Shown here: positions 1 to 64,000 of the stretch, piece after piece | How positions within the stretch are numbered: position 1 is the stretch's first letter | Layout: each line of letters opens with the position of its first letter | NCBI GenBank assembly: GCA_045660325.1 | Contig: JAZRDO010000019.1 | Location: forward strand, 496-64,495 | Direction: 5' to 3' | From: Eubacteriales bacterium | GTDB lineage: Bacteria > Bacillota > Clostridia > Oscillospirales > CAG-272 | DNA: 64,000 bases | Made by a program: the position numbers and the translations under genes | The notes under the pieces: model-generated | Told to the model about the DNA's origin: nothing | Database searches by the model: none | What the model saw: the letters and a program-made list of their open reading frames with translations, nothing else

Positions 1-1
1 G

Positions 2-637
2 ATAATGGGAAAGCGGCAGCTTGGCGAGCTTGAGCTATCCGAGCTCATAACCACTCTTCTCTTCTCCGAGATAGCCACAACGCCCATAACCACCCCCGAC
101 TCACGCCTGGTTGATGCGATAGTGCCTATCGGGATCATAGCCGCGCTGGAAATCCTGCTTTCGCTCATAATGATAAAATTTCCAAAACTCAAACGAATAT
201 TTTCCTCAGGTCCGTCGGTAATTATTCAAAAGGGCAGGATCAACAAAAAGGAAATGCTCAAATCCCGTCTCACTCTCGACGAGCTTATATCTCAAATACG
301 TCAGTGCGGCATATTTGATCTCTGCGAGGTCGATTATGCAATTCTTGAGGAAAACGGCAAAATAACGGTCGTTCCCAAAGCAAGCCAACGCCCGCCGACA
401 GTTAACGATATTGGCATCACGGTCAATGACTCGGGTGTTATGCACATAATTGTTTCGGACGGCAAGATAAACGACTACAACCTCAGACTTGTGGGCAGAG
501 ACAGAAAGTGGCTCGAGTCCTTCCTCAAAAAGCAGGAGCTCAAGCCACAAAATGTTTTCTGTATGACGGTCGACGATGCAAAAAACACATTTATTCAAAC
601 CAAAAACGGTCGTGTGATCACAATATCGAACGACTGA
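2..637 (+). CDS. DUF421/YetF-family membrane protein, N-terminus probably runs off the window
   Basis: The frame stays open to the window edge. The segment GRINKKEMLKSRLTLDELISQIRQCGIFDLCEVDYAILEENGKITVVPK matches the conserved DUF421 core as I recall it. Confidence 0.7.
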   Translation: MMGKRQLGELELSELITTLLFSEIATTPITTPDSRLVDAIVPIGIIAALEILLSLIMIKFPKLKRIFSSGPSVIIQKGRINKKEMLKSRLTLDELISQIRQCGIFDLCEVDYAILEENGKITVVPKASQRPPTVNDIGITVNDSGVMHIIVSDGKINDYNLRLVGRDRKWLESFLKKQELKPQNVFCMTVDDAKNTFIQTKNGRVITISND

Positions 638-1309
638 TTAATTACCGTTTATTTTGTGCGCGCAAAAATCTCGCATAGGACATGCCTCGCACTTAGGAGA
701 ACGCGCCGAGCAGACGTCTCTACCGAACTGCACGATCCTATGGCAAAAATCGCTTTGCTGACTTTTGTCGATAAAGCCGTCCATTGTTCTCTCGACCTTC
801 AAGGGATCCTTGATGCTCTCGGAATAAAAGCCCAATCTGCCGCAAATTCTGATGCAGTGAGTATCGGCAACTATACCGCCCATTTTGTAAAGATCGCCAA
901 GCAAGAGATTCGCGATTTTTCTTCCCACACCACGAAATTCAAGCAGCTTCTCCATACTGTCGGGAACGATCCCACCGTAAAGGGAGACGAGCATCTCACA
1001 TTCACTCTTTATATCCGCCGCCTTTGTGTGAAAAAGACCGCAGGGGCGGATTATTTTTTCTATTTCCTCGATCGGCGCATCCGCCAACGCCTCAACCGTC
1101 GGGAAACTTATGAAAAGTTCCTCGCAGACGGTATTGACTCTCGCATCAGTGCATTGCGCGGAAAGACGGCCCATGACCATAAGCTTCCAGCCGTTCTCAA
1201 TTCCGCCGCCCCACATAAGCGCGCACTCCGCGTCGGGATATAATATTTCAAGCTCGGCGCAAGCGCGAGCCGCTATTTCCTTTTTAGCCTTTTTTGATAA
1301 TTCCTTCAT
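638..1309 (-). CDS. nth: endonuclease III
   Basis: HhH-GPD motif (FRGVGRKIANLLLGD) and C-terminal 4Fe-4S ligands C-x6-C-x2-C-x5-C (CSARSPKCEACPMRDFC). Confidence 0.9.
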   Translation of the reverse strand: MKELSKKAKKEIAARACAELEILYPDAECALMWGGGIENGWKLMVMGRLSAQCTDARVNTVCEELFISFPTVEALADAPIEEIEKIIRPCGLFHTKAADIKSECEMLVSLYGGIVPDSMEKLLEFRGVGRKIANLLLGDLYKMGGIVADTHCIRICGRLGFYSESIKDPLKVERTMDGFIDKSQQSDFCHRIVQFGRDVCSARSPKCEACPMRDFCAHKINGN

Positions 1310-1377
1310 TTTAACTCCGATAAGTTTCCTTCATTTATTATATTATACTATTTATTAAGATTTTTGTCAATTACAGA

Positions 1378-2691
1378 TTATGCCAATATGCGCTCTTCAA
1401 GGCACTCAAGATCGTAAGAATCAAGCGCACGGTCGCCATTTACATCCGCGTTGTATTTATATATAGCTCCGCTCTTATCGTGAATATAGAGGCTCAGCGC
1501 GGCAACATCAAGCACGCTTATCTCGCCGTCGCCGTCCGCATCCATACTCTTCGACATCACAAGCGTCTGCGCGTTATCCCCCGCTCTATCAAGCTCAAGA
1601 GTCAACCCGACCTTGCTTTCCTTTATACCGAAGACGTCGGCGGCGATACCGACAACCTCAGTTACAAAAAGGCTCCCGTCAATCTGCATTATCGAATTCT
1701 TGGTGTTAAAAAGCACCTTGTTTCCCGCGCATATGACCTCCACAAAGGAATTGGCGTAAAACCTACCCTCCGCCTTTTTCCATAGCCCATCGATACTATA
1801 TAAAAGCTCGGGCTCGCTCCCGTCGAGCTTATCAAAATAAATACCCCTCGCCACGTTGTCGGCAAAAACGAAGCCGTCCGCAAGACGCTCGTATTTATAC
1901 GGCACATTTCTCAAAGAAAGCCCTTTGTATGTTTCATCTGTACATTCAACGCCAAGCGGAATTATAGCGCCCTTGTGGCCACTCTCAACGATCTCGCGGT
2001 CAGTCAAAAGGAAATTCTTATGCGACACGCCGCCGTCAATATTATCCCAAGTAACATCAACGTGATACCACGCCCCGTCGAGTCTTATAACGTTCCAGAT
2101 GTGCATTATTTCGTTTGAATAGGCGTAGGTGCTCTCTATCCCCGCGCGGCGCAAAAGCTCCATATATGTAAGTGTAAACGCCTGACACGTGCCCCGACCG
2201 TCCCGAAGAAGCTCAAACATAGTATAGTTTTCAAGGCTATCATCATATATAAAATTATCGCACATATATTCGTGCAAAACAAGTGCCTTTGAAAAATCAC
2301 TCATGCTGTTATCAATAGAGAAAAGTATTTTTTCAAGCTCGCGATCGCAAAAAATCTTTATATTTTTAACTTCATTTTTATTATATATGTAGGTCGGAAT
2401 TAACTCCTTGACTGAACCGTTTTTGTCCGTACTGTAATAAAAGCTCTCCCCCACGTAGTAAAGCTCGGGATTTGTCTTTATCACGTAGTCAAGAGCCTCA
2501 AAAACAAAATCCTTGCCACACCCAAAGCCCGAAAGATCAATGCGCTCAAGCCCAAGATACAGGCTCTCGGCAATATAGCGCTCAACGTATCTGCGATCTA
2601 CGGTCTCGGATGCCCTCCCGTTAATAAGAAAAATCGCAAAAAATATACCGCACACAAGCAAAAGTCGAAGATACCGAAATACTGTTTTCAA
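1378..2691 (-). CDS. secreted transglutaminase-like domain protein with C-terminal type-I dockerin
   Basis: N-terminal hydrophobic signal/anchor. Transglutaminase-like core (GRGTCQAFTLTYMELLRRAGI...HIWNVIRLDGAWYHVDVTWD). Two Ca-binding dockerin repeats (DADGDGEISVLD and DVNGDRALDSYD). TTG start at 2691 preceded by AGGAG. Confidence 0.7.
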   Translation of the reverse strand: MKTVFRYLRLLLVCGIFFAIFLINGRASETVDRRYVERYIAESLYLGLERIDLSGFGCGKDFVFEALDYVIKTNPELYYVGESFYYSTDKNGSVKELIPTYIYNKNEVKNIKIFCDRELEKILFSIDNSMSDFSKALVLHEYMCDNFIYDDSLENYTMFELLRDGRGTCQAFTLTYMELLRRAGIESTYAYSNEIMHIWNVIRLDGAWYHVDVTWDNIDGGVSHKNFLLTDREIVESGHKGAIIPLGVECTDETYKGLSLRNVPYKYERLADGFVFADNVARGIYFDKLDGSEPELLYSIDGLWKKAEGRFYANSFVEVICAGNKVLFNTKNSIMQIDGSLFVTEVVGIAADVFGIKESKVGLTLELDRAGDNAQTLVMSKSMDADGDGEISVLDVAALSLYIHDKSGAIYKYNADVNGDRALDSYDLECLEERILA

Positions 2692-2739
2692 GAGTTACTC
2701 CTAAAAGACGTTTTTTTAATTATATTAAAAACGCAAAAC

Positions 2740-2775
2740 AAAAAGACCTGTGATATAAAATCACAGGTCTTTTTA
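2740..2775. terminator. bidirectional intrinsic terminator hairpin
   Basis: AGACCTGTGA (2744-2753) pairs with TCACAGGTCT (2761-2770). An A-run lies on one side and a T-run on the other. Confidence 0.7.
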
Positions 2776-3006
2776 TTGTTAAAATGCCCCGCCGAGCCGT
2801 GTACCCAAAGAAATGGAACCCTGTAAGTCAGGGCGGTGCTCTATTCCTTGCTTTACTGCTCCCAGCGTCCAAAAATATATCGGGACAAGTCAACCGCATA
2901 TATCTTGGGAGGTCTGCAAACCGCAAGGGGTGTCAAGCTCCTTTAGTCAATTGTAGGTCTCAATCAGTAGAATATCACGCGCTAAGCAGGATTTTTTAAA
3001 CAAAAA

Positions 3007-3300
3007 TCAGTTGTCGTAGTCCTCTTCGCTGTCAAAAAGGTCGTCAAAGTAGTCAGCTACCTTGTCGAACTCATCGTCATCGTCGATAGTTACGAACATA
3101 TCCTCGCCGTCAGCATCCTTTTCCTTCTTCAACACAACGTACTCGATCATGCCGTCCTCAGCAACATCGGAATCCGTGGGAATCATTGCAAAGTATTCAA
3201 CGCCGTCAATTTCAGCGGATGCAGCAAGCTCAAATTCGATCTCGTTGCCGTCTTCATCTGTAAGAGTATAGAATTCACTCTCGAAGTTATTGTCGTTCAT
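3007..3300 (-). CDS. DUF1292 family acidic protein
   Basis: Small acidic protein with the DEDGNEIEFEL...VEYFAMIP...EYVVLK pattern typical of DUF1292 (YrzB-like). Confidence 0.8.
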   Translation of the reverse strand: MNDNNFESEFYTLTDEDGNEIEFELAASAEIDGVEYFAMIPTDSDVAEDGMIEYVVLKKEKDADGEDMFVTIDDDDEFDKVADYFDDLFDSEEDYDN

Positions 3301-3372
3301 ATCAAATCTCCTTTTAAGATAATATTTCTTTCTTATATTTTACCACATATAAATGCTTTTGTCAATGCTCTA

Positions 3373-4503
3373 TTAAAACTCCAGAGCATCCGACAGAATG
3401 TAATTGCTGACAAGAAATCCTTTTTCAGTAAAAGAACATCTGCCATTTTCACACAACACGAACTCGGGAGAAAATTTTTTGAATTTCTCGCCGAACGCCT
3501 CTTCAAAATCAAGGGAAAATCTCTTTCGGAAATCATCAAGATCCACACCACGCGCAAGACGCATCGAGAGCATTACGTACTCATTCATCTGCTCTGTAAG
3601 CGAAATTTCACTCACCGACGCCACAATATCCTCGCCGCGCAAATACGCGTCAACGTCACCAAGATTCTCAATTCTCTTGCCGCCGACAAATGAGTGCGCC
3701 GCAGGGCCAATGCCGATATAGTCACCGTATTCCCAATATTTAAGATTGTGTCTTGACTCAAAGCCCACCTTTGAAAAATTGCTTATCTCATATTTATTAT
3801 ATTCACGGCTCGCAAGAGTGTCGCAAATATATAGATACATATCCGCGGTCGTGTCGTCGTCAGGCAAGGAAAGGCCATCTTGCATCTTGTAAAACGGAGT
3901 TCCCTCCTCGATTTTAAGCGCATAGAGAGACAAATGCTCAGGAGAGAGCGAAATCGCCTTCTCTATCGTGCCCCTAAGACTCTCCATCGTCTGATTCGGA
4001 ATGCCGTACATAATATCAAGCGAAAGATTTGTAAATCCCGCCGCTCTTACCATTTCGACCGCCTCGACCGTGTCCGCATACGTATGCGCTCGGCCGAGAG
4101 CCTTCAGCTCCGCATCGTCTCCGCTCTGCATACCCATACTGATTCGGTTTACCCCCGCCGCCCTCATGGACGTAAGCTTTTCTATATCAACCGTGCGGGG
4201 ATTACATTCACTCGTTATCTCGGCGTCGGGAGCGATACCGAAGCGCTCGCGCACCGCATGAAGAATTCTTTCATACTGCTCTCCCGTCATAAGCGTGGGA
4301 GTGCCACCGCCAAAATATACCGTGTCCGCAGGAGCAAAATTCTCGTCAGTTTTGTAGGTGCGAATATCCTCTACAAGTCTTTCTACGTAAGCGGAGATCC
4401 TCTCGCTATCCCTTGTAGGCCTCGAGCAAAAATCACAGTACAAGCACTTTGAACGGCAAAACGGAATATGGATATATATTCCTAATTTTCTTTTGTCCGC
4501 CAT
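3373..4503 (-). CDS. hemW: radical SAM heme chaperone HemW / HemN-like protein
   Basis: CxxxCxxC radical-SAM motif (FCRSKCLYCDFC) near the N-terminus and a HemN_C-like C-terminus. The start is set to ATG 4503 (MADKRKLGIYIHIPFC), 4 nt after the TAA that ends the lepA tail. The longer ORF to 4656 overlaps the lepA C-terminal coding region. Confidence 0.85.
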   Translation of the reverse strand: MADKRKLGIYIHIPFCRSKCLYCDFCSRPTRDSERISAYVERLVEDIRTYKTDENFAPADTVYFGGGTPTLMTGEQYERILHAVRERFGIAPDAEITSECNPRTVDIEKLTSMRAAGVNRISMGMQSGDDAELKALGRAHTYADTVEAVEMVRAAGFTNLSLDIMYGIPNQTMESLRGTIEKAISLSPEHLSLYALKIEEGTPFYKMQDGLSLPDDDTTADMYLYICDTLASREYNKYEISNFSKVGFESRHNLKYWEYGDYIGIGPAAHSFVGGKRIENLGDVDAYLRGEDIVASVSEISLTEQMNEYVMLSMRLARGVDLDDFRKRFSLDFEEAFGEKFKKFSPEFVLCENGRCSFTEKGFLVSNYILSDALEF

Positions 4504-4507
4504 AGCT

Positions 4508-4672
4508 TTAGTCGTCATCGCCAAGCTTGAGAACCGCCATAAACGCCTCGGGAGATACTTGAACGCTACCGAGCTGGCGCATCTTCTTCTTACCTTCCTT
4601 CTGCTTTTCAAGCAGCTTCTTCTTACGGGTAATATCACCGCCGTAGCACTTGGCAAGAACGTCCTTTCTCAT
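4508..4672 (-). pseudogene. lepA: detached C-terminal segment of LepA (54 codons) downstream of an in-frame TAA
   Basis: Translation gives [54 protein letters not shown], the conserved LepA C-terminal domain. It is in the same frame as 4676..6328. Confidence 0.8.
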
Positions 4673-4675
4673 AGC

Positions 4676-6328
4676 TTAAACAGTTTCTCTGGCAATAATA
4701 CGCGAGCCGATAGCCGCCTGAATCGGCACCTCAAAGAGCTGACGCGGGATATTTTCCTTGAGTCGCTCTGCGATCTTTCTAGCTCTGCCGTACGCCTTCT
4801 CCTCGTGAACGATAAAGGAAAGCGCGTCGACCTGCTCGCCATTGAGCATAAAGTCAAGCTTAACAAGCTTAGAGGGAACGTAACCCATAAGCTCGTAGTC
4901 AAGCGACGCGTAACCGCGAGAGCGGCTCTTGAGCGCATCAAAGAAGTCGTAAATAATTTCGTTGAGCGGAAGCTCATAATGAAGCTCAACTCTTGTGGAG
5001 TCAAGATATTTCATATCCACGAAAATACCGCGACGGTCCTGGCAAAGATCCATAAGACCGCCCACAAATTCGGTGGGAGTGATAATATTCGCCTTTACCA
5101 TAGGCTCTCTCGCCTCCTTGATATTGTCGGGGGACGGGAAGTTCGAGGGGTTGTCGATCGTGATCATCGAGTTATCCATAAGCGTTACCTCGTAAATAAC
5201 GCCAGGCGCGGTCGTGATAAGATCAAGATTGAATTCGCGCTCAAGTCTCTCCTCGATAATTTCCATGTGAAGAAGACCGAGGAAGCCACAACGGAAGCCA
5301 AAGCCCAAAGCAATAGAAGTTTCGGGCTCAAAGGTGAGAGCCGCATCGTTGAGTTGAAGCTTTTCAAGAGCGTCACGAAGATCGGGATATCTCGCACCGT
5401 CCGCAGGATAAATACCCGCAAATACCATAGGCTGAGCCGCCTTGAAGCCCGGAAGAGCCTCGACAGCAGGGTTGTCCTTCAAGGTAACCGTATCACCAAC
5501 TCGTGTGTCGCCAATGCTCTTGATTGATGCGGTAAGGTATCCTACCTCGCCCGCGCGGAGCGTGTCGCACTTGCGAAGGCCGAAGGCCTCCATCGTACCA
5601 ACCTCAACAACCTCAAATTCCTTGCCCGTGCTCATAAGCTTGATCGTGTCGCCAGCGGAAAGGCAGCCGTCGATAACTCTGATATTAACAACGACACCGA
5701 GATAGCTATCGTAGTAGGAGTCGAAAATAAGACACTTGAGAGGCGCATTCTCGTCGCCCGTAGGCGCAGGAATGTCGCGCACAACTGCCTCAAGAACGGA
5801 TTCAATATTAAGTCCCGTCTTGGCGGAAACCGCAGGACAGCCCTCGGCAGGAATGCCGATCTCGTCCTCAATTTCCCCTCTTACACGTTCAACGTCCGCA
5901 CTGGGAAGGTCTATTTTATTAATTACAGGTACTATCTCGAGTCCCGCGTCTACCGCGAGATAGGCGTTGGCAAGCGTCTGTGCCTCAATACCCTGTGTGG
6001 CGTCCACGACGAGGAGAGCGCCGTCACAAGCGTTGAGTGAACGGGAAACCTCGTAGTTAAAGTCAACGTGACCGGGAGTATCAATAAGATTGAAAACATA
6101 CTGCTCGCCATCGGGGGCAGTATAATCAAGCTTTACCGCTCGCGCCTTGATAGTGATTCCTCTCTCTTTTTCAAGATCCATATTGTCGAGAATCTGCTCC
6201 TCCATCTCGCGCTTCGAAACCGCCTGAGTGGACTCAAGGATTCTATCGGCAAGAGTGGACTTACCGTGGTCAATATGCGCGATAATCGAGAAGTTACGTA
6301 TTCTCTTCATTCTTTCATTTGTTGCCAT
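4676..6328 (-). CDS. lepA: elongation factor 4 (LepA), truncated by an in-frame TAA at 4676-4678
   Basis: G1 motif [15 protein letters not shown] and DTPGHVDF. The ORF ends ...[11 protein letters not shown], exactly where homologs continue K-A-(L/M)-RKDV. Confidence 0.9.
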
Positions 6329-6423
6329 ATTAAAATTCCTATCTGAAAATTTGCATTTTACTACATTTTATATTATAATATATTTTTTTCAATTTCTCAA
6401 TACCTTTGAGAAAAATTTTTATC

Positions 6424-6456
6424 AAAAAAGAGACCCCGCGGCAGAGCCGCGGGGTC
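6424..6456 (-). terminator. intrinsic terminator after the small peptide gene
   Basis: GACCCCGCGG/CCGCGGGGTC stem followed on the minus strand by a T-run. Confidence 0.75.
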
Positions 6457-6464
6457 GGGAGTTA

Positions 6465-6557
6465 TCAGTTGCAGCCGCAGCAAAGGAGAACAAGCGCGAT
6501 TATGATAATCCAGATCCAGTTGTCGTTAAAAATAGAGCACAAGCAGTTGTTGTTCAT
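6465..6557 (-). CDS. 30-aa Cys-rich hydrophobic peptide (MNNNCLCSIFNDNWIWIIIIALVLLCCGCN)
   Basis: A GGAGG box lies 7 nt upstream of the ATG at 6557. It has its own terminator and a single hydrophobic helix flanked by Cys clusters. Confidence 0.5.
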   Translation of the reverse strand: MNNNCLCSIFNDNWIWIIIIALVLLCCGCN

Positions 6558-6672
6558 AAATGTTCCTCCGTTTAATGTAATCGGAACGGCAACAATTTTC
6601 GCCGTTCTCATTATCATAATATGTCGATAAATGGAAAAGGTTCCCGCCATAATACGAAAAAAGGAGCTTGGA

Positions 6673-7290
6673 TCAACCAAGCTCCTCAATATTTTTCTTG
6701 TTTGCTTTCCTTGCCGAAGAAATAAGTCTTACACAAGAAACAGTATACATAACGAATGAAAAAATCATAAACGATGCCGAGAATATAATAAGTGCGGTGG
6801 ATAAAACGGGGGGAATCGCGTCCCACAAAAGAACGTGCAGGCAAATCACAAGATAAAGGATCACCGTGTTCGCCTTACCGTGCCATGCTGCGCCCTCAAC
6901 CGCATCGGCAACCTCAAAAAGACGGAGGCGAAGAATAAAGGAAACGATCTCCTTTATCGGCATAATACATAGCGGCAGGAGCATCATGGGAAATTCGCCC
7001 ACAAGACAAATTATGATAGCAAGCTGAGTAAGCTTGTCCGCAACAGGATCGATCATCTTGCCGAAATCGGTTATCATATTAAAGCGGCGCGCAATAAATC
7101 CGTCAATGATGTCGGTCGCAGATGACACGAGGATAACAATTAGCGCAGCTACGTGATTATCGCGATGATAGAAGAAAACTATTAAAGGAATAAGCGCCAA
7201 GCGTAAAAACGACAGCATATTTGGGATCGTAAATATCTGTTCTTTTGTAAGACGGGATTTGTAGTCCGCCCTTCTGGTTTCCTTATCCAT
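6673..7290 (-). CDS. pgsA: CDP-alcohol phosphatidyltransferase (PgsA-like)
   Basis: D-x2-DG-x2-AR-x8-G-x3-D-x3-D motif (DIIDGFIARRFNMITDFGKMIDPVADK); polytopic membrane protein. Confidence 0.85.
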   Translation of the reverse strand: MDKETRRADYKSRLTKEQIFTIPNMLSFLRLALIPLIVFFYHRDNHVAALIVILVSSATDIIDGFIARRFNMITDFGKMIDPVADKLTQLAIIICLVGEFPMMLLPLCIMPIKEIVSFILRLRLFEVADAVEGAAWHGKANTVILYLVICLHVLLWDAIPPVLSTALIIFSASFMIFSFVMYTVSCVRLISSARKANKKNIEELG

Positions 7291-7464
7291 CTCAAGCCTC
7301 CTCTCTTATGATTATCAAAGTATATTTTTGCCAAAAATTTGTTCATATAATATTATACAATTAAAATATTTTATTGTCAATAGAAAAAATATGCCGTATA
7401 AATTGCGCAATATAAAATTAAAGAATATTTTTCTAAAAAAAGACAAAATATTTTGAAAAAAGTA

Positions 7465-7493
7465 TTGACAAAGTGGATATAATTTGCTATAAT
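7465..7493 (+). promoter_or_regulatory. consensus sigma-A promoter of tRNA-Gln
   Basis: TTGACA (7465-7470), 17-nt spacer, TATAAT (7488-7493). It sits 18 nt upstream of the tRNA 5' end. Confidence 0.75.
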
Positions 7494-7511
7494 GATTGAG
7501 CGTTAAAAAAT

Positions 7512-7587
7512 TGGGGCATCGCCAAGCGGTAAGGCATCAGACTCTGACTCTGACATTACCGGGGTTCGAATCCCTGTGCCCCAGCCA
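7512..7587 (+). tRNA. tRNA-Gln (anticodon CUG), CCA encoded
   Basis: Acceptor TGGGGCA/TGCCCCA, D-arm GCCAAGCGGTAAGGC, anticodon arm TCAGA-CTCTGAC-TCTGA, T-arm CGGGG-TTCGAAT-CCCTG, discriminator G plus CCA. Close to E. coli tRNA-Gln. Confidence 0.95.
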
Positions 7588-7626
7588 AAAACAAAAAGAC
7601 CACTTTTAGTGGTCTTTTTTGTTTTT
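7588..7626. terminator. bidirectional terminator T1
   Basis: AGACCACT-TTT-AGTGGTCT hairpin flanked by an A-tract and a T-tract. Confidence 0.85.
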
Positions 7627-7640
7627 CGTTAGGAAAATCC

Positions 7641-7763
7641 GATTCGAACCCCCCGCGAGCCAATTTGCAAAGCAAATGGCGAGAATGTTTTGCGCTTATA
7701 TTATGCCGATTTAAATATATACGTAGGCGCAAAACTAGGTTCAGAATCCCTGTGCCCCAGCCA
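7641..7763 (+). repeat. tRNA-Gln-linked structured repeat unit A1
   Basis: Starts GATTCGAACCCCCC, the reverse complement of the tRNA-Gln T-arm. Contains hairpin CCAATTTGC-AAA-GCAAATGG and helix GTTTTGCGC(7687-7695)/GCGCAAAAC(7727-7735). Ends AGGTTCAGAATCCCTGTGCCCCAGCCA. Confidence 0.85.
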
Positions 7764-7802
7764 AAAACAAAAAGACCACTTTTAGTGGTCTTTTTTGTTT
7801 TT
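7764..7802. terminator. bidirectional terminator T2 (identical to T1)
   Basis: Same AGACCACT/AGTGGTCT hairpin at 7773-7791. Confidence 0.85.
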
Positions 7803-7816
7803 CGTTAGGAAAATCC

Positions 7817-7938
7817 GATTCGAACCCCCGCGAGCCAATTTGCAAAGCAAATGGCGAGAGACGTTTTGCACGTTGATTACTTTGAATTAAGATATACATT
7901 GGTGCAAAACTAGGTTCAGAATCCCTGTGCCCCAGCCA
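7817..7938 (+). repeat. tRNA-Gln-linked structured repeat unit A2
   Basis: Same architecture as A1. The helix is GTTTTGCAC(7863-7871)/GTGCAAAAC(7902-7910). Confidence 0.85.
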
Positions 7939-7979
7939 AAAAATAAAAGGAGTAGCAAAGGCTACTCCTTTTATTTTTT
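7939..7979. terminator. bidirectional terminator T3
   Basis: AAGGAGTAGC-AAAG-GCTACTCCTT hairpin with flanking A- and T-tracts. Confidence 0.85.
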
Positions 7980-7994
7980 CGTATGAGTAATATT

Positions 7995-8115
7995 ATTCGA
8001 ACCCCCGCGAGCCAATTTGCGTAGCAAATGGCGAGAGACGTTTTGCACGTTGATTACTTTGAATTAAGATATAAATTGGTGCAAAACTAGGTTCAGAATC
8101 CCTGTGCCCCAGCCA
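7995..8115 (+). repeat. tRNA-Gln-linked structured repeat unit A3
   Basis: Near-identical to A2. The hairpin loop changes from AAA to GTA. The helix is 8040-8048/8079-8087. Confidence 0.85.
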
Positions 8116-8155
8116 AAACAAAAGAGAGGAACTTTGTTCCTCTCTTTTTGTTTTG
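8116..8155. terminator. bidirectional terminator T4
   Basis: AGAGAGGAAC-TTT-GTTCCTCTCT hairpin with flanking A- and T-tracts. Confidence 0.85.
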
Positions 8156-8171
8156 CTTGAGACCGCTAGAT

Positions 8172-8295
8172 GATGAACCCCCGCAAACACTTGTGTTTGC
8201 TTGTTTGCGGCTCGATTACTTTAATTTATTATATGCTTTGCCGCAAACATAGGTTCAGAATCCCTGTGCGCCTACGGCTTGCAACGGTTCAAATC
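8172..8295. repeat. chimeric Gln/Arg junction unit (A4 on plus, B2 on minus)
   Basis: GATGAACCCCC, then hairpin GCAAACAC-TT-GTGTTTGC, then helix GTTTGCGG(8203-8210)/CCGCAAAC(8241-8248). This is followed by AGGTTCAGAATCCCTGTGCGCC and then TGCAACGGTTCAAATC, which is the Arg T-arm sequence in plus orientation. Confidence 0.8.
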
Positions 8296-8307
8296 ATAAA
8301 GGATAAA

Positions 8308-8345
8308 CCAAAAAGATGCGAGGGGTATTCCCCTCGCATTTTTTA
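8308..8345. terminator. bidirectional terminator T5
   Basis: ATGCGAGGGG-TATT-CCCCTCGCAT hairpin with flanking A- and T-tracts. Confidence 0.85.
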
Positions 8346-8543
8346 GCCTGCCCGAACGGATTTATGTTCGCCGCGTCAACTTCCGTTGACATCAAATGCG
8401 ACGAACGTTGAGAATGCACGCATTCTCACGTGTGCGCGGATGTCTAACACCGACATCCGCTACACAGTTTTGCGGTAAGGTATATCTATTCCAAAGCACT
8501 TCAAACCGCAAAACAGCACCCTTCGGGTGCAACGGTTCAAATC
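8346..8543 (-). repeat. tRNA-Arg-linked structured repeat unit B1
   Basis: On the minus strand it starts GATTTGAACCGTT, the reverse complement of the tRNA-Arg T-arm. It contains hairpin GCACCC-GAA-GGGTGC, a helix GTTTTGCGG/CCGCAAAAC, and three further hairpins. It ends in 18 nt (AAATCCGTTCGGGCAGGC) identical to the tRNA-Arg 3' end. Confidence 0.85.
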
Positions 8544-8554
8544 GTAAAGAATAA

Positions 8555-8595
8555 ACGAAAACAACAACAGGGGGCTTTGCCCCCTGTTGTTGTTT
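8555..8595. terminator. bidirectional terminator T6 (terminates tRNA-Arg)
   Basis: ACAACAACAGGGGGC-TTT-GCCCCCTGTTGTTGT, a 15-bp stem with flanking A- and T-tracts. Confidence 0.85.
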
Positions 8596-8672
8596 TGGCC
8601 TGCCCGAACGGATTTGAACCGTTGACCTTTAGAGTCGGAGTCTAACGCCCTATCCAGCTGTGCCACGGGCAG
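8596..8672 (-). tRNA. tRNA-Arg (anticodon CCG), CCA encoded
   Basis: Minus-strand acceptor CTGCCCG/CGGGCAG, D-loop AGCTGGATAG, anticodon arm TTAGA-CTCCGAC-TCTAA, T-arm AACGG-TTCAAAT-CCGTT, then G plus CCA. Confidence 0.9.
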
Positions 8673-8685
8673 ATATTACCTATAT

Positions 8686-8714
8686 ATTTTACCACAAAGA
8701 AAAGTATTTTTCAA
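8686..8714 (-). promoter_or_regulatory. sigma-A promoter of tRNA-Arg
   Basis: Minus strand reads TTGAAA, 17-nt spacer, TAAAAT, with a TG two nt upstream of the -10 element. Confidence 0.7.
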
Positions 8715-8744
8715 TAATTTTTTGCCGATAAAATCAAATAATTC

Positions 8745-8773
8745 AAAAACACCCCCGCGGATAACCGCGGGGG
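8745..8773 (-). terminator. terminator of the 460-aa lipoprotein gene
   Basis: CCCCCGCGG-ATAA-CCGCGGGGG hairpin followed by a T-run on the minus strand. Confidence 0.8.
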
Positions 8774-8793
8774 ATAACAGTTAATATTAAATA

Positions 8794-10176
8794 TTAGCCT
8801 GCTGTTGTAAGTGTAAGGTCTGTATCGTTAGCAACAACTTCGATTGTGAAGTCCTTAATACAGTACTTTTCACCTGTTGCATTGTTGATCATGAAGAGGT
8901 GAACTACGTCGCCGCTCTGAAGATCGGATGCGCCGAGCCAATACTTATAAATGGAAGCACCGGGAAGATTAGCGCCTGCAATCGCACCGCCGATACCGGG
9001 GTTAACGTGATGGTCAACTGCTGTACCGTTAACGGTCTTCATAAACTCACCGTTTCTGTAAACCTCGCCGCTGAAGGAAACGTTGGTGTAATCAAGTCCC
9101 TGGCCATAAAGTGCGCTGAAGCCTACCCAACCTTCAATTGTGAAGATGTGATCAGCAACCTCAATATCCTTCTGGAGAATTCTGAGGACCTTATTCCATG
9201 TATATGTAGGTGTGTTGTTACCGATGGAGTCACCGATTACAGAGCCTCTGTTCCAAACTCTAAGTCTGTCAGATCTACCTGCAGCGTCTGTAAGGTTGTG
9301 AGAGGACTTACATGTGTCGAAGGATACAATGTAAATGGGGTTCTGAGAATCCTGCATTGTAACGTGACCGAATTCATCTCTATCAGCTACGTAGATCTCG
9401 TCGCCTACGCAAACTGCTTCCATCTTGAAGATAGTCTGAACGTCGCCTTCAAGGTTCTTTCTACCGAACCATACAGTTACGTATTCTTCATCCTCGTATT
9501 CATCAAGGCTGATAGTAACGTCGTAGTTAGCGTTGAAGGGATTAAGATTCTTGATCTGAGCGATCTTAGCGAAGGGCTCCATAGCCGCATAATCCTGATC
9601 GGAGTAAGATGCCTTAGTAACCGCCTTCCATGTTGCGCCGTAGTCATCGGACCAAACCATATCGCCCTGACCACCCTCAAGGATAGCCCAGCCGGAGATG
9701 TTGATGCTTCTGCAGTAGTAGTCAAGCTGACCGTCAGCTACAGGAGGCCAATATACAGCGTTGGGGTTCTGTGTGTTAGGAGAAATTGTGTGGTAACCGT
9801 TAGCGATAGAGAACTTTCTACCGTCCTGACCGAGACCGTTGATAGCTGTCAATGTACCGATGTAAGGAATTGTTTCCTGTACAGGAGGAGGTGTGGGATC
9901 ATCTGTGCCACCACCGCTAGTTGTATCCGATGTTGTATCGGATGTTGTATCGGATGTTGTGTCGGATGTTGTGTCGGATGTTGTATCCGAGGTTGTGTCC
10001 TGAGGAAGGTCACCGGTATTGCCTTCGTCATCTGTATCCTTTGTTGTAGTAGGATCCTCTACGTTCTGAGAGGGATTCTCGGGGTTTGTAGGTGTCTCGC
10101 CGCCACCGTTGTTACAAGCCACGAAAATTACAGTAAACGCAAGAACAAGTGCCAATGCGATAAGTAATTTCTTCAT
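8794..10176 (-). CDS. secreted lipoprotein with (TSDTT)n linker, unknown function
   Basis: Lipobox MKKLLIALALVLAFTVIFVAC. Low-complexity Thr/Ser/Asp/Pro linker followed by a roughly 350-aa globular region. The start is taken as ATG 10176 rather than the upstream TTG. Confidence 0.6.
   Translation of the reverse strand: MKKLLIALALVLAFTVIFVACNNGGGETPTNPENPSQNVEDPTTTKDTDDEGNTGDLPQDTTSDTTSDTTSDTTSDTTSDTTSDTTSGGGTDDPTPPPVQETIPYIGTLTAINGLGQDGRKFSIANGYHTISPNTQNPNAVYWPPVADGQLDYYCRSINISGWAILEGGQGDMVWSDDYGATWKAVTKASYSDQDYAAMEPFAKIAQIKNLNPFNANYDVTISLDEYEDEEYVTVWFGRKNLEGDVQTIFKMEAVCVGDEIYVADRDEFGHVTMQDSQNPIYIVSFDTCKSSHNLTDAAGRSDRLRVWNRGSVIGDSIGNNTPTYTWNKVLRILQKDIEVADHIFTIEGWVGFSALYGQGLDYTNVSFSGEVYRNGEFMKTVNGTAVDHHVNPGIGGAIAGANLPGASIYKYWLGASDLQSGDVVHLFMINNATGEKYCIKDFTIEVVANDTDLTLTTAG
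9920..9999. repeat. tandem 15-bp coding repeat (about 5-6 copies) encoding TSDTT
   Basis: GGATGTTGT(A/G)TC(G/C)-type period visible directly in 9920-9999. Confidence 0.8.
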
Positions 10177-10247
10177 GATTATCAAATCCTTTCAAAATGA
10201 TTTTTCCTTATATGCACAGTAAAAACTTTGCATATTACCTTATGATA

Positions 10248-10276
10248 ATTATAACACACAAAATTCCTTTTTGCAA
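10248..10276 (-). promoter_or_regulatory. sigma-A promoter of the 460-aa lipoprotein gene
   Basis: Minus strand reads TTGCAA, 17-nt spacer, TATAAT. Confidence 0.65.
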
Positions 10277-10323
10277 TTGATAATATATACAAATTTATCA
10301 TTTTTAATTATATATAATAGACA

Positions 10324-10353
10324 AAACAAAAGGCGGGGAGACCCCGCCTTTTG
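10324..10353 (-). terminator. terminator of the 1203-aa surface protein gene
   Basis: GGCGGGG-AGA-CCCCGCC hairpin with flanking A- and T-runs. Confidence 0.8.
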
Positions 10354-10387
10354 CGTTATGTTAATTTGTCAAATTTTGTTTGTCAAA

Positions 10388-13300
10388 TTAGTTCCAGTAC
10401 ATACCGAAGAGAGTATCGTAGTTACCGCCGAGACCCTGCCAGCCTGTAACGATAGCGATGGACTCGATATCGATTGTGATGCCGGGAGCGAATCTAACGA
10501 TCATCATAGAGTGACCTGCGGGAACCTTCCAACCGTCCTGAACGGAGATTGCCCAACCGTTAGCAGATGTACCGATCCAGCCTCTACCACATGCGTTACC
10601 GCCTGCTGCGAGACAACCGCCGCAAGTACCGTAACAAATGTTAACCTGGTTAGCGCTGGGAGAGTGGTTTCTGTACTTCATAAGTACGTAGTTACCTACG
10701 TAATCGTTAGTGTTCCAACCGCCATTGAGGGAGTGAACGCCTGTGAAGAGAAGGAAGAGACGACCACCGTCACCGCCGTTAGCGTTAGCTGTGAGTCTGA
10801 TGTACTCGCCGTTACCGTCGTTGCGGATCTCTGCATCGAAGCCCCAAGCTGCGCCGCCGAGGTTCTTCCAAGATGTGTAGAGCTGCTGAGCATCCCAACG
10901 ACCGTTGCTTACAACACCTGCATCAAGAAGCTCAACGTCCTTGGATGCAAGAACACCACCGTTGATGCCACCGTTGTGAAGCTTAATTGTGTATGTGCCC
11001 TCTGTAGCGAGCTTAGCGAGTTCAGGATTTACAACTGTTACGCCTGTGCCACCGTTAGGAGCGAAGCCTGTGGATGTAGCTGTTGCTGTGTAGTACATAA
11101 CGAGATCGCTGCCCTTATAGAGAGCTACTACGTCAGTTGTGCTTGCTGTAACAGCTGTAACATCAATATTACCGCCAAGACCGATCTTACCGTCAGCATC
11201 ACCGAGGTTAACGCCTACAGTCTGTCTTGTAAGAGTGAATGTGTCAAGGAGAATGATTTCGCCGTTTGTCTGGCTCTTGTAGAATACTTCTACGTTGTAA
11301 GCCTGGTTAAGAGCGAAGTCAGCGGGGAGCAAGTATGCAAAGTCGAACTGTGCTACTGTAGCGTCGATCATTGTCTTTGTGGATCCCCAAGAGATATCGT
11401 AGTTGCCAACCTTGATACCGAGGTTAGCTGCGGGAAGCTCTACGTTAGATGTAAGACGAGCAGCAAGGTTGAGCTGGTAGTCGGAGTCAACGAGAGTTAC
11501 TGTGTTAAGAAGAACGGGGCTTGTGGACTGAGCTGTGAACGCAGGAACTCTGTTACCTACGAGGGTGTTCTCAGCGGAAATACCAACGAATGTGAAGTTG
11601 GAAATTGTAGAACCGTTTTCTTCCTTTGTGATGTAGTTACCGTTGGGGTTAGCAACAGCCATTGCATCAGCATATGTATCGTAGAACTCAATGGGAGCAA
11701 CGTCGAGCCAGTCGCCGTTAGCTGCGCCGATTGCGTTAGCATCGAACATTACCCAGTCAAGAGTCTTGATTGTGGATACGTCGATTGCACCGTTGTTGGA
11801 AAGGTCAACGATGATATATCTCCAAGAGTTATCAAGGATGATGTTGAGCCAGTTAGCGTTGTACTTCTTACCGCCAATGTTCTGTGTACCGTTTACGTTG
11901 AGGTAGAAGTCATAGTTTGCGCCGTAGCCGGAGCCGTTACCTCTGAACTTGATGAGCATGAACTTCTTAACGTTAAGACCTTCAGCGTCATTGAAGAGAG
12001 AAAGTGTGGGCTTAGCTGTACCTGCTGCGAATGTGTAGTGAACGTAGTCACCAACGATTGTAGCGTTTACGTTTGTCTTGTCAGCCATGTTACCAGCAGC
12101 TGCAAGGAAGTTAACGTCGAGCTTGTTGGGGTTAGCCTTTGTAACTACAAGCTTCTTTACGTTGAGAACCTGAACGAGCTCAGTTCTGCCTGTAGCTTCA
12201 TCAACTGCTACTACGCCTGCAATTCTGAGGTCAATTGTCTTGCCCTCGTACTTTGCAAGATCCATAAGGATCACGAAGCTGCCGTCCTCAGCCATTACAG
12301 CCTCATTAGCTGTAAGTGTCTTCCAGGACATACCGCCGTCGAGAGAGTAAACGAGCTTCTGCACGCCGCCTTCAACGACAACCTTACCCTGAAGCTTGAG
12401 CATGAAGTTGTTATAGAATCTACCGTTCCAGTTGATAACTGTAACGCCGTTATTTTCGTTTGTGTTAAGGAACTTACCGGGAGCGCCGTATTCGCCTGTA
12501 CCGTTAATGTTGTCTAATGTTGTTGTGTGGCTTTTGTCAGAGTCTACGTAAACGCTGGGCATTGTGAATTCACCCTTTGTTTCAGCATACTCGATAGCGT
12601 CTGCCTTGTTGTTGAAGAACGCGATGTATTCAACGTCAATAGCGGAGCCCTCTACGAAGCCGTTGAAGAGAACGTACTTAAGTGTATCGATTGCAGCACC
12701 GCCGAGCATATCGTACTCAACGCCGTTGAGGTCGATCTGGTTCTTGCGGAGGTCGATGTTGAGAAGTGTCCACTTGCCAACAGTTGCTTCATTATTATAG
12801 TTGATTACGTTGTCGCCGGATACGCTTGCGAAGAAGTCAACACCGTTGATAACGAACTTACCGTCGCGGTTGCCGCCGAAGTCCTTAAGTGTTGCTGCTG
12901 CACGGTACTTAATGGAGATAACGTCTGCGAAGTTGTCGCCGAGGAATTCAAGATATGCATCAAGAGCCTCTGCTGTGAGTGTTACGTAAGAGCCGTCTTC
13001 GCTTGCTGTTACGTCAACGTTGTTAAAGAGAACCTTTGCATCCTCTTCAGCTGTGAGATCTTCTACTGTGTAGAGGAGCTCGGGAGCCTTCTTAGGAAGA
13101 ACTGTCTCATCTGTTGTGCCACATCTGCCGCAAGTTGCGGATGCCTTACCTTCAGCAGCGAACGTAGGAGCCAATGTCTCAACCCATACGTACTTGTGAC
13201 CGAGAGCGGGAATTACTGCATAGTCAGTACCGTTTGTGTCGCCACATACTGTACATACGCTACCAGCTACGAAGCCGTCCTCTGTACATGTTGCGTCCTT

Positions 13301-13999
13301 AGCAGCAACGTCTGTGTAGTCGTGACCTGTAGCAGCCTTAAGAACTGCATCACAGTCAACGCACACGGAATCTTCAGTACATGTAGCATCACCGGATGCT
13401 GTGTGACCTGTAGCGGGAATTGTGAACTCGCCTGTTACGTCACAGTTTACACAAGTACCGAACTTGATACCGTCAACTGTACATGTAGCGGGCTTAAGAA
13501 TGTTCCATTCGGAGCCTTCAGCAACTGCGTGACCGAGAGCAGGTGTCTCGAGAGTTGCCTTGTCGCCACACTTGGAGCATGTTGCTTCGCTAAGACCTGC
13601 TTCATCACATGTAGGAGCAGTTACTACTACGAAGTCGCCCATTACGCAAGCGCCGTCAGCAGACTTTTCTGTCTTACCGCACTTTGTGCACTCTCTAACG
13701 AGTCTGTCCTTGTCAGAGCAAAGCTTACCGTCAACCTTTGTCCATTCGCCAAAGGAGCAAGCGTCTGCCTTTGTTTCCTTTGCACCGCACTTTGTACAAA
13801 CTCTGTAGAGTCTGTTAGCGTCAGCGCATTCTACGGACGCATCGGTTGACCAATCGCCGTATTCATGTTCGCACTCTGTAGCAGGGGGTGTTACAGGGGC
13901 TGTTGTACCGGGCTCGGGAGTATTGTCGTTACCCTTACAAGCAGCAAAAGTAAGCACCAAAACAAGAGCCAGTACCAAGCAAATAAGTAATTTTTTCAT
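10388..13999 (-). CDS. large secreted lipoprotein: N-terminal Cys-rich repeats plus repeated beta-sandwich-like modules
   Basis: Lipobox MKKLLICLVLALVLVLTFAAC. Repeated modules of the form C-T-x-x-G...C-x-x-CG...(P)A(L/T)GH. The long Asn/Gly/Val-rich C-terminal region resembles carbohydrate-binding or adhesin proteins. Start taken as ATG 13999. Confidence 0.65.
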   Translation of the reverse strand: MKKLLICLVLALVLVLTFAACKGNDNTPEPGTTAPVTPPATECEHEYGDWSTDASVECADANRLYRVCTKCGAKETKADACSFGEWTKVDGKLCSDKDRLVRECTKCGKTEKSADGACVMGDFVVVTAPTCDEAGLSEATCSKCGDKATLETPALGHAVAEGSEWNILKPATCTVDGIKFGTCVNCDVTGEFTIPATGHTASGDATCTEDSVCVDCDAVLKAATGHDYTDVAAKDATCTEDGFVAGSVCTVCGDTNGTDYAVIPALGHKYVWVETLAPTFAAEGKASATCGRCGTTDETVLPKKAPELLYTVEDLTAEEDAKVLFNNVDVTASEDGSYVTLTAEALDAYLEFLGDNFADVISIKYRAAATLKDFGGNRDGKFVINGVDFFASVSGDNVINYNNEATVGKWTLLNIDLRKNQIDLNGVEYDMLGGAAIDTLKYVLFNGFVEGSAIDVEYIAFFNNKADAIEYAETKGEFTMPSVYVDSDKSHTTTLDNINGTGEYGAPGKFLNTNENNGVTVINWNGRFYNNFMLKLQGKVVVEGGVQKLVYSLDGGMSWKTLTANEAVMAEDGSFVILMDLAKYEGKTIDLRIAGVVAVDEATGRTELVQVLNVKKLVVTKANPNKLDVNFLAAAGNMADKTNVNATIVGDYVHYTFAAGTAKPTLSLFNDAEGLNVKKFMLIKFRGNGSGYGANYDFYLNVNGTQNIGGKKYNANWLNIILDNSWRYIIVDLSNNGAIDVSTIKTLDWVMFDANAIGAANGDWLDVAPIEFYDTYADAMAVANPNGNYITKEENGSTISNFTFVGISAENTLVGNRVPAFTAQSTSPVLLNTVTLVDSDYQLNLAARLTSNVELPAANLGIKVGNYDISWGSTKTMIDATVAQFDFAYLLPADFALNQAYNVEVFYKSQTNGEIILLDTFTLTRQTVGVNLGDADGKIGLGGNIDVTAVTASTTDVVALYKGSDLVMYYTATATSTGFAPNGGTGVTVVNPELAKLATEGTYTIKLHNGGINGGVLASKDVELLDAGVVSNGRWDAQQLYTSWKNLGGAAWGFDAEIRNDGNGEYIRLTANANGGDGGRLFLLFTGVHSLNGGWNTNDYVGNYVLMKYRNHSPSANQVNICYGTCGGCLAAGGNACGRGWIGTSANGWAISVQDGWKVPAGHSMMIVRFAPGITIDIESIAIVTGWQGLGGNYDTLFGMYWN

Positions 14000-14064
14000 G
14001 ATTACAAAAAAATCCTTTCTCAAACTTTCTCACAAACGAAAAGTATAGTCTGTGTATTCAGTTT

Positions 14065-14093
14065 ATTATATCACGAAAAATTATTTTTTGCAA
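14065..14093 (-). promoter_or_regulatory. sigma-A promoter of the large surface protein gene
   Basis: Minus strand reads TTGCAA, 17-nt spacer, TATAAT. The geometry matches the promoter at 10248-10276. Confidence 0.65.
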
Positions 14094-14420
14094 TAGGAAA
14101 AGCTAAATTTGTACCGATAATTTCACATTTTTACACTTTATACAAAGACCACCCTTAAATTTTGTGCAAATTCATTTAAATATTGTACACAAGCACAAAC
14201 ATATAAGTTATATTTTGTAATAATATAATAAAAATTTTAAGAAAAACACCTTCAATAAACAGACCGTTATCCGTCAAAAACCGCCAAATCGGGCAGAAAA
14301 CAGCATAAAAATCCCACTTGTTTCAAGCGCACAGCAACGGACCGATTTCGAGGTGGTAATCCGCCCCTCAAGAGCCCCATATTCGCGATACGCGAGGCGT
14401 GAAAGAGACCCGTATCCAAG

Positions 14421-14455
14421 CAAAAAAGCAGGAGAGCTGAAGCTCTCCTGCTTTA
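14421..14455 (-). terminator. terminator after the Toprim/DUF4093 gene
   Basis: GCAGGAGAGC-TGAA-GCTCTCCTGC hairpin followed by TTTTTT on the minus strand. Confidence 0.8.
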
Positions 14456-15046
14456 TTAATCAATTGTTGTGTTATTAACCGCCGATTTATATTCATCCAT
14501 TGTATAAGCGACTTTTATCGCTTCAAGCAACGCGTTAGGTGTCATATCCCTCGGAAGTCCAAGATACTCAGCGACCCTGTTTCTCACCTCGCGGCTGTTC
14601 GCTTTTCCCGTCAAGCCGTCGTTATAAAAGTCAAGCTTGGTAATATTTGCGCCGACAGGCTGCGCATTTCCGTCGGAGTACGGCAAGAGGAGCTCGCGCA
14701 AAACGTCCGCGTCAATTCCCTCGACTCCGAGATAGCCTTCCTTTGAATCCTGCGCCTTTCTCTTTTCCCTGCCCTTTACCTGAGGAGTATAGAGCTGAAT
14801 TATATTTTCCTTCGGAACGGCAGAGCTTATATGTGAACGGATGACCTTACCCGCGCCGTCGCTATCGCAGAGCACTATGATCTTCCCTGCCTCGGCAAGC
14901 TTACGTATGATCGCGAGCTTTTCATTGCTTTTAAAAAGCGAGAAGCCATTCGTAGCGATAACACACGCGTCGGCAATGGAGTCTATTTTAATTTTGTCGT
15001 ACTTACCCTCGACTATTACGGGGTATATGATTTTTAACTTATCCAT
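14456..15046 (-). CDS. Toprim domain protein (RNase M5-like / DUF4093 family)
   Basis: Toprim acidic motifs (VIVEGKYDK and IIVLCDSDGAGKVIR). The C-terminal helical region resembles DUF4093. Confidence 0.7.
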   Translation of the reverse strand: MDKLKIIYPVIVEGKYDKIKIDSIADACVIATNGFSLFKSNEKLAIIRKLAEAGKIIVLCDSDGAGKVIRSHISSAVPKENIIQLYTPQVKGREKRKAQDSKEGYLGVEGIDADVLRELLLPYSDGNAQPVGANITKLDFYNDGLTGKANSREVRNRVAEYLGLPRDMTPNALLEAIKVAYTMDEYKSAVNNTTID

Positions 15047-15941
15047 TTAACACCTTAATACCAAAGTACAAAATTACGAGCGCGCCGAGGACGATGCGGT
15101 AAATTCCAAAGGGGATAAAGCTATGCTTCTTTACAAAGTCCATAAGGAACTTGATTACGATCATTGACACACCGAACGCGACAAGGCTCGCTACCGCAAG
15201 CACAATCCACGCTCCGACGGGAACGGTTATACCGTTTTCAAGCACGAACTTTATAAAGCTCAAGCCCTTGATCGCAGACGCGCCAAGCATTGCGGGAACC
15301 CCGAGCAAAAACGAAAATTCCGCCGCGGTCTCACGGGAAATACCCATACATCTTGAGCCCAAGATCGTCGAGCCCGAGCGCGACGAACCGGGCACGATCG
15401 AGAGAGCCTGAAAGCATCCCACGAAAATTGCGTCCCTGTAAGTTAACGCATCAAGAGAATTGACTCTTGCGGCTCTGCTTTTACACACCTTTTCAATTAT
15501 GATAAACGCGATACCGTAAATAATAAGCGCCGCCGACACGACCTGCCAGTTAAATATCCAGCCGTCGATATCCTTACCACTCAATTTTTCAATAAATTTA
15601 TCGCCTATGATTCCCACAAACGCCGCAGGAATCGACGCGACGATAATTTTTCCCCAGAGGTTGAGGGACGCGCGTCTCTCCGGCGTGCCGCCCTTACTGT
15701 AAAAGGGGTTTATCTTCCGCCAGAAAAGAACCACGACCGCCATAATCGCTCCGAGCTGAATGACCACCTCAAACATACTGCCAAACTCTTCCCTGAACGC
15801 CTCGCCAAGCTCAGGCGCAACGCTGAGGGACAGAAATTCATCAAGCAGGATAAGGTGTCCCGTTGAGCTTACGGGCAGCCATTCGGTTATACCCTCGACG
15901 ATGCCGAAAAGTATAGCCTTCAAAATTTCCAAAACAAACAT
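15039..15941 (-). CDS. uppP: undecaprenyl-diphosphate phosphatase
   Basis: BacA/UppP signature GIVEGITEWLPVSSTGHLIL and PGSSRSGSTI; polytopic membrane protein. Confidence 0.9.
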   Translation of the reverse strand: MFVLEILKAILFGIVEGITEWLPVSSTGHLILLDEFLSLSVAPELGEAFREEFGSMFEVVIQLGAIMAVVVLFWRKINPFYSKGGTPERRASLNLWGKIIVASIPAAFVGIIGDKFIEKLSGKDIDGWIFNWQVVSAALIIYGIAFIIIEKVCKSRAARVNSLDALTYRDAIFVGCFQALSIVPGSSRSGSTILGSRCMGISRETAAEFSFLLGVPAMLGASAIKGLSFIKFVLENGITVPVGAWIVLAVASLVAFGVSMIVIKFLMDFVKKHSFIPFGIYRIVLGALVILYFGIKVLNG

Positions 15942-15950
15942 TATTTCTCC

Positions 15951-17240
15951 TTAGTTTGCAGCTCTCATTATATCTCCCGCACGAACCTCAAAGGGCACTC
16001 TTACCCAGAAGGTCATATACGGATGGGGTGCGGACTCTGCCGCCTCGCCGTTATCAAGATATATTTCGCCAACGTCAAGAGCCGTACCGATTTTCGAGGG
16101 AGAGATTATCTCCGCGCGGTCGCCTACCTTGACTTTATTTTTTTGCTTGAAGCGGTAGAGTCTGCCGCCGGCGTTTTCTATTTCAACGCCTGCCGCCGCA
16201 AGTCTCTCCGTATCCTCTTCAGTATATTCAACCGCAGTCGCAAAATATGATTTTTCTCTTATATAGCCCGTCATTGAGGAAAGCTGAGCATTATCAAAGG
16301 GACGGTCGAGATAAAAGCCCGTCGCGTATTCTCTATGAGAAACGCTGTCAAGCTCACCGAGGATGTCCTTGTTGAATTCATAATTTTCGGGATCAGCAAG
16401 GTAAGAATCTATCGCCATTCTATAACAGTTTGTTACAACCGCCGCATAGTAAGCGGACTTCATTCTACCCTCGATCTTAAAGGAATCTATACCGCACGCG
16501 ATAAGCTCGGGAATATGCTCAACCGTGCACATATCCTTACTTGACATAATAAACGTGCCGAGATTATTCTCCTCGATCGGAATCGGAATATCAGGGCGCT
16601 TCTCCTCATAAAGAGTATATCCCCAACGGCAGGGCTGTGAACATCTGCCGCGGTTTGCATCTCTGCCCGTAAGCATATTGGAGAGCATACATCTACCGCT
16701 GTACGACACACACATAGAGCCGTGAATGAATGCCTCAAGCTCAATGCCCTCGGGAAGAGCATCCTTGATCGCGCGAATCTCGGCGAACGTAAGCTCGCGA
16801 GCCAAAACAAGACGCTTCGCGCCCATAGCGACGTAAGCCAGCGCCGCCTCGGGAGAAACGATGCTCGCCTGTGTTGAAATATGAATTTCCGCGTCTGGCA
16901 TTACCTTTCTTACCGCCGCCATAACGCCGAGATCCGCGATAATAAACGCATCAATTCCCGCGTCCTTTATGGATTCAAGGAACTTGTAAAGCTCGGGGTA
17001 CTCGTCGCCGTGCGGCATTGTGTTGAGCGTAAGATAAAGCTTTTTGCCGCGCTCGTGAGTATATTTTACCGCCTCGTAAAGCTCCTCGTTTGTAAAATTG
17101 TCCGCCGCCGAGCGCATACCGAAGCTCTGACCCGCGCAATAAACCGCATCCGCGCCGTAAAGAAGCGCCGCGCGAAGCTTTTCAAAATTGCCCGCGGGAG
17201 AAAGAAGCTCGACCTTTGTATTCTTTATGTTAGACATCAA
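15951..17240 (-). CDS. peptidase U32 family protein
   Basis: Typical U32 N-terminus (ELLSPAGNFEKLRAALLYGADAVY) and the conserved E-x-F-x-H-G-x-MC-x-SYSGRC motif (EAFIHGSMCVSYSGRC). Confidence 0.85.
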   Translation of the reverse strand: MMSNIKNTKVELLSPAGNFEKLRAALLYGADAVYCAGQSFGMRSAADNFTNEELYEAVKYTHERGKKLYLTLNTMPHGDEYPELYKFLESIKDAGIDAFIIADLGVMAAVRKVMPDAEIHISTQASIVSPEAALAYVAMGAKRLVLARELTFAEIRAIKDALPEGIELEAFIHGSMCVSYSGRCMLSNMLTGRDANRGRCSQPCRWGYTLYEEKRPDIPIPIEENNLGTFIMSSKDMCTVEHIPELIACGIDSFKIEGRMKSAYYAAVVTNCYRMAIDSYLADPENYEFNKDILGELDSVSHREYATGFYLDRPFDNAQLSSMTGYIREKSYFATAVEYTEEDTERLAAAGVEIENAGGRLYRFKQKNKVKVGDRAEIISPSKIGTALDVGEIYLDNGEAAESAPHPYMTFWVRVPFEVRAGDIMRAAN

Positions 17241-17250
17241 ATTACCTCAA

Positions 17251-17823
17251 TTATTTTTTCTTTTTCTTTTTTGCCGCCGAGAATCCGAACGAGCCGATTT
17301 TTTTACCAAGCTCGAAATATTCTCCATGGGCATACGCCGTAAGATTCGCCTTGTCAAGACGGAGCTTTCCGTTCTTGTCAATTATGGATTCGTCAACACT
17401 CACACCTACAATATCCGCAAGGAACATATCGTGAGTGCCAAGCTCAATTATATCGAACACGCGACATTCAAGCGAGAGGGGGGATTCTCCGATAAGAGGG
17501 CAGGATACGTTCTGCGCCGCTTCCTTTGTAAAATTACACTTTTTGAATTTGTCAACCTTCTTGCCCGTGTAAATTCCGCAATAATCCGCCTGCTTGACAA
17601 GATTTGTAGGAGTCAGATTAATGACAAATTCACCGCTCTCCTTGATAAGATTATAAGAATGGCGGCTCTTACGTACCGAAATATAGGTTTTCGGCGGAAT
17701 CGTATTGATAATTCCCGTCCAGCCGACCGTAAGAATATTCGAGTTTTCCATATCCCCGCAGCTGACCATAACGGGCGGCACGGGTGCTAACAGTGCCCCG
17801 CCCTTCCAATTTACCTTTGCCAT
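17251..17823 (-). CDS. flavin reductase-like domain protein
   Basis: Flavin_Reduct-like pattern (PPVMVSCG...NILTVGWTG...SRHSYNLI). Ends in a lysine run. Confidence 0.7.
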   Translation of the reverse strand: MAKVNWKGGALLAPVPPVMVSCGDMENSNILTVGWTGIINTIPPKTYISVRKSRHSYNLIKESGEFVINLTPTNLVKQADYCGIYTGKKVDKFKKCNFTKEAAQNVSCPLIGESPLSLECRVFDIIELGTHDMFLADIVGVSVDESIIDKNGKLRLDKANLTAYAHGEYFELGKKIGSFGFSAAKKKKKK

Positions 17824-17877
17824 AAAGCCATCCTTTCGTTTTTACGTACGGCAGGCGGCAAAGCTGCCGCCCACTCA

Positions 17878-19026
17878 TCAATTAAAGCATCTTGAAACTA
17901 CGTCCTCAAGCATAGCGCCCGTAAGACAACCCGAGCCGCCGTCAAGTCGGGAGTTCTTCATATATATACCCGTAACCTTGTTTACGGGGTCGACCCAGAA
18001 ATGTGTTCCGTACGCGCCGCTCCAACCGAAAGCGCCAACGGGAAGACGGGCATAGCATTCCATAGTGATAACTCGCACGCCAAGTCCCCAGATCTGATGA
18101 ACAGGCATAACCTCGGGAGGAAGCTGAGGTGTGCGCATCTCACGTGCCGCCGCCTCGGAGAGAATTCTTACGTCCCCTCTCTTACCGTCGCCGAGAAGCA
18201 TTTCCGCAAATTTCAAATAGTCCGCCGCAGTGGATGCAAGTCCCGCGCCGCCGCAGTAATATGTAGTCGGGAAGTTGCCGAATACACAGCCCGCATCAAA
18301 ATAATCGTCGATATTTTCGCCATCCTTTACGGCAAACATACCTACCATTCTATCAAACTGCTCCTCTGTGGGAGTAAACGTCGTATCTACCATGCCGAGA
18401 GGCTCTGTGATCTCTTCCTTTACAAACTCGGCAAAGGTCTTGCCCGTAACGATCTCAATAATTCTCGCAACAACGTCAAGACCGACCACGGGGCTGTAAA
18501 ATTCCTTCTTGCCGGGCTCAAATGCCATCGGCTGATTCGCGTGATAATTAACCACGCTCTCAAGTGTCATATCGGGAGTTACACCCATAGTGTTGAATAT
18601 TTTGTCTCCAATCGGGAACGTACCGATACCGCTGGAGTGGGAAAGACAATGTCTTATCGTAGGCTGAGTGGGGCTTATACCGAGAGAGACGATCTTTCCG
18701 TTTTCATCAAACTGACCGATCTCCATATCCTTGTATTCGGGAATGTACTTTTCAATTCTGTCGTCAAGAGAAATAAGTCCTCTGTCAACGCAGATAAGAG
18801 CCGCAGTCGCGGTAATGGGCTTGGTCATAGATGCCAGACGGAACATTGTATCCATCTTGGGAGGCTCTCCGCAGCCCGCGTGCTCCTCACCGAAGGCGCC
18901 CTCAAAAAGAAGCTCGTCGCCCTGCTTTACCAAAACGATCGCGTGGCCCGTTCTCTTGTATTCAATGTCCTCGGCTACCTGCTTTTCAATAAGCTCTTTT
19001 AACTTGTCTTTATTTAATATTCTCAT
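17878..19026 (-). CDS. serine hydrolase, beta-lactamase (class C/PBP4*-like) family
   Basis: SxxK active-site motif (ASMTKPITA) and overall family resemblance. Confidence 0.8.
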   Translation of the reverse strand: MRILNKDKLKELIEKQVAEDIEYKRTGHAIVLVKQGDELLFEGAFGEEHAGCGEPPKMDTMFRLASMTKPITATAALICVDRGLISLDDRIEKYIPEYKDMEIGQFDENGKIVSLGISPTQPTIRHCLSHSSGIGTFPIGDKIFNTMGVTPDMTLESVVNYHANQPMAFEPGKKEFYSPVVGLDVVARIIEIVTGKTFAEFVKEEITEPLGMVDTTFTPTEEQFDRMVGMFAVKDGENIDDYFDAGCVFGNFPTTYYCGGAGLASTAADYLKFAEMLLGDGKRGDVRILSEAAAREMRTPQLPPEVMPVHQIWGLGVRVITMECYARLPVGAFGWSGAYGTHFWVDPVNKVTGIYMKNSRLDGGSGCLTGAMLEDVVSRCFN

Positions 19027-19055
19027 AACTGTCCTCGAAATATTTACAAAAATTT

Positions 19056-20489
19056 TTACTTGCAGAGAAGCTCAAGCAGAATGTCGTATATCTTCTGGCA
19101 GGAAGCTACGTCCGCTCTTTCCTTAGGGGAATGAATGTCAATTAGATTAGGGCCTACCGAAATAATATCGAGTCTGCCTCCCGTCTTGGAGGAAATGATA
19201 CCGCACTCAAGTCCCGCGTGGATAACGCCAACGGTCGGTCTTGTGCCGAAAAGTCTTTCGTGCACGTCAATATATTCCTCGCGCAAGGGGGATTTCTGCG
19301 CGTATTCCCAACCGGGATAACGGGAATGGTGGGAAACCTCAGCTCCGAGCATTTTGCCAAAGATATCAAGCTCTCTCTGCGACGCGTCAAGCTGAGCCTC
19401 AAGAGAGGAGCGAGTTGAGAAGGAGAAGATAACCTTTCCTTCAACCGTCTCGATAATACCGAGATTTCGGGAGAACTCAACAAGTCCCGCGATATCGTTG
19501 CTCATCTTAATTACACCCGTCTTGACCGCGCACATAAATCCGATAATTTTCTCAGCCGCCGCGCGATCAATTGCAACCGCCTTACCTTCGGCATCCTCAA
19601 GCGTTACCGTAAATCCCGCGTCAAGGGCGCAAAGCTCCTTCTTTACGCTTTCCTCAAAGCGCATAATAGCTTCAATTACGTCCTTTTCGTTTCCGTCAAT
19701 ACCAAGTGTCGCATAGCACTCGCGCGCGATAGCATTGTCCTTGCCCGCGCAGGTAATATCAATAAGTGAAATTCCGCATTCTGAATAAAGCTTTGTGAGA
19801 AGTCTACCCATAAGAGTTACCGCACTCACTCTGCCCGAATTTATATCCGCGCCCGAATGACCGCCCATAAGTCCCTTAATGGCAAGCTTATAAGCGCATA
19901 CCTCGCCTTCTCTTTCAAAGGGTATCTCTACGTCAGTTCTATGACCGCCCGCACAGCCTGCGGTAACCGCCATATCCTCCTCACTGTCGAGGTTTATCAT
20001 TCTTTTCGCAGTAATTTTATCCGTATCAAAGCCGCGCGCGCCCTCAAGTCCCGTTTCCTCGCAAACCGTAAAGAGCATCTCTATCTCGGGCTTTGTTTCT
20101 TCATCAAGGAGAGCGAGCATAAACGCGACAGCAATTCCGTTGTCCGCGCCGAGAGTCGTACCTTCCGCGCCAATATATCCGTCGCGATAGAAAAGCTTTA
20201 AGCCGTCAGAAAGAAAATCGTGCTCAACGTCGGAATTCTTCTCGCACACCATATCGGTATGTCCCTGCAAAAGCACGGGCTCAAGATTTTCGCATCCCGC
20301 CGCCGCAGGCTTTGTCAAAAATACGTTACCAAGCGCATCCACCTGCGCCTCAATTCCACGCTTAGCCGCAAAATCAACAATATATTCTGCCACGCCCGAT
20401 TCGTTTCCCGAGCCGTGAGGAATAGCGCAGATATCCTCAAAAATATTAAATACACGCGTATGCTTTACGCCACTAACAACATAATTCAT
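19056..20489 (-). CDS. pepD: aminoacyl-histidine dipeptidase (PepD, M20 family)
   Basis: N-terminal FEDICAIPHGSGNE, LQGHTDMV and GADNGIAVA motifs. Start set to ATG 20489, preceded by GGAG, because the longer ORF overlaps mreB. Confidence 0.85.
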   Translation of the reverse strand: MNYVVSGVKHTRVFNIFEDICAIPHGSGNESGVAEYIVDFAAKRGIEAQVDALGNVFLTKPAAAGCENLEPVLLQGHTDMVCEKNSDVEHDFLSDGLKLFYRDGYIGAEGTTLGADNGIAVAFMLALLDEETKPEIEMLFTVCEETGLEGARGFDTDKITAKRMINLDSEEDMAVTAGCAGGHRTDVEIPFEREGEVCAYKLAIKGLMGGHSGADINSGRVSAVTLMGRLLTKLYSECGISLIDITCAGKDNAIARECYATLGIDGNEKDVIEAIMRFEESVKKELCALDAGFTVTLEDAEGKAVAIDRAAAEKIIGFMCAVKTGVIKMSNDIAGLVEFSRNLGIIETVEGKVIFSFSTRSSLEAQLDASQRELDIFGKMLGAEVSHHSRYPGWEYAQKSPLREEYIDVHERLFGTRPTVGVIHAGLECGIISSKTGGRLDIISVGPNLIDIHSPKERADVASCQKIYDILLELLCK

Positions 20490-20509
20490 AAAATACTCCG
20501 ACAAATAAA

Positions 20510-21532
20510 TTATCTCTTTTTTCCATCGGCATCCTCGCCGATCTTCTTCATACCGCGAAGCTTCTTGCCAGTACCGAGAACAACGCAATCGCCGGGCTTC
20601 TCCGCAACGTAGGTATGTATTCCCGTAACCTTGGAAATAAGCTTATCAAGACCGCCGAGCATACTGCCGCCGCCGACGAGCACGATTCCGTTATGCAAAA
20701 TGTCACCGACAAGCTCGGGAGGAGTCTTCTCAATCACCTCGCAAATACCGTCGATAAGCGCGGTCATGGGACGGAAGGTCGCTCCGATCATTTCCTTGGA
20801 GCTTAAATTTATAACTCTGGGAAGACCCGTCGCAAGATCTCTTCCCTTTACCTCAACGATTCTCGTATCGTCGTGCTCAAACACCTCACCGATAGCGATC
20901 TTAACGCTCTCGGCAGTTCTCTCGCCTATAAGCACACCGTAATTGTCGCGCACGTACTGAACGATCGCCTCGTTGAACTGGTCGCCGCCGACCTTAATTG
21001 ACTTAGATTCAACGATACCGCCAAGCGAAATAACCGCAATCTCAGTTACACCGCCGCCGATATCAACTATCATATTGCCAACGGGAGTGTCAATATTAAG
21101 TCCCGCTCCAAGAGCGCCCGCAATAGGAGCCTCAAGCAGGAACGCGCGTCGCGCACCCGCCTCAAGAGCCGCGTCTTCAATAGCGCGTCTCTCCACCTCG
21201 GTCATCTTGGTCGGCACCGCAATAACGAGTCTCGGCGCCAAAAGAGTATTCTTACAGGAGCGGCGGATAAAGTACTGAAGCATCTTTAACGTTACCTCGT
21301 ACTCGTTTATAACTCCGTCCTTAAGAGGTCTTGTGGCAACTATATTATCAGGAGTTCTACCGATCATTTGCTGAGCCTCGCGGCCAACCTTGATTATCTT
21401 ATCTATTGAATTGTCGATAGCCACGACGGACGGCTCACGGGCAACGATTCCCTTGCCCTCAACGTAAACAAGCACGGTCGCACTGCCGAGGTCTATTCCT
21501 ATGTCTCTGCTGAGAATTAAATTCTTGAACAC
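20510..21532 (-). CDS. mreB: rod-shape determining protein MreB/Mbl
   Basis: Actin-fold motifs DIGIDLGSATVLVY and DIGGGVTEIAVISLGG. Confidence 0.9.
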   Translation of the reverse strand: MFKNLILSRDIGIDLGSATVLVYVEGKGIVAREPSVVAIDNSIDKIIKVGREAQQMIGRTPDNIVATRPLKDGVINEYEVTLKMLQYFIRRSCKNTLLAPRLVIAVPTKMTEVERRAIEDAALEAGARRAFLLEAPIAGALGAGLNIDTPVGNMIVDIGGGVTEIAVISLGGIVESKSIKVGGDQFNEAIVQYVRDNYGVLIGERTAESVKIAIGEVFEHDDTRIVEVKGRDLATGLPRVINLSSKEMIGATFRPMTALIDGICEVIEKTPPELVGDILHNGIVLVGGGSMLGGLDKLISKVTGIHTYVAEKPGDCVVLGTGKKLRGMKKIGEDADGKKR

Positions 21533-21713
21533 TTAATTCACCTCATAAATTTATTTATGACTAAATATAGTTATACATAATAATTATACACCATAAAGAC
21601 TATAAAAGTCAATTCTTTTTTTGCATTTGAAGCGTAAAATTGCTAAAAGTCAAGATAAAGCAACAAAAAACAACCGCGTCATCAAACACGGTTGTTTTTA
21701 CGTTTTATTTATC

Positions 21714-22464
21714 CTATACGCTTCTGGCAACACAAGCGAAAATCACTCTCTCGGCTCCGCCCGATATAAGAAGCCTCTCAGCCACTGACATCGTAGCTCC
21801 GCTGGTTATCACGTCGTCGATAACACACACGGTCTTACCCGAAAGCTTGACTCTACCCTTGAGCCGTAAACTATCTTCAAGATTCCTTTGTCTTTGAATT
21901 ACATTCAATTTCTTTTGCTCGTTGCCGCCGCGACGGACTATGAGCGACTTGAAGCATCCCCTCCTGCCAAGCTCACACGCGGTATATAGCGCGAGCCGCT
22001 TGCCCTGATCAAAGCCGTCCTTATTTATTGACTCTTGCCTTCTCGGAACGTACGTGAATATACATAAATCGGGATCTATTCCCTCTTTTCCGAGCATATT
22101 ATTAACGCTTGAGGCAAGCTCGCGCGCCAAAAATCGGGAAAATCTCTTATCATCCCTGTGCTTTAAGGAATAAATAATTTTATTATGCGTTCCCCTTATC
22201 CTGATCGGGCTTGTAATAAAAGCATTTCGCTATGGGAGCTATCTCTCGCCTGCCGATCTTAGCGCCGCAAAGACAAGATGAGACCGCGCGGTTACACTCA
22301 CCGCAAACCGCGTAAAATCCCGTTTCATAATTTGGACGACATTTATCGCAAAGACAGTTAAGAAACAAAATATTATCTGCGACGTCTATCCTTCTTCCGC
22401 ACACCATACACCTCGGCGGGAAAAGAAGATTCAACGTCATATTCTTAAATTCCGTAATTTTCAT
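21714..22464 (-). pseudogene. comFC: ComF-family protein (ComFC-like phosphoribosyltransferase) interrupted by a +1 frameshift
   Basis: The N-terminal Zn-finger ORF (22183-22464: CMVCGRR...CDKC...CGEC) and the C-terminal PRTase ORF (VCVIDDVITSGATM) lie in different frames. The second frame reads ...GTHNKIIYSLKHRDDKRFSRFLAREL upstream of its listed start. The frames join at a G4 run (C4 on plus, 22192-22195). Confidence 0.75.
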
Positions 22465-22465
22465 A

Positions 22466-24700
22466 TTATTGATTGATAATTCGGTTTACAAGACAGGTAT
22501 AACGCTCGGTAAAGCTATTATTCTTGACCATTCTCTCGATCACATCCTCTAAGCCCACGAGAATTACCATTTTTTGTGCCCTTGTCACCGCGGTATAAAA
22601 GAGATTTCTTGTCAGAAGCATGGGGGCCGCCCTGTAAAGCGGAATGATAACGATAGGATACTCCGAGCCCTGGGATTTATGTACGGTAATAGCGTAGGAA
22701 TGCTCAAGCTCGTCAACGCTTGACATGTCATACCTTACCGTCTTATCATCAAAAGAGACCTCAAGATACGACTCTTCCGCGTTTATCTTTTCGATAACTC
22801 CGCAGTCGCCGTTAAATACTCCCATTCCCGTGCTGCCGTCCTCGCGCCACCACTCTATCTCGTAATTATTCTTTATTTGCATAACGCGATCTCCCTCGCG
22901 GAAAACCACGTCGCGGTATTTAAATTCCTTTTTATACTTATTTCCGGGATTGAGCGCCTCCTTAAGCAAAACATTAAGATGCTCGCATCCCGCCTCGCCC
23001 TTTCTCGACGGAGAAATGACCTGCGCCGCCTCACCCATCTCCCCGTACGCGCGCGGAAGTCGGGTCTTGCACAGCTCAACGACGGTTGAGGATATTTCCC
23101 TTTCGCTATTTCGGGGCAAATAGAAAAAGTCGTTGTTCTTAACTGTTACATTCGGCATCTCACCGCGATTTATCGCGTGCGCGTTGGTTATTATCAGGGA
23201 TTCCTCCGCCTGACGGAAGATCTCGTTGAGTCGCACGGTAGAAAATCTTTCGCTCTTAATAATATCCGAAAGAATATTTCCCGCGCCAACACTCGGGAGC
23301 TGATCAGCGTCCCCGATAAGGATAAGTCGAGCGCCCGGTTTTATTGCCTTGAGAAGAGCACACATAAGGGCATTATCTATCATCGACGCCTCATCGATAA
23401 TGATAACCTCCTCCTCGAGCAGATCGGTCTCGTTTCTTCTAAATCCCGTCTCTCCATCATCCGTACCAAATTCATATTCAAGCAAACGGTGAATAGTTCG
23501 CGCGTCGTGTGAAGTAGATTCCGAAAGACGCTTTGCGGCTCTACCCGTAGGCGCGGCGAGCGCCACCTTCATTCCCATACTGTCAAAAATACCGAGAAGT
23601 GCCTTAACGATCGTCGTCTTACCAGTACCCGGTCCGCCCGTAAGCACCATAACGCCGCCCTCAAGCGCCGCTAATATCGCTTTTTTCTGAAGCGTCGCGT
23701 ACGTAATGCCCGAGCGCGCCTCTTCCTTAGCGATAAAAGCATTTATGTCACTTATATCCACTCTCGGACACACCTTGTCGAGAAGCGTAAGCTTGAGCGC
23801 GATGAACTTTTCGCAATAGTCCGAATTTCGGTCAAAGATAAATTCCTTACCGTCAAGTCGGTAATTTTTAAGCTTACCCATATCGAGCATTCCTTCAATA
23901 CAGCCCTCAACACAATCCGCATCTGCATCAAGTATTTTAGCCGCCTCGCGCACGAGAGTATCTCTCGGAAGACACGTGTTTCCGTTTTGCGCGCCGACGT
24001 TCGTCAAAACGTAGAGAATGCCTGCGGAAAGTCGCGCGGCGGAGTTTCTCTCCATACCGAGCTTTCTTGCCATACTGTCGGATTTTTCAAATCCGATGCC
24101 GTCGATTTCCTCGCAAAGTCTGTAAGGATTTGCCTTTGCAACGTCAATTGCCGCCGCGCCCCATCTCTTGTAGATCTTAATAGTAAGCGCCGCGCCGAAA
24201 TATTCGCGGAAGAATATCATAGCCGAGCGAATGCCCGCCTTTTCCTTGAATTCCTCGCAAATAGCCTTCGCCTTCTTCCTACTCATTCCGGGAATATCCG
24301 AAAGCCATTCGGGATGATTTTCCATAACGTCAAGAGTGTTATCGCCAAACTCGTTTACTATCTTTTCGGCGGTCTTCTTGCCCACACCCTTGATAGCTCC
24401 CGAGGAAAGATAGCGAAGGATCGCCATCGCGTTCGCGGGAAGCTCCTTTTCATATTCCTCCACGGCAAACTGTCTGCCGTATCTGGGATTGTGCTTCCAC
24501 TCGCCCCACACGGTAAGTCTGTCTCCCTCCGCAAGATACGGCATAATGCCCGTAATCGTTACTATATCGTCGTCATCGGTACCGAGGTCGCACACGGTAT
24601 AGCCATTTTCTTCGTTAGCATAAATAATGCCCTCAACACAGCCCGTGAGCTTTTCGAGCTTGTCTCTTATGTCGTTGTCGAAATTTATGTATTCTTCCAT
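22466..24700 (-). CDS. recD2: RecD2-like SF1 ATP-dependent DNA helicase
   Basis: Walker A LTGGPGTGKTT, IIIDEASM, GDADQLPSVGAG, and an N-terminal HhH region. Start ATG 24700 is preceded by AGGAG. Confidence 0.85.
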   Translation of the reverse strand: MEEYINFDNDIRDKLEKLTGCVEGIIYANEENGYTVCDLGTDDDDIVTITGIMPYLAEGDRLTVWGEWKHNPRYGRQFAVEEYEKELPANAMAILRYLSSGAIKGVGKKTAEKIVNEFGDNTLDVMENHPEWLSDIPGMSRKKAKAICEEFKEKAGIRSAMIFFREYFGAALTIKIYKRWGAAAIDVAKANPYRLCEEIDGIGFEKSDSMARKLGMERNSAARLSAGILYVLTNVGAQNGNTCLPRDTLVREAAKILDADADCVEGCIEGMLDMGKLKNYRLDGKEFIFDRNSDYCEKFIALKLTLLDKVCPRVDISDINAFIAKEEARSGITYATLQKKAILAALEGGVMVLTGGPGTGKTTIVKALLGIFDSMGMKVALAAPTGRAAKRLSESTSHDARTIHRLLEYEFGTDDGETGFRRNETDLLEEEVIIIDEASMIDNALMCALLKAIKPGARLILIGDADQLPSVGAGNILSDIIKSERFSTVRLNEIFRQAEESLIITNAHAINRGEMPNVTVKNNDFFYLPRNSEREISSTVVELCKTRLPRAYGEMGEAAQVISPSRKGEAGCEHLNVLLKEALNPGNKYKKEFKYRDVVFREGDRVMQIKNNYEIEWWREDGSTGMGVFNGDCGVIEKINAEESYLEVSFDDKTVRYDMSSVDELEHSYAITVHKSQGSEYPIVIIPLYRAAPMLLTRNLFYTAVTRAQKMVILVGLEDVIERMVKNNSFTERYTCLVNRIINQ

Positions 24701-24882
24701 TGTGCGATCTCCTTTCCGCTTTGCGCCATTACACAAAGCAACTGTGTTTGCCTGAAGCAATACCTCTGTCGCGTAGCGATAATATAACTTTATGATAGAA
24801 AGAGGGAAAACCCACTTGTGTGTTTTCCCTCTTTCGGCTACGCCGAGCCGTAAAGACGGCTTGAGCGAAACTTTTAATTAAA

Positions 24883-26070
24883 TCAAAACTCTGCCTTGAG
24901 CTTTTCCGCAAGGTCGAGCTTTTCCCAAGGCGCTTCGGATGCGTCTCTGCCCATGTGACCGTAAGCTGCGAGGTTGCAGTAAATAGGACGGCGGAGATCA
25001 AAGTCACGGATAATTGCCGCAGGACGAAGGTCGCAATACTTTTGGGCAGCCTCGGAGATCTTAGCCTCATCAACCTTTGCTGTGCCGAACGTATCAACCA
25101 TTACGGATACGGGACGAGCTACACCGATAGCGTAAGCAAGCTGGATCTCGCACTTGGAAGCAAGGCCTGCCGCTACAATGTTCTTTGCAATATATCTTGC
25201 AGCATAGCAAGCGGAACGGTCAACCTTTGTCGGGTCCTTACCGGAGAACGCGCCACCGCCGTGACGAGCATATCCGCCGTATGTGTCAACGATAATCTTT
25301 CTACCTGTAAGACCTGTGTCGCCTGCAGGGCCACCGATAACGAATCTGCCTGTGGGATTAACGTAGATCTTTGTCTCTGCGTCCATAAGCTTTTCATCAA
25401 TAATGGGCTTGATAACGTGCTCGATAACGTCAGCTCTGATCTGCTCAAGTGTTACAGTATCACTGTGCTGAGAGGAAACAACAATTGTGTCAACTCTTAC
25501 AGGTACGTCATCGTGGTATTCAACAGTAACCTGAGTCTTACCGTCGGGACGGAGATAGTCAAGTGTGCCGTTCTTGCGAACTGCAGTAAGCTGCTTTGCA
25601 AGCTTGTGAGCGAGAGAGATAGGAAGGGGCATAAGCTCGGGAGTTTCATCACAAGCATAGCCGAACATAAGACCCTGGTCGCCTGCGCCTGTGTCAAGAC
25701 CGTCGTTATCTGTTCCCTCTTTTGCCTCGTAAGACTTATCAACACCCATAGCGATGTCGGGGGACTGCTCGTGAATAGAGCTGATAACCGCGCAGGAATC
25801 ACAGTCAAAGCCGAACTTCGCTCTTGTATAACCGATTTCTCTTACTGTTTCGCGAACGATTGTCTGAATATCAACGTATGCGCTTGTTGTGATCTCACCC
25901 ATAACGGATACAAGACCCGTTGTACAGAACGTTTCACAAGCTACGCGAGCTGCGGGGTCCTGACGGAGAATCTCGTCGAGGATCGCGTCGGAAATTTTGT
26001 CGGAAATTTTGTCGGGATGTCCTTCAGTTACGGACTCCGATGTAAAAAGTACCTTTTTAATGTTTGCCAT
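24883..26070 (-). CDS. metK: S-adenosylmethionine synthetase
   Basis: [28 protein letters not shown] and [16 protein letters not shown] motifs. Start ATG 26070 (MANIKK). Confidence 0.95.
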
Positions 26071-26133
26071 TTTCTTTTGCCTTTCTTTTATATACCTTTT
26101 ATTTTTAAACTGATTTAATTTATCAAGAAAGCG

Positions 26134-26265
26134 AAAAATAAGCCCTCGGATTTCCCGAGGGCAGAAATGCTTTGTATGCACTCATCTCTCAGGAATTAGC
26201 ACCTTGCAATATGCAGGTTGCCGGGCTTCACAGGGCCAGTCCCTCCGCCACTCTTGATAAGGATT
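26134..26265 (-). promoter_or_regulatory. SAM-I (S-box) riboswitch with terminator, leader of metK
   Basis: Minus strand reads CTTATCAAGAGTGGCGGAGGGACTGGCCCTGTGAAGCCCGGCAACC...AAGGTGCTAATTCCTG, followed by hairpin GCCCTCGG-GAAAT-CCGAGGGC and a T-run. Confidence 0.85.
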
Positions 26266-26322
26266 TATGTCGGGCTATATTATAACATATAACCCTTTAG
26301 TTGTCAATAGATTTTTATAAAT

Positions 26323-27201
26323 TTAAGATTCTTCGACACTTTTGCTCTCTGCATACGCCTTAATCTTATCACAGGCATACGTCAAAAAATATCCCGCAAC
26401 CGCAAAAACGATTACACATCCGATATATATCGGGATATTCCAGCCCGAAAACGTCTCCAAAACCGTCGGACTTCCGTCCTCTGTGGCGGAAACAAGCATT
26501 GTCGTAGTTGCCAAGACAAAGCCGAGCACGGAGTGAGATGCAATAGAATGGAATTTATCGAAAACAAGCTTCATAAGTCTTGAAAGACCGATAATGGTAA
26601 TTAGCATCGCCACGCCCATAGGAATAACTACTTCCATAGACAATGAATTTATGCCCTCGCTCATTTTATTATAAATGCCAAAGAACATAAGCAAGGTCGA
26701 GGTGCTGAAGCCTGGGATAATAAAGCTGAGTCCCCAAGCAAAGCCGCAAATGGCAAAGCCCCACCAAGTCGCAGGAATAGTGATATTCCACACGTTACCC
26801 GCAAAGAAGAACAGTGCGAACACGAAAACAAAGCTTGCAATCATAGAAATAATCGAGTACTTGTTTCTGCCCTTCTCACCCGCCTCGCGCCAGATCTCAG
26901 GCACCGTTCCAAGAATAAGTCCTATAAATATACAAATAATTACAGGAGCATTCCAACGGAGCAGGCTCGCAGTTATACCCGCAAAGCCGACAAAGCCCAA
27001 GGCGCAGCCGATACCCACAAATATGAGCATAAACCAATGCTTTTTTATTCCCTTTATGGGAGAGGTCAAGACCTCAAGAAGCTGTGTATAGATACCGAAC
27101 GCGTAGCAAAGCGTACCGCCACTGACTCCGGGAAGTATCGCGCCGACGCCGACAATCGCGCCCTGCACTATCCACAAAAGTATCTGAAGAAATTTTTTCA
27201 T
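26323..27201 (-). CDS. DUF368 family membrane protein (polyprenyl-phosphate transporter family)
   Basis: Polytopic protein with the DUF368-type GxxPGVSGGT motif (VGAILPGVSGGTL). Confidence 0.75.
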   Translation of the reverse strand: MKKFLQILLWIVQGAIVGVGAILPGVSGGTLCYAFGIYTQLLEVLTSPIKGIKKHWFMLIFVGIGCALGFVGFAGITASLLRWNAPVIICIFIGLILGTVPEIWREAGEKGRNKYSIISMIASFVFVFALFFFAGNVWNITIPATWWGFAICGFAWGLSFIIPGFSTSTLLMFFGIYNKMSEGINSLSMEVVIPMGVAMLITIIGLSRLMKLVFDKFHSIASHSVLGFVLATTTMLVSATEDGSPTVLETFSGWNIPIYIGCVIVFAVAGYFLTYACDKIKAYAESKSVEES

Positions 27202-27239
27202 TTTCTTTTCTCTTATATAAATTTTTATAGTGTTCTATT

Positions 27240-27875
27240 TTATTTTTTCTTTACACCCTTAATAATTGGCGAAATACGTTTGTATATCAGGAACGTTATT
27301 ATTGTTACCAAAGCTCCCTTCATAAATGTAAAAGGAACATTAAATATTAACAGGCATGTAAATAACGGAGAAACTCCGGGAATTAAATTTGCTATACCGG
27401 GAAAGATCTCGGCATACATATTAATAATCTGATCAATGGGCATAAATTTCTGATAAAAAGGATACATTACAAAAAAGTTAGAAGGCAAGCTTACCATAGC
27501 CATAGCTAAAGATCCTATCAATGCAGACACTAACGCTGCCCATCTGTTTTTCTTGAATTTGTACACTAAACCCGCAGGCAAAACCAAACAACAGCCCAAA
27601 ACAAAATTTGAAAGCTCTCCTACACCACTTGTTGTTGTCATAGGAAGATTTATCAAATTTTTAATTAAACAAACGGCAACGCCATAGCCAGGGCCCATGC
27701 TAAACGAGGCAATAAGTGCAGGCAATTCAGAAAAATCCAATTTAATAAACGACGGCATAAACGGCACACTGAAGCTTAACATCATAAGCACGGCAGCCAA
27801 GGCGCCGAAAATTCCTGTCGTCGCAAGATAACGAACATTAAAAGCTTTTTTGTCTTTGTTAAGTGTAGTAGACAT
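27240..27875 (-). CDS. ribU: ECF transporter S component, riboflavin-specific (RibU-like)
   Basis: Six-TM S-component pattern (FIKLDFSELPALIASF) directly downstream of an FMN riboswitch. Confidence 0.75.
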   Translation of the reverse strand: MSTTLNKDKKAFNVRYLATTGIFGALAAVLMMLSFSVPFMPSFIKLDFSELPALIASFSMGPGYGVAVCLIKNLINLPMTTTSGVGELSNFVLGCCLVLPAGLVYKFKKNRWAALVSALIGSLAMAMVSLPSNFFVMYPFYQKFMPIDQIINMYAEIFPGIANLIPGVSPLFTCLLIFNVPFTFMKGALVTIITFLIYKRISPIIKGVKKK

Positions 27876-28052
27876 AAAAAAATCCCCTTTCTAATAAGGG
27901 GGGATACAAAAGCCAATTATGGCATACTTGTTTTTCTCATCCGGACTTTACCGTCGGTCGAGGAATCACACCCCGTCGGCATCAAAAGATGTTCGCAGAC
28001 TACGCCGTAGCGATTACTGCCGGTATGGAATTTCACCAATCCCCAAATCAAG
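27876..28052 (-). promoter_or_regulatory. FMN riboswitch (RFN element)
   Basis: Minus strand reads GGGGATTGGTGAAATTCCATACCGGCAGTAATCGC...GATGCCGACGGGGTGTGATTCC...GACCGACGGTAAAGTCCGGATGAGAAAAAC. A hairpin plus T-run lies just before the RBS. Confidence 0.85.
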
Positions 28053-28065
28053 TTTTAAAATATTC

Positions 28066-28100
28066 AAAAACGGGCCGCCGCAAAGCGACGACCCGTTTTA
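28066..28100 (-). terminator. terminator after tuf
   Basis: AAACGGGTCGTCGC-TTTG-CGGCGGCCCGTTT hairpin followed by a T-run on the minus strand. Confidence 0.75.
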
Positions 28101-28133
28101 CGGTTATTTGTATATATGATTTATATATTCAAA

Positions 28134-29339
28134 TTATTCAATGATCTCGGAAACAACGCCGGAACCAACTGTTCTACCACCCTCACGGATAGCGAAACGG
28201 AGACCCTTTTCACAAGCGATGGGCTTGATAAGCTCAACTGTCATGTTTACGTTGTCACCAGGACGGCACATTTCTGTACCTTCGGGAAGCTCGATAACAC
28301 CTGTTACGTCAGTTGTTCTGAAGTAGAACTGAGGTCTGTAACCAGAAAGGAAGGGCTTAGAACGGCCACCTTCTTTTTCTGTAAGAACGTATACCTGACC
28401 TACGAACTTTGTGTGGGGGTGTACGGAACCGGGCTTTGCAAGAACCTGACCTCTTTCGATCTCATCCTTAGCTACGCCACGGAGAAGAGCACCGATGTTG
28501 TCACCAGCCTCAGCCTGGGGAAGAAGCTTGTGGAACATTTCAACACCTGTAACTGTTGTGGACTTCTTTTCTTCTTCAAGACCAACGATTTCAACAACGT
28601 CGCCAACCTTAACTGTACCTCTTTCAACTCTACCTGTAGCAACTGTACCACGACCAGAGATGGAGAATACGTCCTCGACAGGCATAAGGAAGTCGAGGTC
28701 TGCCTTACGCTCGGGAGTAGGAATGTATGCGTCAACTTCAGCCATGAGCTCGAGAATGCAAGCATACTCGGGAGCGTTGATATCATTGTTTGTGGACTCG
28801 AGAGCGTCACGAGCAGAACCACGAACGATAGGAAGATCGTCGCCGGGGAAGTCGTAGGAAGAGAGAAGGTCTCTGATTTCCATTTCTACGAGATCAAGAA
28901 GCTCATCGTCATCAACGAGGTCCTTCTTGTTCATGAATACAACGATTGCAGGAACGCCTACCTGACGTGCGAGAAGAACGTGCTCTCTTGTCTGTGCGAG
29001 AGGGCCGTCTGTAGCAGCAACAACGAGGATAGCGCCGTCCATCTGAGCAGCACCGGTGATCATGTTCTTAACGTAGTCGGCGTGGCCGGGGCAGTCAACG
29101 TGAGCGTAGTGACGGTTGTCTGTCTCGTACTCAACGTGTCTTGTGTTAATTGTGATACCTCTTGCTCTTTCTTCGGGAGCGTTGTCGATCTGGTCGTAAG
29201 CCATGAATTCAACGTTACCGTTTGCAAGACCAAGAACCTTAGTGATAGCAGCAGTTGTTGTTGTCTTACCATGGGCAACGTGACCGATAGTACCAATGTT
29301 TACGTGGGGCTTTCTTCTTTCAAATGTAGCCTTTGCCAT
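28134..29339 (-). CDS. tuf: elongation factor Tu
   Basis: [23 protein letters not shown]. Confidence 0.98.
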
Positions 29340-29413
29340 TTTGAATTTCCTCCATAAATTATGAGTATTTTTTTGTTTTTTGTTTTTTTGTTTTTTATAT
29401 AACTAATTTTAAA

Positions 29414-31540
29414 TTAGTCGTTGTTCTTGCCACGAGCCTTGATGATTTCTTCCTGAATGGACTTAGGCACCTGCTCGAAGTGGCTGGGTTCCATGGAGTA
29501 AAGACCACGGCCCTGTGTCTTGGAACGCAAGTCTGTTGCGTAACCAAACATTTCGGAAAGGGGAACGTATGCGAAGATTTCCTGCGCACCGTTACCGGCT
29601 TCCATAGACTGAATCTGTCCACGACGGGAGTTGAAGTCACCAATAACATCACCCATGTAGTCGTCGGGAACGATTGTTGTAACCTTCATCATAGGCTCTG
29701 TGAGTACGGGGTCTGCCTTTCTCATAGCTTCCTTGATCGCCATAGAACCTGCGATCTTGAACGCCATTTCAGAGGAGTCAACTTCGTGGTAAGAACCATC
29801 ATAAAGTGTTACCTTAATATCAACTACGTTGTAGCCTGCAAGTACACCGGACTGAAGTGCGCCCTGAATACCTGCGTCAACAGCGGGAATGTATTCCTTA
29901 GGAATAGCGCCGCCCTTAACCATGTCGATAAATTCATAGCCCTTACCTGTCTCGTTAGGGCCAACTGTGATCTTAACCTGACCGTACTGACCGGAACCGC
30001 CGGACTGTCTCTTGTACTTGCATTCGTGGTCAACCTGCTTGCGGATTGTTTCCTTGTATGCAACCTGAGGCTTACCGATGTTAGCTTCTACCTTGAACTC
30101 ACGGAGAAGTCTGTCTACGATAATTTCGAGGTGGAGCTCACCCATACCTGCGATGATTGTCTGACCTGTTTCCTCATCAGTATATGTTCTGAATGTGGGG
30201 TCTTCTTCAGCAAGCTTAGCAAGCGCGATACCCATCTTTTCCTGACCTGCACGAGTCTTAGGCTCGATAGCAACGCGGATAACGGGTTCCGGGAATTCCA
30301 TAGATTCGAGGATTACAGGTGCCTTTTCATCACAGAATGTGTCACCTGTTGTTGTATTCTTTGTACCAATAACGGCTGCGATATCACCTGCGTATACTTC
30401 ATCGATGTCGCTTCTGGAGTTAGCGTGCATCTGAAGGATACGACCAAGTCTTTCTCTCTTGCCCTTTGTAGAGTTGAGAACTGTCTCACCTGCATTCAAA
30501 TGACCGGAGTACACGCGGAAGAAGCAGAGCTTACCAACGAAGGGGTCAGTTGCGATCTTGAACGCGAGTGCGGAGAAAGGCGCGTTGTCATCACTGGGTC
30601 TTTCGCATTCTTCCTCTGTTTCAACGTCGATACCCTTAATAGCGGGAACGTCGAGAGGAGAAGGCATAAAGTCAACAATTGCGTCGAGAAGCTTCTGAAC
30701 GCCCTTGTTTCTATAAGAAGAACCGCAAACTACGGGAACCATCTTGTTCTCGATAGTAGCCTTACGAATAGCTGCCTTGATCTCTTCGTTTGTGATCTCT
30801 TCTTCCATAAGGAACTTTTCCATGAGATCATCATCAACGGAAGCAGCCTCTTCGATCATTCTTGCTCTGTACTCTTCAGCGAGCTCGAGCATATCTGCGG
30901 GGATTTCTTCTGTTCTCATATCCTTACCGAGTTCATCATAGTAAACTTCAGCCTTCATTTCGATAAGGTCAACGATACCCTTGAAGGTCATTTCCTTACC
31001 AATGGGGAGCTGGATCGGTACGGGGTTTGCTTTAAGACGGTCCTTGATCATGCCAACAACACGGTAGAAGTCAGCACCTGTAATGTCCATCTTATTTACG
31101 TAAGCCATTCTGGGAACCTGGTACTTGTTAGCCTGTCTCCAAACGGTTTCAGACTGGGGTTCAACACCACCCTTACCGCAAAGTACTGTAACTGCACCGT
31201 CAAGTACGCGGAGAGAACGCTCAACCTCTACTGTAAAGTCAACGTGACCGGGAGTATCAATGATGTTGATACGGTGTGTGTTGGCCTTTGTAGCAGCGGG
31301 ATCATTGTGGTAGTCGGAGTGAGCCCAGAAACATGTTGTAGCGGCAGAAGTAATTGTAATACCACTTTCCTGCTCCTGTACCATCCAGTCCATTGTAGCC
31401 GCACCTTCGTGAGTTTCACCTATCTTGTGAGTTTTACCTGTGTAGAAAAGGATTCTCTCAGAAGTTGTTGTCTTACCGGCGTCAATGTGAGCCATGATAC
31501 CAATATTTCTTGTATGCTCAAGCGAATATTCTCTAGGCAT
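29414..31540 (-). CDS. fusA: elongation factor G
   Basis: [27 protein letters not shown]; full-length 708 aa. Confidence 0.98.
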
Positions 31541-31558
31541 ATTGAACTCTCCTTGAAA

Positions 31559-32029
31559 TTAATATCTGTAATGAGCAAAAGCCTTGTTTGCCTCTGCCAT
31601 TCTGTGTGTTTCTTCCTTCTTCTTGAAAGCTCCGCCCATGCTATTCTTAGCATCGATAATTTCTGCGGCGAGCTTTTCAGCCATTGTTCTTTCGCTTCTG
31701 TTTCTTGTATAGTTTACAAGCCAACGGAGAGCGAGAGTCTGCTGTCTTTCACTTCTTACTTCCATAGGAACCTGATATGTGGAACCACCTACACGGCGAG
31801 CCTTAACTTCAAGCTGGGGCTTAAGGTTCTCAAGAGCTTCCTGGAATACTTCGAGGGCATTCTGACCAACCTTTGCTTCTACGATTGCAAATGCATCGTA
31901 AACGATTGTCTGAGCTACGCCCTTCTTGCCATCATACATAATGTTGTTGATAAGCTTTGTTACAAGCTTGGATCCGTACATAGGATCCGGCAATACATCT
32001 CTTTTGGATATACGACCTCTTCTCGGCAC
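31559..32029 (-). CDS. rpsG: 30S ribosomal protein S7
   Basis: Starts (GTG) [19 protein letters not shown], preceded by GAAGGAGGG. Ends ...KAFAHYRY. Confidence 0.95.
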
Positions 32030-32179
32030 TGTACTTCCCTCCTTCATCAAATTTAAAAATGAAATCATTGGTACTCAAAAGCAAACTTCTGTATGTGCGC
32101 CTCGTTAATATAAACATTCTTGGATTAACTTGGACGAACTTAATTGCTTTATTTTTACCTTTAAATAATAAGAAGTATA

Positions 32180-32608
32180 TTACTTCTTTGTAGCGCCCTT
32201 CTTGGGTGCCTTTGCGCCGTACTTGGAACGGCTCTGCTTACGGTTAGCAACACCCTGTGCATCGAGTGTACCACGAATAATATGGTAACGTACACCGGGA
32301 AGGTCTCTTACTCTACCGCCTCTGATAAGCACTACGGAGTGCTCCTGAAGGTTGTGACCGATACCGGGGATGTAAGTTGTTGCTTCAAGTCCGTTTGTAA
32401 GTCTTACTCTTGCGATCTTACGAAGAGCGGAGTTAGGCTTCTTAGGGCTTGTTGTAGATACCTTTGTGCATACGCCTCTCTTCTGAGGTGCAGGCTGATC
32501 TGTAGACTTGTTTGTCAGTGTGTTAAGACCCTTCTGAAGTACGGGAGCCTTAGACTTGTATGTCTTATCCTGACGACCCTGTCTTACAAGCTGATTAAAG
32601 GTTGGCAT
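32180..32608 (-). CDS. rpsL: 30S ribosomal protein S12
   Basis: [12 protein letters not shown]...[16 protein letters not shown]. Confidence 0.98.
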
Positions 32609-32746
32609 TCTTCCTTGTTTCCTCCTTCTTTAAAAGATTAGAACGTTTATATACAGGCGCATAATTGACCGTTTCAGCGATCATTTACACGGTTCTGCCT
32701 TAAAAATGCACAAAATACCCCCTTAGGGCAATTTGCGTACGGATTT

Positions 32747-32775
32747 ATTATATCATTGACATTAAATTTTGTCAA
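32747..32775 (-). promoter_or_regulatory. consensus sigma-A promoter of the str operon
   Basis: Minus strand reads TTGACA, 17-nt spacer, TATAAT. Confidence 0.75.
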
Positions 32776-32842
32776 TAGACAAGTCAATTCAATTGAAAAT
32801 TCTCCGTATTGCACAAAAAATCGCAATAAACATCCAAATTTT

Positions 32843-32880
32843 TGTTAAAAATATCCCTCGCGAATGTTTTCGCGAGGGAT
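32843..32880 (-). terminator. terminator after rpoC
   Basis: ATCCCTCGCG...CGCGAGGGAT, a 10-bp stem followed by ATTTTT on the minus strand. Confidence 0.75.
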
Positions 32881-32924
32881 ATTCTATGTGATTTTCGTAA
32901 AATCTTTTAGTGATTTTTCACAAA

Positions 32925-35900
32925 TCAGAGCTCAGCGCCAACCTCAACCATATCTGCTGCATCAATTTCAGCATCTACGGAGCTGTTAACTGTCTCTTCT
33001 GCCTCTTCAGCAGCCGCCTTCTTAACGTCAATGTTCTTATAGCAGCTCATACCTGTACCTGCGGGAATAAGCTTACCGATAATAACGTTTTCCTTAAGAC
33101 CGAGGAGGTTATCAACCTTACCTCTGATAGCAGCCTCAGTAAGAACCTTAGTTGTTTCCTGGAAGGATGCAGCGGAGAGGAAGGACTCTGTCTGGAGAGA
33201 AGCCTTTGTGATACCGAGGAGTACGGGTGTACCTTCAGCGGACTTGAGCATATCCTCGCCAGCTTCCTGTCTTGCGGCGATTCTGTTGTTCTCTTCCTCG
33301 AATGCGGAAGCGTCAACGAGTGCGCCAACGAGCATATCTGTATCACCGTTTTCAGTAACTCTGATCTTACGAGTCATCTGACGTGCGATGATTTCAATGT
33401 GCTTGTCGTTTACGTTACAGGACTGAGAACGGTAAACCTTCTGAGTTTCCTTGATGATGTATTCATATACAGCATCAAGGCCGAGAATTCTCATGATATC
33501 CGCGGGAGCCTTGCTACCTTCAGTAAGAGCGTCGCCCACCTCAACGTGGTCTCCGTCGTTAACTGCGAGCTTAACGCCGTAAGGAATTTCGTACTTCTTG
33601 TAATCAGCAGTTGTGAATTCGCCTGCCTTATCGGGAGTGATGGAGATATCGTTCATACCTGCAACCTCACCGGGAAGGATGTGAACTGTACCAGCCTGCT
33701 CTGCCATAATGGCAGCCTTCTTAGGCTGACGAGCCTCGAAGAGTTCTTCAACTCTGGGAAGACCCTGTGTAATATCGCTACCAGCGACACCACCGGAGTG
33801 GAAGGTTCTCATCGTAAGCTGTGTACCGGGTTCACCGATAGACTGAGCTGCGATAATACCAACCGCTTCACCGATATTAACGATCTTACCGGATGCGAGG
33901 TCCGCACCGTAGCAGTGAGCGCAAATACCGTTCTTAGCGTGACACTGAATAACTGTTCTGATATATACCTTGTCAATGCCTGCGGCAGTAATTGCCTTAG
34001 CCATTTCATCTGTGATCATTACGTCATCGTCAACGAGAACCTCGCCTGTAGCGGGATGGATAACAGGACCCATTGTGTATCTGCCGACGATTCTGTCTGC
34101 CAAGGGCTCGAGGACGTTCTTGTCGTCCATAATGTCGTTAACCCATGCGCCCTTTGTTGTATCACACTTTTCTTCTCTGATGATGATTTCCTGTGCAACG
34201 TCAACAAGACGACGTGTAAGGTAACCGGAGTCAGCAGTACGGAGAGCTGTATCGGACAAGGACTTACGGGAGGAACGAGCACCCATAAAGTATTCTGTAA
34301 TGTTAAGACCTTCACGGAAGTTGGACTTGATCGGGATTTCCATTGTCTTACCTGTAGCGGAGAACATAAGACCACGCATACCAGCAAGCTGACGCATCTG
34401 TGTCATAGAACCACGGGCACCGGAGTCCGCCATGATCTTGATCGGGTTGTAGGTCGAGAAGCCCGCATCAAGCGCGCCTGTAACCTTGTTTGTTGTTTCA
34501 TCCCAGATCTTGATAACGCTTGTGTATCTTTCTTCTTCGGAAAGTTCACCGCGAAGGAAGTGCTTATAAACCTTATCAACATCCTTCTGAGCCTGAGCGA
34601 GGTAGCCCTGCTTCTCTTCGGGAATGGTCATATCGTAAACGGAAATGGAGAAGGAAGCTCTTGTGGAGTACTTATAACCCATAGCCTTGATATCGTCGAG
34701 CATGTTTGCACAAACTGCAAAGCCGTGGTGCTTGATGCACGCGTCGATGATCTGACCGAGCTGCTTCTTCTTTGTTACGAAGTCAATTTCAAGCTTGAAC
34801 TCGTTCTCGGGAATGGATCTGTCAACGAAGCCGAGGTCCTGAGGAATGGGCTGGTTGAAGATGAGTCTACCGAGAGTAGTTTCAATAACCTTGGACTTTT
34901 CTACACCGTCAATAGTCTTTGTTACTCTTACCTTGATTACAGAGTGGAGTCCGATAAGCTTGTTTTCGTAAGCCATAACAGCTTCGTCAAAGTTACGGAA
35001 CGTCTTACCCTCACCGGGCTCGCCGGGCTTCATCATTGTAAGGTAGTAAGAACCGAGGATCATGTCCTGAGAAGGTGTAGCAACCGCACGTCCGTCCATG
35101 GGCTTGAGAAGGTTGTTAGCGGAGAGCATAAGGAATCTCGCCTCAGCCTGCGCCTCGGAGGAAAGCGGTACGTGAACAGGCATCTGGTCGCCGTCGAAGT
35201 CGGCGTTAAACGCTGTACATACGAGAGGATGGAGCTTAATAGCTCTACCGTCTACGAGTACGGGCTCGAATGCCTGAATAGAAAGTCTATGAAGTGTAGG
35301 CGCACGGTTAAGAAGCACGGGATGCTCCTTGATTACGTTCTCGAGCGCATCCCAAACGTCGGGATGGATTCTCTCGATCTTCTTCTGTGCGTCCTTTACG
35401 TTTGTAGCCTTACCCATCTCACAGAGTCTCTTAACCACGAAGGGCTTGAAGAGCTCGAGAGCCATCTCACGGGGAAGACCGCACTGATAGATCTTAAGTG
35501 AAGGACCAACTACGATAACCGAACGACCGGAGTAGTCAACTCGCTTACCGAGAAGGTTCTGACGGAAGCGTCCCTGCTTACCGCGAAGCATTTCAGAAAG
35601 GGACTTGAGAGGACGGTTGGAGGGTCCTGTTACGGGCTTTCCACGGCGTCCGTTATCAATAAGAGCGTCTACTGCTTCCTGAAGCATTCTCTTTTCGTTT
35701 CTGATAACGATTTCGGGAGTTCTGATTTCAAGAAGCTTCTTGAGACGGTTGTTACGGCTGATTACTCGTCTGTAAAGCTCGTTGAGGTCGGAGGAAGCAA
35801 AGCGTCCACCGTCAAGCTGAGTCATAGGACGGATATCAGGGGGAAGGACGGGAAGCACGTCAAGGATCATCCACTCGAGCTTATTACGTGTCTCGGGTGT

Positions 35901-36563
35901 CTTACCACTCTTTCTGAAGGACTCGATAACCTCAAGTCTCTTGATGAGTCTTGTCTTCTTCTGTCCGTTTGCAGTGATGAGCTCGTTCTTGAGCTGCTCA
36001 GAAAGCTCATCAACATTTATCTTGGAAAGAAGCTCTTTGATCGCAGCAGCACCCATTCCAACGCGGAATTCATTTTCGTAAATCTCGCGATATTCAAGAT
36101 ACTGCTTCTCTGTGAGCACCATACCTGTCTGAAGAGGTGTTGCACCGGGGTCAAGCACCACGTTCTCGGCATAATAGAGCACCTGCTCAAGCTGCTTGGG
36201 GGACATATCGAGTACAAGCGCCATTCTGGAGGGAATAGCCTTGAAGTACCAGATATGAGACACGGGAGCTGCGAGGTCGATATGACCCATTCTCTCACGT
36301 CTTACCTTCTTTGTTGTTACGTCAACGCCACACTTTTCGCACTTGTGTACTTCCTTTGTGTGTGCATTCTTGTACTTTCCGCACATACAAGCGCCATCCT
36401 TTGTAGGACCAAAGATGCGCTCGCAGAAAAGTCCGCCAACTTCAGCTTTAAGGGTTCTGTAGTTTATGGTTTCGGGCTTGTAAACCTCGCCATAAGACCA
36501 CTCTCTTATCATTTCCGGAGATGCCAAACCTATTTTTATAGATGAAAATTCATTACGTTCCAC
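32925..36563 (-). CDS. rpoC: DNA-directed RNA polymerase subunit beta'
   Basis: NADFDGDQM active site and Zn-binding Cys cluster near the N-terminus; 1212 aa. Confidence 0.98.
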
Positions 36564-36613
36564 AGCGGTTCTCCTAACTATATATTACAAATTACGTTTT
36601 TTCAGGTGGTGCC

Positions 36614-39600
36614 TTAATCAAGGTCGCCAAAATCTTCGTCAGAATATGACTCGTCCTCGTACATTTCGATTTCGTCGATCATATCGTCGCCCTCAAGGGG
36701 ATTTCCGTTTTCATCCTCGAACAAGAAGGACTTGCGGAGCTCGTCGTCATCTGCATGGAGAGACTCGTTAAGACCGAGGTCGATATCGCCGGGCTTACCG
36801 GAGTAAGGAGATACCTCGTCGTCTACGCAGAGAGTGGAGAGCTTGATTTCTTCGCCGTTCTTGTCAAGAACGCGGATGTCAAGAGCCAATGCCTGAAGCT
36901 CCTTAACGAGTACCTTGAAGGATTCAGGTACACCGGGAGTAGGAATGTTCTGTCCCTTGATGATTGCTTCGTACGCCTTACGACGACCGTTGATATCGTC
37001 GGACTTAACCGTAAGGATTTCCTGAAGTGTATAAGCAGCGCCGTAGGCTTCAAGTGCCCAAACTTCCATTTCACCGAATCTCTGACCACCAAACTGTGCC
37101 TTACCACCGAGAGGCTGCTGAGTTACGAGGGAGTACGGGCCGTTAGAACGAGCGTGGATCTTATCGTCAACCAGGTGATGCAGCTTGAGGTAGTACATGA
37201 TACCAACTGTAACAGGGTTGTCGAAGGGCTCGCCTGTTCTACCGTCGTAGAGAACCTGCTTACCGTCAAATACCTTAAGCTTATGCTGGAGTCTGAGGCT
37301 TTCACGGTATTCAACGTTAGCCTTTTCCTCTGCTGTAAGCTTTCTATATGTCTTGTTGCCTTCTTCGTCAACAATCTCCTCAAAGAGATCCTTGCCTTCA
37401 GGATTTTCGTTTGCAAAAAGATCACGGCTGTAGCCCGCCATACGCAAGCATTCAGCAATATCTCTTTCGTTCGCGCCGTCGAATACGGGAGTCATAATCT
37501 TCCAGCCGAGCTTTCTGGACGCGATACCGAGGTGTACCTCAAGAACCTGACCGATGTTCATACGGGAAGGAACGCCGAGGGGGTTAAGAACGATATCAAG
37601 AGGTGTACCGTCGGAGAGGAAGGGCATGTCTTCGGGAGGAAGGATTCTGGAAACGACACCCTTATTACCGTGACGGCCCGCCATCTTGTCGCCGACAGAG
37701 ATCTTTCTCTTCTGCGCGATATAGAGCTTAACTACCTTGTTTACGCCTGCGGGGAGGTCGTCGCCCGCATCCTGAGAGAACACGCGAACGTCAACAACGA
37801 CACCGCTCTCACCGTGAGGAACACGGAGAGAAGTATCTCTTACCTCTCTTGCCTTTTCACCGAAAATAGCGCGGAGAAGTCTTTCCTCAGCTGTGAGCTC
37901 TGTCTCGCCCTTAGGAGTGATCTTACCTACGAGAATGTCGCCTGCGCGAACTTCAGTACCTCTCTTAATGATACCCTCTGCATTGAGGTCCTTAAGAGCG
38001 TCCTCGCCCACGTTGGGAATTTCTCTTGTGATTTCTTCCGGACCGAGCTTTGTGTCTCTTGCTTCGTGTGTATATTCTTCAATATGAATAGAAGTATAAA
38101 CGTCGTCTCTTACGAGTCTTTCGTTAAGAAGAACCGCGTCCTCGTAGTTATAACCTTCCCAGGTCATAAATCCGATAAGAGCGTTCTTACCGAGAGCAAC
38201 TTCGCCGTTTGCAGTAGCGGGACCGTCCGCAATAACCTCGCCTGCCTCAACCTTCTGGCCTCTCTTTACGATGGGCTTCTGGTTTACACAGTTGGACTGG
38301 TTGCTTCTCTTGAACTTGATAAGAGTGTAAACGTCCTTATGGCCGTCTTCTCTTACGATAGTAATGCTGTTAGCATCAACTCTCTCAACTGTACCCGCAT
38401 ACTTTGCAACTACAACTACGCCGGAGTCAACAGCTGCCTTGTGCTCCATACCTGTACCAACGATAGGAGAATCGGTAGTAAGAAGCGGAACTGCCTGCTT
38501 CTGCATGTTCGCACCCATGAGTGCTCTGGAGTTGTCGTCGTTTTCAAGGAAGGGGATCATAGCAGTTGCAACGGACACAACCATCTTAGGAGATACGTCC
38601 ATAAAGTCAACGCGCGAAGCGTCTGCAAGGATAATTTCCGTCTTATCTCTTACAGTGATCTTCTGGTTTACGAATCTGCCCTGATCGTCAAGGGGCTCGT
38701 TACCCTGTGCAACTACGTAATTATCTTCAACGTCAGCAGTCATATATACAACCTCGTCGGTTACGATATGATCAACTGTACCGTCCTCGTTTGTAACGTG
38801 AATAACCTTGCGGTAAGGAGCCTCAATGAAGCCGTAATCACTTACCTTTGCATAGGTTGTAAGGTAGGAAATAAGACCGATGTTAGGACCTTCAGGTGTT
38901 TCGATAGGACACATACGACCGTAATGTGTATAGTGTACGTCACGAACGTCGAAGGATGCTCTGTCTCTGGAAAGACCGCCGGGACCGAGCGCAGAGAGAC
39001 GTCTCTTGTGAGTAAGCTCAGCCAAGGGGTTGTTCTGGTCCATAAACTGAGAAAGCTGAGAAGAACCGAAGAACTCACGGATAGCCGTTGCCACAGGTCT
39101 TGTGTTGATAAGAGCCTGAGGTGTGAGCTTTTCGTTGTCCTGAGTCGTCATTCTCTCCTTAATGATCTTGTCCATTCTGGAGAAGCCGATTCTCATCTGG
39201 TTCTGAAGCTGCTCGCCTACGGAACGAACACGACGGTTGCCAAGGTGGTCGATATCGTCAACCTTGCCTACCTCGCGTGTGAGGTTGAGTATATAGTTAA
39301 TGGATGCAAAAATATCATCCTTTGTAATATGTCTGGGGCAAAGATCCGCAATTCTTTCCTTCGCCATCTCCTTGATCGCGTCAACGTCGCCGCCGCAAGC
39401 CTCTGCGATTTCGAGAAGCACGCTTGTTCTTGCCTTTTCGTTTACGCCGCAATCCTTGAGGTCGAAGCCGAGAATGTACTCGGGCTCGATAGTGTTGTTG
39501 GAGAGAACCTTAACCTTGTCGCCGTTTTCAAGCTCAACGAACGCCTCGTTTACAGCTGCGTGCTCAACTGCAAGAGCATCCTCGTAGGAGAGAATAGCTC

Positions 39601-40552
39601 CCTTTGTGAAGAGAACCTCACCTGTGATGGGGCTTACAACGTCTTCTGCGAGCTTGCGACCTGCAAGACGGCTGTGGATAGCCATCTTCTTGTCATACTT
39701 ATAGCGTCCTACAGTTGCGATATCATATCTCTTGGAGTCAAAGAAATAGTTATTGATAAGGATCTGAGCGGACTCAACAAGCGGAGGCTCACCGGGACGG
39801 AGCTTCTTGTAGATCTCCTTGAGCGCTTCAACGCCAACAGTTGTGCCGTTGCGCGCAGCGAGATCCTCGCATTCGTCCTTTTCAAAGGTTGTAGCAAGTC
39901 TTACGTCCTCGCCGAGAAGCGCATAGATATCCTCTCTGGATTCTACACCGAGAGCGCGGATGAACATAGTCATAGGAACCTTACGGTTCTTGTCTATACG
40001 AACGTAGAGAACGCCGTTGATGTCGCTCTCGTATTCGAGCCATGCTCCTCTGTAAGGAATAATAGTTGCGGAATATGTTTTCTTACCGGACTTGTCGATC
40101 TCGGATGCATAGTACATACCGGGAGAACGAACGAGCTGGGATACGATTACACGCTCTGCACCGTTGATAACGAACGTACCTGTTTCGGTCATAAGCGGGA
40201 AATCGCCGAGATATATATCGGAGTACTTTACGTCTCCTGTCTGCTTATTGGTAAGTCTAACGTTTACCTTCAAGGGTGCGGCATAGTTTACGTCGCGCTC
40301 CTTGCATTCCTCTATCGAATACTTTGTGTTGTTAGTATCAATAGAATAGGATATGAATTCGATAGACAAGTTGCCCGAGTAGTCCGTAATGGGAGATACG
40401 TCGCGCAAAACCTCCATAAGACCTTCCTTCAAGAACCAGTCAAAGGATTTTGTCTGAATTTCAACCAGGTTAGGCAGCTCGAGATTGAAACGGGAACGGG
40501 AAAACGACATTCTCGTGTTCTTGCCGAGCTTGTGCTCTTTAACATTGACCAT
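36614..40552 (-). CDS. rpoB: DNA-directed RNA polymerase subunit beta
   Basis: Conserved beta motifs throughout ([15 protein letters not shown] and others). Start set to ATG 40552 (MVNVKEH), preceded by GGAG. Acidic C-terminal tail. Confidence 0.95.
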
Positions 40553-40699
40553 TAAATCAATCACTCCATTCAATGAAATTGCTACCGATACACCAAAAAT
40601 CCATACGTATTTTTTATTAATCCGCATAAGGAATTTTGTCATATTCGGCGCGCTTGCATATAAAACTCCATAATACAAGCGATTATAATGCAGTTTAGT

Positions 40700-40728
40700 A
40701 TTTTATCATATAAAGTCAACTTTGTCAA
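40700..40728 (-). promoter_or_regulatory. sigma-A promoter of rpoBC
   Basis: Minus strand reads TTGACA, 17-nt spacer, TAAAAT. Confidence 0.7.
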
Positions 40729-40821
40729 GGGGGTTTTTAAAAAAAGTTTAAATATTTTTTAAAATTACGACAAAATTCCGAAAAAAGTTCATACTTTCTC
40801 CCGAATGAGGATCAATCGCGC

Positions 40822-40851
40822 AAAAAAGCAGACGGACTGCCGTCCGTCTGC
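40822..40851 (-). terminator. terminator after ymdB
   Basis: GCAGACGGAC-TGCC-GTCCGTCTGC hairpin followed by TTTTTT on the minus strand. Confidence 0.8.
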
Positions 40852-40859
40852 CTTCAATA

Positions 40860-41630
40860 TTAAAATTTAACTCTTGTAACCTTTGTTACCTTAAAGCCGT
40901 CGTCAAGCTCAAAGACCACGCCGTGCGCCTTGATCTCGCCGTCAGAGACGGTAAATCTCGCGGGTAAGTGATTTTTCATCCTCGTCATAACCGCATCTAT
41001 ATCCGTTCCGAGTATTCCTCCTGTCGGGCCCGTCATACCGAGATCGGTTATGTAGCCGCTGCCATTCGGCAAAATCTGCTGGTCGGCGGTCTGCACGTGG
41101 GTATGTGTGCCTACGATCATATTGATCCTGCCGTCGAAATATCTCGCAAGAGCGATCTTCTCGCTCGTCGCCTCGGCGTGAATATCAAGGAACGAAAAAT
41201 CATACTTCCCTTCCTCGGCTCCGAGTATGCAATCCACCGCGTCAAACGGAGAATCGAGCGGCTCCATAAACGCCGTTCCGAGCACGTTGATGCAAAGCAT
41301 CTTGTACCCGCTCACGTTAACAGTATAGCTTCCGTAGCCGGGAGCAACTGCGGGATAATTGCAGGGGCGGATTATTCTCTCGGGATTATCGTCAAGATAG
41401 GAGTAAAGCTCCCTTTTCGCATACGTGTGGTTACCCATAGTCATAAAGTCCACACCCGCATCAAGAAGTCTGTCTGCATCTCGAGGACAAAGTCCGTGGA
41501 TCTCACTCGCGTTCTCCGCGTTTGCGATAACGAAATCAACGCCGAGATTTCCGCGAACACCCCAGAGGTTTTTAGCCAAATAATCAATTGCGCGGACGCC
41601 TACGACGTCGCCAAGCGCTAAAATTTTCAT
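40860..41630 (-). CDS. ymdB: YmdB-family metallophosphoesterase (2',3'-cyclic-nucleotide 2'-phosphodiesterase)
   Basis: ALGDVVG, NAENAS, MGNHT, DIHAEATSEK, GTHTHVQTAD; collinear with B. subtilis YmdB. Confidence 0.9.
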   Translation of the reverse strand: MKILALGDVVGVRAIDYLAKNLWGVRGNLGVDFVIANAENASEIHGLCPRDADRLLDAGVDFMTMGNHTYAKRELYSYLDDNPERIIRPCNYPAVAPGYGSYTVNVSGYKMLCINVLGTAFMEPLDSPFDAVDCILGAEEGKYDFSFLDIHAEATSEKIALARYFDGRINMIVGTHTHVQTADQQILPNGSGYITDLGMTGPTGGILGTDIDAVMTRMKNHLPARFTVSDGEIKAHGVVFELDDGFKVTKVTRVKF

Positions 41631-41664
41631 TTTTCTACCTGATTTCTATATATAAATGTAAGTT

Positions 41665-43056
41665 TTATTTGCCGACACAGAATTTGGAGAATATCTCGCT
41701 TACGATATCCTCGGACACCGCACGTCCGTCAAGCTCGGAGAGACTCTGCATTGCCGATTCGATGTCCGCGCAACAAATTTCAAGCGGAAGCCCGAATCTT
41801 ATGCTTTCCATTGCGACTCTCACGGAAGCAAGCGCGGTACCGATAGCCGCGTTTTGTCTCGCGTTTACTATCATCGCGTCGTTGCCCGTATCGAGATTCT
41901 TGTCAATATAGATTTTCTCAATAAGCTCACAAAGCTCGTCATAGCCCTCGCCTCGGAGCGCGGATATATTAAGACTGTATTCAAACTCGCCCGCGAGCAC
42001 ATTGTACTCCGCAAGGCAGCCGCGGTCCGACTTGTTTATGATAGCGATCTTTACCGCATCAAGGCTCTTGATATATTCCACAAGCTCGCGCTCGTCGTCT
42101 GCAAGCTCTCTTGATCCGTCAAAGACCGCAAGCACAAGCTCCGCTCCCTCGGCGGCAGATCTCGCTCTATCGATTCCGATTTTTTCAACCACGTCATCCG
42201 AATTTCGAATACCCGCAGTGTCGGAGAGCTTCAGCATAACACGACCGAGCTTTATCTTCTCGGAGATAATATCTCTCGTCGTACCCTCAATATCCGTAAC
42301 GATCGCGGCATCCGTGCCGACGAGCATATTATAAAGGGAGGATTTTCCCGAATTCGTCTTGCCTAAAATTACGGTATTGATTCCGCTCATAACCGCGCGG
42401 CCCGTACTGTAAGTATCAAGAAGTCGATTGAGCTTTCCCTCGTTTTCACCGAGGGCGGCAAGCATTTCGTCCTCACTCATATCCGCTAAGTCCTCGTCGG
42501 GATAGTCTATATGTGCAAATACAGATGAGAGCACCGAGCAAAGAGAAGCATATATTTCCCCCGTCTTCGCGGAGAGAACACCCCTCATACCCGCGCGGGA
42601 TGCGAGCATCTGCTCGTCGGTTTCCGCTTCAAGCAAATTGCCGAGAGATTCCGCCTCGTTAAGTCCCATTTTTCCGTTAATAAACGCGCGTCGGGTAAAC
42701 TCGCCTGCCTCGGCGTGTCTCGCTCCTGCCATAAGGCAAGCGGCAAGCACGTTTCGGGTTACAAGCACACCTCCGTGACAGCAGATCTCAACGGTATCCT
42801 CTCCCGTAAAGGATCTCGGAGCACGGAAGATCGTCGCAAGTCCGTCGTCTATCTGTATTTTTTTGTCATCGTAAATTTTAAATATATCGCCGTAAACCGT
42901 CAAATTGCTTTTGCACTCGGAAAGCGGCTTTTTATTTGCGGGAGAGAACACGCTCTCGGCAACCTTCACTGCATCCGCGCCCGAAATTCTTATGAGCGCG
43001 ACGCCGCCCTTACCGTAAGGAGTGCTTACCGCCGCTATTGTATCAAAAAGATTCAT
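41665..43056 (-). CDS. mnmE: tRNA modification GTPase MnmE
   Basis: TIAAVSTPYGKGGVALIRISG, G1 motif GKTNSGKSSL, C-terminal CVGK. Start ATG 43056. Confidence 0.95.
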   Translation of the reverse strand: MNLFDTIAAVSTPYGKGGVALIRISGADAVKVAESVFSPANKKPLSECKSNLTVYGDIFKIYDDKKIQIDDGLATIFRAPRSFTGEDTVEICCHGGVLVTRNVLAACLMAGARHAEAGEFTRRAFINGKMGLNEAESLGNLLEAETDEQMLASRAGMRGVLSAKTGEIYASLCSVLSSVFAHIDYPDEDLADMSEDEMLAALGENEGKLNRLLDTYSTGRAVMSGINTVILGKTNSGKSSLYNMLVGTDAAIVTDIEGTTRDIISEKIKLGRVMLKLSDTAGIRNSDDVVEKIGIDRARSAAEGAELVLAVFDGSRELADDERELVEYIKSLDAVKIAIINKSDRGCLAEYNVLAGEFEYSLNISALRGEGYDELCELIEKIYIDKNLDTGNDAMIVNARQNAAIGTALASVRVAMESIRFGLPLEICCADIESAMQSLSELDGRAVSEDIVSEIFSKFCVGK

Positions 43057-43135
43057 ACCGTTTTTCTTTCTATGAATATAAATTGATAAAAACACAGAGG
43101 GGCATCAATCTGCCCCTCTGACATTAAAGTAAAAA

Positions 43136-43798
43136 TTACTTCTTGGATTTTGTATCCTCAAGATAAACTACGATCTTGCGGTTGTTTTCGGAGCCAATGG
43201 AATTTGTGGAAACACCCTCGATATTCTGAATTTCAGAGTGAATGATTCTTCTCTCGTAGGGGTTCATAGGCTCGAGCATTACGCTCTTCTTGTACTTGAT
43301 AACCTTATCAGCCATCTTTCTTGCGAGCTCACGGAGTGTCTGCTCTCTCTTTGCTCTGTAACCCTCAGCGTCAATTGTGATCTTAACGAATTCACGCTTC
43401 TCGCCGTTAACCTTCTTGTTTGCGGCAAGGTTTGCAAGGTACTGAATGCTATCAAGAGTATCACCGTGGTGTCCGATAAGAATTCCTGCGCCGTCACCTG
43501 TAATATCGATAAGCTTTGCGTCGGAATCTGTATCCTTAAGCTCAACGTTTACGTTGAGTCCCATATCGGATACGAGAGTCTTTACAAAGTTAAGCGCCAG
43601 GTCCTCTCCCTTTTCTGTGTAAGAAGCAGAAATCTTCGCGGGAGTAGCGCCGAGACCGAGGAATCCCTTCTTGGGCTCGTCGATAACTGTATATTCAATA
43701 TCGGATGTCTTAACACCGAGCTGCTGCGCAGCCGCGAGAAGTGCATCCTCAATTGTTTTACCTGTTGTAATTACTTCTCTTTTCACGTTTAACCTCAT
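43136..43798 (-). CDS. jag: Jag/KhpB RNA-binding protein (Jag_N, KH, R3H)
   Basis: GKTIEDAL N-domain and an R3H-like C-terminus (MNPYERRIIHSEI). An alternative GTG start at 43786 has the better RBS. Confidence 0.85.
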   Translation of the reverse strand: MRLNVKREVITTGKTIEDALLAAAQQLGVKTSDIEYTVIDEPKKGFLGLGATPAKISASYTEKGEDLALNFVKTLVSDMGLNVNVELKDTDSDAKLIDITGDGAGILIGHHGDTLDSIQYLANLAANKKVNGEKREFVKITIDAEGYRAKREQTLRELARKMADKVIKYKKSVMLEPMNPYERRIIHSEIQNIEGVSTNSIGSENNRKIVVYLEDTKSKK

Positions 43799-43851
43799 AT
43801 GCGGAATGACCGCATTCTAAATTATTAATTTAATTTTCAGGGGTTTGCGGA

Positions 43852-45306
43852 TTACTTTTCGTCCGCGTCCTTGTTTTTCTTTTTTCTGCCGAAGAGGGAT
43901 TTCTTTTCCTTCTTTTCGCCCTTATCGGACTCGTCCTTCAAGGTCGCGCCCTCAGTCATATTGTTTTCGGGAATCTCCTGCTTTGCAGGCTCTTCCTCTT
44001 CCTCTGTGGCATTAAGATCGAGCTGCTTTTCGTTGCCGATATAGTTGCCCTTCTCGTCGTAATCCTCGTCGTCAATGTGGTGGAGTGAACGAACTGTTCC
44101 CGCTCTCTCGGACTTCTGCACCTTCTTAGGTATCTTACCCGCAAGCTCCTTCTCCGCCGCCTTATAATCCTCGTCCGTGAACGTAGGAAGAGGCATTACC
44201 TTACTGAGAATTACCGTCTTTACAAATCCGAGGATGGACTTGAACATCCAGTAAACCGCGATAGCCGCAGGCATAACGAATGTGAAGTATACAGACATAA
44301 GAGGCATCATGATATCCATCATATTGTTGGAGCAAGCCTGCTGACGGTTGTCTGCATTCTGAGTAGGCTGGAATGTGAACTTTCTCTGGAGCTTACTTGT
44401 CAAGAAGTAAACTACGAAAGTAAGCACGGGGATCGCAAGGAACCACCAATAAAGATTTTCGGAGGGCTTGAAGCTGGGAATATAACCCATATTGAAGGGA
44501 CCAACAAAGAAGTTGGGCGCACCCTCAACCACTTCAATAACCGTGTTGCGAACTGCATCTCCGTTGTTGCAGTACTTGTAAATGTTGTTGAAGAATGCGG
44601 GATCTACTCTCCACTTTTCTGCCATACGGCCGAGAAGCTCGATAGAGCCTGTGGACTTGATCTCGATTCCGCCCTCTACGAAGAAGTATGCCTTCATAAA
44701 GTTTGTAAAGTCTCCGCCAACGTTCAAAATGTACTTGATAGGGTCTGTTACAACGCTATAAAGCACCATAATAACGGGGAGCTGGATAAGGAGGGGAAGA
44801 CAACCCGAAAGAGGGCTGTAATTTTCCTTCTGATAGAGCTCCTGAATTTCCTGAGTAACGATCTGCTGTGTCTTCTGGTCGTTTCTGCCTGCGTACTTCT
44901 TTCTGATCGCCATTTCCTTAGGACGAAGCATCGCCTGCTTGATAGAGGTCTTCTGCTGCTTAATAGAGAAAGGAAGCAGAATAAATTCTACGATAATAGC
45001 GAAAACAAGAAGCGCGAGAATATAGCTGTTCGCGGGCATAATAACAGTGATCCAACGAAGGAACGTACCGATCCAGGTAAGAGGACCCTTTTCCTCCGTC
45101 AAAGCAACTTCCTTATTATCTTCAAGATTCAAAATATTGTCGCCCTCGGCGTACTTTTCACCCGCCCAGGCAGAGAGGTCCTTTGTGGACGTAGTGGCTG
45201 TACCGCTAGTACAACCTACAAATACTGTAGCTACGAAGATAAGAAGAGCTAACACGAGCGCTGTTCTGGAAAGAATCTTCCAGAGCTTTTTGTTTGTTAA
45301 TTTCAT
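43852..45306 (-). CDS. yidC: membrane protein insertase YidC (lipoprotein type) with long charged C-terminal tail
   Basis: Lipobox FVGC, the YidC/Oxa1 core (SGCLPLLIQLPV) and a Lys/Glu-rich tail. Confidence 0.9.
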   Translation of the reverse strand: MKLTNKKLWKILSRTALVLALLIFVATVFVGCTSGTATTSTKDLSAWAGEKYAEGDNILNLEDNKEVALTEEKGPLTWIGTFLRWITVIMPANSYILALLVFAIIVEFILLPFSIKQQKTSIKQAMLRPKEMAIRKKYAGRNDQKTQQIVTQEIQELYQKENYSPLSGCLPLLIQLPVIMVLYSVVTDPIKYILNVGGDFTNFMKAYFFVEGGIEIKSTGSIELLGRMAEKWRVDPAFFNNIYKYCNNGDAVRNTVIEVVEGAPNFFVGPFNMGYIPSFKPSENLYWWFLAIPVLTFVVYFLTSKLQRKFTFQPTQNADNRQQACSNNMMDIMMPLMSVYFTFVMPAAIAVYWMFKSILGFVKTVILSKVMPLPTFTDEDYKAAEKELAGKIPKKVQKSERAGTVRSLHHIDDEDYDEKGNYIGNEKQLDLNATEEEEEPAKQEIPENNMTEGATLKDESDKGEKKEKKSLFGRKKKNKDADEK

Positions 45307-45326
45307 TTTAATAGTCCTTTCCGTTT

Positions 45327-45668
45327 TTATTCGGACTTTTCGGGGCTTAACATAAGCGGCAGATCGTAATTGAATACGAAGCCCCCTCTTTTTCTGCCTT
45401 TGTCATCATTTGAGAGTGAAATTCCTCCCGTCCCATTCGGATTCTTTATTCCCTTTAGCGGTACAGGATCGTATCCCGCCGCGCAAAACGGCTGGCAGCG
45501 AACGAGTCGCAAAAAGGTTAAAAGACTTCCTACAAAAAAGCCACGATATTTATACGCATCAATTGCGTAGGCTGAGCATGTCGGGCGAAACCGACAGCAG
45601 GGTCGTTTTTTTAAGGGAGATAAAAACTTCTGATAAAAGCGTATGAGAAGTATGCAAAGCTGTTTCAT
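45327..45668 (-). CDS. yidD: membrane protein insertion efficiency factor YidD
   Basis: YQKFLSPL...CRFRPTCSAYA motif, with a C-terminal extension of about 35 aa. Confidence 0.9.
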   Translation of the reverse strand: MKQLCILLIRFYQKFLSPLKKRPCCRFRPTCSAYAIDAYKYRGFFVGSLLTFLRLVRCQPFCAAGYDPVPLKGIKNPNGTGGISLSNDDKGRKRGGFVFNYDLPLMLSPEKSE

Positions 45669-46054
45669 TTTTCTTTTGTTTCCGCCGTATTGAACATCTG
45701 AAGCTTGCGGAACGCGTAACGAAGCTCCTTAGCTATTTCACAGCTCTTTTTACCCGAGATCTCGGGCTTGGCTGAAATAACGATAAGGTTGCCGCGCAAA
45801 AGCTCGTTCTCCACCTCAGAATAAGCGGCTCTTATAATTCTCTTGGCACGGTTTCGCTGTACCGCTCCACCGACCTTCTTGGATACCGAAAGACCAAGTC
45901 GGTTTACGATCTTTCTCTGCGGATGCGCCAATTGGAGCTTCTTCGCCTTCAAATCCTTCAAGACGAATATGCTTACGTATCTGCCAAAGAAATGTCTTCC
46001 CTGTCGGTATGCCTTATTATAAAGATGATGCTCGCAAATTGCCGGATATTTCAT
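45665..46054 (-). CDS. rnpA: ribonuclease P protein component
   Basis: RNR-box-like AVQRNRAKRIIR. It overlaps the yidD start by 4 nt. Confidence 0.9.
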   Translation of the reverse strand: MKYPAICEHHLYNKAYRQGRHFFGRYVSIFVLKDLKAKKLQLAHPQRKIVNRLGLSVSKKVGGAVQRNRAKRIIRAAYSEVENELLRGNLIVISAKPEISGKKSCEIAKELRYAFRKLQMFNTAETKEK

Positions 46055-46279
46055 ATAGCATCCTCTCTTTTCTCTTGTGATTTGTCTTTTTCGCCATCGC
46101 TTCCGTGTGTGTTTTTTCCGATTCTAAAAAATTTTAAATGCTTTATTTGAGTGTTGCCACTCAAACGAATAAATATAAAGTAAGAATAAAATTTGCGCTT
46201 TACAAAATAAAGCAAAAACCCCGACGAAAGCAAACAAGACAAGGCTTGGGATGCAGAGTCATCGGAGGTTTTATGTTAA

Positions 46280-46414
46280 TTAGTGAGTCAGTCTCTTTCT
46301 GCCTTTAGCGCGACGTCTCTTAAGAACAGCTCTGCCGTCTGCAGTTCTCATTCTCTTTCTGAAGCCGTGCTCCTTCTTTCTCTGACGCTTTTTGGGCTGG
46401 TAAGTTCTAAGCAT
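46280..46414 (-). CDS. rpmH: 50S ribosomal protein L34
   Basis: Not in the ORF track. Translation gives [51 protein letters not shown] lies upstream. Confidence 0.95.
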
Positions 46415-46507
46415 TTTGTTGCACCTCCTTAAATGATTATCGGAAGCGTTGGACAAAGCACCCTACTTTTGAGTGCCTATTTACGCTTTTACACAATGAC
46501 ATCCTAT

Positions 46508-46537
46508 ATTATACACGATAGATTACGTATTTGTCAA
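46508..46537 (-). promoter_or_regulatory. sigma-A promoter of rpmH-rnpA
   Basis: Minus strand reads TTGACA, 18-nt spacer, TATAAT. Confidence 0.6.
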
Positions 46538-46643
46538 GCATTTTTTTAAAAAAACTTCATTAAAAGTTAAAATGAACGCGTCTCCGACAAATTCCTTCAT
46601 TTTTTATAATAATATATATAACGAAAAACCGTTCAAAAATTCA

Positions 46644-47255
46644 TCAATTATTGAAATATGCGTCGGGCATACTGTAAAAATATACGATCTTCACGCTTCT
46701 TACCCACTCAAGCTCATATAAAGCGGAGATGCCCTCATACTCGGAATAAAAGTCTTGAAGAACCTCGGAAAGATTTCCGTCGTTATGAACGTAATCGAAA
46801 TGCAGACCCTGAACTCCGTCAAGAAGAGAGAAATATTCATCGCTCAATTTGTCGCTGTAAGCGTCGAAAAACGCCTGATTCAGCGCCTTACTGCTCTTGC
46901 TTTCACACGAAAGATACCACTCCTCTTCCTTTGCGAAGCCGTAGTCACATATTACCGTGACGAGCAACGAGGAGGAAAACCAGAAGGAATCCGCATATTC
47001 GCCCGACTGCTTAAAGGAATAATGCTCGTCCTGATACTGCACCTCAAGGCTTACCTTCTTTTCATTCTCAGCCTCACTCTGAAGAAAAGCAAACAGCTCC
47101 TTTATTTCTTCTCTTCCCTCGCGAAGAACGGGATCGGTATTTTCTCCGGGAGCCTCGGGGTTAGAATTCTGCGCACCACCGGGATTTTTACACGACACAA
47201 GGCAGGAGCCAAGAATCGCGCACAAAAGTAAAATCAAAATTAATCTTTTTATCAT
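46644..47255 (-). CDS. hypothetical lipoprotein
   Basis: Lipobox LGSCLVSC after MIKRLILILLLCAI. No family recognised. Confidence 0.55.
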   Translation of the reverse strand: MIKRLILILLLCAILGSCLVSCKNPGGAQNSNPEAPGENTDPVLREGREEIKELFAFLQSEAENEKKVSLEVQYQDEHYSFKQSGEYADSFWFSSSLLVTVICDYGFAKEEEWYLSCESKSSKALNQAFFDAYSDKLSDEYFSLLDGVQGLHFDYVHNDGNLSEVLQDFYSEYEGISALYELEWVRSVKIVYFYSMPDAYFNN

Positions 47256-47319
47256 ATAAACCTCTGAATAAATATCATTTTCCGTTCTTATTCTACCACA
47301 TATCCGTAAAAATTGCAAC

Positions 47320-47358
47320 ACAAAAATAATTCCCTGCCTATTTGACAGGGAATTTTAT
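47320..47358 (-). terminator. terminator after the LRR protein gene
   Basis: ATTCCCTG...CAGGGAAT hairpin followed by a T-rich run on the minus strand. Confidence 0.7.
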
Positions 47359-47360
47359 TT

Positions 47361-48881
47361 TTACGGAACGAAATTATAGCTTATCTTATAAGAGCCCGCG
47401 TTGTATCTCCAATTTGTGCCCTTCTTTACGTAGCCCGGATTTGAGGATTGATTCCACTGATCCGACGTACCCATAAACTTCACGCTGGAAAGCGCCGTGC
47501 AGCCCATAGCCGCGCCGTCACCGATGATACGGAGTGTGCTCGGGAAAACGAACTCCTCAATAGAGCTGCAGAACGCGAACGCTTGCGTTCCGATCGATAC
47601 GACACCGCCAACCATTCTTACGGAAAGAATATGCTTTGCGTCCTTGAACGCGCCCGAGTGAACGAATTTCGCCTTATCGGAAATTGCGATCCTTGTTCTT
47701 TCGTGATCTATAAACTTATGCGCCATAACAAATTTGTTTTCCGCATTACCGATATATCCAACGCCGCCCGACATGGTATATTTAAGATCATCGCATCCCG
47801 AGAACGCCCAATCGCCAAGCGATTCAAGGGACGAGGGAAGCGTAAGCTCCGTCAGGGATCCGCAAAATTCAAACGCGCTTTTCTCTATAACCTTCAGCCC
47901 GCGCGCGCGATCAAGATATATCTCCTCAAGAGACGTACAGCCGCGGAATGCCGCCTCTCCGATAAATTCAAGGGCCGAGCCCTCGGGAACGTTTATTTTT
48001 TCAAGCCCCGAGTCGTAATACGCGTACTCGCCGATCCTCTTGAGCTTTTCGGAAAGATCTATCTGCGCCAAGCCCTCGCATCTGTAAAACGCGTAAGCGC
48101 CTATCTCCTCAACACCGTCAATATTTATGCTTTCAAGCGCCGAGCAATTTGAAAACGCTCGGTCGGGGATCTTCACAATAGCGGAAGAGAGCGCTACGCT
48201 CTCAAGCTTCGCGTTATAAGAAAACGCGGAGTGACCGATGGAGCCACAGCTCTCAGGAAGAGCTACGGAGATAATGGAATTTCCCGAAAATGCGCTAGAG
48301 CTTATTGCTTCAAGAGCATTTCCAAAATCAACTGTGGAAATATTGCCGCAGTCCTTAAAGCTGCCGACGCCGACGGACTTAACACCCGAAAAGGCTATTT
48401 TCTCAATGCTGGAGCATCCCGCGTAGGCGTAATCTCCGATTTTTTCTCCATCAAACGAAATATCGGTTATTTTAGAGCCGCCAACGTAAAGCTCCGCGCC
48501 GTTATTAAAGGGTGAGGAATAAAAATTTTCAAGACTCGCGTCAGCCAGACTGTCGGGACTTGCAAGCTCGACTCTTGTAAGCGAAAGACAAAATTCAAAC
48601 GCGTTAAGACCGATGCTCTTTACCGACTCGGGAATGGATATGCCCTTTACGGACGAGCCGCGGAACGCCTCGCGAGCGATACCCACGACCGCTTTTCCGT
48701 CAAACGATTCGGGAATAACTATATTCTCGACATTTTTATCAACAAGTCCGACCACCTCGTAGCCGCCCTTGACGGATTTGTATTTAATTGTACCGTCATC
48801 CTTCGTGCAGGATGCGAGCATTATGATCGCAAGGACGATAAACGCGCCCGCAATCGCAGCTCTCTTTATGATCTTTGCCAT
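47361..48881 (-). CDS. leucine-rich-repeat (BspA-like) cell-surface lipoprotein
   Basis: Lipobox IMLASC. Repeats of about 23 aa with the pattern I-x-I-P-x-S-V-x-x-I-G-x-x-A-F-x-x-C. Start ATG 48881. Confidence 0.75.
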   Translation of the reverse strand: MAKIIKRAAIAGAFIVLAIIMLASCTKDDGTIKYKSVKGGYEVVGLVDKNVENIVIPESFDGKAVVGIAREAFRGSSVKGISIPESVKSIGLNAFEFCLSLTRVELASPDSLADASLENFYSSPFNNGAELYVGGSKITDISFDGEKIGDYAYAGCSSIEKIAFSGVKSVGVGSFKDCGNISTVDFGNALEAISSSAFSGNSIISVALPESCGSIGHSAFSYNAKLESVALSSAIVKIPDRAFSNCSALESINIDGVEEIGAYAFYRCEGLAQIDLSEKLKRIGEYAYYDSGLEKINVPEGSALEFIGEAAFRGCTSLEEIYLDRARGLKVIEKSAFEFCGSLTELTLPSSLESLGDWAFSGCDDLKYTMSGGVGYIGNAENKFVMAHKFIDHERTRIAISDKAKFVHSGAFKDAKHILSVRMVGGVVSIGTQAFAFCSSIEEFVFPSTLRIIGDGAAMGCTALSSVKFMGTSDQWNQSSNPGYVKKGTNWRYNAGSYKISYNFVP

Positions 48882-49114
48882 AGCAACACCTTTTAAATAA
48901 ATTTTATTACATTTATAATAACACAATTCCCCGCCTTTGTCAACATTATATATCGAGGCAAAAGTGTTCTGAAAATCAAATGTTTGTTCTAGTCAATTTT
49001 AACGAAAATTATATTCATTTATTCATGTCGTACTCGCAGTAAAATCGACAAAATCTACGTTTTGAACAAAAAGCCACCGCGTTTTTTGACATTTTTTATA
49101 CCAAAACAAGAAAT

Positions 49115-49227
49115 AGAGTTTTCCACAGTTTTTTTGTGGAAAACTCTTCTTGAACTGTTGAAAACTCGCCAAATGCCTATAAATCAAGGCTTTTAAATGT
49201 TGAAAACCCTGTTGAAAGTGTGGAAAA
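49115..49227. other. cluster of TGT(G/T)GAAA(A/G) / TTTTCCACA motifs (DnaA-box-like), including a 12-bp perfect inverted repeat
   Basis: TTTTCCACA at 49119-49127; TGTGGAAAA at 49135-49143 and 49219-49227; TGTTGAAAA at 49156-49164 and 49198-49206; TGTTGAAAG at 49210-49218. Confidence 0.3.
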
Positions 49228-49299
49228 GTACACCCGTTCGGCATATTGACAATTTATACAAATTGCGCTTTCAAAAAATTTTATGTCGTATTGACAATG

Positions 49300-50325
49300 T
49301 CACATTGTACAAATCAACTTTTCAAGGACAATATACCCATCACCGCCGAGCTTTATGTCCTTATCGGCATCCTTACACATTGAAAGAAGGCGGCGGGGAT
49401 TTTGGATCTCCTTTGCCGATTTTGCAAGCAATGATATTCTAAATTCGTGCATATCGAGTAATTTGGATATCTCCGCGTGTGTCAATCCGTCGCGAAGGAG
49501 CGCGGACACCGAGACCAGCTCGCAAACCGTTCTTGACACCTCGCTCATAATGTATATCGGCTCGGTCCTCTTTTTCTTCATATCAAGCAGGATATTGAGC
49601 GCCACGTCCTTTTTTCTCGAGCAGATCGCGTTAGTAAACGCGTACGTATCGTATTCAAGAGAATTTACACCGACAAGCTTTACGTCGTCGACCGTTACGG
49701 CAGTTCTGTTCTGCGAGAGCGCATAAAAGGAGATCTTCCTTATCTCCTCGGCGAGAGTAAACATATCTCTTCCGCAATATTCCACAGTAAACGCGGAAAC
49801 GCTCGCGTCAGCCGCAGCGCCATTGTGCTCGTAATGCTTTTGCGCCCACAAGGCAAGTCGCTGAGGGGAGTTTTTCTCAAAATATACGGGGGTCAATACC
49901 TCGGAAAGCTTCATAAGCGCCGCAGAAGGCTTTTTCAAGGAATAGCCCATATCAAATTTATCCGACGTAGTTGCAATAATAACGGTATTGAAATCATATT
50001 CCTCAAGAAGACCGAGAGCCGAGATAAGAGCGTCAAGCTCACCCGCCTTCATGGTGATAAAATCAAGTCCCGTAATAATTATGAGCTTTCTTTCCGTCAT
50101 CATAGGGGGAGAAGCAAGCATATCAACGAGGGAATCTATGGAAAAGCTCAACGCGTCAAGCTTCATTTCATTGAACATAGCAAGCGACGGGTCTCCTACG
50201 ATGCACTCGCGCGCGAGATTTATCGCGTGATTTTTAGTATAATCCTCTTCGCCGAAGAAAAGATATGCGCACGCAGGCGCGCTCTTTATTTCGCGACGAA
50301 AATCCGCTTCCTTGATTATCTTCAT
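49300..50325 (-). CDS. holA: DNA polymerase III subunit delta
   Basis: Length and pattern match HolA (N-terminal ...YLFFGEEDY..., C-terminal helical domain). Start ATG 50325 follows AGGGGG. Confidence 0.75.
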   Translation of the reverse strand: MKIIKEADFRREIKSAPACAYLFFGEEDYTKNHAINLARECIVGDPSLAMFNEMKLDALSFSIDSLVDMLASPPMMTERKLIIITGLDFITMKAGELDALISALGLLEEYDFNTVIIATTSDKFDMGYSLKKPSAALMKLSEVLTPVYFEKNSPQRLALWAQKHYEHNGAAADASVSAFTVEYCGRDMFTLAEEIRKISFYALSQNRTAVTVDDVKLVGVNSLEYDTYAFTNAICSRKKDVALNILLDMKKKRTEPIYIMSEVSRTVCELVSVSALLRDGLTHAEISKLLDMHEFRISLLAKSAKEIQNPRRLLSMCKDADKDIKLGGDGYIVLEKLICTM

Positions 50326-50419
50326 AAAAATCCCCCTTTCGTTTATCATTATATCAATTATACCATTTTACAAGATAAGAGTCAAGAGTATTTTATTTAC
50401 AATGCGACACAAAAAGGAG

Positions 50420-50448
50420 TTGACAAACGAAGAATATTATTATATAAT
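50420..50448 (+). promoter_or_regulatory. consensus sigma-A promoter of the ZTP-regulated purine operon
   Basis: TTGACA (50420-50425), 17-nt spacer, TATAAT (50443-50448). Confidence 0.75.
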
Positions 50449-50461
50449 AAAAATGTAAATA

Positions 50462-50587
50462 ACCCGCAAGGGATACCTCGAGCCGACCGACGAATTTGAG
50501 CGGAGCACCGCAAGGAAGGCGCGGGGAATAGGCGCCGTTCGTCTGGGCAGTATCTATCAAAGGTAAAAGATAGGTCTGTCCTTTTTT
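50462..50587 (+). promoter_or_regulatory. ZTP riboswitch (pfl motif) with intrinsic terminator
   Basis: CCGACCGACGAAUUUGAGCGGAGCACCGCAAGGAAG ... GCGCCGUUCGUCUGGGCAG parallels the recalled F. ulcerans ZTP aptamer (UGACUGACGGAAC...CCGACCGUCUGGGCG). The pseudoknot pair covaries (GACGA/UCGUC). GGGCAG...CUGUCC followed by UUUUUU forms a competing terminator. Confidence 0.8.
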
Positions 50588-50629
50588 CATTTTGATTTTA
50601 ATAAAAAATAAAACAAAGGAAGCAAAAGC

Positions 50630-51352
50630 ATGAACATTTACAAGATCAACACACCCGAGGAACTCATTGCAGGCAACTCCTACGTTGGACGCGGAATCAT
50701 TATCGGTAAGACACCCGATGCAAAGCGCGCAGCATTCGCTTATTTCATTATGGGCAGAAGCGCTAACAGCCGCAACCGCGTTTTCGCGGAAAAGGAAGGC
50801 GGCGAGGTAATTATCTACCCCCACGACTATTCAAAGGTTGAGGACCCCTCGCTTATCATCTACTCTCCCGTAAAGGTTTATAAGAATTCTCTCATCGTTA
50901 CAAACGGCGACCAGACGGACACTATCTACAACTTCCTTTGCGACGGAAAGACCTTCGAGGAAGCTCTCCGCACCCGCGCGTTCGAGCCCGACTACCCCAA
51001 TCTCACACCCAGAATCAGCGGCATTATGGACTTCGCAAACGGCGATTTCACTTATAAGATGAGTATTCTCAAGAGCGCAGACCCCGAGGGCACCGCTTGT
51101 AACAGATATACGTATTCCTATAACGCGCTCGCAGGTCTTGGCCACTTCATCCACACATACATTTGCGACGGCAATCCCATTCCTACGTTCTGCGGCGAGC
51201 CTGAAAGAATCGAGATTTCAAACGATATCGACGAATTCGCAAACAGAATTTGGAATGCCCTTGACGAGCAGAACAAGATCTCTATGTACGTTCGCTATAT
51301 TGACCTTGAAAGCGGCGAGATCGAAAATAGAATGGTAAACAAGAATAAATAA
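50630..51352 (+). CDS. purO: IMP cyclohydrolase, PurO-like (archaeal-type)
   Basis: YVGRGIIIGKTPD...YFIMGRSANSRNRVF signature of the IMP_cyclohyd family. Confidence 0.8.
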   Translation: MNIYKINTPEELIAGNSYVGRGIIIGKTPDAKRAAFAYFIMGRSANSRNRVFAEKEGGEVIIYPHDYSKVEDPSLIIYSPVKVYKNSLIVTNGDQTDTIYNFLCDGKTFEEALRTRAFEPDYPNLTPRISGIMDFANGDFTYKMSILKSADPEGTACNRYTYSYNALAGLGHFIHTYICDGNPIPTFCGEPERIEISNDIDEFANRIWNALDEQNKISMYVRYIDLESGEIENRMVNKNK

Positions 51353-51369
51353 GCGGAGGGAATGTAAAA

Positions 51370-52554
51370 ATGAACGAATTTTCTTTGAAATACGGTTGTA
51401 ATCCCAACCAGAAGCCCGCAAGAATCTTTATGAAGAACGGCTCCGAGCTTCCCGTAACAGTGCTCAACGGCAGACCCGGCTATATCAACTTCCTCGACGC
51501 GTTCAACGCATGGCAGCTCGTAAAGGAATTGAAGGAAGCGACAGGTCTTCCCGCCGCTACGTCCTTCAAGCACGTTTCCCCCACGTCCGCGGCAGTAGGT
51601 CTTCCTCTTTCCGAATCCTTGAAGAAGGCTTGCTTTGTTGACGGCAACACCGACCTCGATTCCTCTCCCCTCGCTTGCGCTTACGTTCGCGCGCGCGGAA
51701 CTGACAGACTCTGCTCCTTTGGCGACTGGGTAGCCCTCTCCGACGTTTGCGATACCGCAACCGCAAAGCTTTTGGCGCGTGAGGTTTCCGACGGTATTAT
51801 TGCTCCCGGATACGAGCCCGAGGCTCTTGAAATTCTCAAGTCCAAGAGAAAGGGTGGCTATAACATAGTTGAAATTGATCCCAACTACACTCCCGAGCCC
51901 ATTGAGACTAAGGACGTTTACGGTATTACCTTTGAGCAGGGTAGAAACGAGTTCAAGATCGGCGCGCATCTCTTCCAGAATATCGTAACCGCTAACAAGA
52001 ATCTCCCCGAGAACGCTATGCGCGACCTTATTATCGCCCTTATTACTCTTAAATACACACAGTCCAACTCGGTTTGCTACGCGTACGACGGTCAGGCGAT
52101 CGGTGTAGGCGCAGGTCAGCAGTCGAGAATCCACTGCACAAGACTCGCAGGCACTAAGGCAGACACTTGGCTTATGCGCCAGCATCCCAAGACCCTTGCC
52201 CTTCCCTTTATCGAGACAATGGGCCGTCCCGAGCGCGACAACGTGATCGACGGCTACATCAACGGCAACGAAGAGGACGTTTGTGCCGACGGCATCTGGG
52301 AAAACTACTTTACGTCAAAGCCCGAGCCCATTACCGCAGAGGAGCGCCGCGCTTGGCTCGACAGCTTCGATAAGGTAGCGCTCGCATCCGATGCCTTCTT
52401 CCCCTTCGCAGACAATATCAAGCGCGCATATATGTCGGGCGTCAAGTACGTAGCTCAGCCCGGCGGATCTATCCGCGACGATCTCGTTATCGCAGAATGT
52501 GATAAGAACGATATGGTTATGGCGTTCACGGGAATGAGACTTTTCCACCACTGA
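51370..52554 (+). CDS. purH: AICAR formyltransferase (PurH C-terminal domain only)
   Basis: LKYGCNPNQKPA..., SNSVCYA..GQAIGVGAGQQSRIHC, and C-terminal GMRLFHH. Confidence 0.85.
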   Translation: MNEFSLKYGCNPNQKPARIFMKNGSELPVTVLNGRPGYINFLDAFNAWQLVKELKEATGLPAATSFKHVSPTSAAVGLPLSESLKKACFVDGNTDLDSSPLACAYVRARGTDRLCSFGDWVALSDVCDTATAKLLAREVSDGIIAPGYEPEALEILKSKRKGGYNIVEIDPNYTPEPIETKDVYGITFEQGRNEFKIGAHLFQNIVTANKNLPENAMRDLIIALITLKYTQSNSVCYAYDGQAIGVGAGQQSRIHCTRLAGTKADTWLMRQHPKTLALPFIETMGRPERDNVIDGYINGNEEDVCADGIWENYFTSKPEPITAEERRAWLDSFDKVALASDAFFPFADNIKRAYMSGVKYVAQPGGSIRDDLVIAECDKNDMVMAFTGMRLFHH

Positions 52555-52556
52555 TA

Positions 52557-52588
52557 TAAAAAAGCACCGCAGCCGCGGTGCTTTTTTA
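52557..52588 (+). terminator. terminator after purH
   Basis: AGCACCGC-AGCC-GCGGTGCT hairpin followed by TTTTTT. Confidence 0.8.
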
Positions 52589-52920
52589 GTGCAGAGTGCA
52601 GAGTGCAGAATGCAGAGTTGATACAATTAAAATGGAAAATTTCACGCAAAATCAAGCATGGAAAATCTTCTCATTCGCATCCTGCTCCTACGCGATCGCA
52701 AGATCAAAGCTTTTATCGAATTTATCATATAAACAAAGGAAAACGGACGAATCCTCACTATTATTATTCCCCGAATTTATATCTTTATCAAAGCGGAAAA
52801 TACGGAAAACCATGACAATAAAAAACAAATCTTACATTTATGGAATTCATTGTTCCTTGATTACAGCCTCTCTCTATGTTACAATAAATATACAAATTTC
52901 ATTTACAAAGGAGGTTATGT

Positions 52921-53814
52921 ATGACCAAATGCAGAAGAATTTTACCAAAAGTATTGAGCGCAGCGTTAGCCTTGAGTATTACGGCATCGATCTTTACCGT
53001 AATGAGCGTGGCGGACGAGAGAGACGCGCCGCAAACTGAAATTTCAGAGCAGAGAGATGTCCGCTCCACAGGATTTGTACGTATCAACGGCAGAAACCTT
53101 TTCCACGGCGAGATCTTTACAAAAAACGGCGTTACCTTCGTTCCTCTTTTCCGCTTTGCCGCTTGGCTTGGAAATTTCAATAATAAATATGATTCAAGAA
53201 GCAAAACGGCAACCGTCACAGGGGAAAATCTTAAAATTTCCGCCCGCGAAGGCACACTCTACATAGAAGCAAACGGCAGATATTTCTACACCGAAGAAGA
53301 AATTTTGATAAGAAACGGCGAAATGTTCGTTCCCATAAAGCCGATCGTCAAGGCGCTCAATTCCTACGTAAGCTACGATTCAAATATAAACGCGTACGTG
53401 GTAAGCTCCGGAGACACACGACTTTTAAAGAGTGGCGACAAAATCTACAATGCGGACGACATTTATTGGCTCGCAAAAATCATTTCTGCCGAGGCAGAGG
53501 GCGAGCCTATGCGCGGCAAGATCGCAGTTGGCAACGTAATTTTGAACCGAGTTCGTTCAAAAAGCTTCCCGAACACGATCTACGGCGTAATTTTTGACAA
53601 AAAGCACGGCGTTCAGTTTGCGCCCACGTCAAACGGCAGAATTTACAAGGCCGCCGACGCGGAAAGCATCATCGCGGCGAAAATGTGCTACGAGGGCTAT
53701 TCCCTTTCAAGCGAAATTTTGTATTTCTTAAATCCGAGCGCATCCTCGTCAAACTGGATCGCAAACAACCGCCCCTACGCGTTCACTATAAAAAATCACT
53801 ATTTCTATAAATAA
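52921..53814 (+). CDS. sleB: cell-wall hydrolase, SleB/CwlJ family, with N-terminal copper-amine-oxidase-like stalk domain
   Basis: Signal peptide. Cu_amine_oxidN1-like segment (GVTFVPLFRFAAWLG, EMFVPIKPIVKALN). Hydrolase_2 core (AKIISAEAEGEPMRGKIAVGNVILNRV...IYGVIFDKKHGVQF). GGAGG lies 7 nt upstream. Confidence 0.8.
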   Translation: MTKCRRILPKVLSAALALSITASIFTVMSVADERDAPQTEISEQRDVRSTGFVRINGRNLFHGEIFTKNGVTFVPLFRFAAWLGNFNNKYDSRSKTATVTGENLKISAREGTLYIEANGRYFYTEEEILIRNGEMFVPIKPIVKALNSYVSYDSNINAYVVSSGDTRLLKSGDKIYNADDIYWLAKIISAEAEGEPMRGKIAVGNVILNRVRSKSFPNTIYGVIFDKKHGVQFAPTSNGRIYKAADAESIIAAKMCYEGYSLSSEILYFLNPSASSSNWIANNRPYAFTIKNHYFYK

Positions 53815-53851
53815 AAAAATCAAGGAAGCAGCATAGCTGCTTCCTTTTTAT
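53815..53851. terminator. bidirectional terminator between sleB and the orphan gene
   Basis: AAGGAAGCAGC-ATA-GCTGCTTCCTT hairpin with flanking A- and T-runs. Confidence 0.8.
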
Positions 53852-53873
53852 ATGTTTTTGAATATAGTACTAT

Positions 53874-54431
53874 TTATTCTTTTGGCTTTATAAACTTGAT
53901 AAGTTTTCTTTTCTTCAAATCAAAATAATATGGTCTTTCATATTTATCCCGTCTGCTGATCGGTACATTATAGATCATATATCCTTCATCCTCATCTTTG
54001 ATCTTTAAAACCAAATTTTTGACCGTTTCATCTATTATGCATCTATCCACAAGCTCATTATTTTGAGTTTCAAATAGCTTCTCTATATTAACAGTTCTGC
54101 CCCTCTTGAGAAAATATTTTTGTGTTTTACTAATTATTATATCTATATCTTCTTGGTTAATTTGGGTAACGAACTCAATAGGCTTAATGCATTTCATACA
54201 GAAAAAAATTTTATGTATAAATTCGCACATTCCATGCGCTCTTGATCTTGGAACATATGAACTGCCTGAACTTGTTGTGAAATCATAGTACTTTGCGTTC
54301 TCTTCCTTTGAATGAACAAACTTGCTATGCTTAATAACGGACAATTCTTTACCGCATTTATAACAATAATGCTTTCTGAACCTTACCTTAAACTGATCTC
54401 CAGACTGATAATAAAACGTTGCGCTCTTCAA
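53874..54431 (-). CDS. orphan low-GC protein with two CxxC pairs (putative zinc ribbon)
   Basis: Open frame in a visibly AT-rich segment. CYKCGKEL and CMKCIKP motifs. The preferred start is TTG 54431, which lies 5 nt after GGAGG. The ORF-track start is GTG 54443. Confidence 0.5.
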   Translation of the reverse strand: MKSATFYYQSGDQFKVRFRKHYCYKCGKELSVIKHSKFVHSKEENAKYYDFTTSSGSSYVPRSRAHGMCEFIHKIFFCMKCIKPIEFVTQINQEDIDIIISKTQKYFLKRGRTVNIEKLFETQNNELVDRCIIDETVKNLVLKIKDEDEGYMIYNVPISRRDKYERPYYFDLKKRKLIKFIKPKE

Positions 54432-54509
54432 AGCTACCTCCACTAAACAAAATTTATTGTAAAGTAAAAATCATAGTCAAACCATTATGCTACGGACAAA
54501 CCGTTACTT

Positions 54510-55190
54510 TTATTTACATTCCTCGATAAACTTATAGAACAAATTCTGCATAGCTTCATCCGTCTTGAAATAAATCTCGGGATGCCACTGAACCAGCATA
54601 AAGAAATCTCTTTCCTTATGATGCACCGCCTCGATAATTCCGTCCTCGGAAATCGCATCAACCTCAAGGCAATCTGCCAAGCGGTCAATTGCCTGATGGT
54701 GGAAGGTGTTTACCATAAGGCTTTCCTTGCCCGATATTCTGTAAAGCATCGAATCCTTCACAACGTTGACCTTCTGGATCGGCTCCGTTCCGGGTGTAGG
54801 AGTCTGACGGTGTCCGTCAATATGCTGAAGGAGTGTGCCGCCAAGCTGCACGTTTATCATCTGAAGTCCGCGACAAATACCGAGAACGGGTTTTCCCGTC
54901 TTATAAACCAAGGGGAAAATTTTGCTTTCAAAATCATCTCTTGCTTCATCTATTTCAACGTTGTCAAATTTCACTTCCTCGCCATAAAGCGCGGGATTAA
55001 CGTCAAGCCCGCCCGAAAACAAAAATCCGTCGCATGCCTCTATATACTCACAAAGACGGCTCTCATCCGTAGTATATGCGAGTGTGAGCGGCACGCCGCC
55101 CGCAGTCCATATCGCATCGTGATACGTCTTTTTTAATCTCATATAATCGCCGTCATGGGACGGCATAATTCCAATTACAGGTTTTTTCAT
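54510..55190 (-). CDS. class-I glutamine amidotransferase-like gamma-glutamyl hydrolase (peptidase C26 family)
   Basis: GICRGLQMINV nucleophile elbow and C-terminal H...E (VQWHPE). Confidence 0.8.
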   Translation of the reverse strand: MKKPVIGIMPSHDGDYMRLKKTYHDAIWTAGGVPLTLAYTTDESRLCEYIEACDGFLFSGGLDVNPALYGEEVKFDNVEIDEARDDFESKIFPLVYKTGKPVLGICRGLQMINVQLGGTLLQHIDGHRQTPTPGTEPIQKVNVVKDSMLYRISGKESLMVNTFHHQAIDRLADCLEVDAISEDGIIEAVHHKERDFFMLVQWHPEIYFKTDEAMQNLFYKFIEECK

Positions 55191-55209
55191 CTATTCTCCA
55201 TTTATATAT

Positions 55210-55857
55210 TTATTTTTTAATAACCGACACGAAATTATCGGCAAAGGTAAGCATCTCGGGAACGACCGCGCAAAGGATCGCGCACATAATTATCGACAGC
55301 ACGATCACACCTATTGCCGACGCGATATTCGCGCCCTTCGTGCTGAACTTCACGTCCGCCTGATACTTAAGCTCCTCGGGAATATAGAAGCGCATAGTAT
55401 CGGGATCTCTCTTGAATGTCGGCGCGACAAACTCCTCGTCGGGATGATTTTTTGCAAACTTTTCCCTCTTCTGATCTAACGAAGCGTAAAATTCGTCCTC
55501 CTCGACACATCTTACCCATCTTTTAAGGGTTGCGCCGCGCACCACCGACGAGCGAATCGCGGGAGATTTCAAATATCCCAGCTCGTACAAGGTCATAGCC
55601 TTCTCGGGACGCACACACTCTTCATGCAAAAGCTTTTTTATAAAGCTTCCCATCATTTTCTTTTCATAAAGTGAGGAGACCGCCGCCACACAAAAGCCGA
55701 CCATAAGCCCGACCAAAATTATTCGCAGCGACACGACTCCCGAAGAGCCGAAATTAAAATTGTCATAATGGACAACCTCAGGATTAAAAAAGGTGTCCAG
55801 AATGTTCTCTATGAACTTTACAAATCTGCTGTCTCCAAAAATTTCAGTTATGTTCAT
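55210..55857 (-). CDS. hypothetical two-TM membrane protein
   Basis: Two hydrophobic helices (residues about 43-63 and 185-205). No family recognised. Confidence 0.5.
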   Translation of the reverse strand: MNITEIFGDSRFVKFIENILDTFFNPEVVHYDNFNFGSSGVVSLRIILVGLMVGFCVAAVSSLYEKKMMGSFIKKLLHEECVRPEKAMTLYELGYLKSPAIRSSVVRGATLKRWVRCVEEDEFYASLDQKREKFAKNHPDEEFVAPTFKRDPDTMRFYIPEELKYQADVKFSTKGANIASAIGVIVLSIIMCAILCAVVPEMLTFADNFVSVIKK

Positions 55858-55914
55858 TTTTCGCTCTTTCTTTGTTTTTATACGGGAAAACCTATGTTTT
55901 TCCCAAGTTAGTCA

Positions 55915-55945
55915 AACAGAAAAGGAACAAATGTTCCTTTTCTGC
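55915..55945 (-). terminator. probable terminator after serS
   Basis: CAGAAAAGGAAC-AAAT-GTTCCTTTTCTG hairpin. The trailing U-tract on the minus strand is short. Confidence 0.5.
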
Positions 55946-55955
55946 CCTTTTTATC

Positions 55956-57233
55956 TTATCTGATTACGTCTACGCCAAGATACTTGCGGAGCACCTCGGG
56001 AACTGTTACAGAGCCGTCTGCGTTCTGATTCTGTTCCACGAGCGCGGGAAGAATTCTGGACGTTGCAAGACCCGAGCCATTGAGAGTGTGAAGGTATTCT
56101 ATTCTACCGTCAGCTCTCTTCACTCTCATCATACCGCGGCGAGCCTGATAGTCACGCGCGTTAGAAACGGAGCTTACTTCCTTATATCCGTTCATAGAAG
56201 GAATGTTGATCTCGATATCGTACGTTCTCGCCATGGATGCGGAGCAGTCCTCTGCCGCGAGCTTAACTGTTCTGAAATGGAATCCAAGACCCGAAACAAG
56301 CTTTTCAGCCTTTTCAACGAGCTCGTCAAACGCCTCGTCACTCTTTTCGGGAAGCGTGTACTGGAACATTTCAACCTTGTTGAACTGGTGTCCTCTTACC
56401 ATACCTCTCTCGTCGGAACGGTAGGAGCCCGCCTCACGTCTGAAGCAGGGTGTATAGCTCACAAGCTTCTTGGGAAGGTCTGCTTCTGTAAGAATTTCAT
56501 TTCTGTAAAGAGATGCAAGAGCCGCCTCTGCAGTAGGAAGCATATATCTCATTCTGTTGTCCGTGGGGTTTTCGATCTTATAAACCTCGTCAGCAAACTT
56601 CGGGAACTGACCTGCTGTCAAACCACACTCGTATTCAAGCATATGAGGGGGCAAAATAAGCTCATAGCCGTCGCCGAGGTGAGTATCGATAAAGTAGTTG
56701 AGGAGCGCCCATTCAAGTCTTGCACCCATACCGCGATAGATCCAGAAACCGGAGCCCGAAAGCTTTGTTCCGCGATCGTAATCGATAAGACCGAGGCTTG
56801 TGCAGAGGTCAACGTGATTCTTGGGCTCAAAATCAAACTTGTGAGGCTCGCCAAAGTAACGGATGGGCTCGTTGTTTTCCTTGCCGCCGGGCTTAAGATC
56901 ACGGTCAGGAAGGTTGGGAAGAGCGAGCATATAGGAGGAAAGCTCCGCTTCAACCGCCTTGATCTGCTCATCGTTTGCCTTAACTGTCGCGCCGATCTCA
57001 CGGGACTTAGCGAAGATCTCGGAGGGATCGCGGCCTTCCTTTTTATACATAGGAATCATCTTGGAGAGCTTGTTCTGCTCAGCCTTGAGAGATTCTGTGG
57101 AGGAAATGAGGCTTCTTCTCTTGGCATCAAGCTCAAGAATCTTTGCGATTTCTTCCTTTGCATCCTTGCCCTTGTGGGCAAGTCTTTCTATAACTTCGTC
57201 GGGATTGCTCTTTATATAGTTTATGTCAAGCAT
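55956..57233 (-). CDS. serS: seryl-tRNA synthetase
   Basis: N-terminal coiled-coil arm and class-II motifs (FRREAGS..., GSGLATSR). Confidence 0.95.
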   Translation of the reverse strand: MLDINYIKSNPDEVIERLAHKGKDAKEEIAKILELDAKRRSLISSTESLKAEQNKLSKMIPMYKKEGRDPSEIFAKSREIGATVKANDEQIKAVEAELSSYMLALPNLPDRDLKPGGKENNEPIRYFGEPHKFDFEPKNHVDLCTSLGLIDYDRGTKLSGSGFWIYRGMGARLEWALLNYFIDTHLGDGYELILPPHMLEYECGLTAGQFPKFADEVYKIENPTDNRMRYMLPTAEAALASLYRNEILTEADLPKKLVSYTPCFRREAGSYRSDERGMVRGHQFNKVEMFQYTLPEKSDEAFDELVEKAEKLVSGLGFHFRTVKLAAEDCSASMARTYDIEINIPSMNGYKEVSSVSNARDYQARRGMMRVKRADGRIEYLHTLNGSGLATSRILPALVEQNQNADGSVTVPEVLRKYLGVDVIR

Positions 57234-57269
57234 GGTAATTTTCCTTTCTGTATATGGATTTTATGTAAA

Positions 57270-58151
57270 TTAAGACTTGAAAATATCCTTGCCGCATATA
57301 AGCTCAAGAAGCTCGGCGAGGTCATCATCGTTATCATAGGAAAGCTCGAGAGTCTTCTTCTTTGCGGACTGGTTGATCTTAACCTTTCTGCCGAGTGTTT
57401 CCATAACGCGTCTTTCAAGATCCTTCATATATACGCGTCTCTGTGCGTCGGGTTTGTTGACTGATACAACAATTGTTTTTTCCTCAAGCATTGAGCGAAC
57501 GATTCTTTCAACGTCGCGAACGGAAAGATCATTATCAGCAACCTTCTTTGCAAGCTCGATCATCTGCTCGTCGGACTTAAGACCGAGAAGCGCTCTCGCG
57601 TGACCGTTTGTGATCTTATCTTCCTTAAGCATTGTAAGAACCTCGTCGGGAAGGTCGAGAAGGCGGAGCATATTTGCGATCGCGGAACGGCTCTTACCTA
57701 CCTCACGGGAGATCTGCTCCTGTGTCATATTATATCTCTCAATGAGGGCGCTATATGCAAGCGCCTCTTCAACTGCGTTAAGATTTTCTCTCTGTACGTT
57801 CTCAACAAGAGAGATCTGAGCGACCTTTAAGTCGTCTCCGTCGATAATTACAACGGGAATTTCGGAAAGTCCCGCCATTTTGGATGCTCTCCAACGTCTC
57901 TCACCTGCAATAATCTCGTAAGAGCCCTTGAATCTCGCGTTTTCTCTTACGATAATAGGCTGAAGCACACCGTGAATAGCAATAGAGTCAGCTAAAAGCT
58001 GGAGACCCTCGTCGTCAAAAGTCTTTCTGGGCTGATCGCCTCTGGGCTCGATATCGGAAACCTTGATAGTAGTTACACTGTCCTTCTTTTCCTCGAGCAT
58101 ATTGTCATCAAGAATTGAATAAAAATCTCTTCCAAGACCGCCACGTGCCAT
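57270..58151 (-). CDS. parB: chromosome partitioning protein ParB/Spo0J
   Basis: ParB box GERRWRAS and an HTH (TQEQISREVGKSRSAIANMLRL). Confidence 0.95.
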   Translation of the reverse strand: MARGGLGRDFYSILDDNMLEEKKDSVTTIKVSDIEPRGDQPRKTFDDEGLQLLADSIAIHGVLQPIIVRENARFKGSYEIIAGERRWRASKMAGLSEIPVVIIDGDDLKVAQISLVENVQRENLNAVEEALAYSALIERYNMTQEQISREVGKSRSAIANMLRLLDLPDEVLTMLKEDKITNGHARALLGLKSDEQMIELAKKVADNDLSVRDVERIVRSMLEEKTIVVSVNKPDAQRRVYMKDLERRVMETLGRKVKINQSAKKKTLELSYDNDDDLAELLELICGKDIFKS

Positions 58152-58222
58152 ATTTTAACTCCATTCCGCCGCCAATTGCGGCATTTTCTTCAATTTTATT
58201 ATATAATGATCGCGCTATTTAC

Positions 58223-58984
58223 TCAAATGCGGGTCGCAAGCTCCTTAGCAACTGCAAGATATTCAACCGCGCCCTTGCACTTCTTGTCGTGGTAATATAC
58301 GGGCATACCAAAGCCGGGAGCCTCGGAAACCTTTACGCCACGGGTAATTTTTGTCTCAAAAAGTCTATCGGAATAGTGCTTTTTAAGCTCGTTTACTACC
58401 TGCATAGAAAGAAGAAGTCTTCCGTTGTACATCGTGATTAAAAGACCCGTGATGTTAAGACCAGGATTGAAGTTTGTCTTGATCTTGTTGATAGTAACAG
58501 TAAGCTGAGACAAGCCCTCAAGCGCATAGAATTCACACTGCATGGGGATAACTACGCCGTCGCTTGCTACCATAGAGTTAACGGTAAGCATAGAAAGTGA
58601 GGGCGGGCAGTCAATGATTATGTAATCGTAATTGTCCTTAATAGGTGCTAAAGCATCCTTGATGATGCGCTCGTTGCCGCCATCCTCGTAAAGATTGTAT
58701 TCCGCGCCCGCCAAAGCAATATTTGCGGGAATAAGATCAAGATTCTGGTATTCGGTGGTGCGAATAGCATCCTTTGCTGCCACATCACCCAAAATTACGT
58801 CATTAATGCTTGCTTTCAAGCCTTTTTTAGAAATTCCAACGCCGCTTGTCGCATTACCCTGGGGGTCAAGGTCAATAAGAAGCACCTTGTGTCCCAAAAT
58901 TCCAAGAGAAGCCGCAACGTTTACCGCAGAGGTGGTCTTACCAACGCCACCCTTTTGGTTACAAAAAGAGATAATCTTTCCCAA
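58223..58984 (-). CDS. parA: chromosome partitioning ATPase ParA/Soj
   Basis: Deviant Walker A NQKGGVGKTT. Start taken as TTG 58984, 8 nt after GGAGG (MGKIISFCNQKGG). Confidence 0.95.
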   Translation of the reverse strand: MGKIISFCNQKGGVGKTTSAVNVAASLGILGHKVLLIDLDPQGNATSGVGISKKGLKASINDVILGDVAAKDAIRTTEYQNLDLIPANIALAGAEYNLYEDGGNERIIKDALAPIKDNYDYIIIDCPPSLSMLTVNSMVASDGVVIPMQCEFYALEGLSQLTVTINKIKTNFNPGLNITGLLITMYNGRLLLSMQVVNELKKHYSDRLFETKITRGVKVSEAPGFGMPVYYHDKKCKGAVEYLAVAKELATRI

Positions 58985-59107
58985 AACTAGTTCCTCCGAT
59001 AAGATTTTAAAGTTTACCGATATAATTATACAACACAATTTTAAAATTTTCAATAGTGTTTTATAAAAAACTTACACTTTTTGCAAAATTTTTGCCTCAA
59101 AATTAAC

Positions 59108-59123
59108 TGTTTCACGCGAAACA
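59108..59123. other. parS: parS site 1 (TGTTTCACGCGAAACA, one mismatch)
   Basis: Matches the Bacillus-type parS palindrome TGTTNCACGTGAAACA. Confidence 0.8.
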
Positions 59124-59157
59124 GTGTCCGTTAGCTGCACAAACCGTCCCGTCCGAG

Positions 59158-59173
59158 TGTTTCACGTGAAACA
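59158..59173. other. parS: parS site 2 (TGTTTCACGTGAAACA)
   Basis: Perfect 16-bp palindrome. Confidence 0.9.
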
Positions 59174-59196
59174 TCTTTGGTGGGGGGTACGACATT

Positions 59197-59212
59197 TGTT
59201 TCACGTGAAACA
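59197..59212. other. parS: parS site 3 (TGTTTCACGTGAAACA)
   Basis: Perfect 16-bp palindrome. Confidence 0.9.
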
Positions 59213-59234
59213 TTCAAGGGGGGAGTGCGGCATT

Positions 59235-59250
59235 TATTTCACGTGAAACA
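59235..59250. other. parS: parS site 4 (TATTTCACGTGAAACA, one mismatch)
   Basis: One mismatch at position 2. Confidence 0.8.
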
Positions 59251-59271
59251 TTTAGGGGGCGGTACGGTGTT

Positions 59272-59287
59272 TGTTTCACGTGAAACA
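59272..59287. other. parS: parS site 5 (TGTTTCACGTGAAACA)
   Basis: Perfect 16-bp palindrome. Confidence 0.9.
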
Positions 59288-59316
59288 TCATACGAAGATC
59301 CCAAGCCCAAAAACAT

Positions 59317-59332
59317 TGTTTCACGTGAAACA
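59317..59332. other. parS: parS site 6 (TGTTTCACGTGAAACA)
   Basis: Perfect 16-bp palindrome abutting the rsmG terminator. Confidence 0.9.
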
Positions 59333-59358
59333 AAAAGAGCCGCGAATCGCGGCTCTTT
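59331..59358 (-). terminator. terminator after rsmG
   Basis: AGAGCCGCG-AAT-CGCGGCTCT hairpin followed by a T-run on the minus strand that overlaps parS site 6. Confidence 0.75.
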
Positions 59359-59363
59359 GAGGT

Positions 59364-60092
59364 TTAAAGCGGTTTATTCTTTATTTGACCGAACTTTCTC
59401 GGATAATTTGAGGGGGTTCTAGATGTCTTTTCAATGATAATCACACCTCTTTGGTTGATTTCCTCGCCATCAGTAAGATCTAATACAAGATTAGAAGAAA
59501 CCGTACCGCCAAGCTTTTTGATACCGTTCTGAGCTTCATCAAGCTCGTCCTGTGCCTGCGCGCCCTTCATTGCAATAAATTTACCGCCAATCTTTACGTA
59601 GGGGATAGTCAATTCGGAGAGCATATTAAGTCTTGCAACCGCACGGCTCGTCGCGAAATCAAAGCTTTCGCGTCTACCTTCAATAAATTCCTCCGCTCTT
59701 GCGGAAATCGCGTTAACGTTGGCAAGTCCAAGCTGGCGAGCTGTAGAATTTACGAAGTCTATCTTCTTTGTAGTACTGTCAATTGCGGTAATTTTAAGGT
59801 TTTTTCTTGCAATTGCAAGAGGAATTGTCGGAAAACCGCCGCCGCATCCTATATCTATCAAGGAAAATTCGCCATCGGGTATCAAGTCAGCAATTAAGAG
59901 ACAATCAGCGAAATGCTTAACGACAGCATCCTTCGCGTCGAGAATTCTCGTTACGTTCATGACCTTATTTGACTCAATAAGTATATTGTAAAACTCGTAA
60001 AACTTTGCGCAAAAGTCATTGTTTATATATCTTTCAAGCTTGTTTTTGCTCAAAATTTCATTATATAATAAGGAAAATTCATTATAATTCAT
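59364..60092 (-). CDS. rsmG: 16S rRNA (guanine527-N7)-methyltransferase RsmG
   Basis: SAM-binding DIGCGGGFPTIPLAI and gene context next to mnmG. Confidence 0.9.
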   Translation of the reverse strand: MNYNEFSLLYNEILSKNKLERYINNDFCAKFYEFYNILIESNKVMNVTRILDAKDAVVKHFADCLLIADLIPDGEFSLIDIGCGGGFPTIPLAIARKNLKITAIDSTTKKIDFVNSTARQLGLANVNAISARAEEFIEGRRESFDFATSRAVARLNMLSELTIPYVKIGGKFIAMKGAQAQDELDEAQNGIKKLGGTVSSNLVLDLTDGEEINQRGVIIIEKTSRTPSNYPRKFGQIKNKPL

Positions 60093-60102
60093 ATCTATCT
60101 CC

Positions 60103-61986
60103 TTATCTTATGCCCAAATATATCAGAAGGACGGAAATATCGGCAGGACTTACGCCACTAATACGGGATGCCTGACCAATGGTTAATGGCTTGATATTAT
60201 TAAGCTTTTGCGCCGCTTCAAGTCGCAAGCCAAGAATTTTCGTATAATCAAGGTCGGGGGAGAGCGCCTTTGCTTCAAGTCGCGAAAGCTTTGCCACCTC
60301 GCCAAGCTGTCTTTTTACGTATCCGGCATATTTTATATCAGTTGACGCCGTAAGAGAGACGCTCTTCGGAAGCTTCGGACGGTTGATATCAACTTCGGCA
60401 ATTTTATCGTAATCAAGATCAGGTCTGCGGAGCAGATCTGCCATTGAAACTCCCGATTTTGCGCCGTCCATTCCTTGTTTTATAAGGAATTCCGTAGCTT
60501 TTTCCTTAGAAATACGGGTATTTTCAAGTCGTTCCTTTTCCGCCTCAACGAGAGCCATTTTTGTTTCAAACGCATCCTTTTGAGCATCGGATACCAGTCC
60601 GCAGCGAATTGCGATGGGGGTAAGTCGCGCATCGGTGTTGTCCTGACGAAGCAAAAGTCTATATTCCGAGCGCGAAGTCATCATTCTATAAGGCTCATTA
60701 GTGCCTTTTGTGGTAAGATCGTCGATCAAAGTACCGATATAGCTTGAAGAACGCTCAAGAATCATAGGCTCTTCGCCCTTTATCTTCAAAGCGGCGTTTG
60801 CACCCGCAACCAAGCCCTGCGCGCCCGCTTCTTCGTATCCCGAGGTGCCATTAAACTGTCCTGCGCCGTAAAGTCCCGATATTTTCTTGAATTCAAGCGT
60901 AGGATAAAGCTGCAAGGGATCGGCGCAATCGTATTCAATTGCATACGCGTAGCGCATAATTTCCGCATTTTCAAAGCCTTTTAAGGATCTGAGCATTAAA
61001 TATTGCACGTCTGTGGGCAAGGAAGTCGAAAATCCCTGAATGTACATCTCATCGGTGTCGTATCCCATGGGCTCAACGAAGAGCTGATGACGCTCCTTAT
61101 CGGCAAAACGTTTGATCTTATCCTCAATTGAAGGACAATATCTCGGGCCCCTACCGTGTATCTGACCCGAATACATAGCGGATTTCTTTATATTTTCTCT
61201 AATAATTCTATGGGTTTCGGCATTTGTATATACGATATGGCAAGGAGTTTGCTCGCAACCGTCATAATACGCCTCGTCAGTTGCCCAGGAGAAAGGCAAA
61301 AAGCCGTCTTCACCGTCCTGACGCTCTAAAACGTCAAGATTTATAGTAGATCTCTTGACTCTGGCGGGTGTGCCGGTCTTAAATCGCATAATTTTGATGC
61401 CGTTTTCCACAAGCGACTCAGTAAGAGCGTTTGCAGGAAGCATTCCGTCGGGCCCTGCGCTGTAATTTTTGTCACCGACAAAAATTCTACCAGCAAGATG
61501 TGTTCCCGTTGCCAGAATGACCGCATCACACTCCCATTCCTCGCCAAGATGTGTACGAACACCCAAAATGCGCTTTTCGTAGGAGCTGTCGTATATATTT
61601 TCTGTTAAAATGTCCGTAATTTCCGCCTGAACTATGCGAAGATTCTCTTTATTCTCAAGGGATTTCTTCATAAGTCGGCTATATTTAACTCTATCCGCCT
61701 GAACGCGCTTTGAGTGTACCGCCGCGCCCTTTCCGAGATTGAGCGTGCGGGACTGCATCGTTACAAGGTCGGCAATTCTACCCATCTCGCCGCCCATAGC
61801 GTCGATCTCATAGACGAGATGTCCCTTTGCCGTGCCGCCGATCGAGGGGTTGCAAGGCATATTGGCGATCGCATCGAGTGACTGAGTAAACAATACCGTA
61901 TCAAGTCCCATTCTTGCCGCCGCGCAAGCCGCCTCAACACCCGCGTGTCCTGCGCCGACTACGGCAACCTTTGTCTTTAAATTCAT
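60103..61986 (-). CDS. mnmG: tRNA uridine 5-carboxymethylaminomethyl modification enzyme MnmG
   Basis: FAD motif VVGAGHAGVEAA and conserved PCNPSIGG and GQINGTSGYEEAA-like (GQFNGTSGYEEAG) motifs. Confidence 0.95.
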   Translation of the reverse strand: MNLKTKVAVVGAGHAGVEAACAAARMGLDTVLFTQSLDAIANMPCNPSIGGTAKGHLVYEIDAMGGEMGRIADLVTMQSRTLNLGKGAAVHSKRVQADRVKYSRLMKKSLENKENLRIVQAEITDILTENIYDSSYEKRILGVRTHLGEEWECDAVILATGTHLAGRIFVGDKNYSAGPDGMLPANALTESLVENGIKIMRFKTGTPARVKRSTINLDVLERQDGEDGFLPFSWATDEAYYDGCEQTPCHIVYTNAETHRIIRENIKKSAMYSGQIHGRGPRYCPSIEDKIKRFADKERHQLFVEPMGYDTDEMYIQGFSTSLPTDVQYLMLRSLKGFENAEIMRYAYAIEYDCADPLQLYPTLEFKKISGLYGAGQFNGTSGYEEAGAQGLVAGANAALKIKGEEPMILERSSSYIGTLIDDLTTKGTNEPYRMMTSRSEYRLLLRQDNTDARLTPIAIRCGLVSDAQKDAFETKMALVEAEKERLENTRISKEKATEFLIKQGMDGAKSGVSMADLLRRPDLDYDKIAEVDINRPKLPKSVSLTASTDIKYAGYVKRQLGEVAKLSRLEAKALSPDLDYTKILGLRLEAAQKLNNIKPLTIGQASRISGVSPADISVLLIYLGIR

Positions 61987-62028
61987 AATAATTCCTTATT
62001 TCATAAGGAAAACTCACGTTTTCCCGGA

Positions 62029-63270
62029 TTATTCAACCTTATTAAGATAAGCCTTCTGCTCCTCTGTAAGAGCGTCAATTTCAACACCAAGTGTCTCAAG
62101 CTTGATTCTTGCAACCTCGCTATCGATCTCTACGGGTACGGCATAAACCTTCTTCTCGAGCTTGCCGCGGTTCTTCGCAAGATATTCAAGAGACTTTGCC
62201 TGAATAGCGAAGCTCATATCCATAATTTCCGCGGGATGTCCGTTGCCTGCCGCAAGATTTACGAGTCTGCCCTCCGCGAGAAGATTGATAACTCTGCCGT
62301 CAGCCATTGTATAGCCTACGATATTGGGCTTTCTTGTCTCAATCTTCGTAGCCATAGCCGAAAGATGATTTTTGTTGATCTCCACATCAAAATGACCGCT
62401 GTTTGCAAGAAGAACACCGTCCTTCATAACAGCAAAATGTCTGTCAACGATAATATCGGAGCAGCCTGTAAGCGTTACGAAGAGGTCTCCGAGAGGTGCC
62501 GCCTTGTCCATAGTCATAACGGTATAGCCCTCCATTACCGCTTCAATTGCCTTTACAGGATCAATTTCAGTAATAATTACGTTGGCGCCCATACCCTTTG
62601 CTCTCATAGCGAGACCCTTACCGCACCAACCAAAGCCTGCGATAACAACGGTTTTGCCTGCGATCATAAGGTTTGTGGAGTTCATAATGCCGTCGAGTGT
62701 GGACTGACCTGTTCCGTATCTATTATCGAACAAATGTTTGCAATCCGCGTCGTTTACGTCAATCATAGTGTAGTCGAGAAGACCTGCATCCTGACGTGCG
62801 AAGAGGCGGTGAATACCCGTTGTTGTTTCCTCGCATCCGCCGATAAGATTCTTGCCGAGCTCTCTGCATTCACCGTGAAGGAGACCAATAAAGTCGCCGC
62901 CGTCGTCAATAATAAGATCGGGGCAATGCGCGAGAGTTTCCTTTAAGTCGTTTACGTATTCCTCCTCGGTTGCGCCGTGGTGAGCGTTTACGCAAAAGCC
63001 GTCCGCCGCAAGAGAAGCCGCAACGTCGTCCTGAGTGGAAAGGGGATTGCAGCCCGTAACTCTTACGGTAGCACCACCTGCGCGAAGACAATGCGCAAGA
63101 CGCGCGGTCTTTGCCTCAAGATGAATTGACATCGATATTTTAAGACCCGCAAAGGGCTGTGTTTCAATAAATTCCTTTTCAATTCTGTCCAAGATCGGCA
63201 TATAGGATCTTACCCAGTTGATCTTGTCAGTTCCCGACGGAGCCAACGTGATATCTTTGATATTGCTCAT
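62029..63270 (-). CDS. ahcY: adenosylhomocysteinase
   Basis: CNPLSTQDDVAA, NAD-binding GFGWCGKG, HFDVEI. Start ATG 63270 is preceded by AGGAGAG. Confidence 0.9.
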   Translation of the reverse strand: MSNIKDITLAPSGTDKINWVRSYMPILDRIEKEFIETQPFAGLKISMSIHLEAKTARLAHCLRAGGATVRVTGCNPLSTQDDVAASLAADGFCVNAHHGATEEEYVNDLKETLAHCPDLIIDDGGDFIGLLHGECRELGKNLIGGCEETTTGIHRLFARQDAGLLDYTMIDVNDADCKHLFDNRYGTGQSTLDGIMNSTNLMIAGKTVVIAGFGWCGKGLAMRAKGMGANVIITEIDPVKAIEAVMEGYTVMTMDKAAPLGDLFVTLTGCSDIIVDRHFAVMKDGVLLANSGHFDVEINKNHLSAMATKIETRKPNIVGYTMADGRVINLLAEGRLVNLAAGNGHPAEIMDMSFAIQAKSLEYLAKNRGKLEKKVYAVPVEIDSEVARIKLETLGVEIDALTEEQKAYLNKVE

Positions 63271-63559
63271 TTTTTCTCTCCTGATATATAAATTTTTATT
63301 TAACCGTTTAAAGCGGGAAGGGAGCTGAATGCTCGCCATATCTCCCCATTATATTGTAACAAAAAAAGCATTCGGAGTCAAGTATTTTACTGAATATTTG
63401 AATAAATACCGAGAAAAAATACGCGAAAACGTAAAAAACTCTTATAATATATACTATATAATATTATATGTTCATTAACAGTTTACAATTGGATGATATA
63501 ATTATAAAATGTTAAAGTATGCTTATTTTAAGCAAAATCAAAAGGTAGGTTTTCTTCTG

Positions 63560-64000
63560 ATGATCATAATTGAAAATCTTGTAAAAAATTACGGAAATAA
63601 CACGGCGCTTGACAACGTCAGCGTTTCTATAGGTGACGGCGAGACCGTCGGCTTCTTGGGACCGAACGGAGCAGGCAAGAGCACCGCTATGAATATAATC
63701 ACAGGCTATCTTTCCGCGACCTCGGGCAGAGTCGCTATAGACGAGATCGATATTTTAAACGATCCCTTGGGCGCAAAGAAGCTTATCGGCTACCTCCCCG
63801 AGCAGCCGCCCCTCTATCTTGATATGACGGTTGACGAATATCTTAATTTTAATTACGATCTCAAGGGCTGCACCTTCCCGAGAGCCCCACATCTCAACGA
63901 AATTTGTGAGGTGGTGAAGATCTCGGACGTAAGAAAACGACTCATTCGCAATCTTTCAAAGGGATACAAGCAAAGAGTAGGTATCGCGCAGGCGCTTATC
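63560..64000 (+). CDS. ABC transporter ATP-binding protein, 3'-truncated by window edge
   Basis: Not in the ORF track because no stop is reached. Translation gives MIIIENLVKNYGNNTALDNVSVSIGDGETVGFLGPNGAGKST (Walker A) ... LSKGYKQRVGIAQAL (ABC signature). Confidence 0.85.
   Translation, partial: MIIIENLVKNYGNNTALDNVSVSIGDGETVGFLGPNGAGKSTAMNIITGYLSATSGRVAIDEIDILNDPLGAKKLIGYLPEQPPLYLDMTVDEYLNFNYDLKGCTFPRAPHLNEICEVVKISDVRKRLIRNLSKGYKQRVGIAQALI

Follow-up and report, generated by a model that had tools for sequence, protein, structure and literature searches.

Two convergent tRNA genes, one for glutamine and one for arginine, are separated in the window (the whole stretch of DNA that was analysed, 64,000 nucleotides) by about 1 kb of repeated, structured DNA, and the question raised by this locus is what these repeats are and how they came to stand behind two different tRNAs. 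The region from 7568 to 8615 consists of stacked gene-less cassettes, four of them following tRNA-Gln and about two following tRNA-Arg; the array of tRNA-linked structured units described in the initial annotation is thus real. The cassettes look like a previously undescribed miniature mobile element in the T-loop of tRNA genes of gut Clostridia, and a literature search found no published description of such arrays.

Organization of the locus

The features of the locus are listed in Table 1. In every cassette the parts follow one order: first the tRNA 3' segment, which begins with GAATCC in the T-loop, next a bidirectional terminator, then a spacer of about 14 nt, and last the folded module. 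The spacing is symmetric, with about 14 nt on either side of the terminator, and each terminator forms the centre of a long imperfect palindrome (I2, I3). On the Gln side the direct repeats recur at intervals of 175, 177, and 162 nt, and on the Arg side at 252 nt; the cassettes occur in a short form of 162-177 bp and a long form of about 250 bp. The locus had been divided into five units; the natural repeat runs instead from T-loop to T-loop. All six intrinsic terminators that had been reported were located, and a terminator scan returned 13 terminator-like sites in 7200-9000 versus 2.2 +/- 1.6 in shuffled sequences. The statement that no ORF is present was loose, as the region overlaps with two ORFs that lack support, one of 65 aa and one of 68 aa. 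Elsewhere in the window, the 'junk' ORFs at 28-32.6 kb are antisense shadows of ordinary minus-strand genes.

Table 1. Features of the array between the tRNA-Gln and tRNA-Arg genes (positions are those of the window; R1, covariance model of the units).
Feature	Position	Strand	Evidence	Components
Perfect promoter before tRNA-Gln	7465-7493			TTGACA-17-TATAAT
tRNA-Gln(CTG)	7512-7587	+	ARAGORN; Rfam tRNA 57.1 bits
Terminators (n = 6)	7588-7625, 7763-7801, 7938-7979, 8115-8157, 8311-8344, 8558-8596			A-tract/hairpin/T-tract
Cassette c1	7568-7743	+	Direct-repeat families D1-D3; unit A1 70.5 bits (R1), MFE fold a three-way junction	tRNA 3' segment (first 20 nt, the tRNA-Gln 3' segment from 7568, GAATCC...), T0 (7588-7625), 14-nt spacer, unit A1 (7641-7749) ending ...GGTTCA
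Cassette c2	7744-7918	+	Repeat D3, 7744-7829 vs 7568-7653 100% identical; R1 75.4 bits	Core copy, terminator T1 (identical to T0), unit A2 (7817-7924)
Cassette c3 ('Y')	7919-8095	+	R1 69.2 bits; T2-type homologues in L093 (twice) and L098	Core copy, terminator T2 (7938-7979), unit A3 (7994-8101)
Cassette c4 ('X')	8096-8257	+	R1 76.8 bits; 93% identical to first cassette of L093	Core copy, terminator T3 (8115-8157), unit J (8169-8263)
tRNA-Gln 3' remnant, shortened and mutated	8258-8273	+	Sequence reading, alignment	GAATCCCTGTGCGCC
Partial Arg-side cassette b2	8282-8363	-	Repeats D4, D5; I16 (14/14 nt complementary to tRNA-Arg T-arm)	tRNA-Arg 3' copy (8363-8345), bidirectional terminator (8344-8311), spacer, IR-L(Arg) GATTTGAACCGTTG (8295-8282)
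Arg-side cassette b1, long form	8364-8615	-	RNA-parameter fold; L093 and L098 homologues	tRNA-Arg 3' segment, terminator (8596-8558), 14-nt spacer, IR-L(Arg), P2, P3, H4-H6, split IR-R
tRNA-Arg(CCG)	8596-8672	-	ARAGORN; Rfam tRNA 56.8 bits

The tRNA 3' cores (GAATCC...CCA) are repeated four to five times on the Gln side and three times on the Arg side, and the same pattern of core repeats was found in L001-L007, L015, L033, L093, and L098. The Gln copies reach, as had been claimed, from the GAATCC of the T-loop up to and including CCA; in B1, CTA stands in place of CCA. B1 had been treated as an ordinary unit and is a longer form with three extra hairpins. The remnant that abuts the Arg-side array is the oldest Gln core. 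The sole difference between c1 and c2 lies in helix P3, and the number of A1/A2 units is given as assembled, the two being near-identical with 86 nt the same. Units A1 and A2 are unlike only in P3, whereas P3 is common to A2 and A3, so that the cassettes are mosaic.

Structure and base pairing of the module

The module is composed of IR-L, a hairpin (P2), a helix (P3, GTTTGCGC...GCGCAAAC), and IR-R (TAGGTTCA). The GTTTTGC...GCAAAAC helix that had been ascribed to every unit is present in A1-A3 and B1, and unit J carries the variant TGTTTGCGGC...GCCGCAAACA. The sequence TAGGTTCAGAATCC had been taken for a decayed copy of the neighbouring T-arm; this was incorrect, as it is a conserved part of the element that is found beside other tRNAs in other species. 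The segment described as a copy of the neighbouring tRNA is such a copy from GAATCC onward, and its left part, xAGGTTCA, belongs to the element. This left part is constant regardless of the tRNA, and sequence identity to the cognate tRNA begins at GA(A/T/G)TCC. The resulting pseudo T-loop is 8 nt long (TTCAGAAT).

A P1/P2/P3 junction was obtained from the unit alone for 18 of the 19 distinct units, the exception being a decayed outer copy in L015. Paired cells made up 85.6% in the true sequences versus 78% in shuffles (a value reached in 0 of 500) and at most 45% when the partners were slid, and double changes were seen in 10 pairs of the unit alignment. The covariance model that had been proposed as a check (R1) separated true units, at 46-95 bits, from about 60 chance loci, at 19 bits or less. 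The long form b1, folded with RNA parameters, reached -83.6 kcal/mol (z = -5.4); homologues of it occur in L093 and L098, and the three sequences show 12 compensatory pairs. A GGAA tetraloop and a 7-nt loop are conserved in this form. The loops of P2 are mostly 3 nt and of the C-GNA-G type, and within one genome the sequence of P2 varies by cassette yet always stays a perfect hairpin.

Watson-Crick pairs account for 93-94% of the pairs in P2 and P3, with G.U at only about 1%. No strand asymmetry was seen at paired positions (G.T 19 versus A.C 16), and the stability of the fold is equal for both strands. This near-pure Watson-Crick pairing, lacking strand bias, points to a folded module that works as DNA rather than as RNA.

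The sequence across the junction (T-stem 5' strand, TTC, GAATC) has its complement in IR-L, which could therefore pair with the cognate tRNA T-arm or with the cassette's own end, IR-R. Perfect complements to the cognate T-arm measure 12, 14, 11, and 11 nt in four loci; in the remaining loci the match covers the T-stem plus TTC (5-7 nt). The reverse-complement T-arms reported for the window were borne out, with matches of 12/12 nt for Gln and 14/14 nt, twice, for Arg (I16, I17).

Occurrence in other genomes

The module was found in at least 12 other assemblies of Oscillospiraceae and Clostridia, as collinear units of 95-109 nt, in agreement with the expectation that related genomes would carry units beside tRNAs. 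A scan of genomes for the right-end motif gave units in 7 species, after tRNA-Pro(CGG), Arg(ACG), and Gln(CTG), and metagenome loci added Arg(CCT), Trp, and a Met-like 3' core. The host tRNAs are thus Pro, Arg (three anticodons), Gln, Trp, and a tRNA-Met-like 3' end, at least seven tRNA species in all. The metagenome pattern scan yielded 69 loci, of which 5 are real members (L015, L033, L039, L061, and L076) and the others served as negative controls; L008 and L088-L092 are chance matches within genes. Decayed outer copies occur in L003, L006, L007, L015, and the window, and one ectopic cassette (L093, 875-1015) is not accompanied by a tRNA. The earlier view that the array is not duplication debris was upheld.

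Gain, loss, and reordering of cassettes

The number of tRNA-Gln cassettes was compared at the syntenic pgsA-lepA-hemN locus, as had been suggested for related strains, and was found to be zero in L097, one (long) in L098, two in L093, and four in the window. The order also differs, being X then Y-long in L093 and Y then X in the window. Terminators of the T2 and T3 types travel with their units between lineages, and the outermost terminator is unique to each lineage. The X cassettes of the window and L093 are 93% identical, whereas the PgsA proteins are only 64% identical. The P2 of the X cassettes is identical at 18 of 18 positions, and the cassettes diverge solely in the loops of the terminator and of P3 and in the spacer, a pattern that we read as selection on the stems. 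In the closest relatives (L011-L014) the contigs break off 116-284 nt upstream of pgsA, either at the position of tRNA-Gln or shortly before it. An exact-protein look-up of the flanking genes showed that the window's own proteins are not on record, and neither a circular form nor an empty-versus-filled polymorphism inside one species was observed.

Duplication and later differential loss of cassettes could also account for the differing order. At one and the same tRNA, cassettes could spread between relatives by homologous recombination anchored in the tRNA itself, its conserved promoter, and the 20-26 nt core, a route that could do without a dedicated enzyme.

Search for a recombinase

No recombinase, transposase, or HUH enzyme was found in the 64-kb window or beside any array, and the flanking genes that lacked Pfam hits provided no candidate enzyme. 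An exact-pattern search of 185,579 species genomes gave no autonomous element with the module. The phage database, IMG/VR (three pattern scans), and plasmids contained no true match, and an origin as a phage attP was rejected on these grounds.

One lead was a large serine recombinase gene located just upstream of the units at L002 and L039. The CDS in L002 and all of its homologues diverge immediately after ...GGGCGAC, which places the crossover (...GGGCGAC|CA) at the CCA end of the tRNA, upstream of the units. The recombinase ORFs are open-ended, and in every homologue conservation ceases at ...SDKVACGRP; the units are absent from the close homologues L009 and L010 and from the relatives of the second recombinase (L084-L087). 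The large serine recombinase was therefore rejected as the enzyme of the cassettes; the two adjacent elements target the CCA end independently of them.

Proposed explanation and alternatives

The explanation that we prefer, and to which we give about an even chance, regards the array as small insertion cassettes, gene-less and non-autonomous, that target the tRNA T-loop and are stacked one behind the other. A cassette would enter the T-loop between TTC and GAATCC, and the tRNA gene would stay intact because the cassette brings a new 3' end and terminator. Each insertion would displace the old 3' end and terminator outwards, and the array would be built by repeated insertions and by unequal crossing-over between the repeated cores, with the outer copies decaying afterwards. 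The module would be the recombination site, active as folded DNA, and a putative enzyme would act in trans. The circle junction would be expected to join the right end, ...GCAAAACTAGGTTCA, to the GAATCC-core-terminator of the same cassette (...GGTTCA-GAATCC...). The miniature tRNA-targeting mobile element family offered among the possible roles in the initial annotation fits the comparative data, unlike the three RNA roles listed beside it. Against the mobile-cassette reading, it gives no account of how one family acquires cognate 3' ends and IR-L sequences for at least seven tRNAs.

A bolder version, which we hold to be doubtful, is that the cassettes form a new class of guide-directed single-stranded-DNA insertion cassettes. 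The cassette of about 175 nt would excise or replicate as a single-stranded circle, and IR-L would act as a splint across the joined ends (...GGTTCA|GAATC...) or the T-loop strand of the tRNA (...GGTTC|GAATC...), with a host HUH-type or tyrosine enzyme cutting and joining at the paired site. Base pairing would then set the target, which could be re-tuned to any tRNA; the agreement of IR-L with the cognate T-stem at seven or more tRNA species would follow from this.

Integrase-mediated insertion classically leaves the 3' part of a tRNA directly repeated from the T-loop onward, and the array shows such repeats. The cassettes could accordingly be att-site scars (CIME-like), left as attL/attR when integrase elements inserted repeatedly at tRNA 3' ends and lost their interiors, with the module a double-stranded attP arm that bears protein-binding inverted repeats. 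Tandem accretion and cis-mobilizable remnants, which such an origin would draw on, are documented (PMC5704250, PMC7563491), and the serine recombinase genes of L002 and L039 lie close by. We nevertheless consider this origin unlikely. Collinear units of 95-109 nt in a dozen or more genomes would not be expected from random interior deletions; P2 varies within a genome and is always a perfect hairpin, so that a single DNA-binding protein cannot account for it; no full-length element with the module was found in the genome, phage, viral, and plasmid collections searched; and the serine recombinase crosses over at the CCA end and has relatives (L009, L010, L084-L087) that lack the units. A decidedly less probable case is that of structured RNAs, either stand-alone small RNAs or cis-acting 3' extensions that arise when transcription runs through the tRNA terminator, in which IR-L would sequester the T-arm and the 3' tail mimic the acceptor strand, with roles in tRNA processing, quality control, or sensing. 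The strong, conserved folds, the tetraloop and 7-nt loop of the long form, the perfect complementarity of IR-L to the cognate T-arm at four loci, the flanking terminators, and a -10-like TATAAT/TATA in a few P3 loops (L015, window) all speak for RNA. That -10-like motif, however, is limited to AT-rich genomes and not conserved; there is no conserved promoter, and merely 14 nt or so lie between a strong terminator and the unit. The pairing has neither the G.U content nor the strand asymmetry of an RNA, fold quality is the same on both strands, the outer copies decay, relatives carry from zero to four cassettes, and Rfam gave no match. There is also no downstream gene to regulate, because the neighbours are convergent or have their own promoters. 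The proposed tRNA-mimic RNAs, T-arm antisense regulators or sponges, and decoys found no support either: a promoter would not fit between any terminator and its unit, the pseudo T-loop has 8 nt, the outer copies decay, and the paired positions lack a G.U versus A.C asymmetry.

An origin in place, by slippage, hairpin-induced template switching, or unequal crossing-over at a palindrome-rich tRNA terminator region followed by gene conversion, would account for the 86-nt block identical in neighbouring cassettes, for the mosaic cassettes, and for the palindromes around the terminators. It is very unlikely in view of the GTTTGCGC/GCGCAAAC plus xAGGTTCA module behind at least seven tRNAs in many species, the cassette terminators that are common to several lineages while the outermost ones are not, the ectopic copy away from any tRNA, and the stems kept by compensatory changes. 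Inflation of a single repeat by misassembly is extremely improbable. The contig ends of L011-L014 at the array suggest that these repeats break short-read assemblies, and A1 and A2 share long identical stretches; comparable arrays are nonetheless present in many independent assemblies from different projects, and the cassettes of the window differ in terminator, spacer, and P3.

If mobile, the cassettes would be among the smallest integrative elements known, with a tRNA gene serially 're-tailed' by gene-less modules, and would offer a compact natural recombination site that is defined by its fold and whose target arm, IR-L, is apparently tunable by base pairing; this would matter to the biology of mobile DNA and to the development of tools for site-specific insertion. 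Should they be scars and nothing more, the result is a tidy account of an unusually regular decay product. Such arrays appear to break short-read assemblies at tRNA loci of gut Clostridia and could be mistaken for prophage att scars.

Comparison with known systems

The conclusion that no catalogued element matches the array was sustained. Rfam 15, with T-box, tmRNA, Y-RNA-like, and ribozyme families included, passed only the two tRNAs, the next-best match being sraA on a terminator (33 bits versus a threshold of 56). The period of 162-252 nt and the internal inverted repeats are not those of a CRISPR array, and the CRISPR-DR63 matches were sub-threshold and fell on terminators. The motifs are confined, within the 64-kb window, to the gap between the two tRNAs, which does not correspond to REP/BIME elements. 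IR-L and IR-R are present as in a MITE, with IR-R running continuously into the tRNA 3' copy and the flanks showing no consistent duplication of 2-10 bp. An att site of a large serine recombinase is not indicated, given the crossover of L002 at the CCA end and the homologous elements without units.

IS200/IS605 elements and their miniature PATE derivatives, which move by single-strand 'peel and paste' transposition, carry subterminal hairpins, placed about 20 nt inward on the left and about 8-10 nt inward on the right, and a stretch inside the element that pairs with the cleavage or junction sequence; they insert 3' of a short specific target (here GTTC) without target-site duplications, and the PATE forms rely on an enzyme in trans. 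The end geometry of the cassettes is similar, and the remaining features may be shared. The left hairpin of the cassettes, however, is a variable terminator and not a conserved TnpA site, and neither TnpA nor TnpB was found, the TnpA search covering the 64-kb window and the flanks of the arrays. To our knowledge, a copy of the target 3' flank, as carried by the cassettes, is not carried by IS200/IS605 elements.

Integron cassettes likewise form promoterless, reorderable arrays with the newest member nearest the insertion point and a site set by its fold, and the attC stem bears unpaired bases (PMC2727003), as is the case here. IntI, attI, Pc, the R''/L''-L'/R' boxes, and the GTTRRRY core of integrons are absent from the array; its cassettes target a tRNA T-loop and have no ORF, and the hosts are Clostridia. 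The GTTTTGC...GCAAAAC motifs lie the other way round from those of attC, a three-way junction takes the place of the single hairpin, and no tyrosine recombinase is nearby. Acinetobacter pdif modules are also small, lie between short recombination sites whose orientation alternates along the array, and have no resident recombinase; they differ in their XerC/XerD sites, in being gene-carrying plasmid modules, and in having no tRNA link or conserved fold. The phage CTX-phi and other elements whose attP is folded single-stranded DNA recombined by the host XerCD are similar in their forked hairpin of two inverted half-sites that mimics the target duplex, in the irregularity of the central region, in the use of a host enzyme, and in an effectively irreversible integration that leads to tandem arrays. 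Their target is dif, unlike that of the cassettes, which are 30-fold smaller, non-coding, and without a recognisable Xer-type 11-6-11 site.

The tRNA-targeting integrative elements and their decayed derivatives differ from the cassettes, which measure only 162-250 bp, have zero genes, a uniform architecture, and a three-way-junction fold, and belong to one module family at seven or more tRNA species for which no autonomous partner or integrase was found. Decayed integrative elements persist as remnants that lack an integrase and rely on a trans-acting enzyme (PMC5704250, PMC7563491). With these elements the cassettes share the tRNA 3' direct repeat, the restoration of the tRNA by element DNA, variable occupancy, and the stacking of successive insertions at one tRNA.

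Array anatomy in the window

The 1 kb between the tRNA-Gln and tRNA-Arg genes, both of which were called concordantly by ARAGORN and Rfam and have a consensus promoter, contains six A-tract/hairpin/T-tract terminators. A terminator scan returned 13 terminator-like sites in 7200-9000, compared with 2.2 +/- 1.6 in shuffled sequence. The direct-repeat spacing is 175, 177, and 162 nt on the Gln side, as against 252 nt on the Arg side. Cassette boundaries were drawn by reading the natural units from T-loop to T-loop. Each cassette has, in order, a tRNA 3' segment (the core) starting with GAATCC, or AAATCC for Arg, a terminator, a spacer of ~14 nt, and a module comprising IR-L, a perfect hairpin (P2), a helix (P3, GTTTTGCNN...NNGCAAAAC), and IR-R ((C)TAGGTTCA). 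The order of parts proposed in the initial annotation was borne out with corrections, and its repeats, terminators, and IR-L complementarity were confirmed. The Gln-side cassettes are mosaics: c1 and c2 differ only in P3, and c2 and c3 have P3 99% identical within a 69-nt repeat (D2), which also spans IR-R and the core start, with dissimilar terminators and spacers. Three riboswitches that scored over the Rfam gathering thresholds in the window are ordinary features.

Coordinates of features in the window and in the compared loci (L numbers)
Sequence	Feature	Position	Strand
Window	tRNA-Gln(CTG)	7512-7587	+
Window	tRNA-Arg(CCG)	8596-8672	-
Window	Cassette c1	7568-7743	+
Window	Cassette c2	7744-7918	+
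Window	Cassette c3	7919-8095	+
Window	Cassette c4	8096-8257	+
Window	Truncated Gln core	8258-8273	+
Window	Cassette b1	8615-8364	-
Window	Cassette b2, partial	8363-8282	-
Window	SAM riboswitch	26179-26263	-
Window	FMN riboswitch	27925-28054	-
Window	ZTP riboswitch	50473-50555	+
Window	tRNA-Gln upstream block	7425-7511	
L093	tRNA-Gln upstream block	3780-3865	
L097	tRNA-Gln upstream block	421-505	
L098	tRNA-Gln upstream block	2180-2265	
L093	Ectopic T2-type cassette	875-1015	-
L097	Orphan IR-L-like word, then terminator	150-215	-
L001	Pseudo tRNA-Pro 3' ends with hairpins	2590-2650, 2751-2830, 3076-3190	
L007	Two tandem tRNA-Ser(GGA) calls	5476-5724	-
L007	Cassette-model match	5487-5582	
L033	Run of GC-rich hairpins	~1000-1220	-
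L002	Stop-less serine recombinase ORF	6479-7975	-
L009	Stop-less serine recombinase ORF	10001-11587	
L010	Stop-less serine recombinase ORF	10001-11548	

Related loci

A scan with GCAAAMNTAGGTTCAGAATCC, using one genome per species, identified seven loci in Oscillospiraceae, Eubacteriales, Faeciplasma, and Clostridia MAGs, with units behind tRNA-Pro(CGG), tRNA-Arg(ACG), and tRNA-Gln(CTG). A looser pattern matched 69 metagenome loci, mostly by chance; the five true members sit behind tRNA-Arg(CCT), tRNA-Trp, and a tRNA-Met-like 3' end. The pseudo T-arm, xAGGTTC-A-GAxTCC, in all cases contains a single additional A not found in the cognate T-loop, and identity with the cognate tRNA starts only at GAxTCC. 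These two features exclude a decayed copy of the neighbouring tRNA; the pseudo T-arm is a conserved part of the element, namely its right end, joined to a cognate tRNA tail.

Several other features were recorded at tRNA genes. At L007, one of the two tRNA-Ser(GGA) calls (5476-5564) has its anticodon oddly placed (29); the 28-bit cassette-model match over its 5' flank and body probably reflects either a pseudo-tRNA or a false positive driven by the T-arm. At L001, one to three tandem 35-nt hairpins (GATAGTTAATCCGAGC.AAGCG.GGATT.ACT...) lie exactly between AATCC of the T-stem and TCACC of the acceptor strand, and represent a second insert type at the tRNA-Pro tail. At L033, at least five small GC-rich hairpins, each following (G)ATGAAATC/AAATCC-like words, lie ~100-330 nt past the cassette on the tRNA-Trp strand, and are another repeat family adjoining a tRNA tail.

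Fold of the module

When folded alone, 18 of 19 distinct units formed a three-way junction with arms P1 (IR-L paired with IR-R), P2, and P3, the exception being a decayed outer copy in L015. In a 15-unit alignment, 85.6% of cells were paired, compared with 78% in column shuffles (reached by 0 of 500) and at most 45% in slid-partner controls, and ten pairs had changes on both sides. The P2 sequence differs wholly among cassettes, with three versions in the window alone, and is always a perfect hairpin, mostly with a 3-nt loop of the C-GNA-G type. P1 co-varies between GAACCTC/TAGGTTC and GAACCCC/GGGGTTC pairings around a central bulged A or tandem G.A/A.G. A covariance model was built from the units and gave true copies 46-95 bits, compared with at most 19 bits for ~60 chance loci.

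A long form, represented by b1, the sole L098 cassette, and the second L093 cassette, has three additional hairpins between P3 and IR-R: H4, with a conserved 7-nt loop; H5, with an invariant GAGAATG...CATTCTC stem; and H6, with an inner hairpin capped by GGAA. Across only three sequences, it has 51 consensus pairs, of which 12 are compensatory. Since the covariance model takes H5 and H6 for a second P2 and P3, the long form is two modules linked by H4. Short forms look like products of deletion between similar GCNGCAAA strands.

Complementarity of IR-L to the cognate tRNA

IR-L is the reverse complement of the T-stem 5' strand plus TTC plus GAATC, so that it bridges the end of the target's left flank and the start of the cassette. 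In the window its match to the cognate T-stem/T-loop is complete on both sides (Gln, 12/12 nt; Arg, 14/14 nt); perfect matches at four loci cover 12, 14, 11, and 11 nt, and at other loci the cognate T-stem plus TTC is matched across 5-7 nt. The Gln-cassette IR-L fits the tRNA (GGGG) better than its own IR-R (TAGG). The distances from T-loop to terminator and from terminator to IR-L are equal (~14 nt each), with no complementarity between the two intervening sequences. That IR-L tracks the cognate tRNA over at least seven tRNA species would be hard to explain unless its complementarity is used.

Proposed insertion and turnover at the tRNA-Gln locus

The pgsA-lepA-hemN region is syntenic in relatives with PgsA 61-64% identical to that of the window. 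Behind tRNA-Gln, L097 has a plain terminator and zero cassettes, L098 has a single long cassette whose terminator is T2-type, and L093 has a J-type (c4-like) cassette with a T3-type terminator followed by an A3-type (c3-like) long cassette with a T2-type terminator. The window has the two L093 types in reverse order, behind two more cassettes. The T2 and T3 terminators remain coupled to their units across lineages and the outermost terminator is unlike in each of the four genomes, as predicted if a cassette of tRNA tail, terminator, and module were to insert into the tRNA 3' segment. The J-type cassettes of the window and L093 are 93% identical (P2, 18/18), and their differences are confined to the terminator loop, spacer, and P3 loop, so the stems are under constraint.

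The ectopic L093 cassette has no tRNA and lies between DegV and GntR genes, 2.3 kb from the array behind tRNA-Gln. Its terminator, spacer, IR-L, P2, and P3 are retained, most of IR-R has been lost, and the partial core, CCCTGCACC, is of the L098-type acceptor sequence and not of the L093-type. In L003, L006, L007, L015, and the window, the outer copies carry truncations or mutations. Cassette reordering could result from duplication and loss. Approximately 85 nt upstream of tRNA-Gln (an A/T-rich block and TTGACA-17-TATAAT) are nearly identical in the four genomes, among which the anticodon stem has compensatory substitutions; homologous recombination could spread cassettes among relatives, with the conserved promoter and the tRNA as anchors. 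The orphan word in L097 (GGATTCGAACCTTGCGG), ~170 nt past the cassette-free tRNA-Gln, may be what remains of a cassette since lost. In the closest relatives (L011-L014, PgsA 85-90% identical), all four contigs stop 116-284 nt upstream of pgsA, either at the tRNA-Gln position or a little short of it; assembly from short reads is probably interrupted by the array.

Candidate recombinases

No recombinase was found in the 64-kb window, which is housekeeping DNA (rpoBC, the str operon, mnmG-rsmG-parAB, and rnpA-yidC-jag-trmE), or beside the arrays examined, except for large serine recombinase genes directly upstream of the units at L002 and a second locus. Homologues of the L002 enzyme are all conserved to ...SDKVACGRP and then diverge, which places the predicted crossover at GGGCGAC|CA, the tRNA CCA end. 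Units are absent from elements 92-94% identical to that of the L002 enzyme and from relatives of the second enzyme. On both grounds the large serine recombinase was rejected as the cassette enzyme; these elements merely have the tRNA as a common target. The stop-less serine recombinase ORFs (proteins P0121-P0136) have a variable tail of 10-90 aa read from the sequence beyond. As their conserved part ends at ...GGGCGAC, crossover appears to fall within the 3' end of the gene, typically at CGAC|CA plus an A-tract, a tRNA-Pro-like CCA end.

Leading interpretation, alternative explanations, and comparison with known systems

The fold could be that of a structured RNA, which we regard as quite unlikely. 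Functional RNAs normally have many G.U pairs, on their own strand only, whereas the paired positions here comprise 470 Watson-Crick, 19 G.T, and 16 A.C pairs, P2 and P3 are 93-94% Watson-Crick with ~1% G.T, and the two strands fold equally well. A strong terminator lies only ~14 nt from each unit, the promoter scan of the window sequence detected no conserved promoter for the units, and no downstream gene to regulate is present at the arrays examined. From these base-pair statistics and this context, we infer selection of the module structure at the DNA level.

Our leading interpretation, given an even chance of being right, is that the cassettes are non-autonomous, insert at the T-loop, and carry a recombination module structured at the DNA level. 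Ordinary att scars, with which the repeated tRNA tails might be equated, are unlikely; in-place duplication is very improbable, and an assembly artefact can be all but dismissed. Single-strand transposons of the IS200/IS605 type carry guide sequences, which IR-L recalls, and a guide-directed single-strand cassette system is an unlikely reading.

As stated in the initial annotation, the array is not a CRISPR, REP, or T-box element, nor is it a MITE or any Rfam family. It resembles tRNA-targeting integrative elements and their cis-mobilizable remnants in the repeated tRNA tail, gene restoration, and stacking, but differs in its extreme miniaturisation, its uniform fold-defined module used at many tRNAs, and its lack of an autonomous partner. 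There is some functional likeness to an integron cassette array and to a folded single-strand attP, although the defining features of these systems are absent.

Follow-up and report, generated by a model that had tools for sequence, protein, structure and literature searches.

Paired GTTTTGC/GCAAAAC arms in small non-coding units behind clostridial tRNA genes look more like a recognition hairpin than a promoter

In the 64-kb window analysed here (the whole stretch of 64,000 nucleotides), a tRNA-Gln gene on the plus strand and a tRNA-Arg gene on the minus strand each head an array of short non-coding units, and the two arrays meet between the genes (Table 1). Each unit is 158–278 bp long and is composed, from left to right, of a replacement tRNA 3′ tail that ends in CCA and carries its own intrinsic terminator (T), a segment H that holds an inverted copy of the 5′ half of the T-arm and of the loop of its own target, a small hairpin, an inverted repeat (IR), sometimes a further element X, and a right end consisting of GGTTC plus one extra base. 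The T and H segments of E2 are 100% identical to those of E1 over 86 nt (7744–7829 corresponding to 7568–7653), and the IR of E3 is nearly identical to that of E2. The units hold no credible gene, their sole ORFs being at most 68 aa long and overlapping the tRNA-derived repeats, and an Rfam search of positions 7300–8800 on both strands, with E values up to 10, returned only the two tRNAs as significant, all other matches lying far below the gathering score.

Table 1. Features of the two tRNA-associated arrays (positions in the window; T, terminator; H, inverted T-loop copy; IR, inverted repeat; X, three-hairpin element).
Feature	Position	Strand	Description
tRNA-Gln promoter	7465–7493		matches 12/12
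tRNA-Gln(CTG)	7512–7587	+	target of the plus-strand array; ARAGORN; Rfam tRNA, 57.1 bits
Unit E1	7568–7743	+	176 nt; tRNA 3′ tail GAATCC..CCA, T, H, small hairpin, IR A1, right end ctaGGTTCA
E1, T stem	7593–7619	+	
E1, H	7641–7652	+	inverted T-loop copy GATTCGAACCCC
E1, small hairpin	7659–7680	+	
E1, IR A1	7687–7735	+	
Unit E2	7744–7918	+	
E2, IR A2	7863–7910	+	arms GTTTTGCAC/GTGCAAAAC
Unit E3	7919–8095	+	177 nt; different H
E3, T stem	7938–7979	+	different terminator
E3, IR A3	8040–8087	+	
Unit E4	8096–8257	+	162 nt; H with GAACCCC plus hairpin GCAAACacttgtGTTTGC
E4, T	8120–8148	+	third terminator
E4, IR J	8203–8248	+	junction copy; arms GTTTGCGGC/GCCGCAAAC
Displaced tRNA-Gln 3′ tail	8258–8272	+	truncated (GAATCCCTGTGCgcc); end of plus-strand array, meets minus-strand array
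Minus-strand array end	8273–8363	-	
Second H	8282–8295	-	with inverted T-loop copy
Second terminator	8316–8339	-	
Displaced tRNA-Arg 3′ tail	8345–8363	-	
Unit B1	8364–8615	-	252 nt, approximate ends; tRNA-Arg 3′ tail, T, H, small hairpin, IR B1, X
B1, X hairpins P1–P3	~8365–8466	-	
B1, IR B1	8467–8514	-	
B1, small hairpin	8516–8530	-	
B1, H	8530–8543	-	inverted T-loop copy (CAACGGTTCAAATC, as read on the plus strand)
B1, T	8558–8596	-	
tRNA-Arg(CCG)	8596–8672	-	target of the minus-strand array; ARAGORN, Rfam

The insertion point lies in the T-loop between C56 and R57, both in tRNA-Gln and tRNA-Arg and in two other tRNA genes, and the 3′ part of the tRNA is directly repeated on both sides of a unit while the tRNA gene itself stays intact. 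Units accumulate in tandem behind tRNA genes, and each of the four tRNAs has units with the matching 3′ tail: tRNA-Gln and tRNA-Arg in the window and in relatives L029, L042, L057, L058 and L059, the other two in L006 and L012. Three details place the junction. In every displaced copy, TTC is followed by an extra base (A in the case of Gln, T in that of Arg) that is absent from the live tRNA, whose T-loop in the window's tRNA-Gln is TTCGAAT; a G/A polymorphism at R57 (L057, L058) stays linked to the sequence on the right of the junction; and a rearrangement junction in L028 reads exactly TTC followed by GAATCC. The H segment follows the target, with matches of 7–12 nt to tRNA-Gln against 5–6 nt to tRNA-Arg in Gln units, and of 7–14 nt to tRNA-Arg against 5–7 nt to tRNA-Gln in Arg units; in L006 and L012 the matches are short (6 nt). 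The native sequence past the last unit contains no H in L029, L042 or L012. Two orphan copies, in L029 and L059, do not lie behind tRNA genes.

Comparison of genomes shows that modules reassort between them and differ between strains. E4, the last plus-strand module of the window, is the first unit behind tRNA-Gln in L029, with a different module order, and the T-plus-H blocks reassort with the IR blocks, with or without X, both within the window (E1, E2 and E3) and between L057 and L059. L042 and L043 encode an identical pgsA protein and have different sequences downstream of tRNA-Gln, L045 has no canonical unit, and contigs of close relatives break in the T-loop; the more distant pgsA homologues P0017, P0019 and P0028 are not syntenic with tRNA-Gln. 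Of the 21 loci that a scan of genome contigs with the IR pattern gave, L006 and L012 alone are real relatives. A Pfam search of 30 of the 43 window ORFs of at least 120 aa detected no integrase, resolvase or transposase domain, and there was none among the called genes of L029, L042, L057 and L059. Pattern scans of IMG/VR (IR plus GGTTC; the P1 motif of X; an IR arm plus GTTCAGAATC) gave only chance matches within unrelated genes, a JGI metagenome scan with the P2 motif of X gave two chance matches, and blastn in distant mode with 7588–8600 gave no match in GenBank phages and, in PLSDB plasmids, a single chance match of 35 nt. Our literature searches found no published description of such units.

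The IR was the feature that the initial annotation had singled out, as five covarying helices, each enclosing an orientation-specific spacer. Four exact matches to GTTTTGC-N(30–38)-GCAAAAC occur in the 64-kb window (A1, A2, A3 and B1), the junction copy J being the fifth IR, and none away from the tRNA genes; 100 shuffles gave 0 matches. All five IRs lie at the annotated coordinates, with 0 expected by chance. The helices in the window are 9–13 bp long with loops of 23–30 nt, and across the family the IR is a conserved stem of 9–10 bp that closes an asymmetric loop of about 30 nt. As had been claimed, the variable arm positions are complementary in every unit (GC/GC, AC/GT, AC/GT, GG/CC and GG/CC in the five window copies). 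The orientation claim is likewise correct, because the B1 spacer has to be read on the minus strand, towards its own tRNA-Arg, to align with the A spacers; the spacer has the same orientation relative to the tRNA in all 16 copies.

The proposal of a selected helix or palindrome holds up among homologues as well. In an alignment of 15 copies, drawn from the window and six further assemblies, 96.2% of arm cells pair and both sides have changed at three of nine pairs (11 cells); the covariation score was reached by none of 500 shuffles, and slid controls paired at no more than 56%. In a sixteenth copy, from L059, T-A is replaced by C-G at arm position 2, which brings the compensatory changes to four of nine arm positions in 16 copies from the window and seven related assemblies, a sample of one narrow clade in which several copies come from close relatives. 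Covariation in these sequences confirms that the GTTTTGC/GCAAAAC arms are real and are kept complementary as a helix or palindrome. The IR is missing from some units (the second one in L012, L057_Arg2, and in L059 the first one behind tRNA-Arg), and its 3′ arm is truncated in L029_2; a unit thus does not strictly need the IR to persist.

The rest of the unit is also rich in predicted structure. Folded as whole-unit circles, the units give z-scores of −4.2 to −12.1 with 64–76% of bases paired (E1, −6.9 and 68%; B1, −9.6 and 73%). The joined ends GGTTC(N)GAATC are predicted to pair with H in 10 of 11 linear segments, with the extra base bulged in most, so that the inverted half-sites would form a duplex mimicking the target; the same duplex is predicted in all eight whole-unit circular folds, and its H half tracks the target tRNA. 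In L012 the main predicted partner of H is instead the acceptor 3′ strand. Fold energies of forward and reverse strands are about equal (−68.1/−60.4, −51.1/−53.5, −55.3/−53.2, −72.4/−72.4 and −25.1/−28.0 kcal/mol), which fits RNA, single-stranded DNA and a cruciform alike; we do not assign the function to the tRNA-sense strand, as neither G-U pairs nor folding energy show a clear strand preference. Element X consists of three hairpins (P1–P3) comprising 48 consensus pairs, of which 11 show compensatory changes in a set of only four sequences; it has no Rfam match and, as a covariation-supported structure, merits its own description. The 7-nt internal loop of P3 was considered as a T-loop guide. 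It fits tRNA-Arg (ATTTGA against TCAAAT) but is also found in a tRNA-Gln unit, and the idea was therefore rejected.

The explanation that we tentatively place first goes beyond this anatomy: the unit would be a non-autonomous module that inserts site-specifically and functions as a folded single strand, its IR being a hairpin recognised by a protein. Tiny modules of this kind, encoding no protein, would have been inserted one after another into tRNA T-loops of uncultured gut Clostridia, presumably moved in trans by a site-specific enzyme. The active form would be a folded single strand, most likely of DNA during mobilisation and less likely of RNA, in which H may pair with the joined ends, GGTTC[N] followed by GAATC, to rebuild a duplex resembling the T-arm of the tRNA gene. 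The IR and the hairpins of X would then serve as recognition or architectural hairpins for the enzyme. We propose that the arms stay complementary because the stem must form, and that a protein reads GTTTTGC and thereby keeps it constant. For some of the tandem structure, for example the identical T and H segments of E1 and E2, unequal crossing-over is an equally good explanation.

A competing account, which we consider unlikely though the strongest of the alternatives, is that ordinary tRNA-integrating elements (prophages, ICEs or IMEs) left the units behind as dead remnants, in which attL and attR became joined after deletion of the interior and were amplified by unequal crossing-over. The IR, H and X would be former arm-binding palindromes of an integrase or excisionase, their complementarity kept passively by template-switch 'quasipalindrome correction' rather than by selection. 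The identity block from T-loop to CCA fits a T-loop class of integrase sites, reportedly recognised by Williams in 2002, the 86 identical nucleotides of E1 and E2 suggest a recent duplication, and some units are visibly decayed or truncated. The partial copies of tRNA 3′ ends match the usual footprint of integrated elements next to tRNA genes (PMC9897764). Against this account, the same compact architecture recurs at four tRNAs in at least seven assemblies, with stems conserved while compensatory changes accumulate, and H is retargeted along with the direct copy; passive decay should not leave a perfect T-loop complement of 12–14 nt beside a fully diverged stretch. Nor did IMG/VR, GenBank phages or PLSDB plasmids yield a full-length relative with these arms.

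The initial annotation had instead read the spacer as an internal promoter, and we regard this as improbable. On that reading the IR is a σ70-type promoter with its −35 in the 5′ arm and its −10 in the spacer, the −35 and +1 regions form the operator of a dimeric regulator, and the unit is a small RNA gene that runs from the promoter through X, where present, and the tRNA 3′ copy to the terminator. The general geometry fits, with TTGCNN, 16–18 nt, an AT-rich hexamer, the 3′ arm and then a strong terminator; the constant orientation of the spacer in 16 of 16 copies agrees with it, the covariation-supported X could form the body of such an RNA, and L042 offers a fair match (TTGCGG-16-TATATT, 8/12). 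The hexamers themselves fare poorly. A −35-like TTGCNN is indeed present in every 5′ arm, by construction, but it (or TTGTGC) matches TTGACA at only three of six positions in all copies. The −10-like hexamer, which had been placed 6–7 nt before the 3′ arm, in fact lies 7–9 nt from it. The sole conserved motif of the spacer is ATATAC, 4 nt before the 3′ arm, relative to which the proposed −10 hexamers shift (TAAATA directly before tatac, TAAGAT before atac, TAGATA before tac); the anchored candidates are not positionally homologous, match at two to five of six positions, mostly three, and usually lack A2 and T6. No −10-like hexamer occurs in the homologous spacer of L058 (attgattacgcggacttttggatgaactctg) or in that of L059, although the arms of both are perfect.

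With a threshold of at least 4/6 for each hexamer and at least 9/12 overall, no IR reached 9/12 in the promoter scan, against 12/12 for the neighbouring tRNA and pgsA promoters, which were the only finds in four loci; no promoter was detected inside any IR on the tRNA-sense strand of those loci. An opposite-strand promoter using the conserved GTATAT was rejected, as it rests on a single 9/12 match, in L057, that is not conserved. The operator fares no better: a dimeric operator does not need complementary changes at unconserved positions, and the 30 bp between the half-sites are atypical. A sister helix, P3 of element X (GTTYGNCGC...GCGNCRAAC), has nearly the arms of the IR and encloses a hairpin instead of an AT-rich spacer, so that arm conservation is not tied to promoter geometry. 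Moreover, a promoter in the loop would leave the 5′ arm untranscribed, and covariation at the RNA level would therefore go unexplained. Together, these results make the paired arms look more like the recognition hairpin of mini-elements than like a promoter. They also carry a lesson: complementary changes within a palindrome argue well for a helix, and hexamers picked out of an AT-rich loop argue poorly for a promoter.

Least probable of the alternatives is a structured non-coding RNA (P0–P1–P2–P3 plus a tRNA 3′ tail) with the IR as its 5′ hairpin P0, produced by read-through or processing of the tRNA transcript and acting on tRNA metabolism or, with X as scaffold and the tRNA tail as 3′ guide, as a guide-like RNA for a trans-encoded protein: the IR is part of the single consistent structure that RNAalifold gives, in which a few G-U pairs occur on the tRNA-sense strand, and a scaffold followed by about 20 target-identical nucleotides and a terminator bears some resemblance to the 3′-guide RNAs of transposon-associated nucleases, but strong terminators with stems of 12–19 bp stand between tRNA and IR, no promoter lies upstream of the IR, folding energy shows no strand preference, Rfam gives no match and no nuclease gene was found nearby among 30 window ORFs.

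Returning to the insertion module, its boldest form, to which we would give little weight for now, is a new class of minimal mobile DNA: viroid-sized, protein-less and all hairpins, integrating as folded single strands into tRNA T-loops. An internal guide, H, would pair with both the insertion site and the element's own joined ends, the IR and X would be handles for a helper enzyme encoded elsewhere, and each insertion would repair the split tRNA by a new 3′ tail and terminator. If active, the units would be the smallest site-specific integrative elements described, reduced to an attachment site, a guide-like target complement and a few recognition hairpins; they would explain the arrays of pseudo-3′ ends that accumulate at tRNA genes of gut Clostridia and would point to a helper enzyme recognising a T-arm-like duplex. 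Such arrays cause breaks in assemblies and may be wrongly annotated as fragments of tRNAs.

Several known repeat types can be set aside. The units are not dispersed as MITEs are, and their duplicated sequence is a tRNA tail of 20–26 nt instead of a short TSD. A CRISPR array was rejected since the period is 162–177 nt, the inter-repeat material is itself repeated, and the CRISPR-DR matches are sub-threshold and fall on terminators; a circularly permuted tRNA gene and dif-like sites were rejected on sequence grounds. σ70 promoters with palindromic operators and promoter-bearing MITEs (Correia elements) share TTG-containing and AT-rich hexamers at roughly the right spacing in a short repeated element, whereas the hexamers here are weak, not conserved in position and absent in some homologues.

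The closest resemblance in target choice is to tRNA-targeting integrative elements with tyrosine-integrase T-loop att sites, and to the cis-mobilisable elements (CIMEs), which derive from them, lack genes and accrete in tandem. Units of both kinds are flanked by a direct duplication of the tRNA 3′ end with an identity block from T-loop to CCA; insertion restores the tRNA and brings in a terminator, copies stand in tandem at one tRNA, and the unit contains no recombinase. Of the features expected of a tRNA-targeting element, the flanking direct repeat and the content polymorphism are present here; no recombinase gene was found in the units or among 30 window ORFs. Those elements measure kilobases, whereas the units here have only 158–278 bp, almost all in hairpins, and carry an inverted copy of the target T-loop and one extra base exactly at the junction; no integrase-bearing parent was found in IMG/VR, GenBank phages, PLSDB or 30 of the window ORFs.

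In predicted structure, the units resemble CTX-phi attP(+), whose strand exchange with XerCD is described in PMC3442271, and integron attC sites. In those systems, too, two inverted target-like copies separated by a hairpin fold into a target-mimicking duplex with a bulged base and an internal bubble, as is predicted here, tandem arrays form, and arm complementarity is conserved while the sequence varies. The target here is a tRNA T-loop instead of dif or attI, the single-stranded state is one that we infer, and no integron integrase or phage genes are present. An integron attC as such was rejected: GTTTTGC...GCAAAAC has the opposite order to RYYYAAC...GTTRRRY, TTG misfits RRR, and there are no cassette ORFs and no intI. 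The third likeness is to IS200/IS605-derived PATEs and to REP/BIME sequences, served by Y1 HUH enzymes, which are likewise small non-coding units with conserved, covarying stems and a hairpin 2–8 nt from the element end. Guide sequences of IS608 pair with its cleavage site, and the complementarity of H to the insertion site may be an analogous arrangement. IS200/IS605 elements neither duplicate nor rebuild their target; their hairpin loops are small and their copies are scattered through the genome. The units described here, by contrast, are found almost exclusively behind tRNA genes, their loop is 30 nt long and they include a copy of the tRNA tail.

The 1 kb between the convergent tRNA-Gln and tRNA-Arg is filled by repeated units, with E1–E4 on the plus strand behind tRNA-Gln and B1 on the minus strand behind tRNA-Arg. 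In the direction of the tRNA, the units run from a tRNA 3′ tail, spanning GAATCC or AAATCC in the T-loop through CCA, to a strong intrinsic terminator (T), an element H holding an inverted copy of the T-arm 5′ half and loop, a small hairpin, the inverted repeat (IR), in B1 an extra 100 nt past the IR (element X), and finally GGTTC plus one extra base before the next tail. The live tRNA reads TTCGAAT and the displaced Gln copies TTCAGAAT. Five unit terminators in the window scored on both strands in a terminator scan, and that at 8316-8339 was the sole one passing on the minus strand alone.

Coordinates of the tRNAs, repeats and selected ORFs (X, about 100 nt and three hairpins; X ranges in L-numbered loci, from related assemblies, are nhmmer spans taking in IR and X)
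Feature	Locus	Position	Strand	Remark
tRNA-Gln(CTG)	window	7512-7587	+	convergent with tRNA-Arg
tRNA-Arg(CCG)	window	8596-8672	-	convergent with tRNA-Gln
Tandem repeat	window	7563-8123		Tandem Repeats Finder: period 177 nt, 3.2 copies, 87% matches
IR	window	7687-7735		GTTTTGC-N(30-38)-GCAAAAC
IR	window	7863-7910		same pattern
IR	window	8040-8087		same pattern
IR	window	8467-8514		same pattern
IR, fifth copy	window	8203-8248		arms GTTTGCGGC/GCCGCAAAC, one T fewer
X	window	8365-8466	-	
X	L029	5292-5460	-	
X	L042	1831-2002	-	
X	L057	6216-6383	-	
ORF	window	10388-14023	-	1211 aa; no Pfam hit at E ≤ 1e-5
ORF	window	28116-29357	+	413 aa; no Pfam hit at E ≤ 1e-5
ORF	window	55872-57464	+	530 aa; no Pfam hit at E ≤ 1e-5

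The 7-nt-arm pattern occurred four times in 64 kb and in none of 100 shuffles. Window IR helices are 9–13 bp with loops of 23–30 nt, and the variable bases pair in all copies, as the initial annotation had claimed. A pattern scan with one genome per species yielded two real relatives, L006 and L012 (Clostridia MAGs from sheep gut), whose IRs adjoin 3′ tails belonging to two further tRNAs; synteny anchored on the flanking CDP-alcohol phosphatidyltransferase and lipoprotein-like genes added five further loci (L029, L042, L045, L057/L058 and L059), giving 16 IR copies with the window, 15 of them in the alignment. Across these 15, standard pairs made up 96.2% of cells and at three of the nine arm pairs both bases had changed; position 7 went from C-G to T-A, position 8 from G-C to A-T, and position 9 occurred as C-G, G-C and A-T. 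The covariation score was reached by 0 of 500 shuffles, and slid controls paired at 56% or less. Added to this set, the L059 IR (GCTTTGTGC/GCACAAAGC) changed position 2 from T-A to C-G. The covarying helix proposed at the outset holds: it is a true helix, under selection or at a minimum maintained actively. One copy, in unit 2 of L029, has a 3′ arm short by 4 nt, and an orphan twin elsewhere in L029 (2877-2928) is intact. This twin lies in an orphan T+H+IR block (2877-3010, minus strand), nearly identical to unit 2, that sits 2.5 kb from tRNA-Gln between DegV and GntR genes, next to a degenerate tRNA-Gln tail. Some 300 nt downstream of an L045 tRNA-Gln that lacks a canonical unit lies a variant repeat (TTTTGTGA-29 nt-TCACAAAA with a ATATATAC motif; 37-82, minus strand), just beyond which the contig ends.

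Element X was present in B1, L029, L042 and L057, with a shorter P2+P3 form in L057 and L059, and had no match in Rfam. Its hairpins are P1 (GATGTC-GGNNNTA-GACATC), P2 (GAGAATGC-NN-GCATTCTC) and P3, which encloses an inner hairpin with a GGAA/AGAA loop. The RNAalifold consensus of IR-P1-P2-P3 contained 48 pairs, 11 with compensatory changes, from only four sequences; folding energies of the forward and reverse strands were similar. The IR arms and their junction have a close likeness in the P3 arms (GTTYGNCGC...GCGNCRAAC, then AT and AGGTTCA). Units lacking X therefore look like deletions between the IR 3′ arm and the P3 3′ strand, and the arm motif does not depend on an AT-rich interior.

The modules reassort as T+H and IR(+X) blocks. 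E1 and E2 are identical over 86 nt of T+H but differ in their IRs, whereas E2 and E3 share the IR and not T+H; at a syntenic site, L057 and L059 have T and the initial half of H in common but not the small hairpin, the IR or the presence of X. E4, the last module in the window, is the first behind tRNA-Gln in L029. L042 and L043 encode an identical pgsA protein, yet diverge directly after tRNA-Gln, and the contigs of the closest relatives break off within the T-loop. In L057 and L058 a G/A polymorphism at T-loop position 57 moves together with the sequence to the right of the junction, and the boundary of an inverted block in L028 falls exactly at TTC|GAATCC, which places the junction between C56 and R57, with the extra base exactly there. 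Beyond the last copy, the native sequence of L029, L042 and L012 had neither H nor T+H. The L028 block (1-181), an inverted tRNA-Gln tail+T+H, lies directly beside pgsA, and the relative tRNA orientation varies (convergent in the window, tandem in L057 at 5567-6776, tRNA-Gln inverted in L058 at 4943-5566), a pattern that points to inversions between T-loop-like sites of opposite orientation. At L059 6270-6480, adjoining an orphan unit, at least five copies of GTATATCATC(A) interleaved with short palindromes resemble iterons or repeats bound by a protein.

The window consists of ordinary core chromosome (LepA, HemN-like, MnmE, YidC and ParA genes among others), and 30 of its 43 ORFs of 120 aa or more contained no recombinase or transposase domain. 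A 463-aa lipoprotein-like ORF (8794-10185, minus strand), whose homologues have no precomputed Pfam domain, includes 6.4 tandem copies of a 12-nt sequence (GTTGTATCGGAT, 9920-9996) that encode a (TSDT)n linker. A transglutaminase-like protein (1378-2691, minus strand) carries a type I dockerin at its C-terminus, and the host probably belongs to cellulosome-bearing gut Clostridia.

H complements the tRNA that its unit follows. In Gln units it is exact over 7–12 nt to the reverse complement of tRNA-Gln versus 5–6 nt for tRNA-Arg, and in Arg units over 7–14 nt with tRNA-Arg versus 5–7 nt with tRNA-Gln. Folding predictions for 11 segments have H paired to GGTTC(N)GAATC in 10, the extra base mostly bulged, followed by an internal bubble and the terminator stem; in L012, H mainly pairs with the acceptor 3′ strand. 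Folded as circles, whole units were predicted to be 64–76% paired (z −4.2 to −12.1), with H bridging the joined ends in seven of eight and only the right end pairing with H in L042. These observations agree with the units being small insertion modules, non-autonomous and site-specific, each of which restores the tRNA that it interrupts. Tentatively, and with somewhat less than even confidence, we propose folded single strands as their acting form, with the IR as a recognition hairpin whose stem sequence a protein would read and whose pairing would be required. Known tRNA-integrating elements also leave partial tRNA copies but are 9–23 kb long (PMC9897764). We consider it unlikely that the units descend from ordinary integrative elements as passive relics whose palindromes persist through template switching.

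The reading of the IR as promoter and operator, advanced in the initial annotation, is less probable still. The B1 spacer aligned with the A spacers (IR copies A1–A3) on the minus strand only, so IR orientation is fixed relative to its own tRNA, as had been noted. The promoter itself is not supported: TTGCNN matches TTGACA at three of six positions, hexamers 16–18 nt downstream match at two to five (mostly three) of six, usually missing A2 or T6, and the proposed −10 hexamers shift relative to ATATAC, a motif 4 nt ahead of the 3′ arm and the sole one that the spacers conserve. The L058 and L059 spacers have no −10-like hexamer, though their arms are perfect. A promoter scan of the window, L029, L042 and L057 recovered tRNA-Gln and pgsA promoters at 12/12 and none within an IR on the tRNA-sense strand. 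Moreover, a loop promoter would leave the 5′ arm untranscribed and the arm covariation unexplained. That the IR is part of a read-through or processed structured RNA is the least probable reading, and a remote one.

The larger object, a hairpin-only module targeting the tRNA T-loop and carrying the undescribed structured X, is the result of greater interest, and it would act by the mechanism proposed above. Searches of the literature turned up no account of such units, and their nearest mechanistic analogue is the folded attachment site of CTX-phi (PMC3442271).

Follow-up and report, generated by a model that had tools for sequence, protein, structure and literature searches.

The window analysed here, a stretch of 64,000 nucleotides from a Eubacteriales bacterium, contains two convergent arrays of hairpin-forming units, one downstream of a tRNA-Gln gene and the other downstream of a tRNA-Arg gene, and the units begin and end with copies of the T-arm of the adjacent tRNA. 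This raises the question of whether the units are functional RNAs, as suggested in an earlier note on this DNA, or DNA elements that use the tRNA gene as a target. Taken together, they look like a tRNA-targeting DNA element of an undescribed kind rather than a regulatory RNA.

Units downstream of the tRNA-Gln and tRNA-Arg genes

The tRNA-Gln(CTG) gene (7512..7587, plus strand) is preceded by a sigma-70 promoter with the consensus TTGACA-17-TATAAT (7465..7493, plus strand) and followed by a bidirectional intrinsic terminator T1 (7587..7625, stem 7593-7619). The 5' half of its T-arm together with the loop reads GGGGTTCGAATC (7561-7572). Unit A1 (7641..7763, plus strand) consists of an inverted T-arm copy (7641-7652), hairpins h1 (about 7659-7680) and h2 (7687-7735), a T-loop copy with an extra A, GGTTCAGAATC (7738-7748), and a copy of the tRNA 3' end up to CCA (7749-7763), in this order. 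It is followed by a second copy of T1 (7763..7801), and positions 7744-7829 are 100% identical to positions 7568-7653, forming an 86-nt direct repeat within the window. Unit A2 (7817..7939, plus strand; 5' motif 7817-7828, h2 7863-7910, 3' motif 7913-7923) is chimeric: it matches the A1 period exactly on the left, up to h1, and A3 with 99% identity from h2 rightward. The next terminator, T2 (GGAGTAGC...GCTACTCC, 7938..7979), is of a type also observed ahead of A3-like bodies in three other loci, L043, L051 and L042. Unit A3 (7994..8116, plus strand) has the 5' motif TATTCGAACCCC (7994-8005), h2 at 8040-8087, the 3' motif at 8090-8100 and then the tail. Terminator T3 (8111..8157, stem 8120-8148) comes next, and the same type precedes an A4-like unit in L043. 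The fourth unit of the array, A4 (8169..8273, plus strand; 5' motif GATGATGAACC, h1 8183-8200, h2 8203-8248, 3' motif 8252-8262), is the most degraded Gln unit, with a decayed tail CCCTGTGCGCC.

On the minus strand, the tRNA-Arg(CCG) gene (8596..8672, T-loop TTCAAAT) has a promoter at 8714-8686 and a bidirectional terminator at 8558..8596. Unit B1 (8346..8543, minus strand), of the long Arg type, contains the 5' motif (8543-8530), h1 (8530-8516), h2 (8514-8467), three more hairpins and a tail AAATCCGTTCGGGCAGGC copying the tRNA-Arg 3' end (8363-8346, minus strand). It lacks the GGTTCA half of the 3' motif, and its body has homologues in the long Gln-type units of L043 and L051. An intrinsic terminator (8316..8339, minus strand) follows. 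The stub B2 (8282..8295, minus strand), whose sole remnant is the 5' inverted T-arm copy, abuts the tail of A4 at the meeting point of the two arrays.

Units A1-A3 had been recognised in the earlier note; the degraded unit at 8169-8273 and the Arg-type stub at 8295-8282 have to be added to this set. The rule proposed there, that each unit opens with the exact reverse complement of the T-arm of the adjacent tRNA, holds for both arrays. The Gln motif GATTCGAACCCC, complementary to 7561-7572, has exact copies at 7641 and 7817 and a copy with one mismatch at 7994. The Arg motif GATTTGAACCGTTG, complementary to 8611-8624, is found on the minus strand at 8543-8530 and again at 8295-8282. There are four matches to the Gln motif versus 0.43 expected (four were reached in none of 100 shuffles) and three matches to the Arg motif versus 0.03 expected.

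Distribution and tracking of T-loop variants

Scanning of genomes yielded 38 loci, 36 of them from 26 bins assigned to Clostridia, Eubacteriales, Oscillospiraceae or Lachnospiraceae, and 59 copies were recovered by a profile search, in 26 genome bins of uncultured Clostridia from the gut and rumen. The family is associated exclusively with tRNA genes. Where the flank is present, the copies have the orientation of the tRNA, and their distance downstream of it is 50-70 nt or a multiple of the array period. The host gene is the last tRNA gene of its transcription unit, and ten isoacceptors are represented. No tRNA-remote copy was found among the 59, of which 13 lie at contig ends with the tRNA side missing. 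Four flagged exceptions are explained by an IS insertion in one case and, in the other three, all from L018, by a tRNA-Ser-like gene that ARAGORN did not call. Several loci may occur in one genome, e.g. four in bin JAZSOQ.

The end motifs track the adjoining tRNA across three T-loop variants, as expected from the earlier note: GAATC/GATTC in many loci, AAATC/GATTT in the Arg array of the window, and GAGTC/ACTC.GAACC behind tRNA-Arg(ACG) in L006 and L007. In these latter two loci, the 5' motif agrees with the 3' motif of the unit itself and not with the tRNA. The bodies of the long Gln-type and Arg-type units are homologous, yet their end motifs fit the local tRNA in 14 of 14 cases. One body type is spread over different tRNA loci: members of one subfamily, 80-91% identical, were found behind tRNA-Thr, tRNA-Pro and tRNA-Arg, also within one bin, with unrelated terminators. 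The core TGCG...CGCA of the h1/h2 bodies is invariant across many genera. The minimal members, in L029 and L003, consist of an inverted and a direct T-arm copy, that is, a bare 12-bp hairpin. The minimal form of L029 belongs to relatives of Agathobacter.

Predicted structure and possible RNA function

The minimum-energy structure computed by RNAfold for A1-A3 is a three-way junction, in agreement with the fold proposed in the earlier note. The predicted closing helix GAUUCGAACC/GGUUC(A)GAAUC has 10 bp with one bulged A, or 9 bp in A3, which begins with T. The 3' tail is left essentially unpaired. The fold z-scores of A1, A2 and A3 are -3.9, -3.4 and -2.1, respectively. Across the family, the stem has one bulged A in 10-12 bp, and the terminal structure varies between a 3-nt loop in L029 and five hairpins in B1. 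If the upstream tRNA is included in folding, the 5' motif pairs better with the T-arm of the tRNA (12 bp, unbulged) than with the 3' motif of the unit.

Such a unit could be a small structured RNA with a free tRNA-like 3' tail, pairing with the cognate T-arm or mimicking the tRNA 3' end, and serving in regulation, as a decoy or in repair. Indeed, the predicted fold is stable and is conserved in 39 of 39 full-length family members, the h2 and closing helices covary, and the 5' motif of the L006 lineage has an inserted T that faces the extra A exactly, so that the extra base is paired there. Moreover, within the window each tail is followed by a terminator, and the 5' motif is an exact antisense of 12-14 nt to the T-arm. 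However, all units lie behind an efficient-looking terminator and have no conserved promoter. The h1/h2 stems are almost purely Watson-Crick, with 3.4% of G-U pairs, and the two strands fold equally well (sense in 19 cases versus antisense in 20, p = 0.46). In many loci the tail is decayed or missing while the hairpin body is intact; the left arm of the terminator is deleted in the His arrays; the minimal members are merely bare hairpins; the 5' motif in L006 and L007 does not follow the tRNA; no T-arm-like hairpin is maintained; and B1 of the window has no full 3' motif. The only Rfam matches, whether with gathering thresholds or with E up to 10 over the region 7300-8800, are the two tRNAs. 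Thus the anatomy, the T-arm tracking and the closing helix described in the earlier note stand, but the antisense or tRNA-like function of an RNA is poorly supported: nothing specifically favours it, and we consider it quite unlikely. On the other hand, the Watson-Crick palindromes without strand bias, the terminators on both sides, the unconserved promoter and the breaking of contigs at arrays fit an element acting on the level of DNA.

Several other candidate features of the units were considered and rejected. A promoter in the h2 loop (TTGCAC-17-TAAGAT) is plausible in the window and is not conserved in other subfamilies. The 26-codon ORF in B1 is neither preceded by a ribosome-binding site nor conserved. 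The candidate T-arm-like hairpin, with its loop of 8 nt, is poorly paired in the window units and variable elsewhere. The core of a hammerhead or another small ribozyme is absent, again with no Rfam match. Finally, an acceptor-like stem formed by the post-terminator sequence and the tail, which could make a substrate for RNase P, is present in the His loci and absent in the window.

A proposed cassette model

We suggest that the units are the hairpin portions of small gene-less DNA cassettes of about 90-260 bp, which build up head-to-tail arrays at the 3' ends of terminal tRNA genes and are moved by recombination in the T-loop. We assign this reading a probability of roughly 0.45. The cassette starts with GAATCC, the 3' half of the T-loop, and continues with the tRNA 3' strand to CCA, an intrinsic terminator, a short spacer, the inverted T-arm (GATTCGAACC...), zero to five perfect hairpins, and GGTTCA. 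All module boundaries fall at the centre of the T-loop palindrome, TTC|GAA. Of 62 junctions GGTTC-N-GAATCC or GGTTC-N-GAGTCC, 61 have A as the base N. The tRNA-Arg tail of B1 begins at the same T-loop position despite the missing GGTTCA, and an inverted cassette fragment in L042 ends exactly at |GAATCC. In the tRNA-Gln gene itself, the proposed junction lies between GGTTC and GAATCC.

As no recombinase was found in the 8-kb flanks of the arrays or in the window, the mechanism of mobility is inferred. The cassette would insert at TTC|GAA of the tRNA gene, and the tRNA would stay intact because the cassette brings a new 3' end and terminator. The displaced old 3' end would move downstream, behind the diagnostic junction GGTTC-A-GAATCC. 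The movement would be a site-specific recombination at the T-loop, carried out by an enzyme acting in trans. When folded, the terminal inverted repeat mimics the duplex sequence of the T-loop, apart from one additional base, and this repeat, as single-stranded or cruciform DNA, is probably the recombination site. One may go further and suggest a new hairpin-based site-specific recombination system, in which the T-loop, conserved universally among tRNAs, plays the role of attI in integrons, each cassette carries a folded T-loop-mimicking site with one extrahelical base and a replacement tRNA 3' end, and a trans-acting recombinase performs insertion at TTC|GAA; this more specific proposal is tentative and rather doubtful.

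No dedicated machinery would be required if template switching or fold-back at the T-arm and terminator hairpins during replication generated forward-inverted-forward copies of the tRNA 3' region, which were then expanded and homogenised by unequal crossing-over and hairpin-templated correction. Such an origin is suggested by the period itself, a large imperfect palindrome (T-loop, acceptor strand, terminator, degenerate acceptor complement, inverted T-loop), and by the minimal units in L029 and L003 with their two T-arm copies of opposite orientation. Intra-strand correction could keep the Watson-Crick arms perfect, and A2 is a recombinant of A1 and A3. However, a switch at the T-arm stem would yield one T-loop copy and not two, and the conserved h1/h2 bodies with the TGCG...CGCA core, the occurrence of these bodies at different tRNAs with unrelated terminators, and the near-invariant extra A are left unexplained. 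We regard template switching as an unlikely alternative to the cassettes.

Variation between loci

PgsA homologues led to four informative loci, L043 and L050-L052; the other contigs end at the repeats or have paralogous contexts. An exact look-up of the flanking PgsA protein retrieved no record. Copy number differs between species and strains. The number of units downstream of tRNA-Gln is zero in L050, one in L051, two in L043 and four in the window, and that downstream of tRNA-His varies from one to three. L051 and L052 have identical PgsA, are identical in sequence through the CCA of the tRNA, and diverge immediately after it. The linkages T3->A4 and T2->A3 are observed both in the window and in L043, with the order permuted. 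The L043 array has a clean end, made up of a tail and a different terminator, after which no inverted motif appears. Next to the tRNA in L009 and L006 is a newer terminator type, with the older one in a distal position. In many loci the tails are identical to the cognate tRNA, and distal copies decay. The permuted order and the strain differences could also arise by unequal crossing-over and deletion among tandem repeats. Among the loci compared, there was no filled and empty pair from one species with both boundaries resolved.

Some observations count against the cassette model. In the His arrays, terminators and bodies are not strictly linked. Several loci with one unit have a pristine body and a tail that can no longer be recognised, which requires either selection on the body or a route of insertion without displacement of the tail. 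A clean gradient of tail age by rank was considered and rejected, as single-unit loci often have fully decayed tails. Intact bodies beside tails decayed to noise suggest purifying selection or continual renewal, and, together with the location of units behind terminal tRNAs only, could mean that the units are cis-acting DNA or RNA elements of the host, either stacked terminators or insulators behind strongly transcribed tRNA genes or decoy T-loop sites diverting integrases. Such a role is very unlikely, given that copy number is highly variable, the close relative with L050 has no units, distal copies decay, and no observation ties the three-way junction to termination.

Search for a putative mobilising enzyme

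The cassettes contain no genes. Within 8 kb of the arrays there is no recurrent integrase, transposase, reverse transcriptase or HUH enzyme, and none was found among the Pfam-scanned genes of the 64-kb window. These results, like the lack of matches in viral contigs and in phage and plasmid records described below, also count against the cassette model. Duplication of a tRNA 3' end flanking inserted DNA is the classic signature of integration into tRNA genes, and the T-loop is a known target of integrases. One possibility is then that larger integrase-encoding elements (prophages, ICEs, IMEs) integrated in the T-loop and later lost their interior, and that the units are what is left of their attachment sites. 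The tRNA 3' end is indeed duplicated here, with the junction within the T-loop. However, the unit length of about 100 nt and the three-way junction are uniform in 59 copies at ten tRNAs, an architecture that independent deletions would not produce. Besides, no integrase gene or larger occupant with the ends GATTCGAACC...GGTTCAGAATCC was found, and the units are unmatched in 2.9 million viral contigs and in phage and plasmid records: the viral contigs gave no matches to the tail motif or to the full end-to-end pattern, and the phage and plasmid records gave none to the full period. The sole large insert, in L007, was considered as an autonomous partner and rejected; it is an unrelated IS that has duplicated the terminator hairpin. 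Remnants of larger elements are thus improbable as the source of the units.

Comparison with known systems

Head-to-tail arrays of imperfect palindromes are also characteristic of integron attC sites and CALIN, which are attC clusters devoid of an integrase gene. The folded stem with an extrahelical base and a terminal structure varying from 3 nt to more than 80 nt is similar in part, though in L006 the extra base is paired. There, too, the newest cassette adjoins a fixed primary site, and an integrase gene may be missing nearby. However, the R''/R' consensus (RYYYAAC/GTTRRRY) is absent here, with the unit ends GATTCGAAC and GTTCAGA each breaking the core-box consensus at two positions. Unlike attC, the units have no unpaired central spacer and their stems are strand-symmetric save for the single extra base; the cassettes have no ORF, whereas attC cassettes normally have one; and the primary site is the tRNA T-loop, not attI. 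No intI gene was observed in the 8-kb flanks or the window, and Rfam gave no match.

Elements targeting tRNA genes (prophages, ICEs and IMEs with tyrosine integrases, and integrase-less CIMEs) likewise restore the tRNA 3' end by the insert, leave a displaced partial copy downstream, have the junction in the T-loop and accrete in tandem at one tRNA. As in these elements, the tRNA here is left intact, and direct repeats of its 3' end lie on both sides of the insert. On the other hand, neither an integrase of their own, within the 8-kb flanks and the window, nor, in view of the uniform architecture, descent from an integrase-bearing element is observed for the cassettes. They differ further in their size of 90-260 bp, the absence of genes, the uniform hairpin layout, the inverted T-arm copy within the cassette and the near-invariant one-base insertion at the junction.

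REP/REPIN-BIME elements and IS200/IS605-derived PATEs are also short, gene-less and hairpin-forming, and often lie just after genes. Their mobilisation in trans via single-stranded DNA, with a bulged stem base as a recognition feature, resembles what is suggested here for the cassettes. However, they are dispersed genome-wide, are not bound to tRNA genes and have no duplicated target 3' end, whereas the terminal repeats of the cassettes are copies of the target, and no RAYT or TnpA gene was found in the 8-kb flanks or the window. IS200/IS605-derived elements and TnpB omega RNA modules have similar subterminal hairpins at their two ends and no terminal inverted repeat. Here, in contrast, the units have terminal inverted repeats, h1, h2 and the terminators share no sequence relationship, Rfam gave no hits up to E = 10, and no TnpA or TnpB was observed in the same flanks and window. 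As for MITEs, the terminal inverted repeats GATTCGAACC and GGTTC(A)GAATC are present in 39 of 39 aligned copies, though the search pattern demanded them; the GAGTC-type ends were found without that constraint. Target-site duplications of 2-15 bp were not found in the flanks, where the repeat is instead 20-86 nt of the tRNA 3' end and terminator. The attP site of CTX-type filamentous phages, a substrate of XerCD, is similar in logic only: a single-stranded hairpin recreates the duplex chromosomal target, but this target is dif and not a tRNA gene, the phage genome carries genes, and the sequences are unrelated.

The family appears to be a variety of tRNA-targeting integrative or miniature elements. 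No description of it was found in the literature, also under the literal motif GGTTCAGAATCC. If mobile, the cassettes would be smaller than any known element that inserts into a tRNA gene and repairs it at the same time. Their movement would imply a recombinase recognising the near-universal GGTTCGAATCC, which would be of interest for site-specific integration. The pseudo-tRNA 3' ends derived from cassettes can mislead programs that search for boundaries of prophages and genomic islands. As older copies lie further from the tRNA, the arrays are a natural record of successive events at one locus.

A scan of metagenomes with the conserved h4 hairpin of the long units produced a single match, an unrelated terminator. 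Metagenome contigs break at tRNA cassette arrays, and the cassette family explains why rumen and gut Clostridia assemblies are interrupted at particular tRNA genes.

Palindromic arrays behind two tRNA genes

The genes for tRNA-Gln(CTG) (7512-7587, plus strand) and tRNA-Arg(CCG) (8596-8672, minus strand), both called by ARAGORN and Rfam, form a convergent pair in the window. The former is followed by four tandem units, A1 to A4, spaced at about 175 nt, and the latter, on the minus strand, by one long unit, B1, and one stub, B2. A unit begins with an inverted copy of the T-arm (the 5' motif), continues through two hairpins, h1 and h2, to a T-loop copy with an extra A (the 3' motif), and ends with a tail resembling the tRNA 3' end. 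The earlier note described the 5' ends as antisense to the T-arm of the cognate tRNA, and this is exact in both arrays: GATTCGAACCCC is the reverse complement of positions 7561-7572 in tRNA-Gln, and GATTTGAACCGTTG is that of the T-arm of tRNA-Arg. Both motifs far exceed chance in the window, with counts of four at no more than one mismatch versus 0.43 expected for GATTCGAACCCC and three versus 0.03 expected for GATTTGAACCGTTG. The three-way junction described there is reproduced by RNAfold, with a closing helix of 10 bp (9 bp in A3) interrupted by a single bulged A, two enclosed hairpins and a free tail. When the upstream tRNA is included, the 5' motif pairs preferentially with the tRNA's own T-arm, forming 12 bp without a bulge and enclosing the terminator.

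A family of arrays in uncultured Clostridia

These sequence observations hold and extend to a wider family. The pattern GATTCGAACC-N75-105-GGTTCAGAATCC matched 38 loci in 185,579 species genomes: 34 with full-size units, two with pairs of minimal units, and two chance matches in Chloroflexia. The 36 genuine loci are spread over 26 bins of uncultured Clostridia; the source records list samples from the gut or rumen of yak, buffalo, cattle and goat as well as a human-gut collection. With a profile derived from 39 units, 59 copies were found in all sequences retrieved. Directly downstream of a tRNA gene and in the same orientation lie 42 of these; another 13 are at contig ends where the tRNA side is absent. 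The four copies flagged as lacking a tRNA are all accounted for, one by an intervening IS insertion and three by a tRNA-Ser-like gene not called by ARAGORN.

The carriers are Thr-CGT, His-GTG, Pro-CGG, Arg-CCG, Arg-ACG, Ala-GGC, Ala-CGC, Ser-TGA, Lys-TTT and Gln-CTG. The carrier is always the final tRNA of its transcription unit; mid-operon tRNAs have no units. The inverted T-arm motif lies 50-67 nt downstream of the tRNA end (29 tRNAs), and GGTTCAGAATCC is followed by a copy of the 3' end of that same tRNA, often perfect through CCA. Palindromic cassette arrays at tRNA 3' ends are thus a real and widespread family. It is apparently undescribed so far, as full-text literature searches, including one with the literal motif, found no description of it.

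The end motifs follow the T-arm of the adjacent tRNA for three T-loop variants. GAATC is paired with the end motif GATTC at many loci, AAATC with GATTT in the Arg array of the window, and GAGTC with ACTC(T/G)GAACC behind tRNA-Arg(ACG) at two loci, L006 and L007, whose units were recovered by the profile and not by the end-forcing pattern. The base inserted at the junction is A in 61 of 62 cases. In L006, the extra A of the 3' motif directly faces a T inserted in the 5' motif, resulting in a helix without a bulge. Of all the evidence, this compensatory insertion speaks best for selection, or templating, of pairing between the two unit ends, and it argues against the 5' end being retained as a tRNA antisense.

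Structure of the units

All 39 units share the same fold, a closing helix with h1 (8-11 bp, loop of 3-4 nt) and h2 (8-10 bp, loop of about 30 nt). Covariation in h2 is strong, one pair being A-U in 17 units, G-C in 13, U-A in three and C-G in two, and the h2 core TGCG...CGCA is invariant. The smallest members, behind tRNA-Lys in Agathobacter (L029) and at L003, have a bare terminal hairpin with a 3-nt loop; long ones (B1, L043, L051) have five hairpins. Thus the T-loop-derived inverted repeat is the constant part, and the interior is a variable terminal structure.

G-U pairs in RNA helices usually occur on one strand only. Here the stems are almost purely Watson-Crick, with G-U in 23 of 673 pairs, and the body folds as well in the sense as in the antisense orientation (19 versus 20, Wilcoxon p = 0.46). 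This is the appearance of DNA palindromes.

The function proposed in the earlier note, a structured RNA antisense to the tRNA T-arm with a tRNA-like 3' end, finds no specific support in these data and is quite unlikely, although read-through transcripts must exist at some level. Intrinsic terminators, most of them bidirectional, flank each unit at a distance of only 10-20 nt from terminator to unit, and the promoter-like hexamers in the h2 loops of the window are not conserved in other subfamilies. The stems have no strand bias, the tails decay, the left terminator arm is deleted in the His-type arrays, and the T-arm-like hairpin is not maintained. The Rfam search matched no family to the units, and the minimal members leave no room for the proposed junction.

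Modular anatomy and turnover

Successive periods of the window array are modular mosaics. The A1 and A2 periods match completely from the tail up to and including h1 but diverge in h2, and A2 and A3 are 99% identical over h1, h2 and the tail but have different preceding terminators; A2 is therefore a recombinant. At many loci the terminator palindrome runs outward; the terminator is followed by a degenerate complement of the 3' strand of the acceptor and then by an inverted T-loop. An array can be read as two alternating palindromic modules, a tRNA-specific one (GAATCC, 3' strand, terminator, its complement, GGATTC) and a generic one (GAACC, hairpins, GGTTC(A)), with all boundaries at the centre of the T-loop hexamer, TTC/GAA. 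In agreement with this, the tRNA-Arg tail of B1 starts at this position despite the missing GGTTCA, and the boundary of an inverted cassette fragment in L042 falls exactly before GAATCC. In internal periods of His-type arrays (L009, L014, L036), the left terminator arm is deleted directly after ...CACCC(C), at, or close to, the 3' end of the mature tRNA, with a varying number of C residues and with the right arm and spacer retained.

One subfamily of bodies, 80-91% identical with the ends excluded, occurs behind tRNA-Thr, tRNA-Pro and tRNA-Arg, including at three loci of a single bin, and the terminators and spacers there are unrelated. The long Gln-type and Arg-type bodies are homologous, yet in their end motifs 14 of 14 positions agree with the local tRNA. 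Several changes would have to be coordinated for this, and hence the ends are either re-templated locally or selected.

Orthologous tRNA-Gln loci with common pgsA-lepA-hemN synteny contain no unit (L050), one (L051), two (L043) or four (the window). In L050, the tRNA has an ordinary terminator, and a weak ATTCGAACC remnant lies about 170 nt downstream. L051 and L052 have the same encoded PgsA and do not differ up to and including the tRNA CCA, after which terminators and cassettes differ at once, a strain-level polymorphism. Terminator and body remain linked between the window and L043 (terminator T3 followed by A4, T2 by A3) in permuted order, and the array in L043 closes neatly with a tail and a different terminator, after which no inverted motif follows. 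In L009 and L006, an older terminator type, common to relatives, is distal, and a different one adjoins the tRNA. Degradation is greater in distal copies.

The favoured explanation is that a cassette, consisting of a tRNA 3' end, a terminator and a unit body, inserts at the T-loop of the tRNA. It would supply a new tRNA 3' end and terminator, and older cassettes would be displaced downstream. The observations on spread and turnover of the cassettes together fit such insertion, and we put the probability that the cassettes are mobile at roughly 0.45. Tandem repeats that undergo unequal crossing-over and deletion can also give rise to the L051/L052 difference, the terminator-body linkage in permuted order, and the older terminators and degraded copies in distal position. 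At several single-unit loci the tail is unrecognisable, with the body and both end motifs perfect; either the body is selected or renewed, or some insertions displace no tail.

The 8-kb flanks contain no recurrent recombinase, transposase or reverse transcriptase, and no recombinase was found among the Pfam-scanned genes of the window, a set of origin-proximal housekeeping genes that includes mnmG, rsmG, parA, jag, yidC, mnmE, metK and mreB. No genes were found inside cassettes, and nothing similar to the units in viral, phage and plasmid collections. Given these searches, the crossing-over alternative and the lost tails, the mechanism of mobility is one that we infer. That the arrays mark a new hairpin-based recombination system is doubtful.

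Comparison with known systems

Integron attC sites and CALIN arrays are the closest in how the system works: their imperfect palindromes fold, carry an extrahelical base and vary in terminal structure, and their newest cassette adjoins a fixed site. However, the cassettes behind tRNA genes have no attC core boxes, central spacer or ORFs, and no integron integrase was found. As with tRNA-targeting integrative elements, the entered tRNA gene would be repaired, but the cassette contains no integrase gene. The cassettes therefore belong to neither class as defined. They resemble MITEs in their terminal inverted repeats but lack a short target-site duplication; REPINs and IS200/IS605-derived palindromic elements are similar in size and hairpin content but differ from the cassettes, which are confined to tRNA 3' ends and have ends copied from the target. 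We rate the arrays as a variant of tRNA-targeting integrative or miniature elements.

Other observations

In L007, a 498-aa DDE transposase ORF (407-1903, minus strand), which by eye appears IS1182/IS5-like, lies inside the tRNA-Pro terminator, so that tRNA and unit are separated. A complete copy of the terminator hairpin (gaggggatagcctttaggctatcccctc) stands on either side of it, in flanks at about 380-410 and 1975-2010. In L042 (1-190; also L041), from a relative with a 90% identical PgsA, an inverted cassette fragment directly adjoins the promoter of pgsA. It contains the tail, a T2-like terminator, tATTCGAACC and the h1 start, and its boundary is exactly before GAATCCCTG, at the T-loop junction. 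Short-read metagenome contigs with the pgsA orthologue (L039-L042, L052, L053, L059-L061) end within or just past tRNA-Gln; assemblies break at these repeat arrays.

A second, unrelated mini-array was observed downstream of the last unit in L014 (about 5150-5440, minus strand), L034 (about 1000-1280, minus strand), L016, L036 and L037. Its 3-5 short hairpins have CTTCG-type loops and are spaced by GTGATAT(T) or GATTCCATAC, with a terminator at the end. The gene beyond it, on the side away from the units, resembles, by eye, one for a sigma factor. The mini-array may be a leader or another repeat family.

The lepA ORF of the window (4676-6328, minus strand) encodes 550 aa versus 606 aa in the orthologues of L043, L050 and L051, and its C-terminus appears truncated or frameshifted near 4676-5004. 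A Pfam scan of 28116-29357, 29480-32056, 46644-47321 and 55872-57464 matched no family. Two large minus-strand ORFs with signal-peptide-like N-termini lie beside the tRNA-Arg promoter, one (8794-10185) with a (TSDT)n linker and the other (10388-14023) with Cys-rich repeats. Riboswitches above the Rfam gathering threshold are an FMN riboswitch (27925-28054, minus strand), a SAM riboswitch upstream of metK (26179-26263, minus strand) and a ZTP riboswitch upstream of the IMP cyclohydrolase/AICARFT genes (50473-50555, plus strand).
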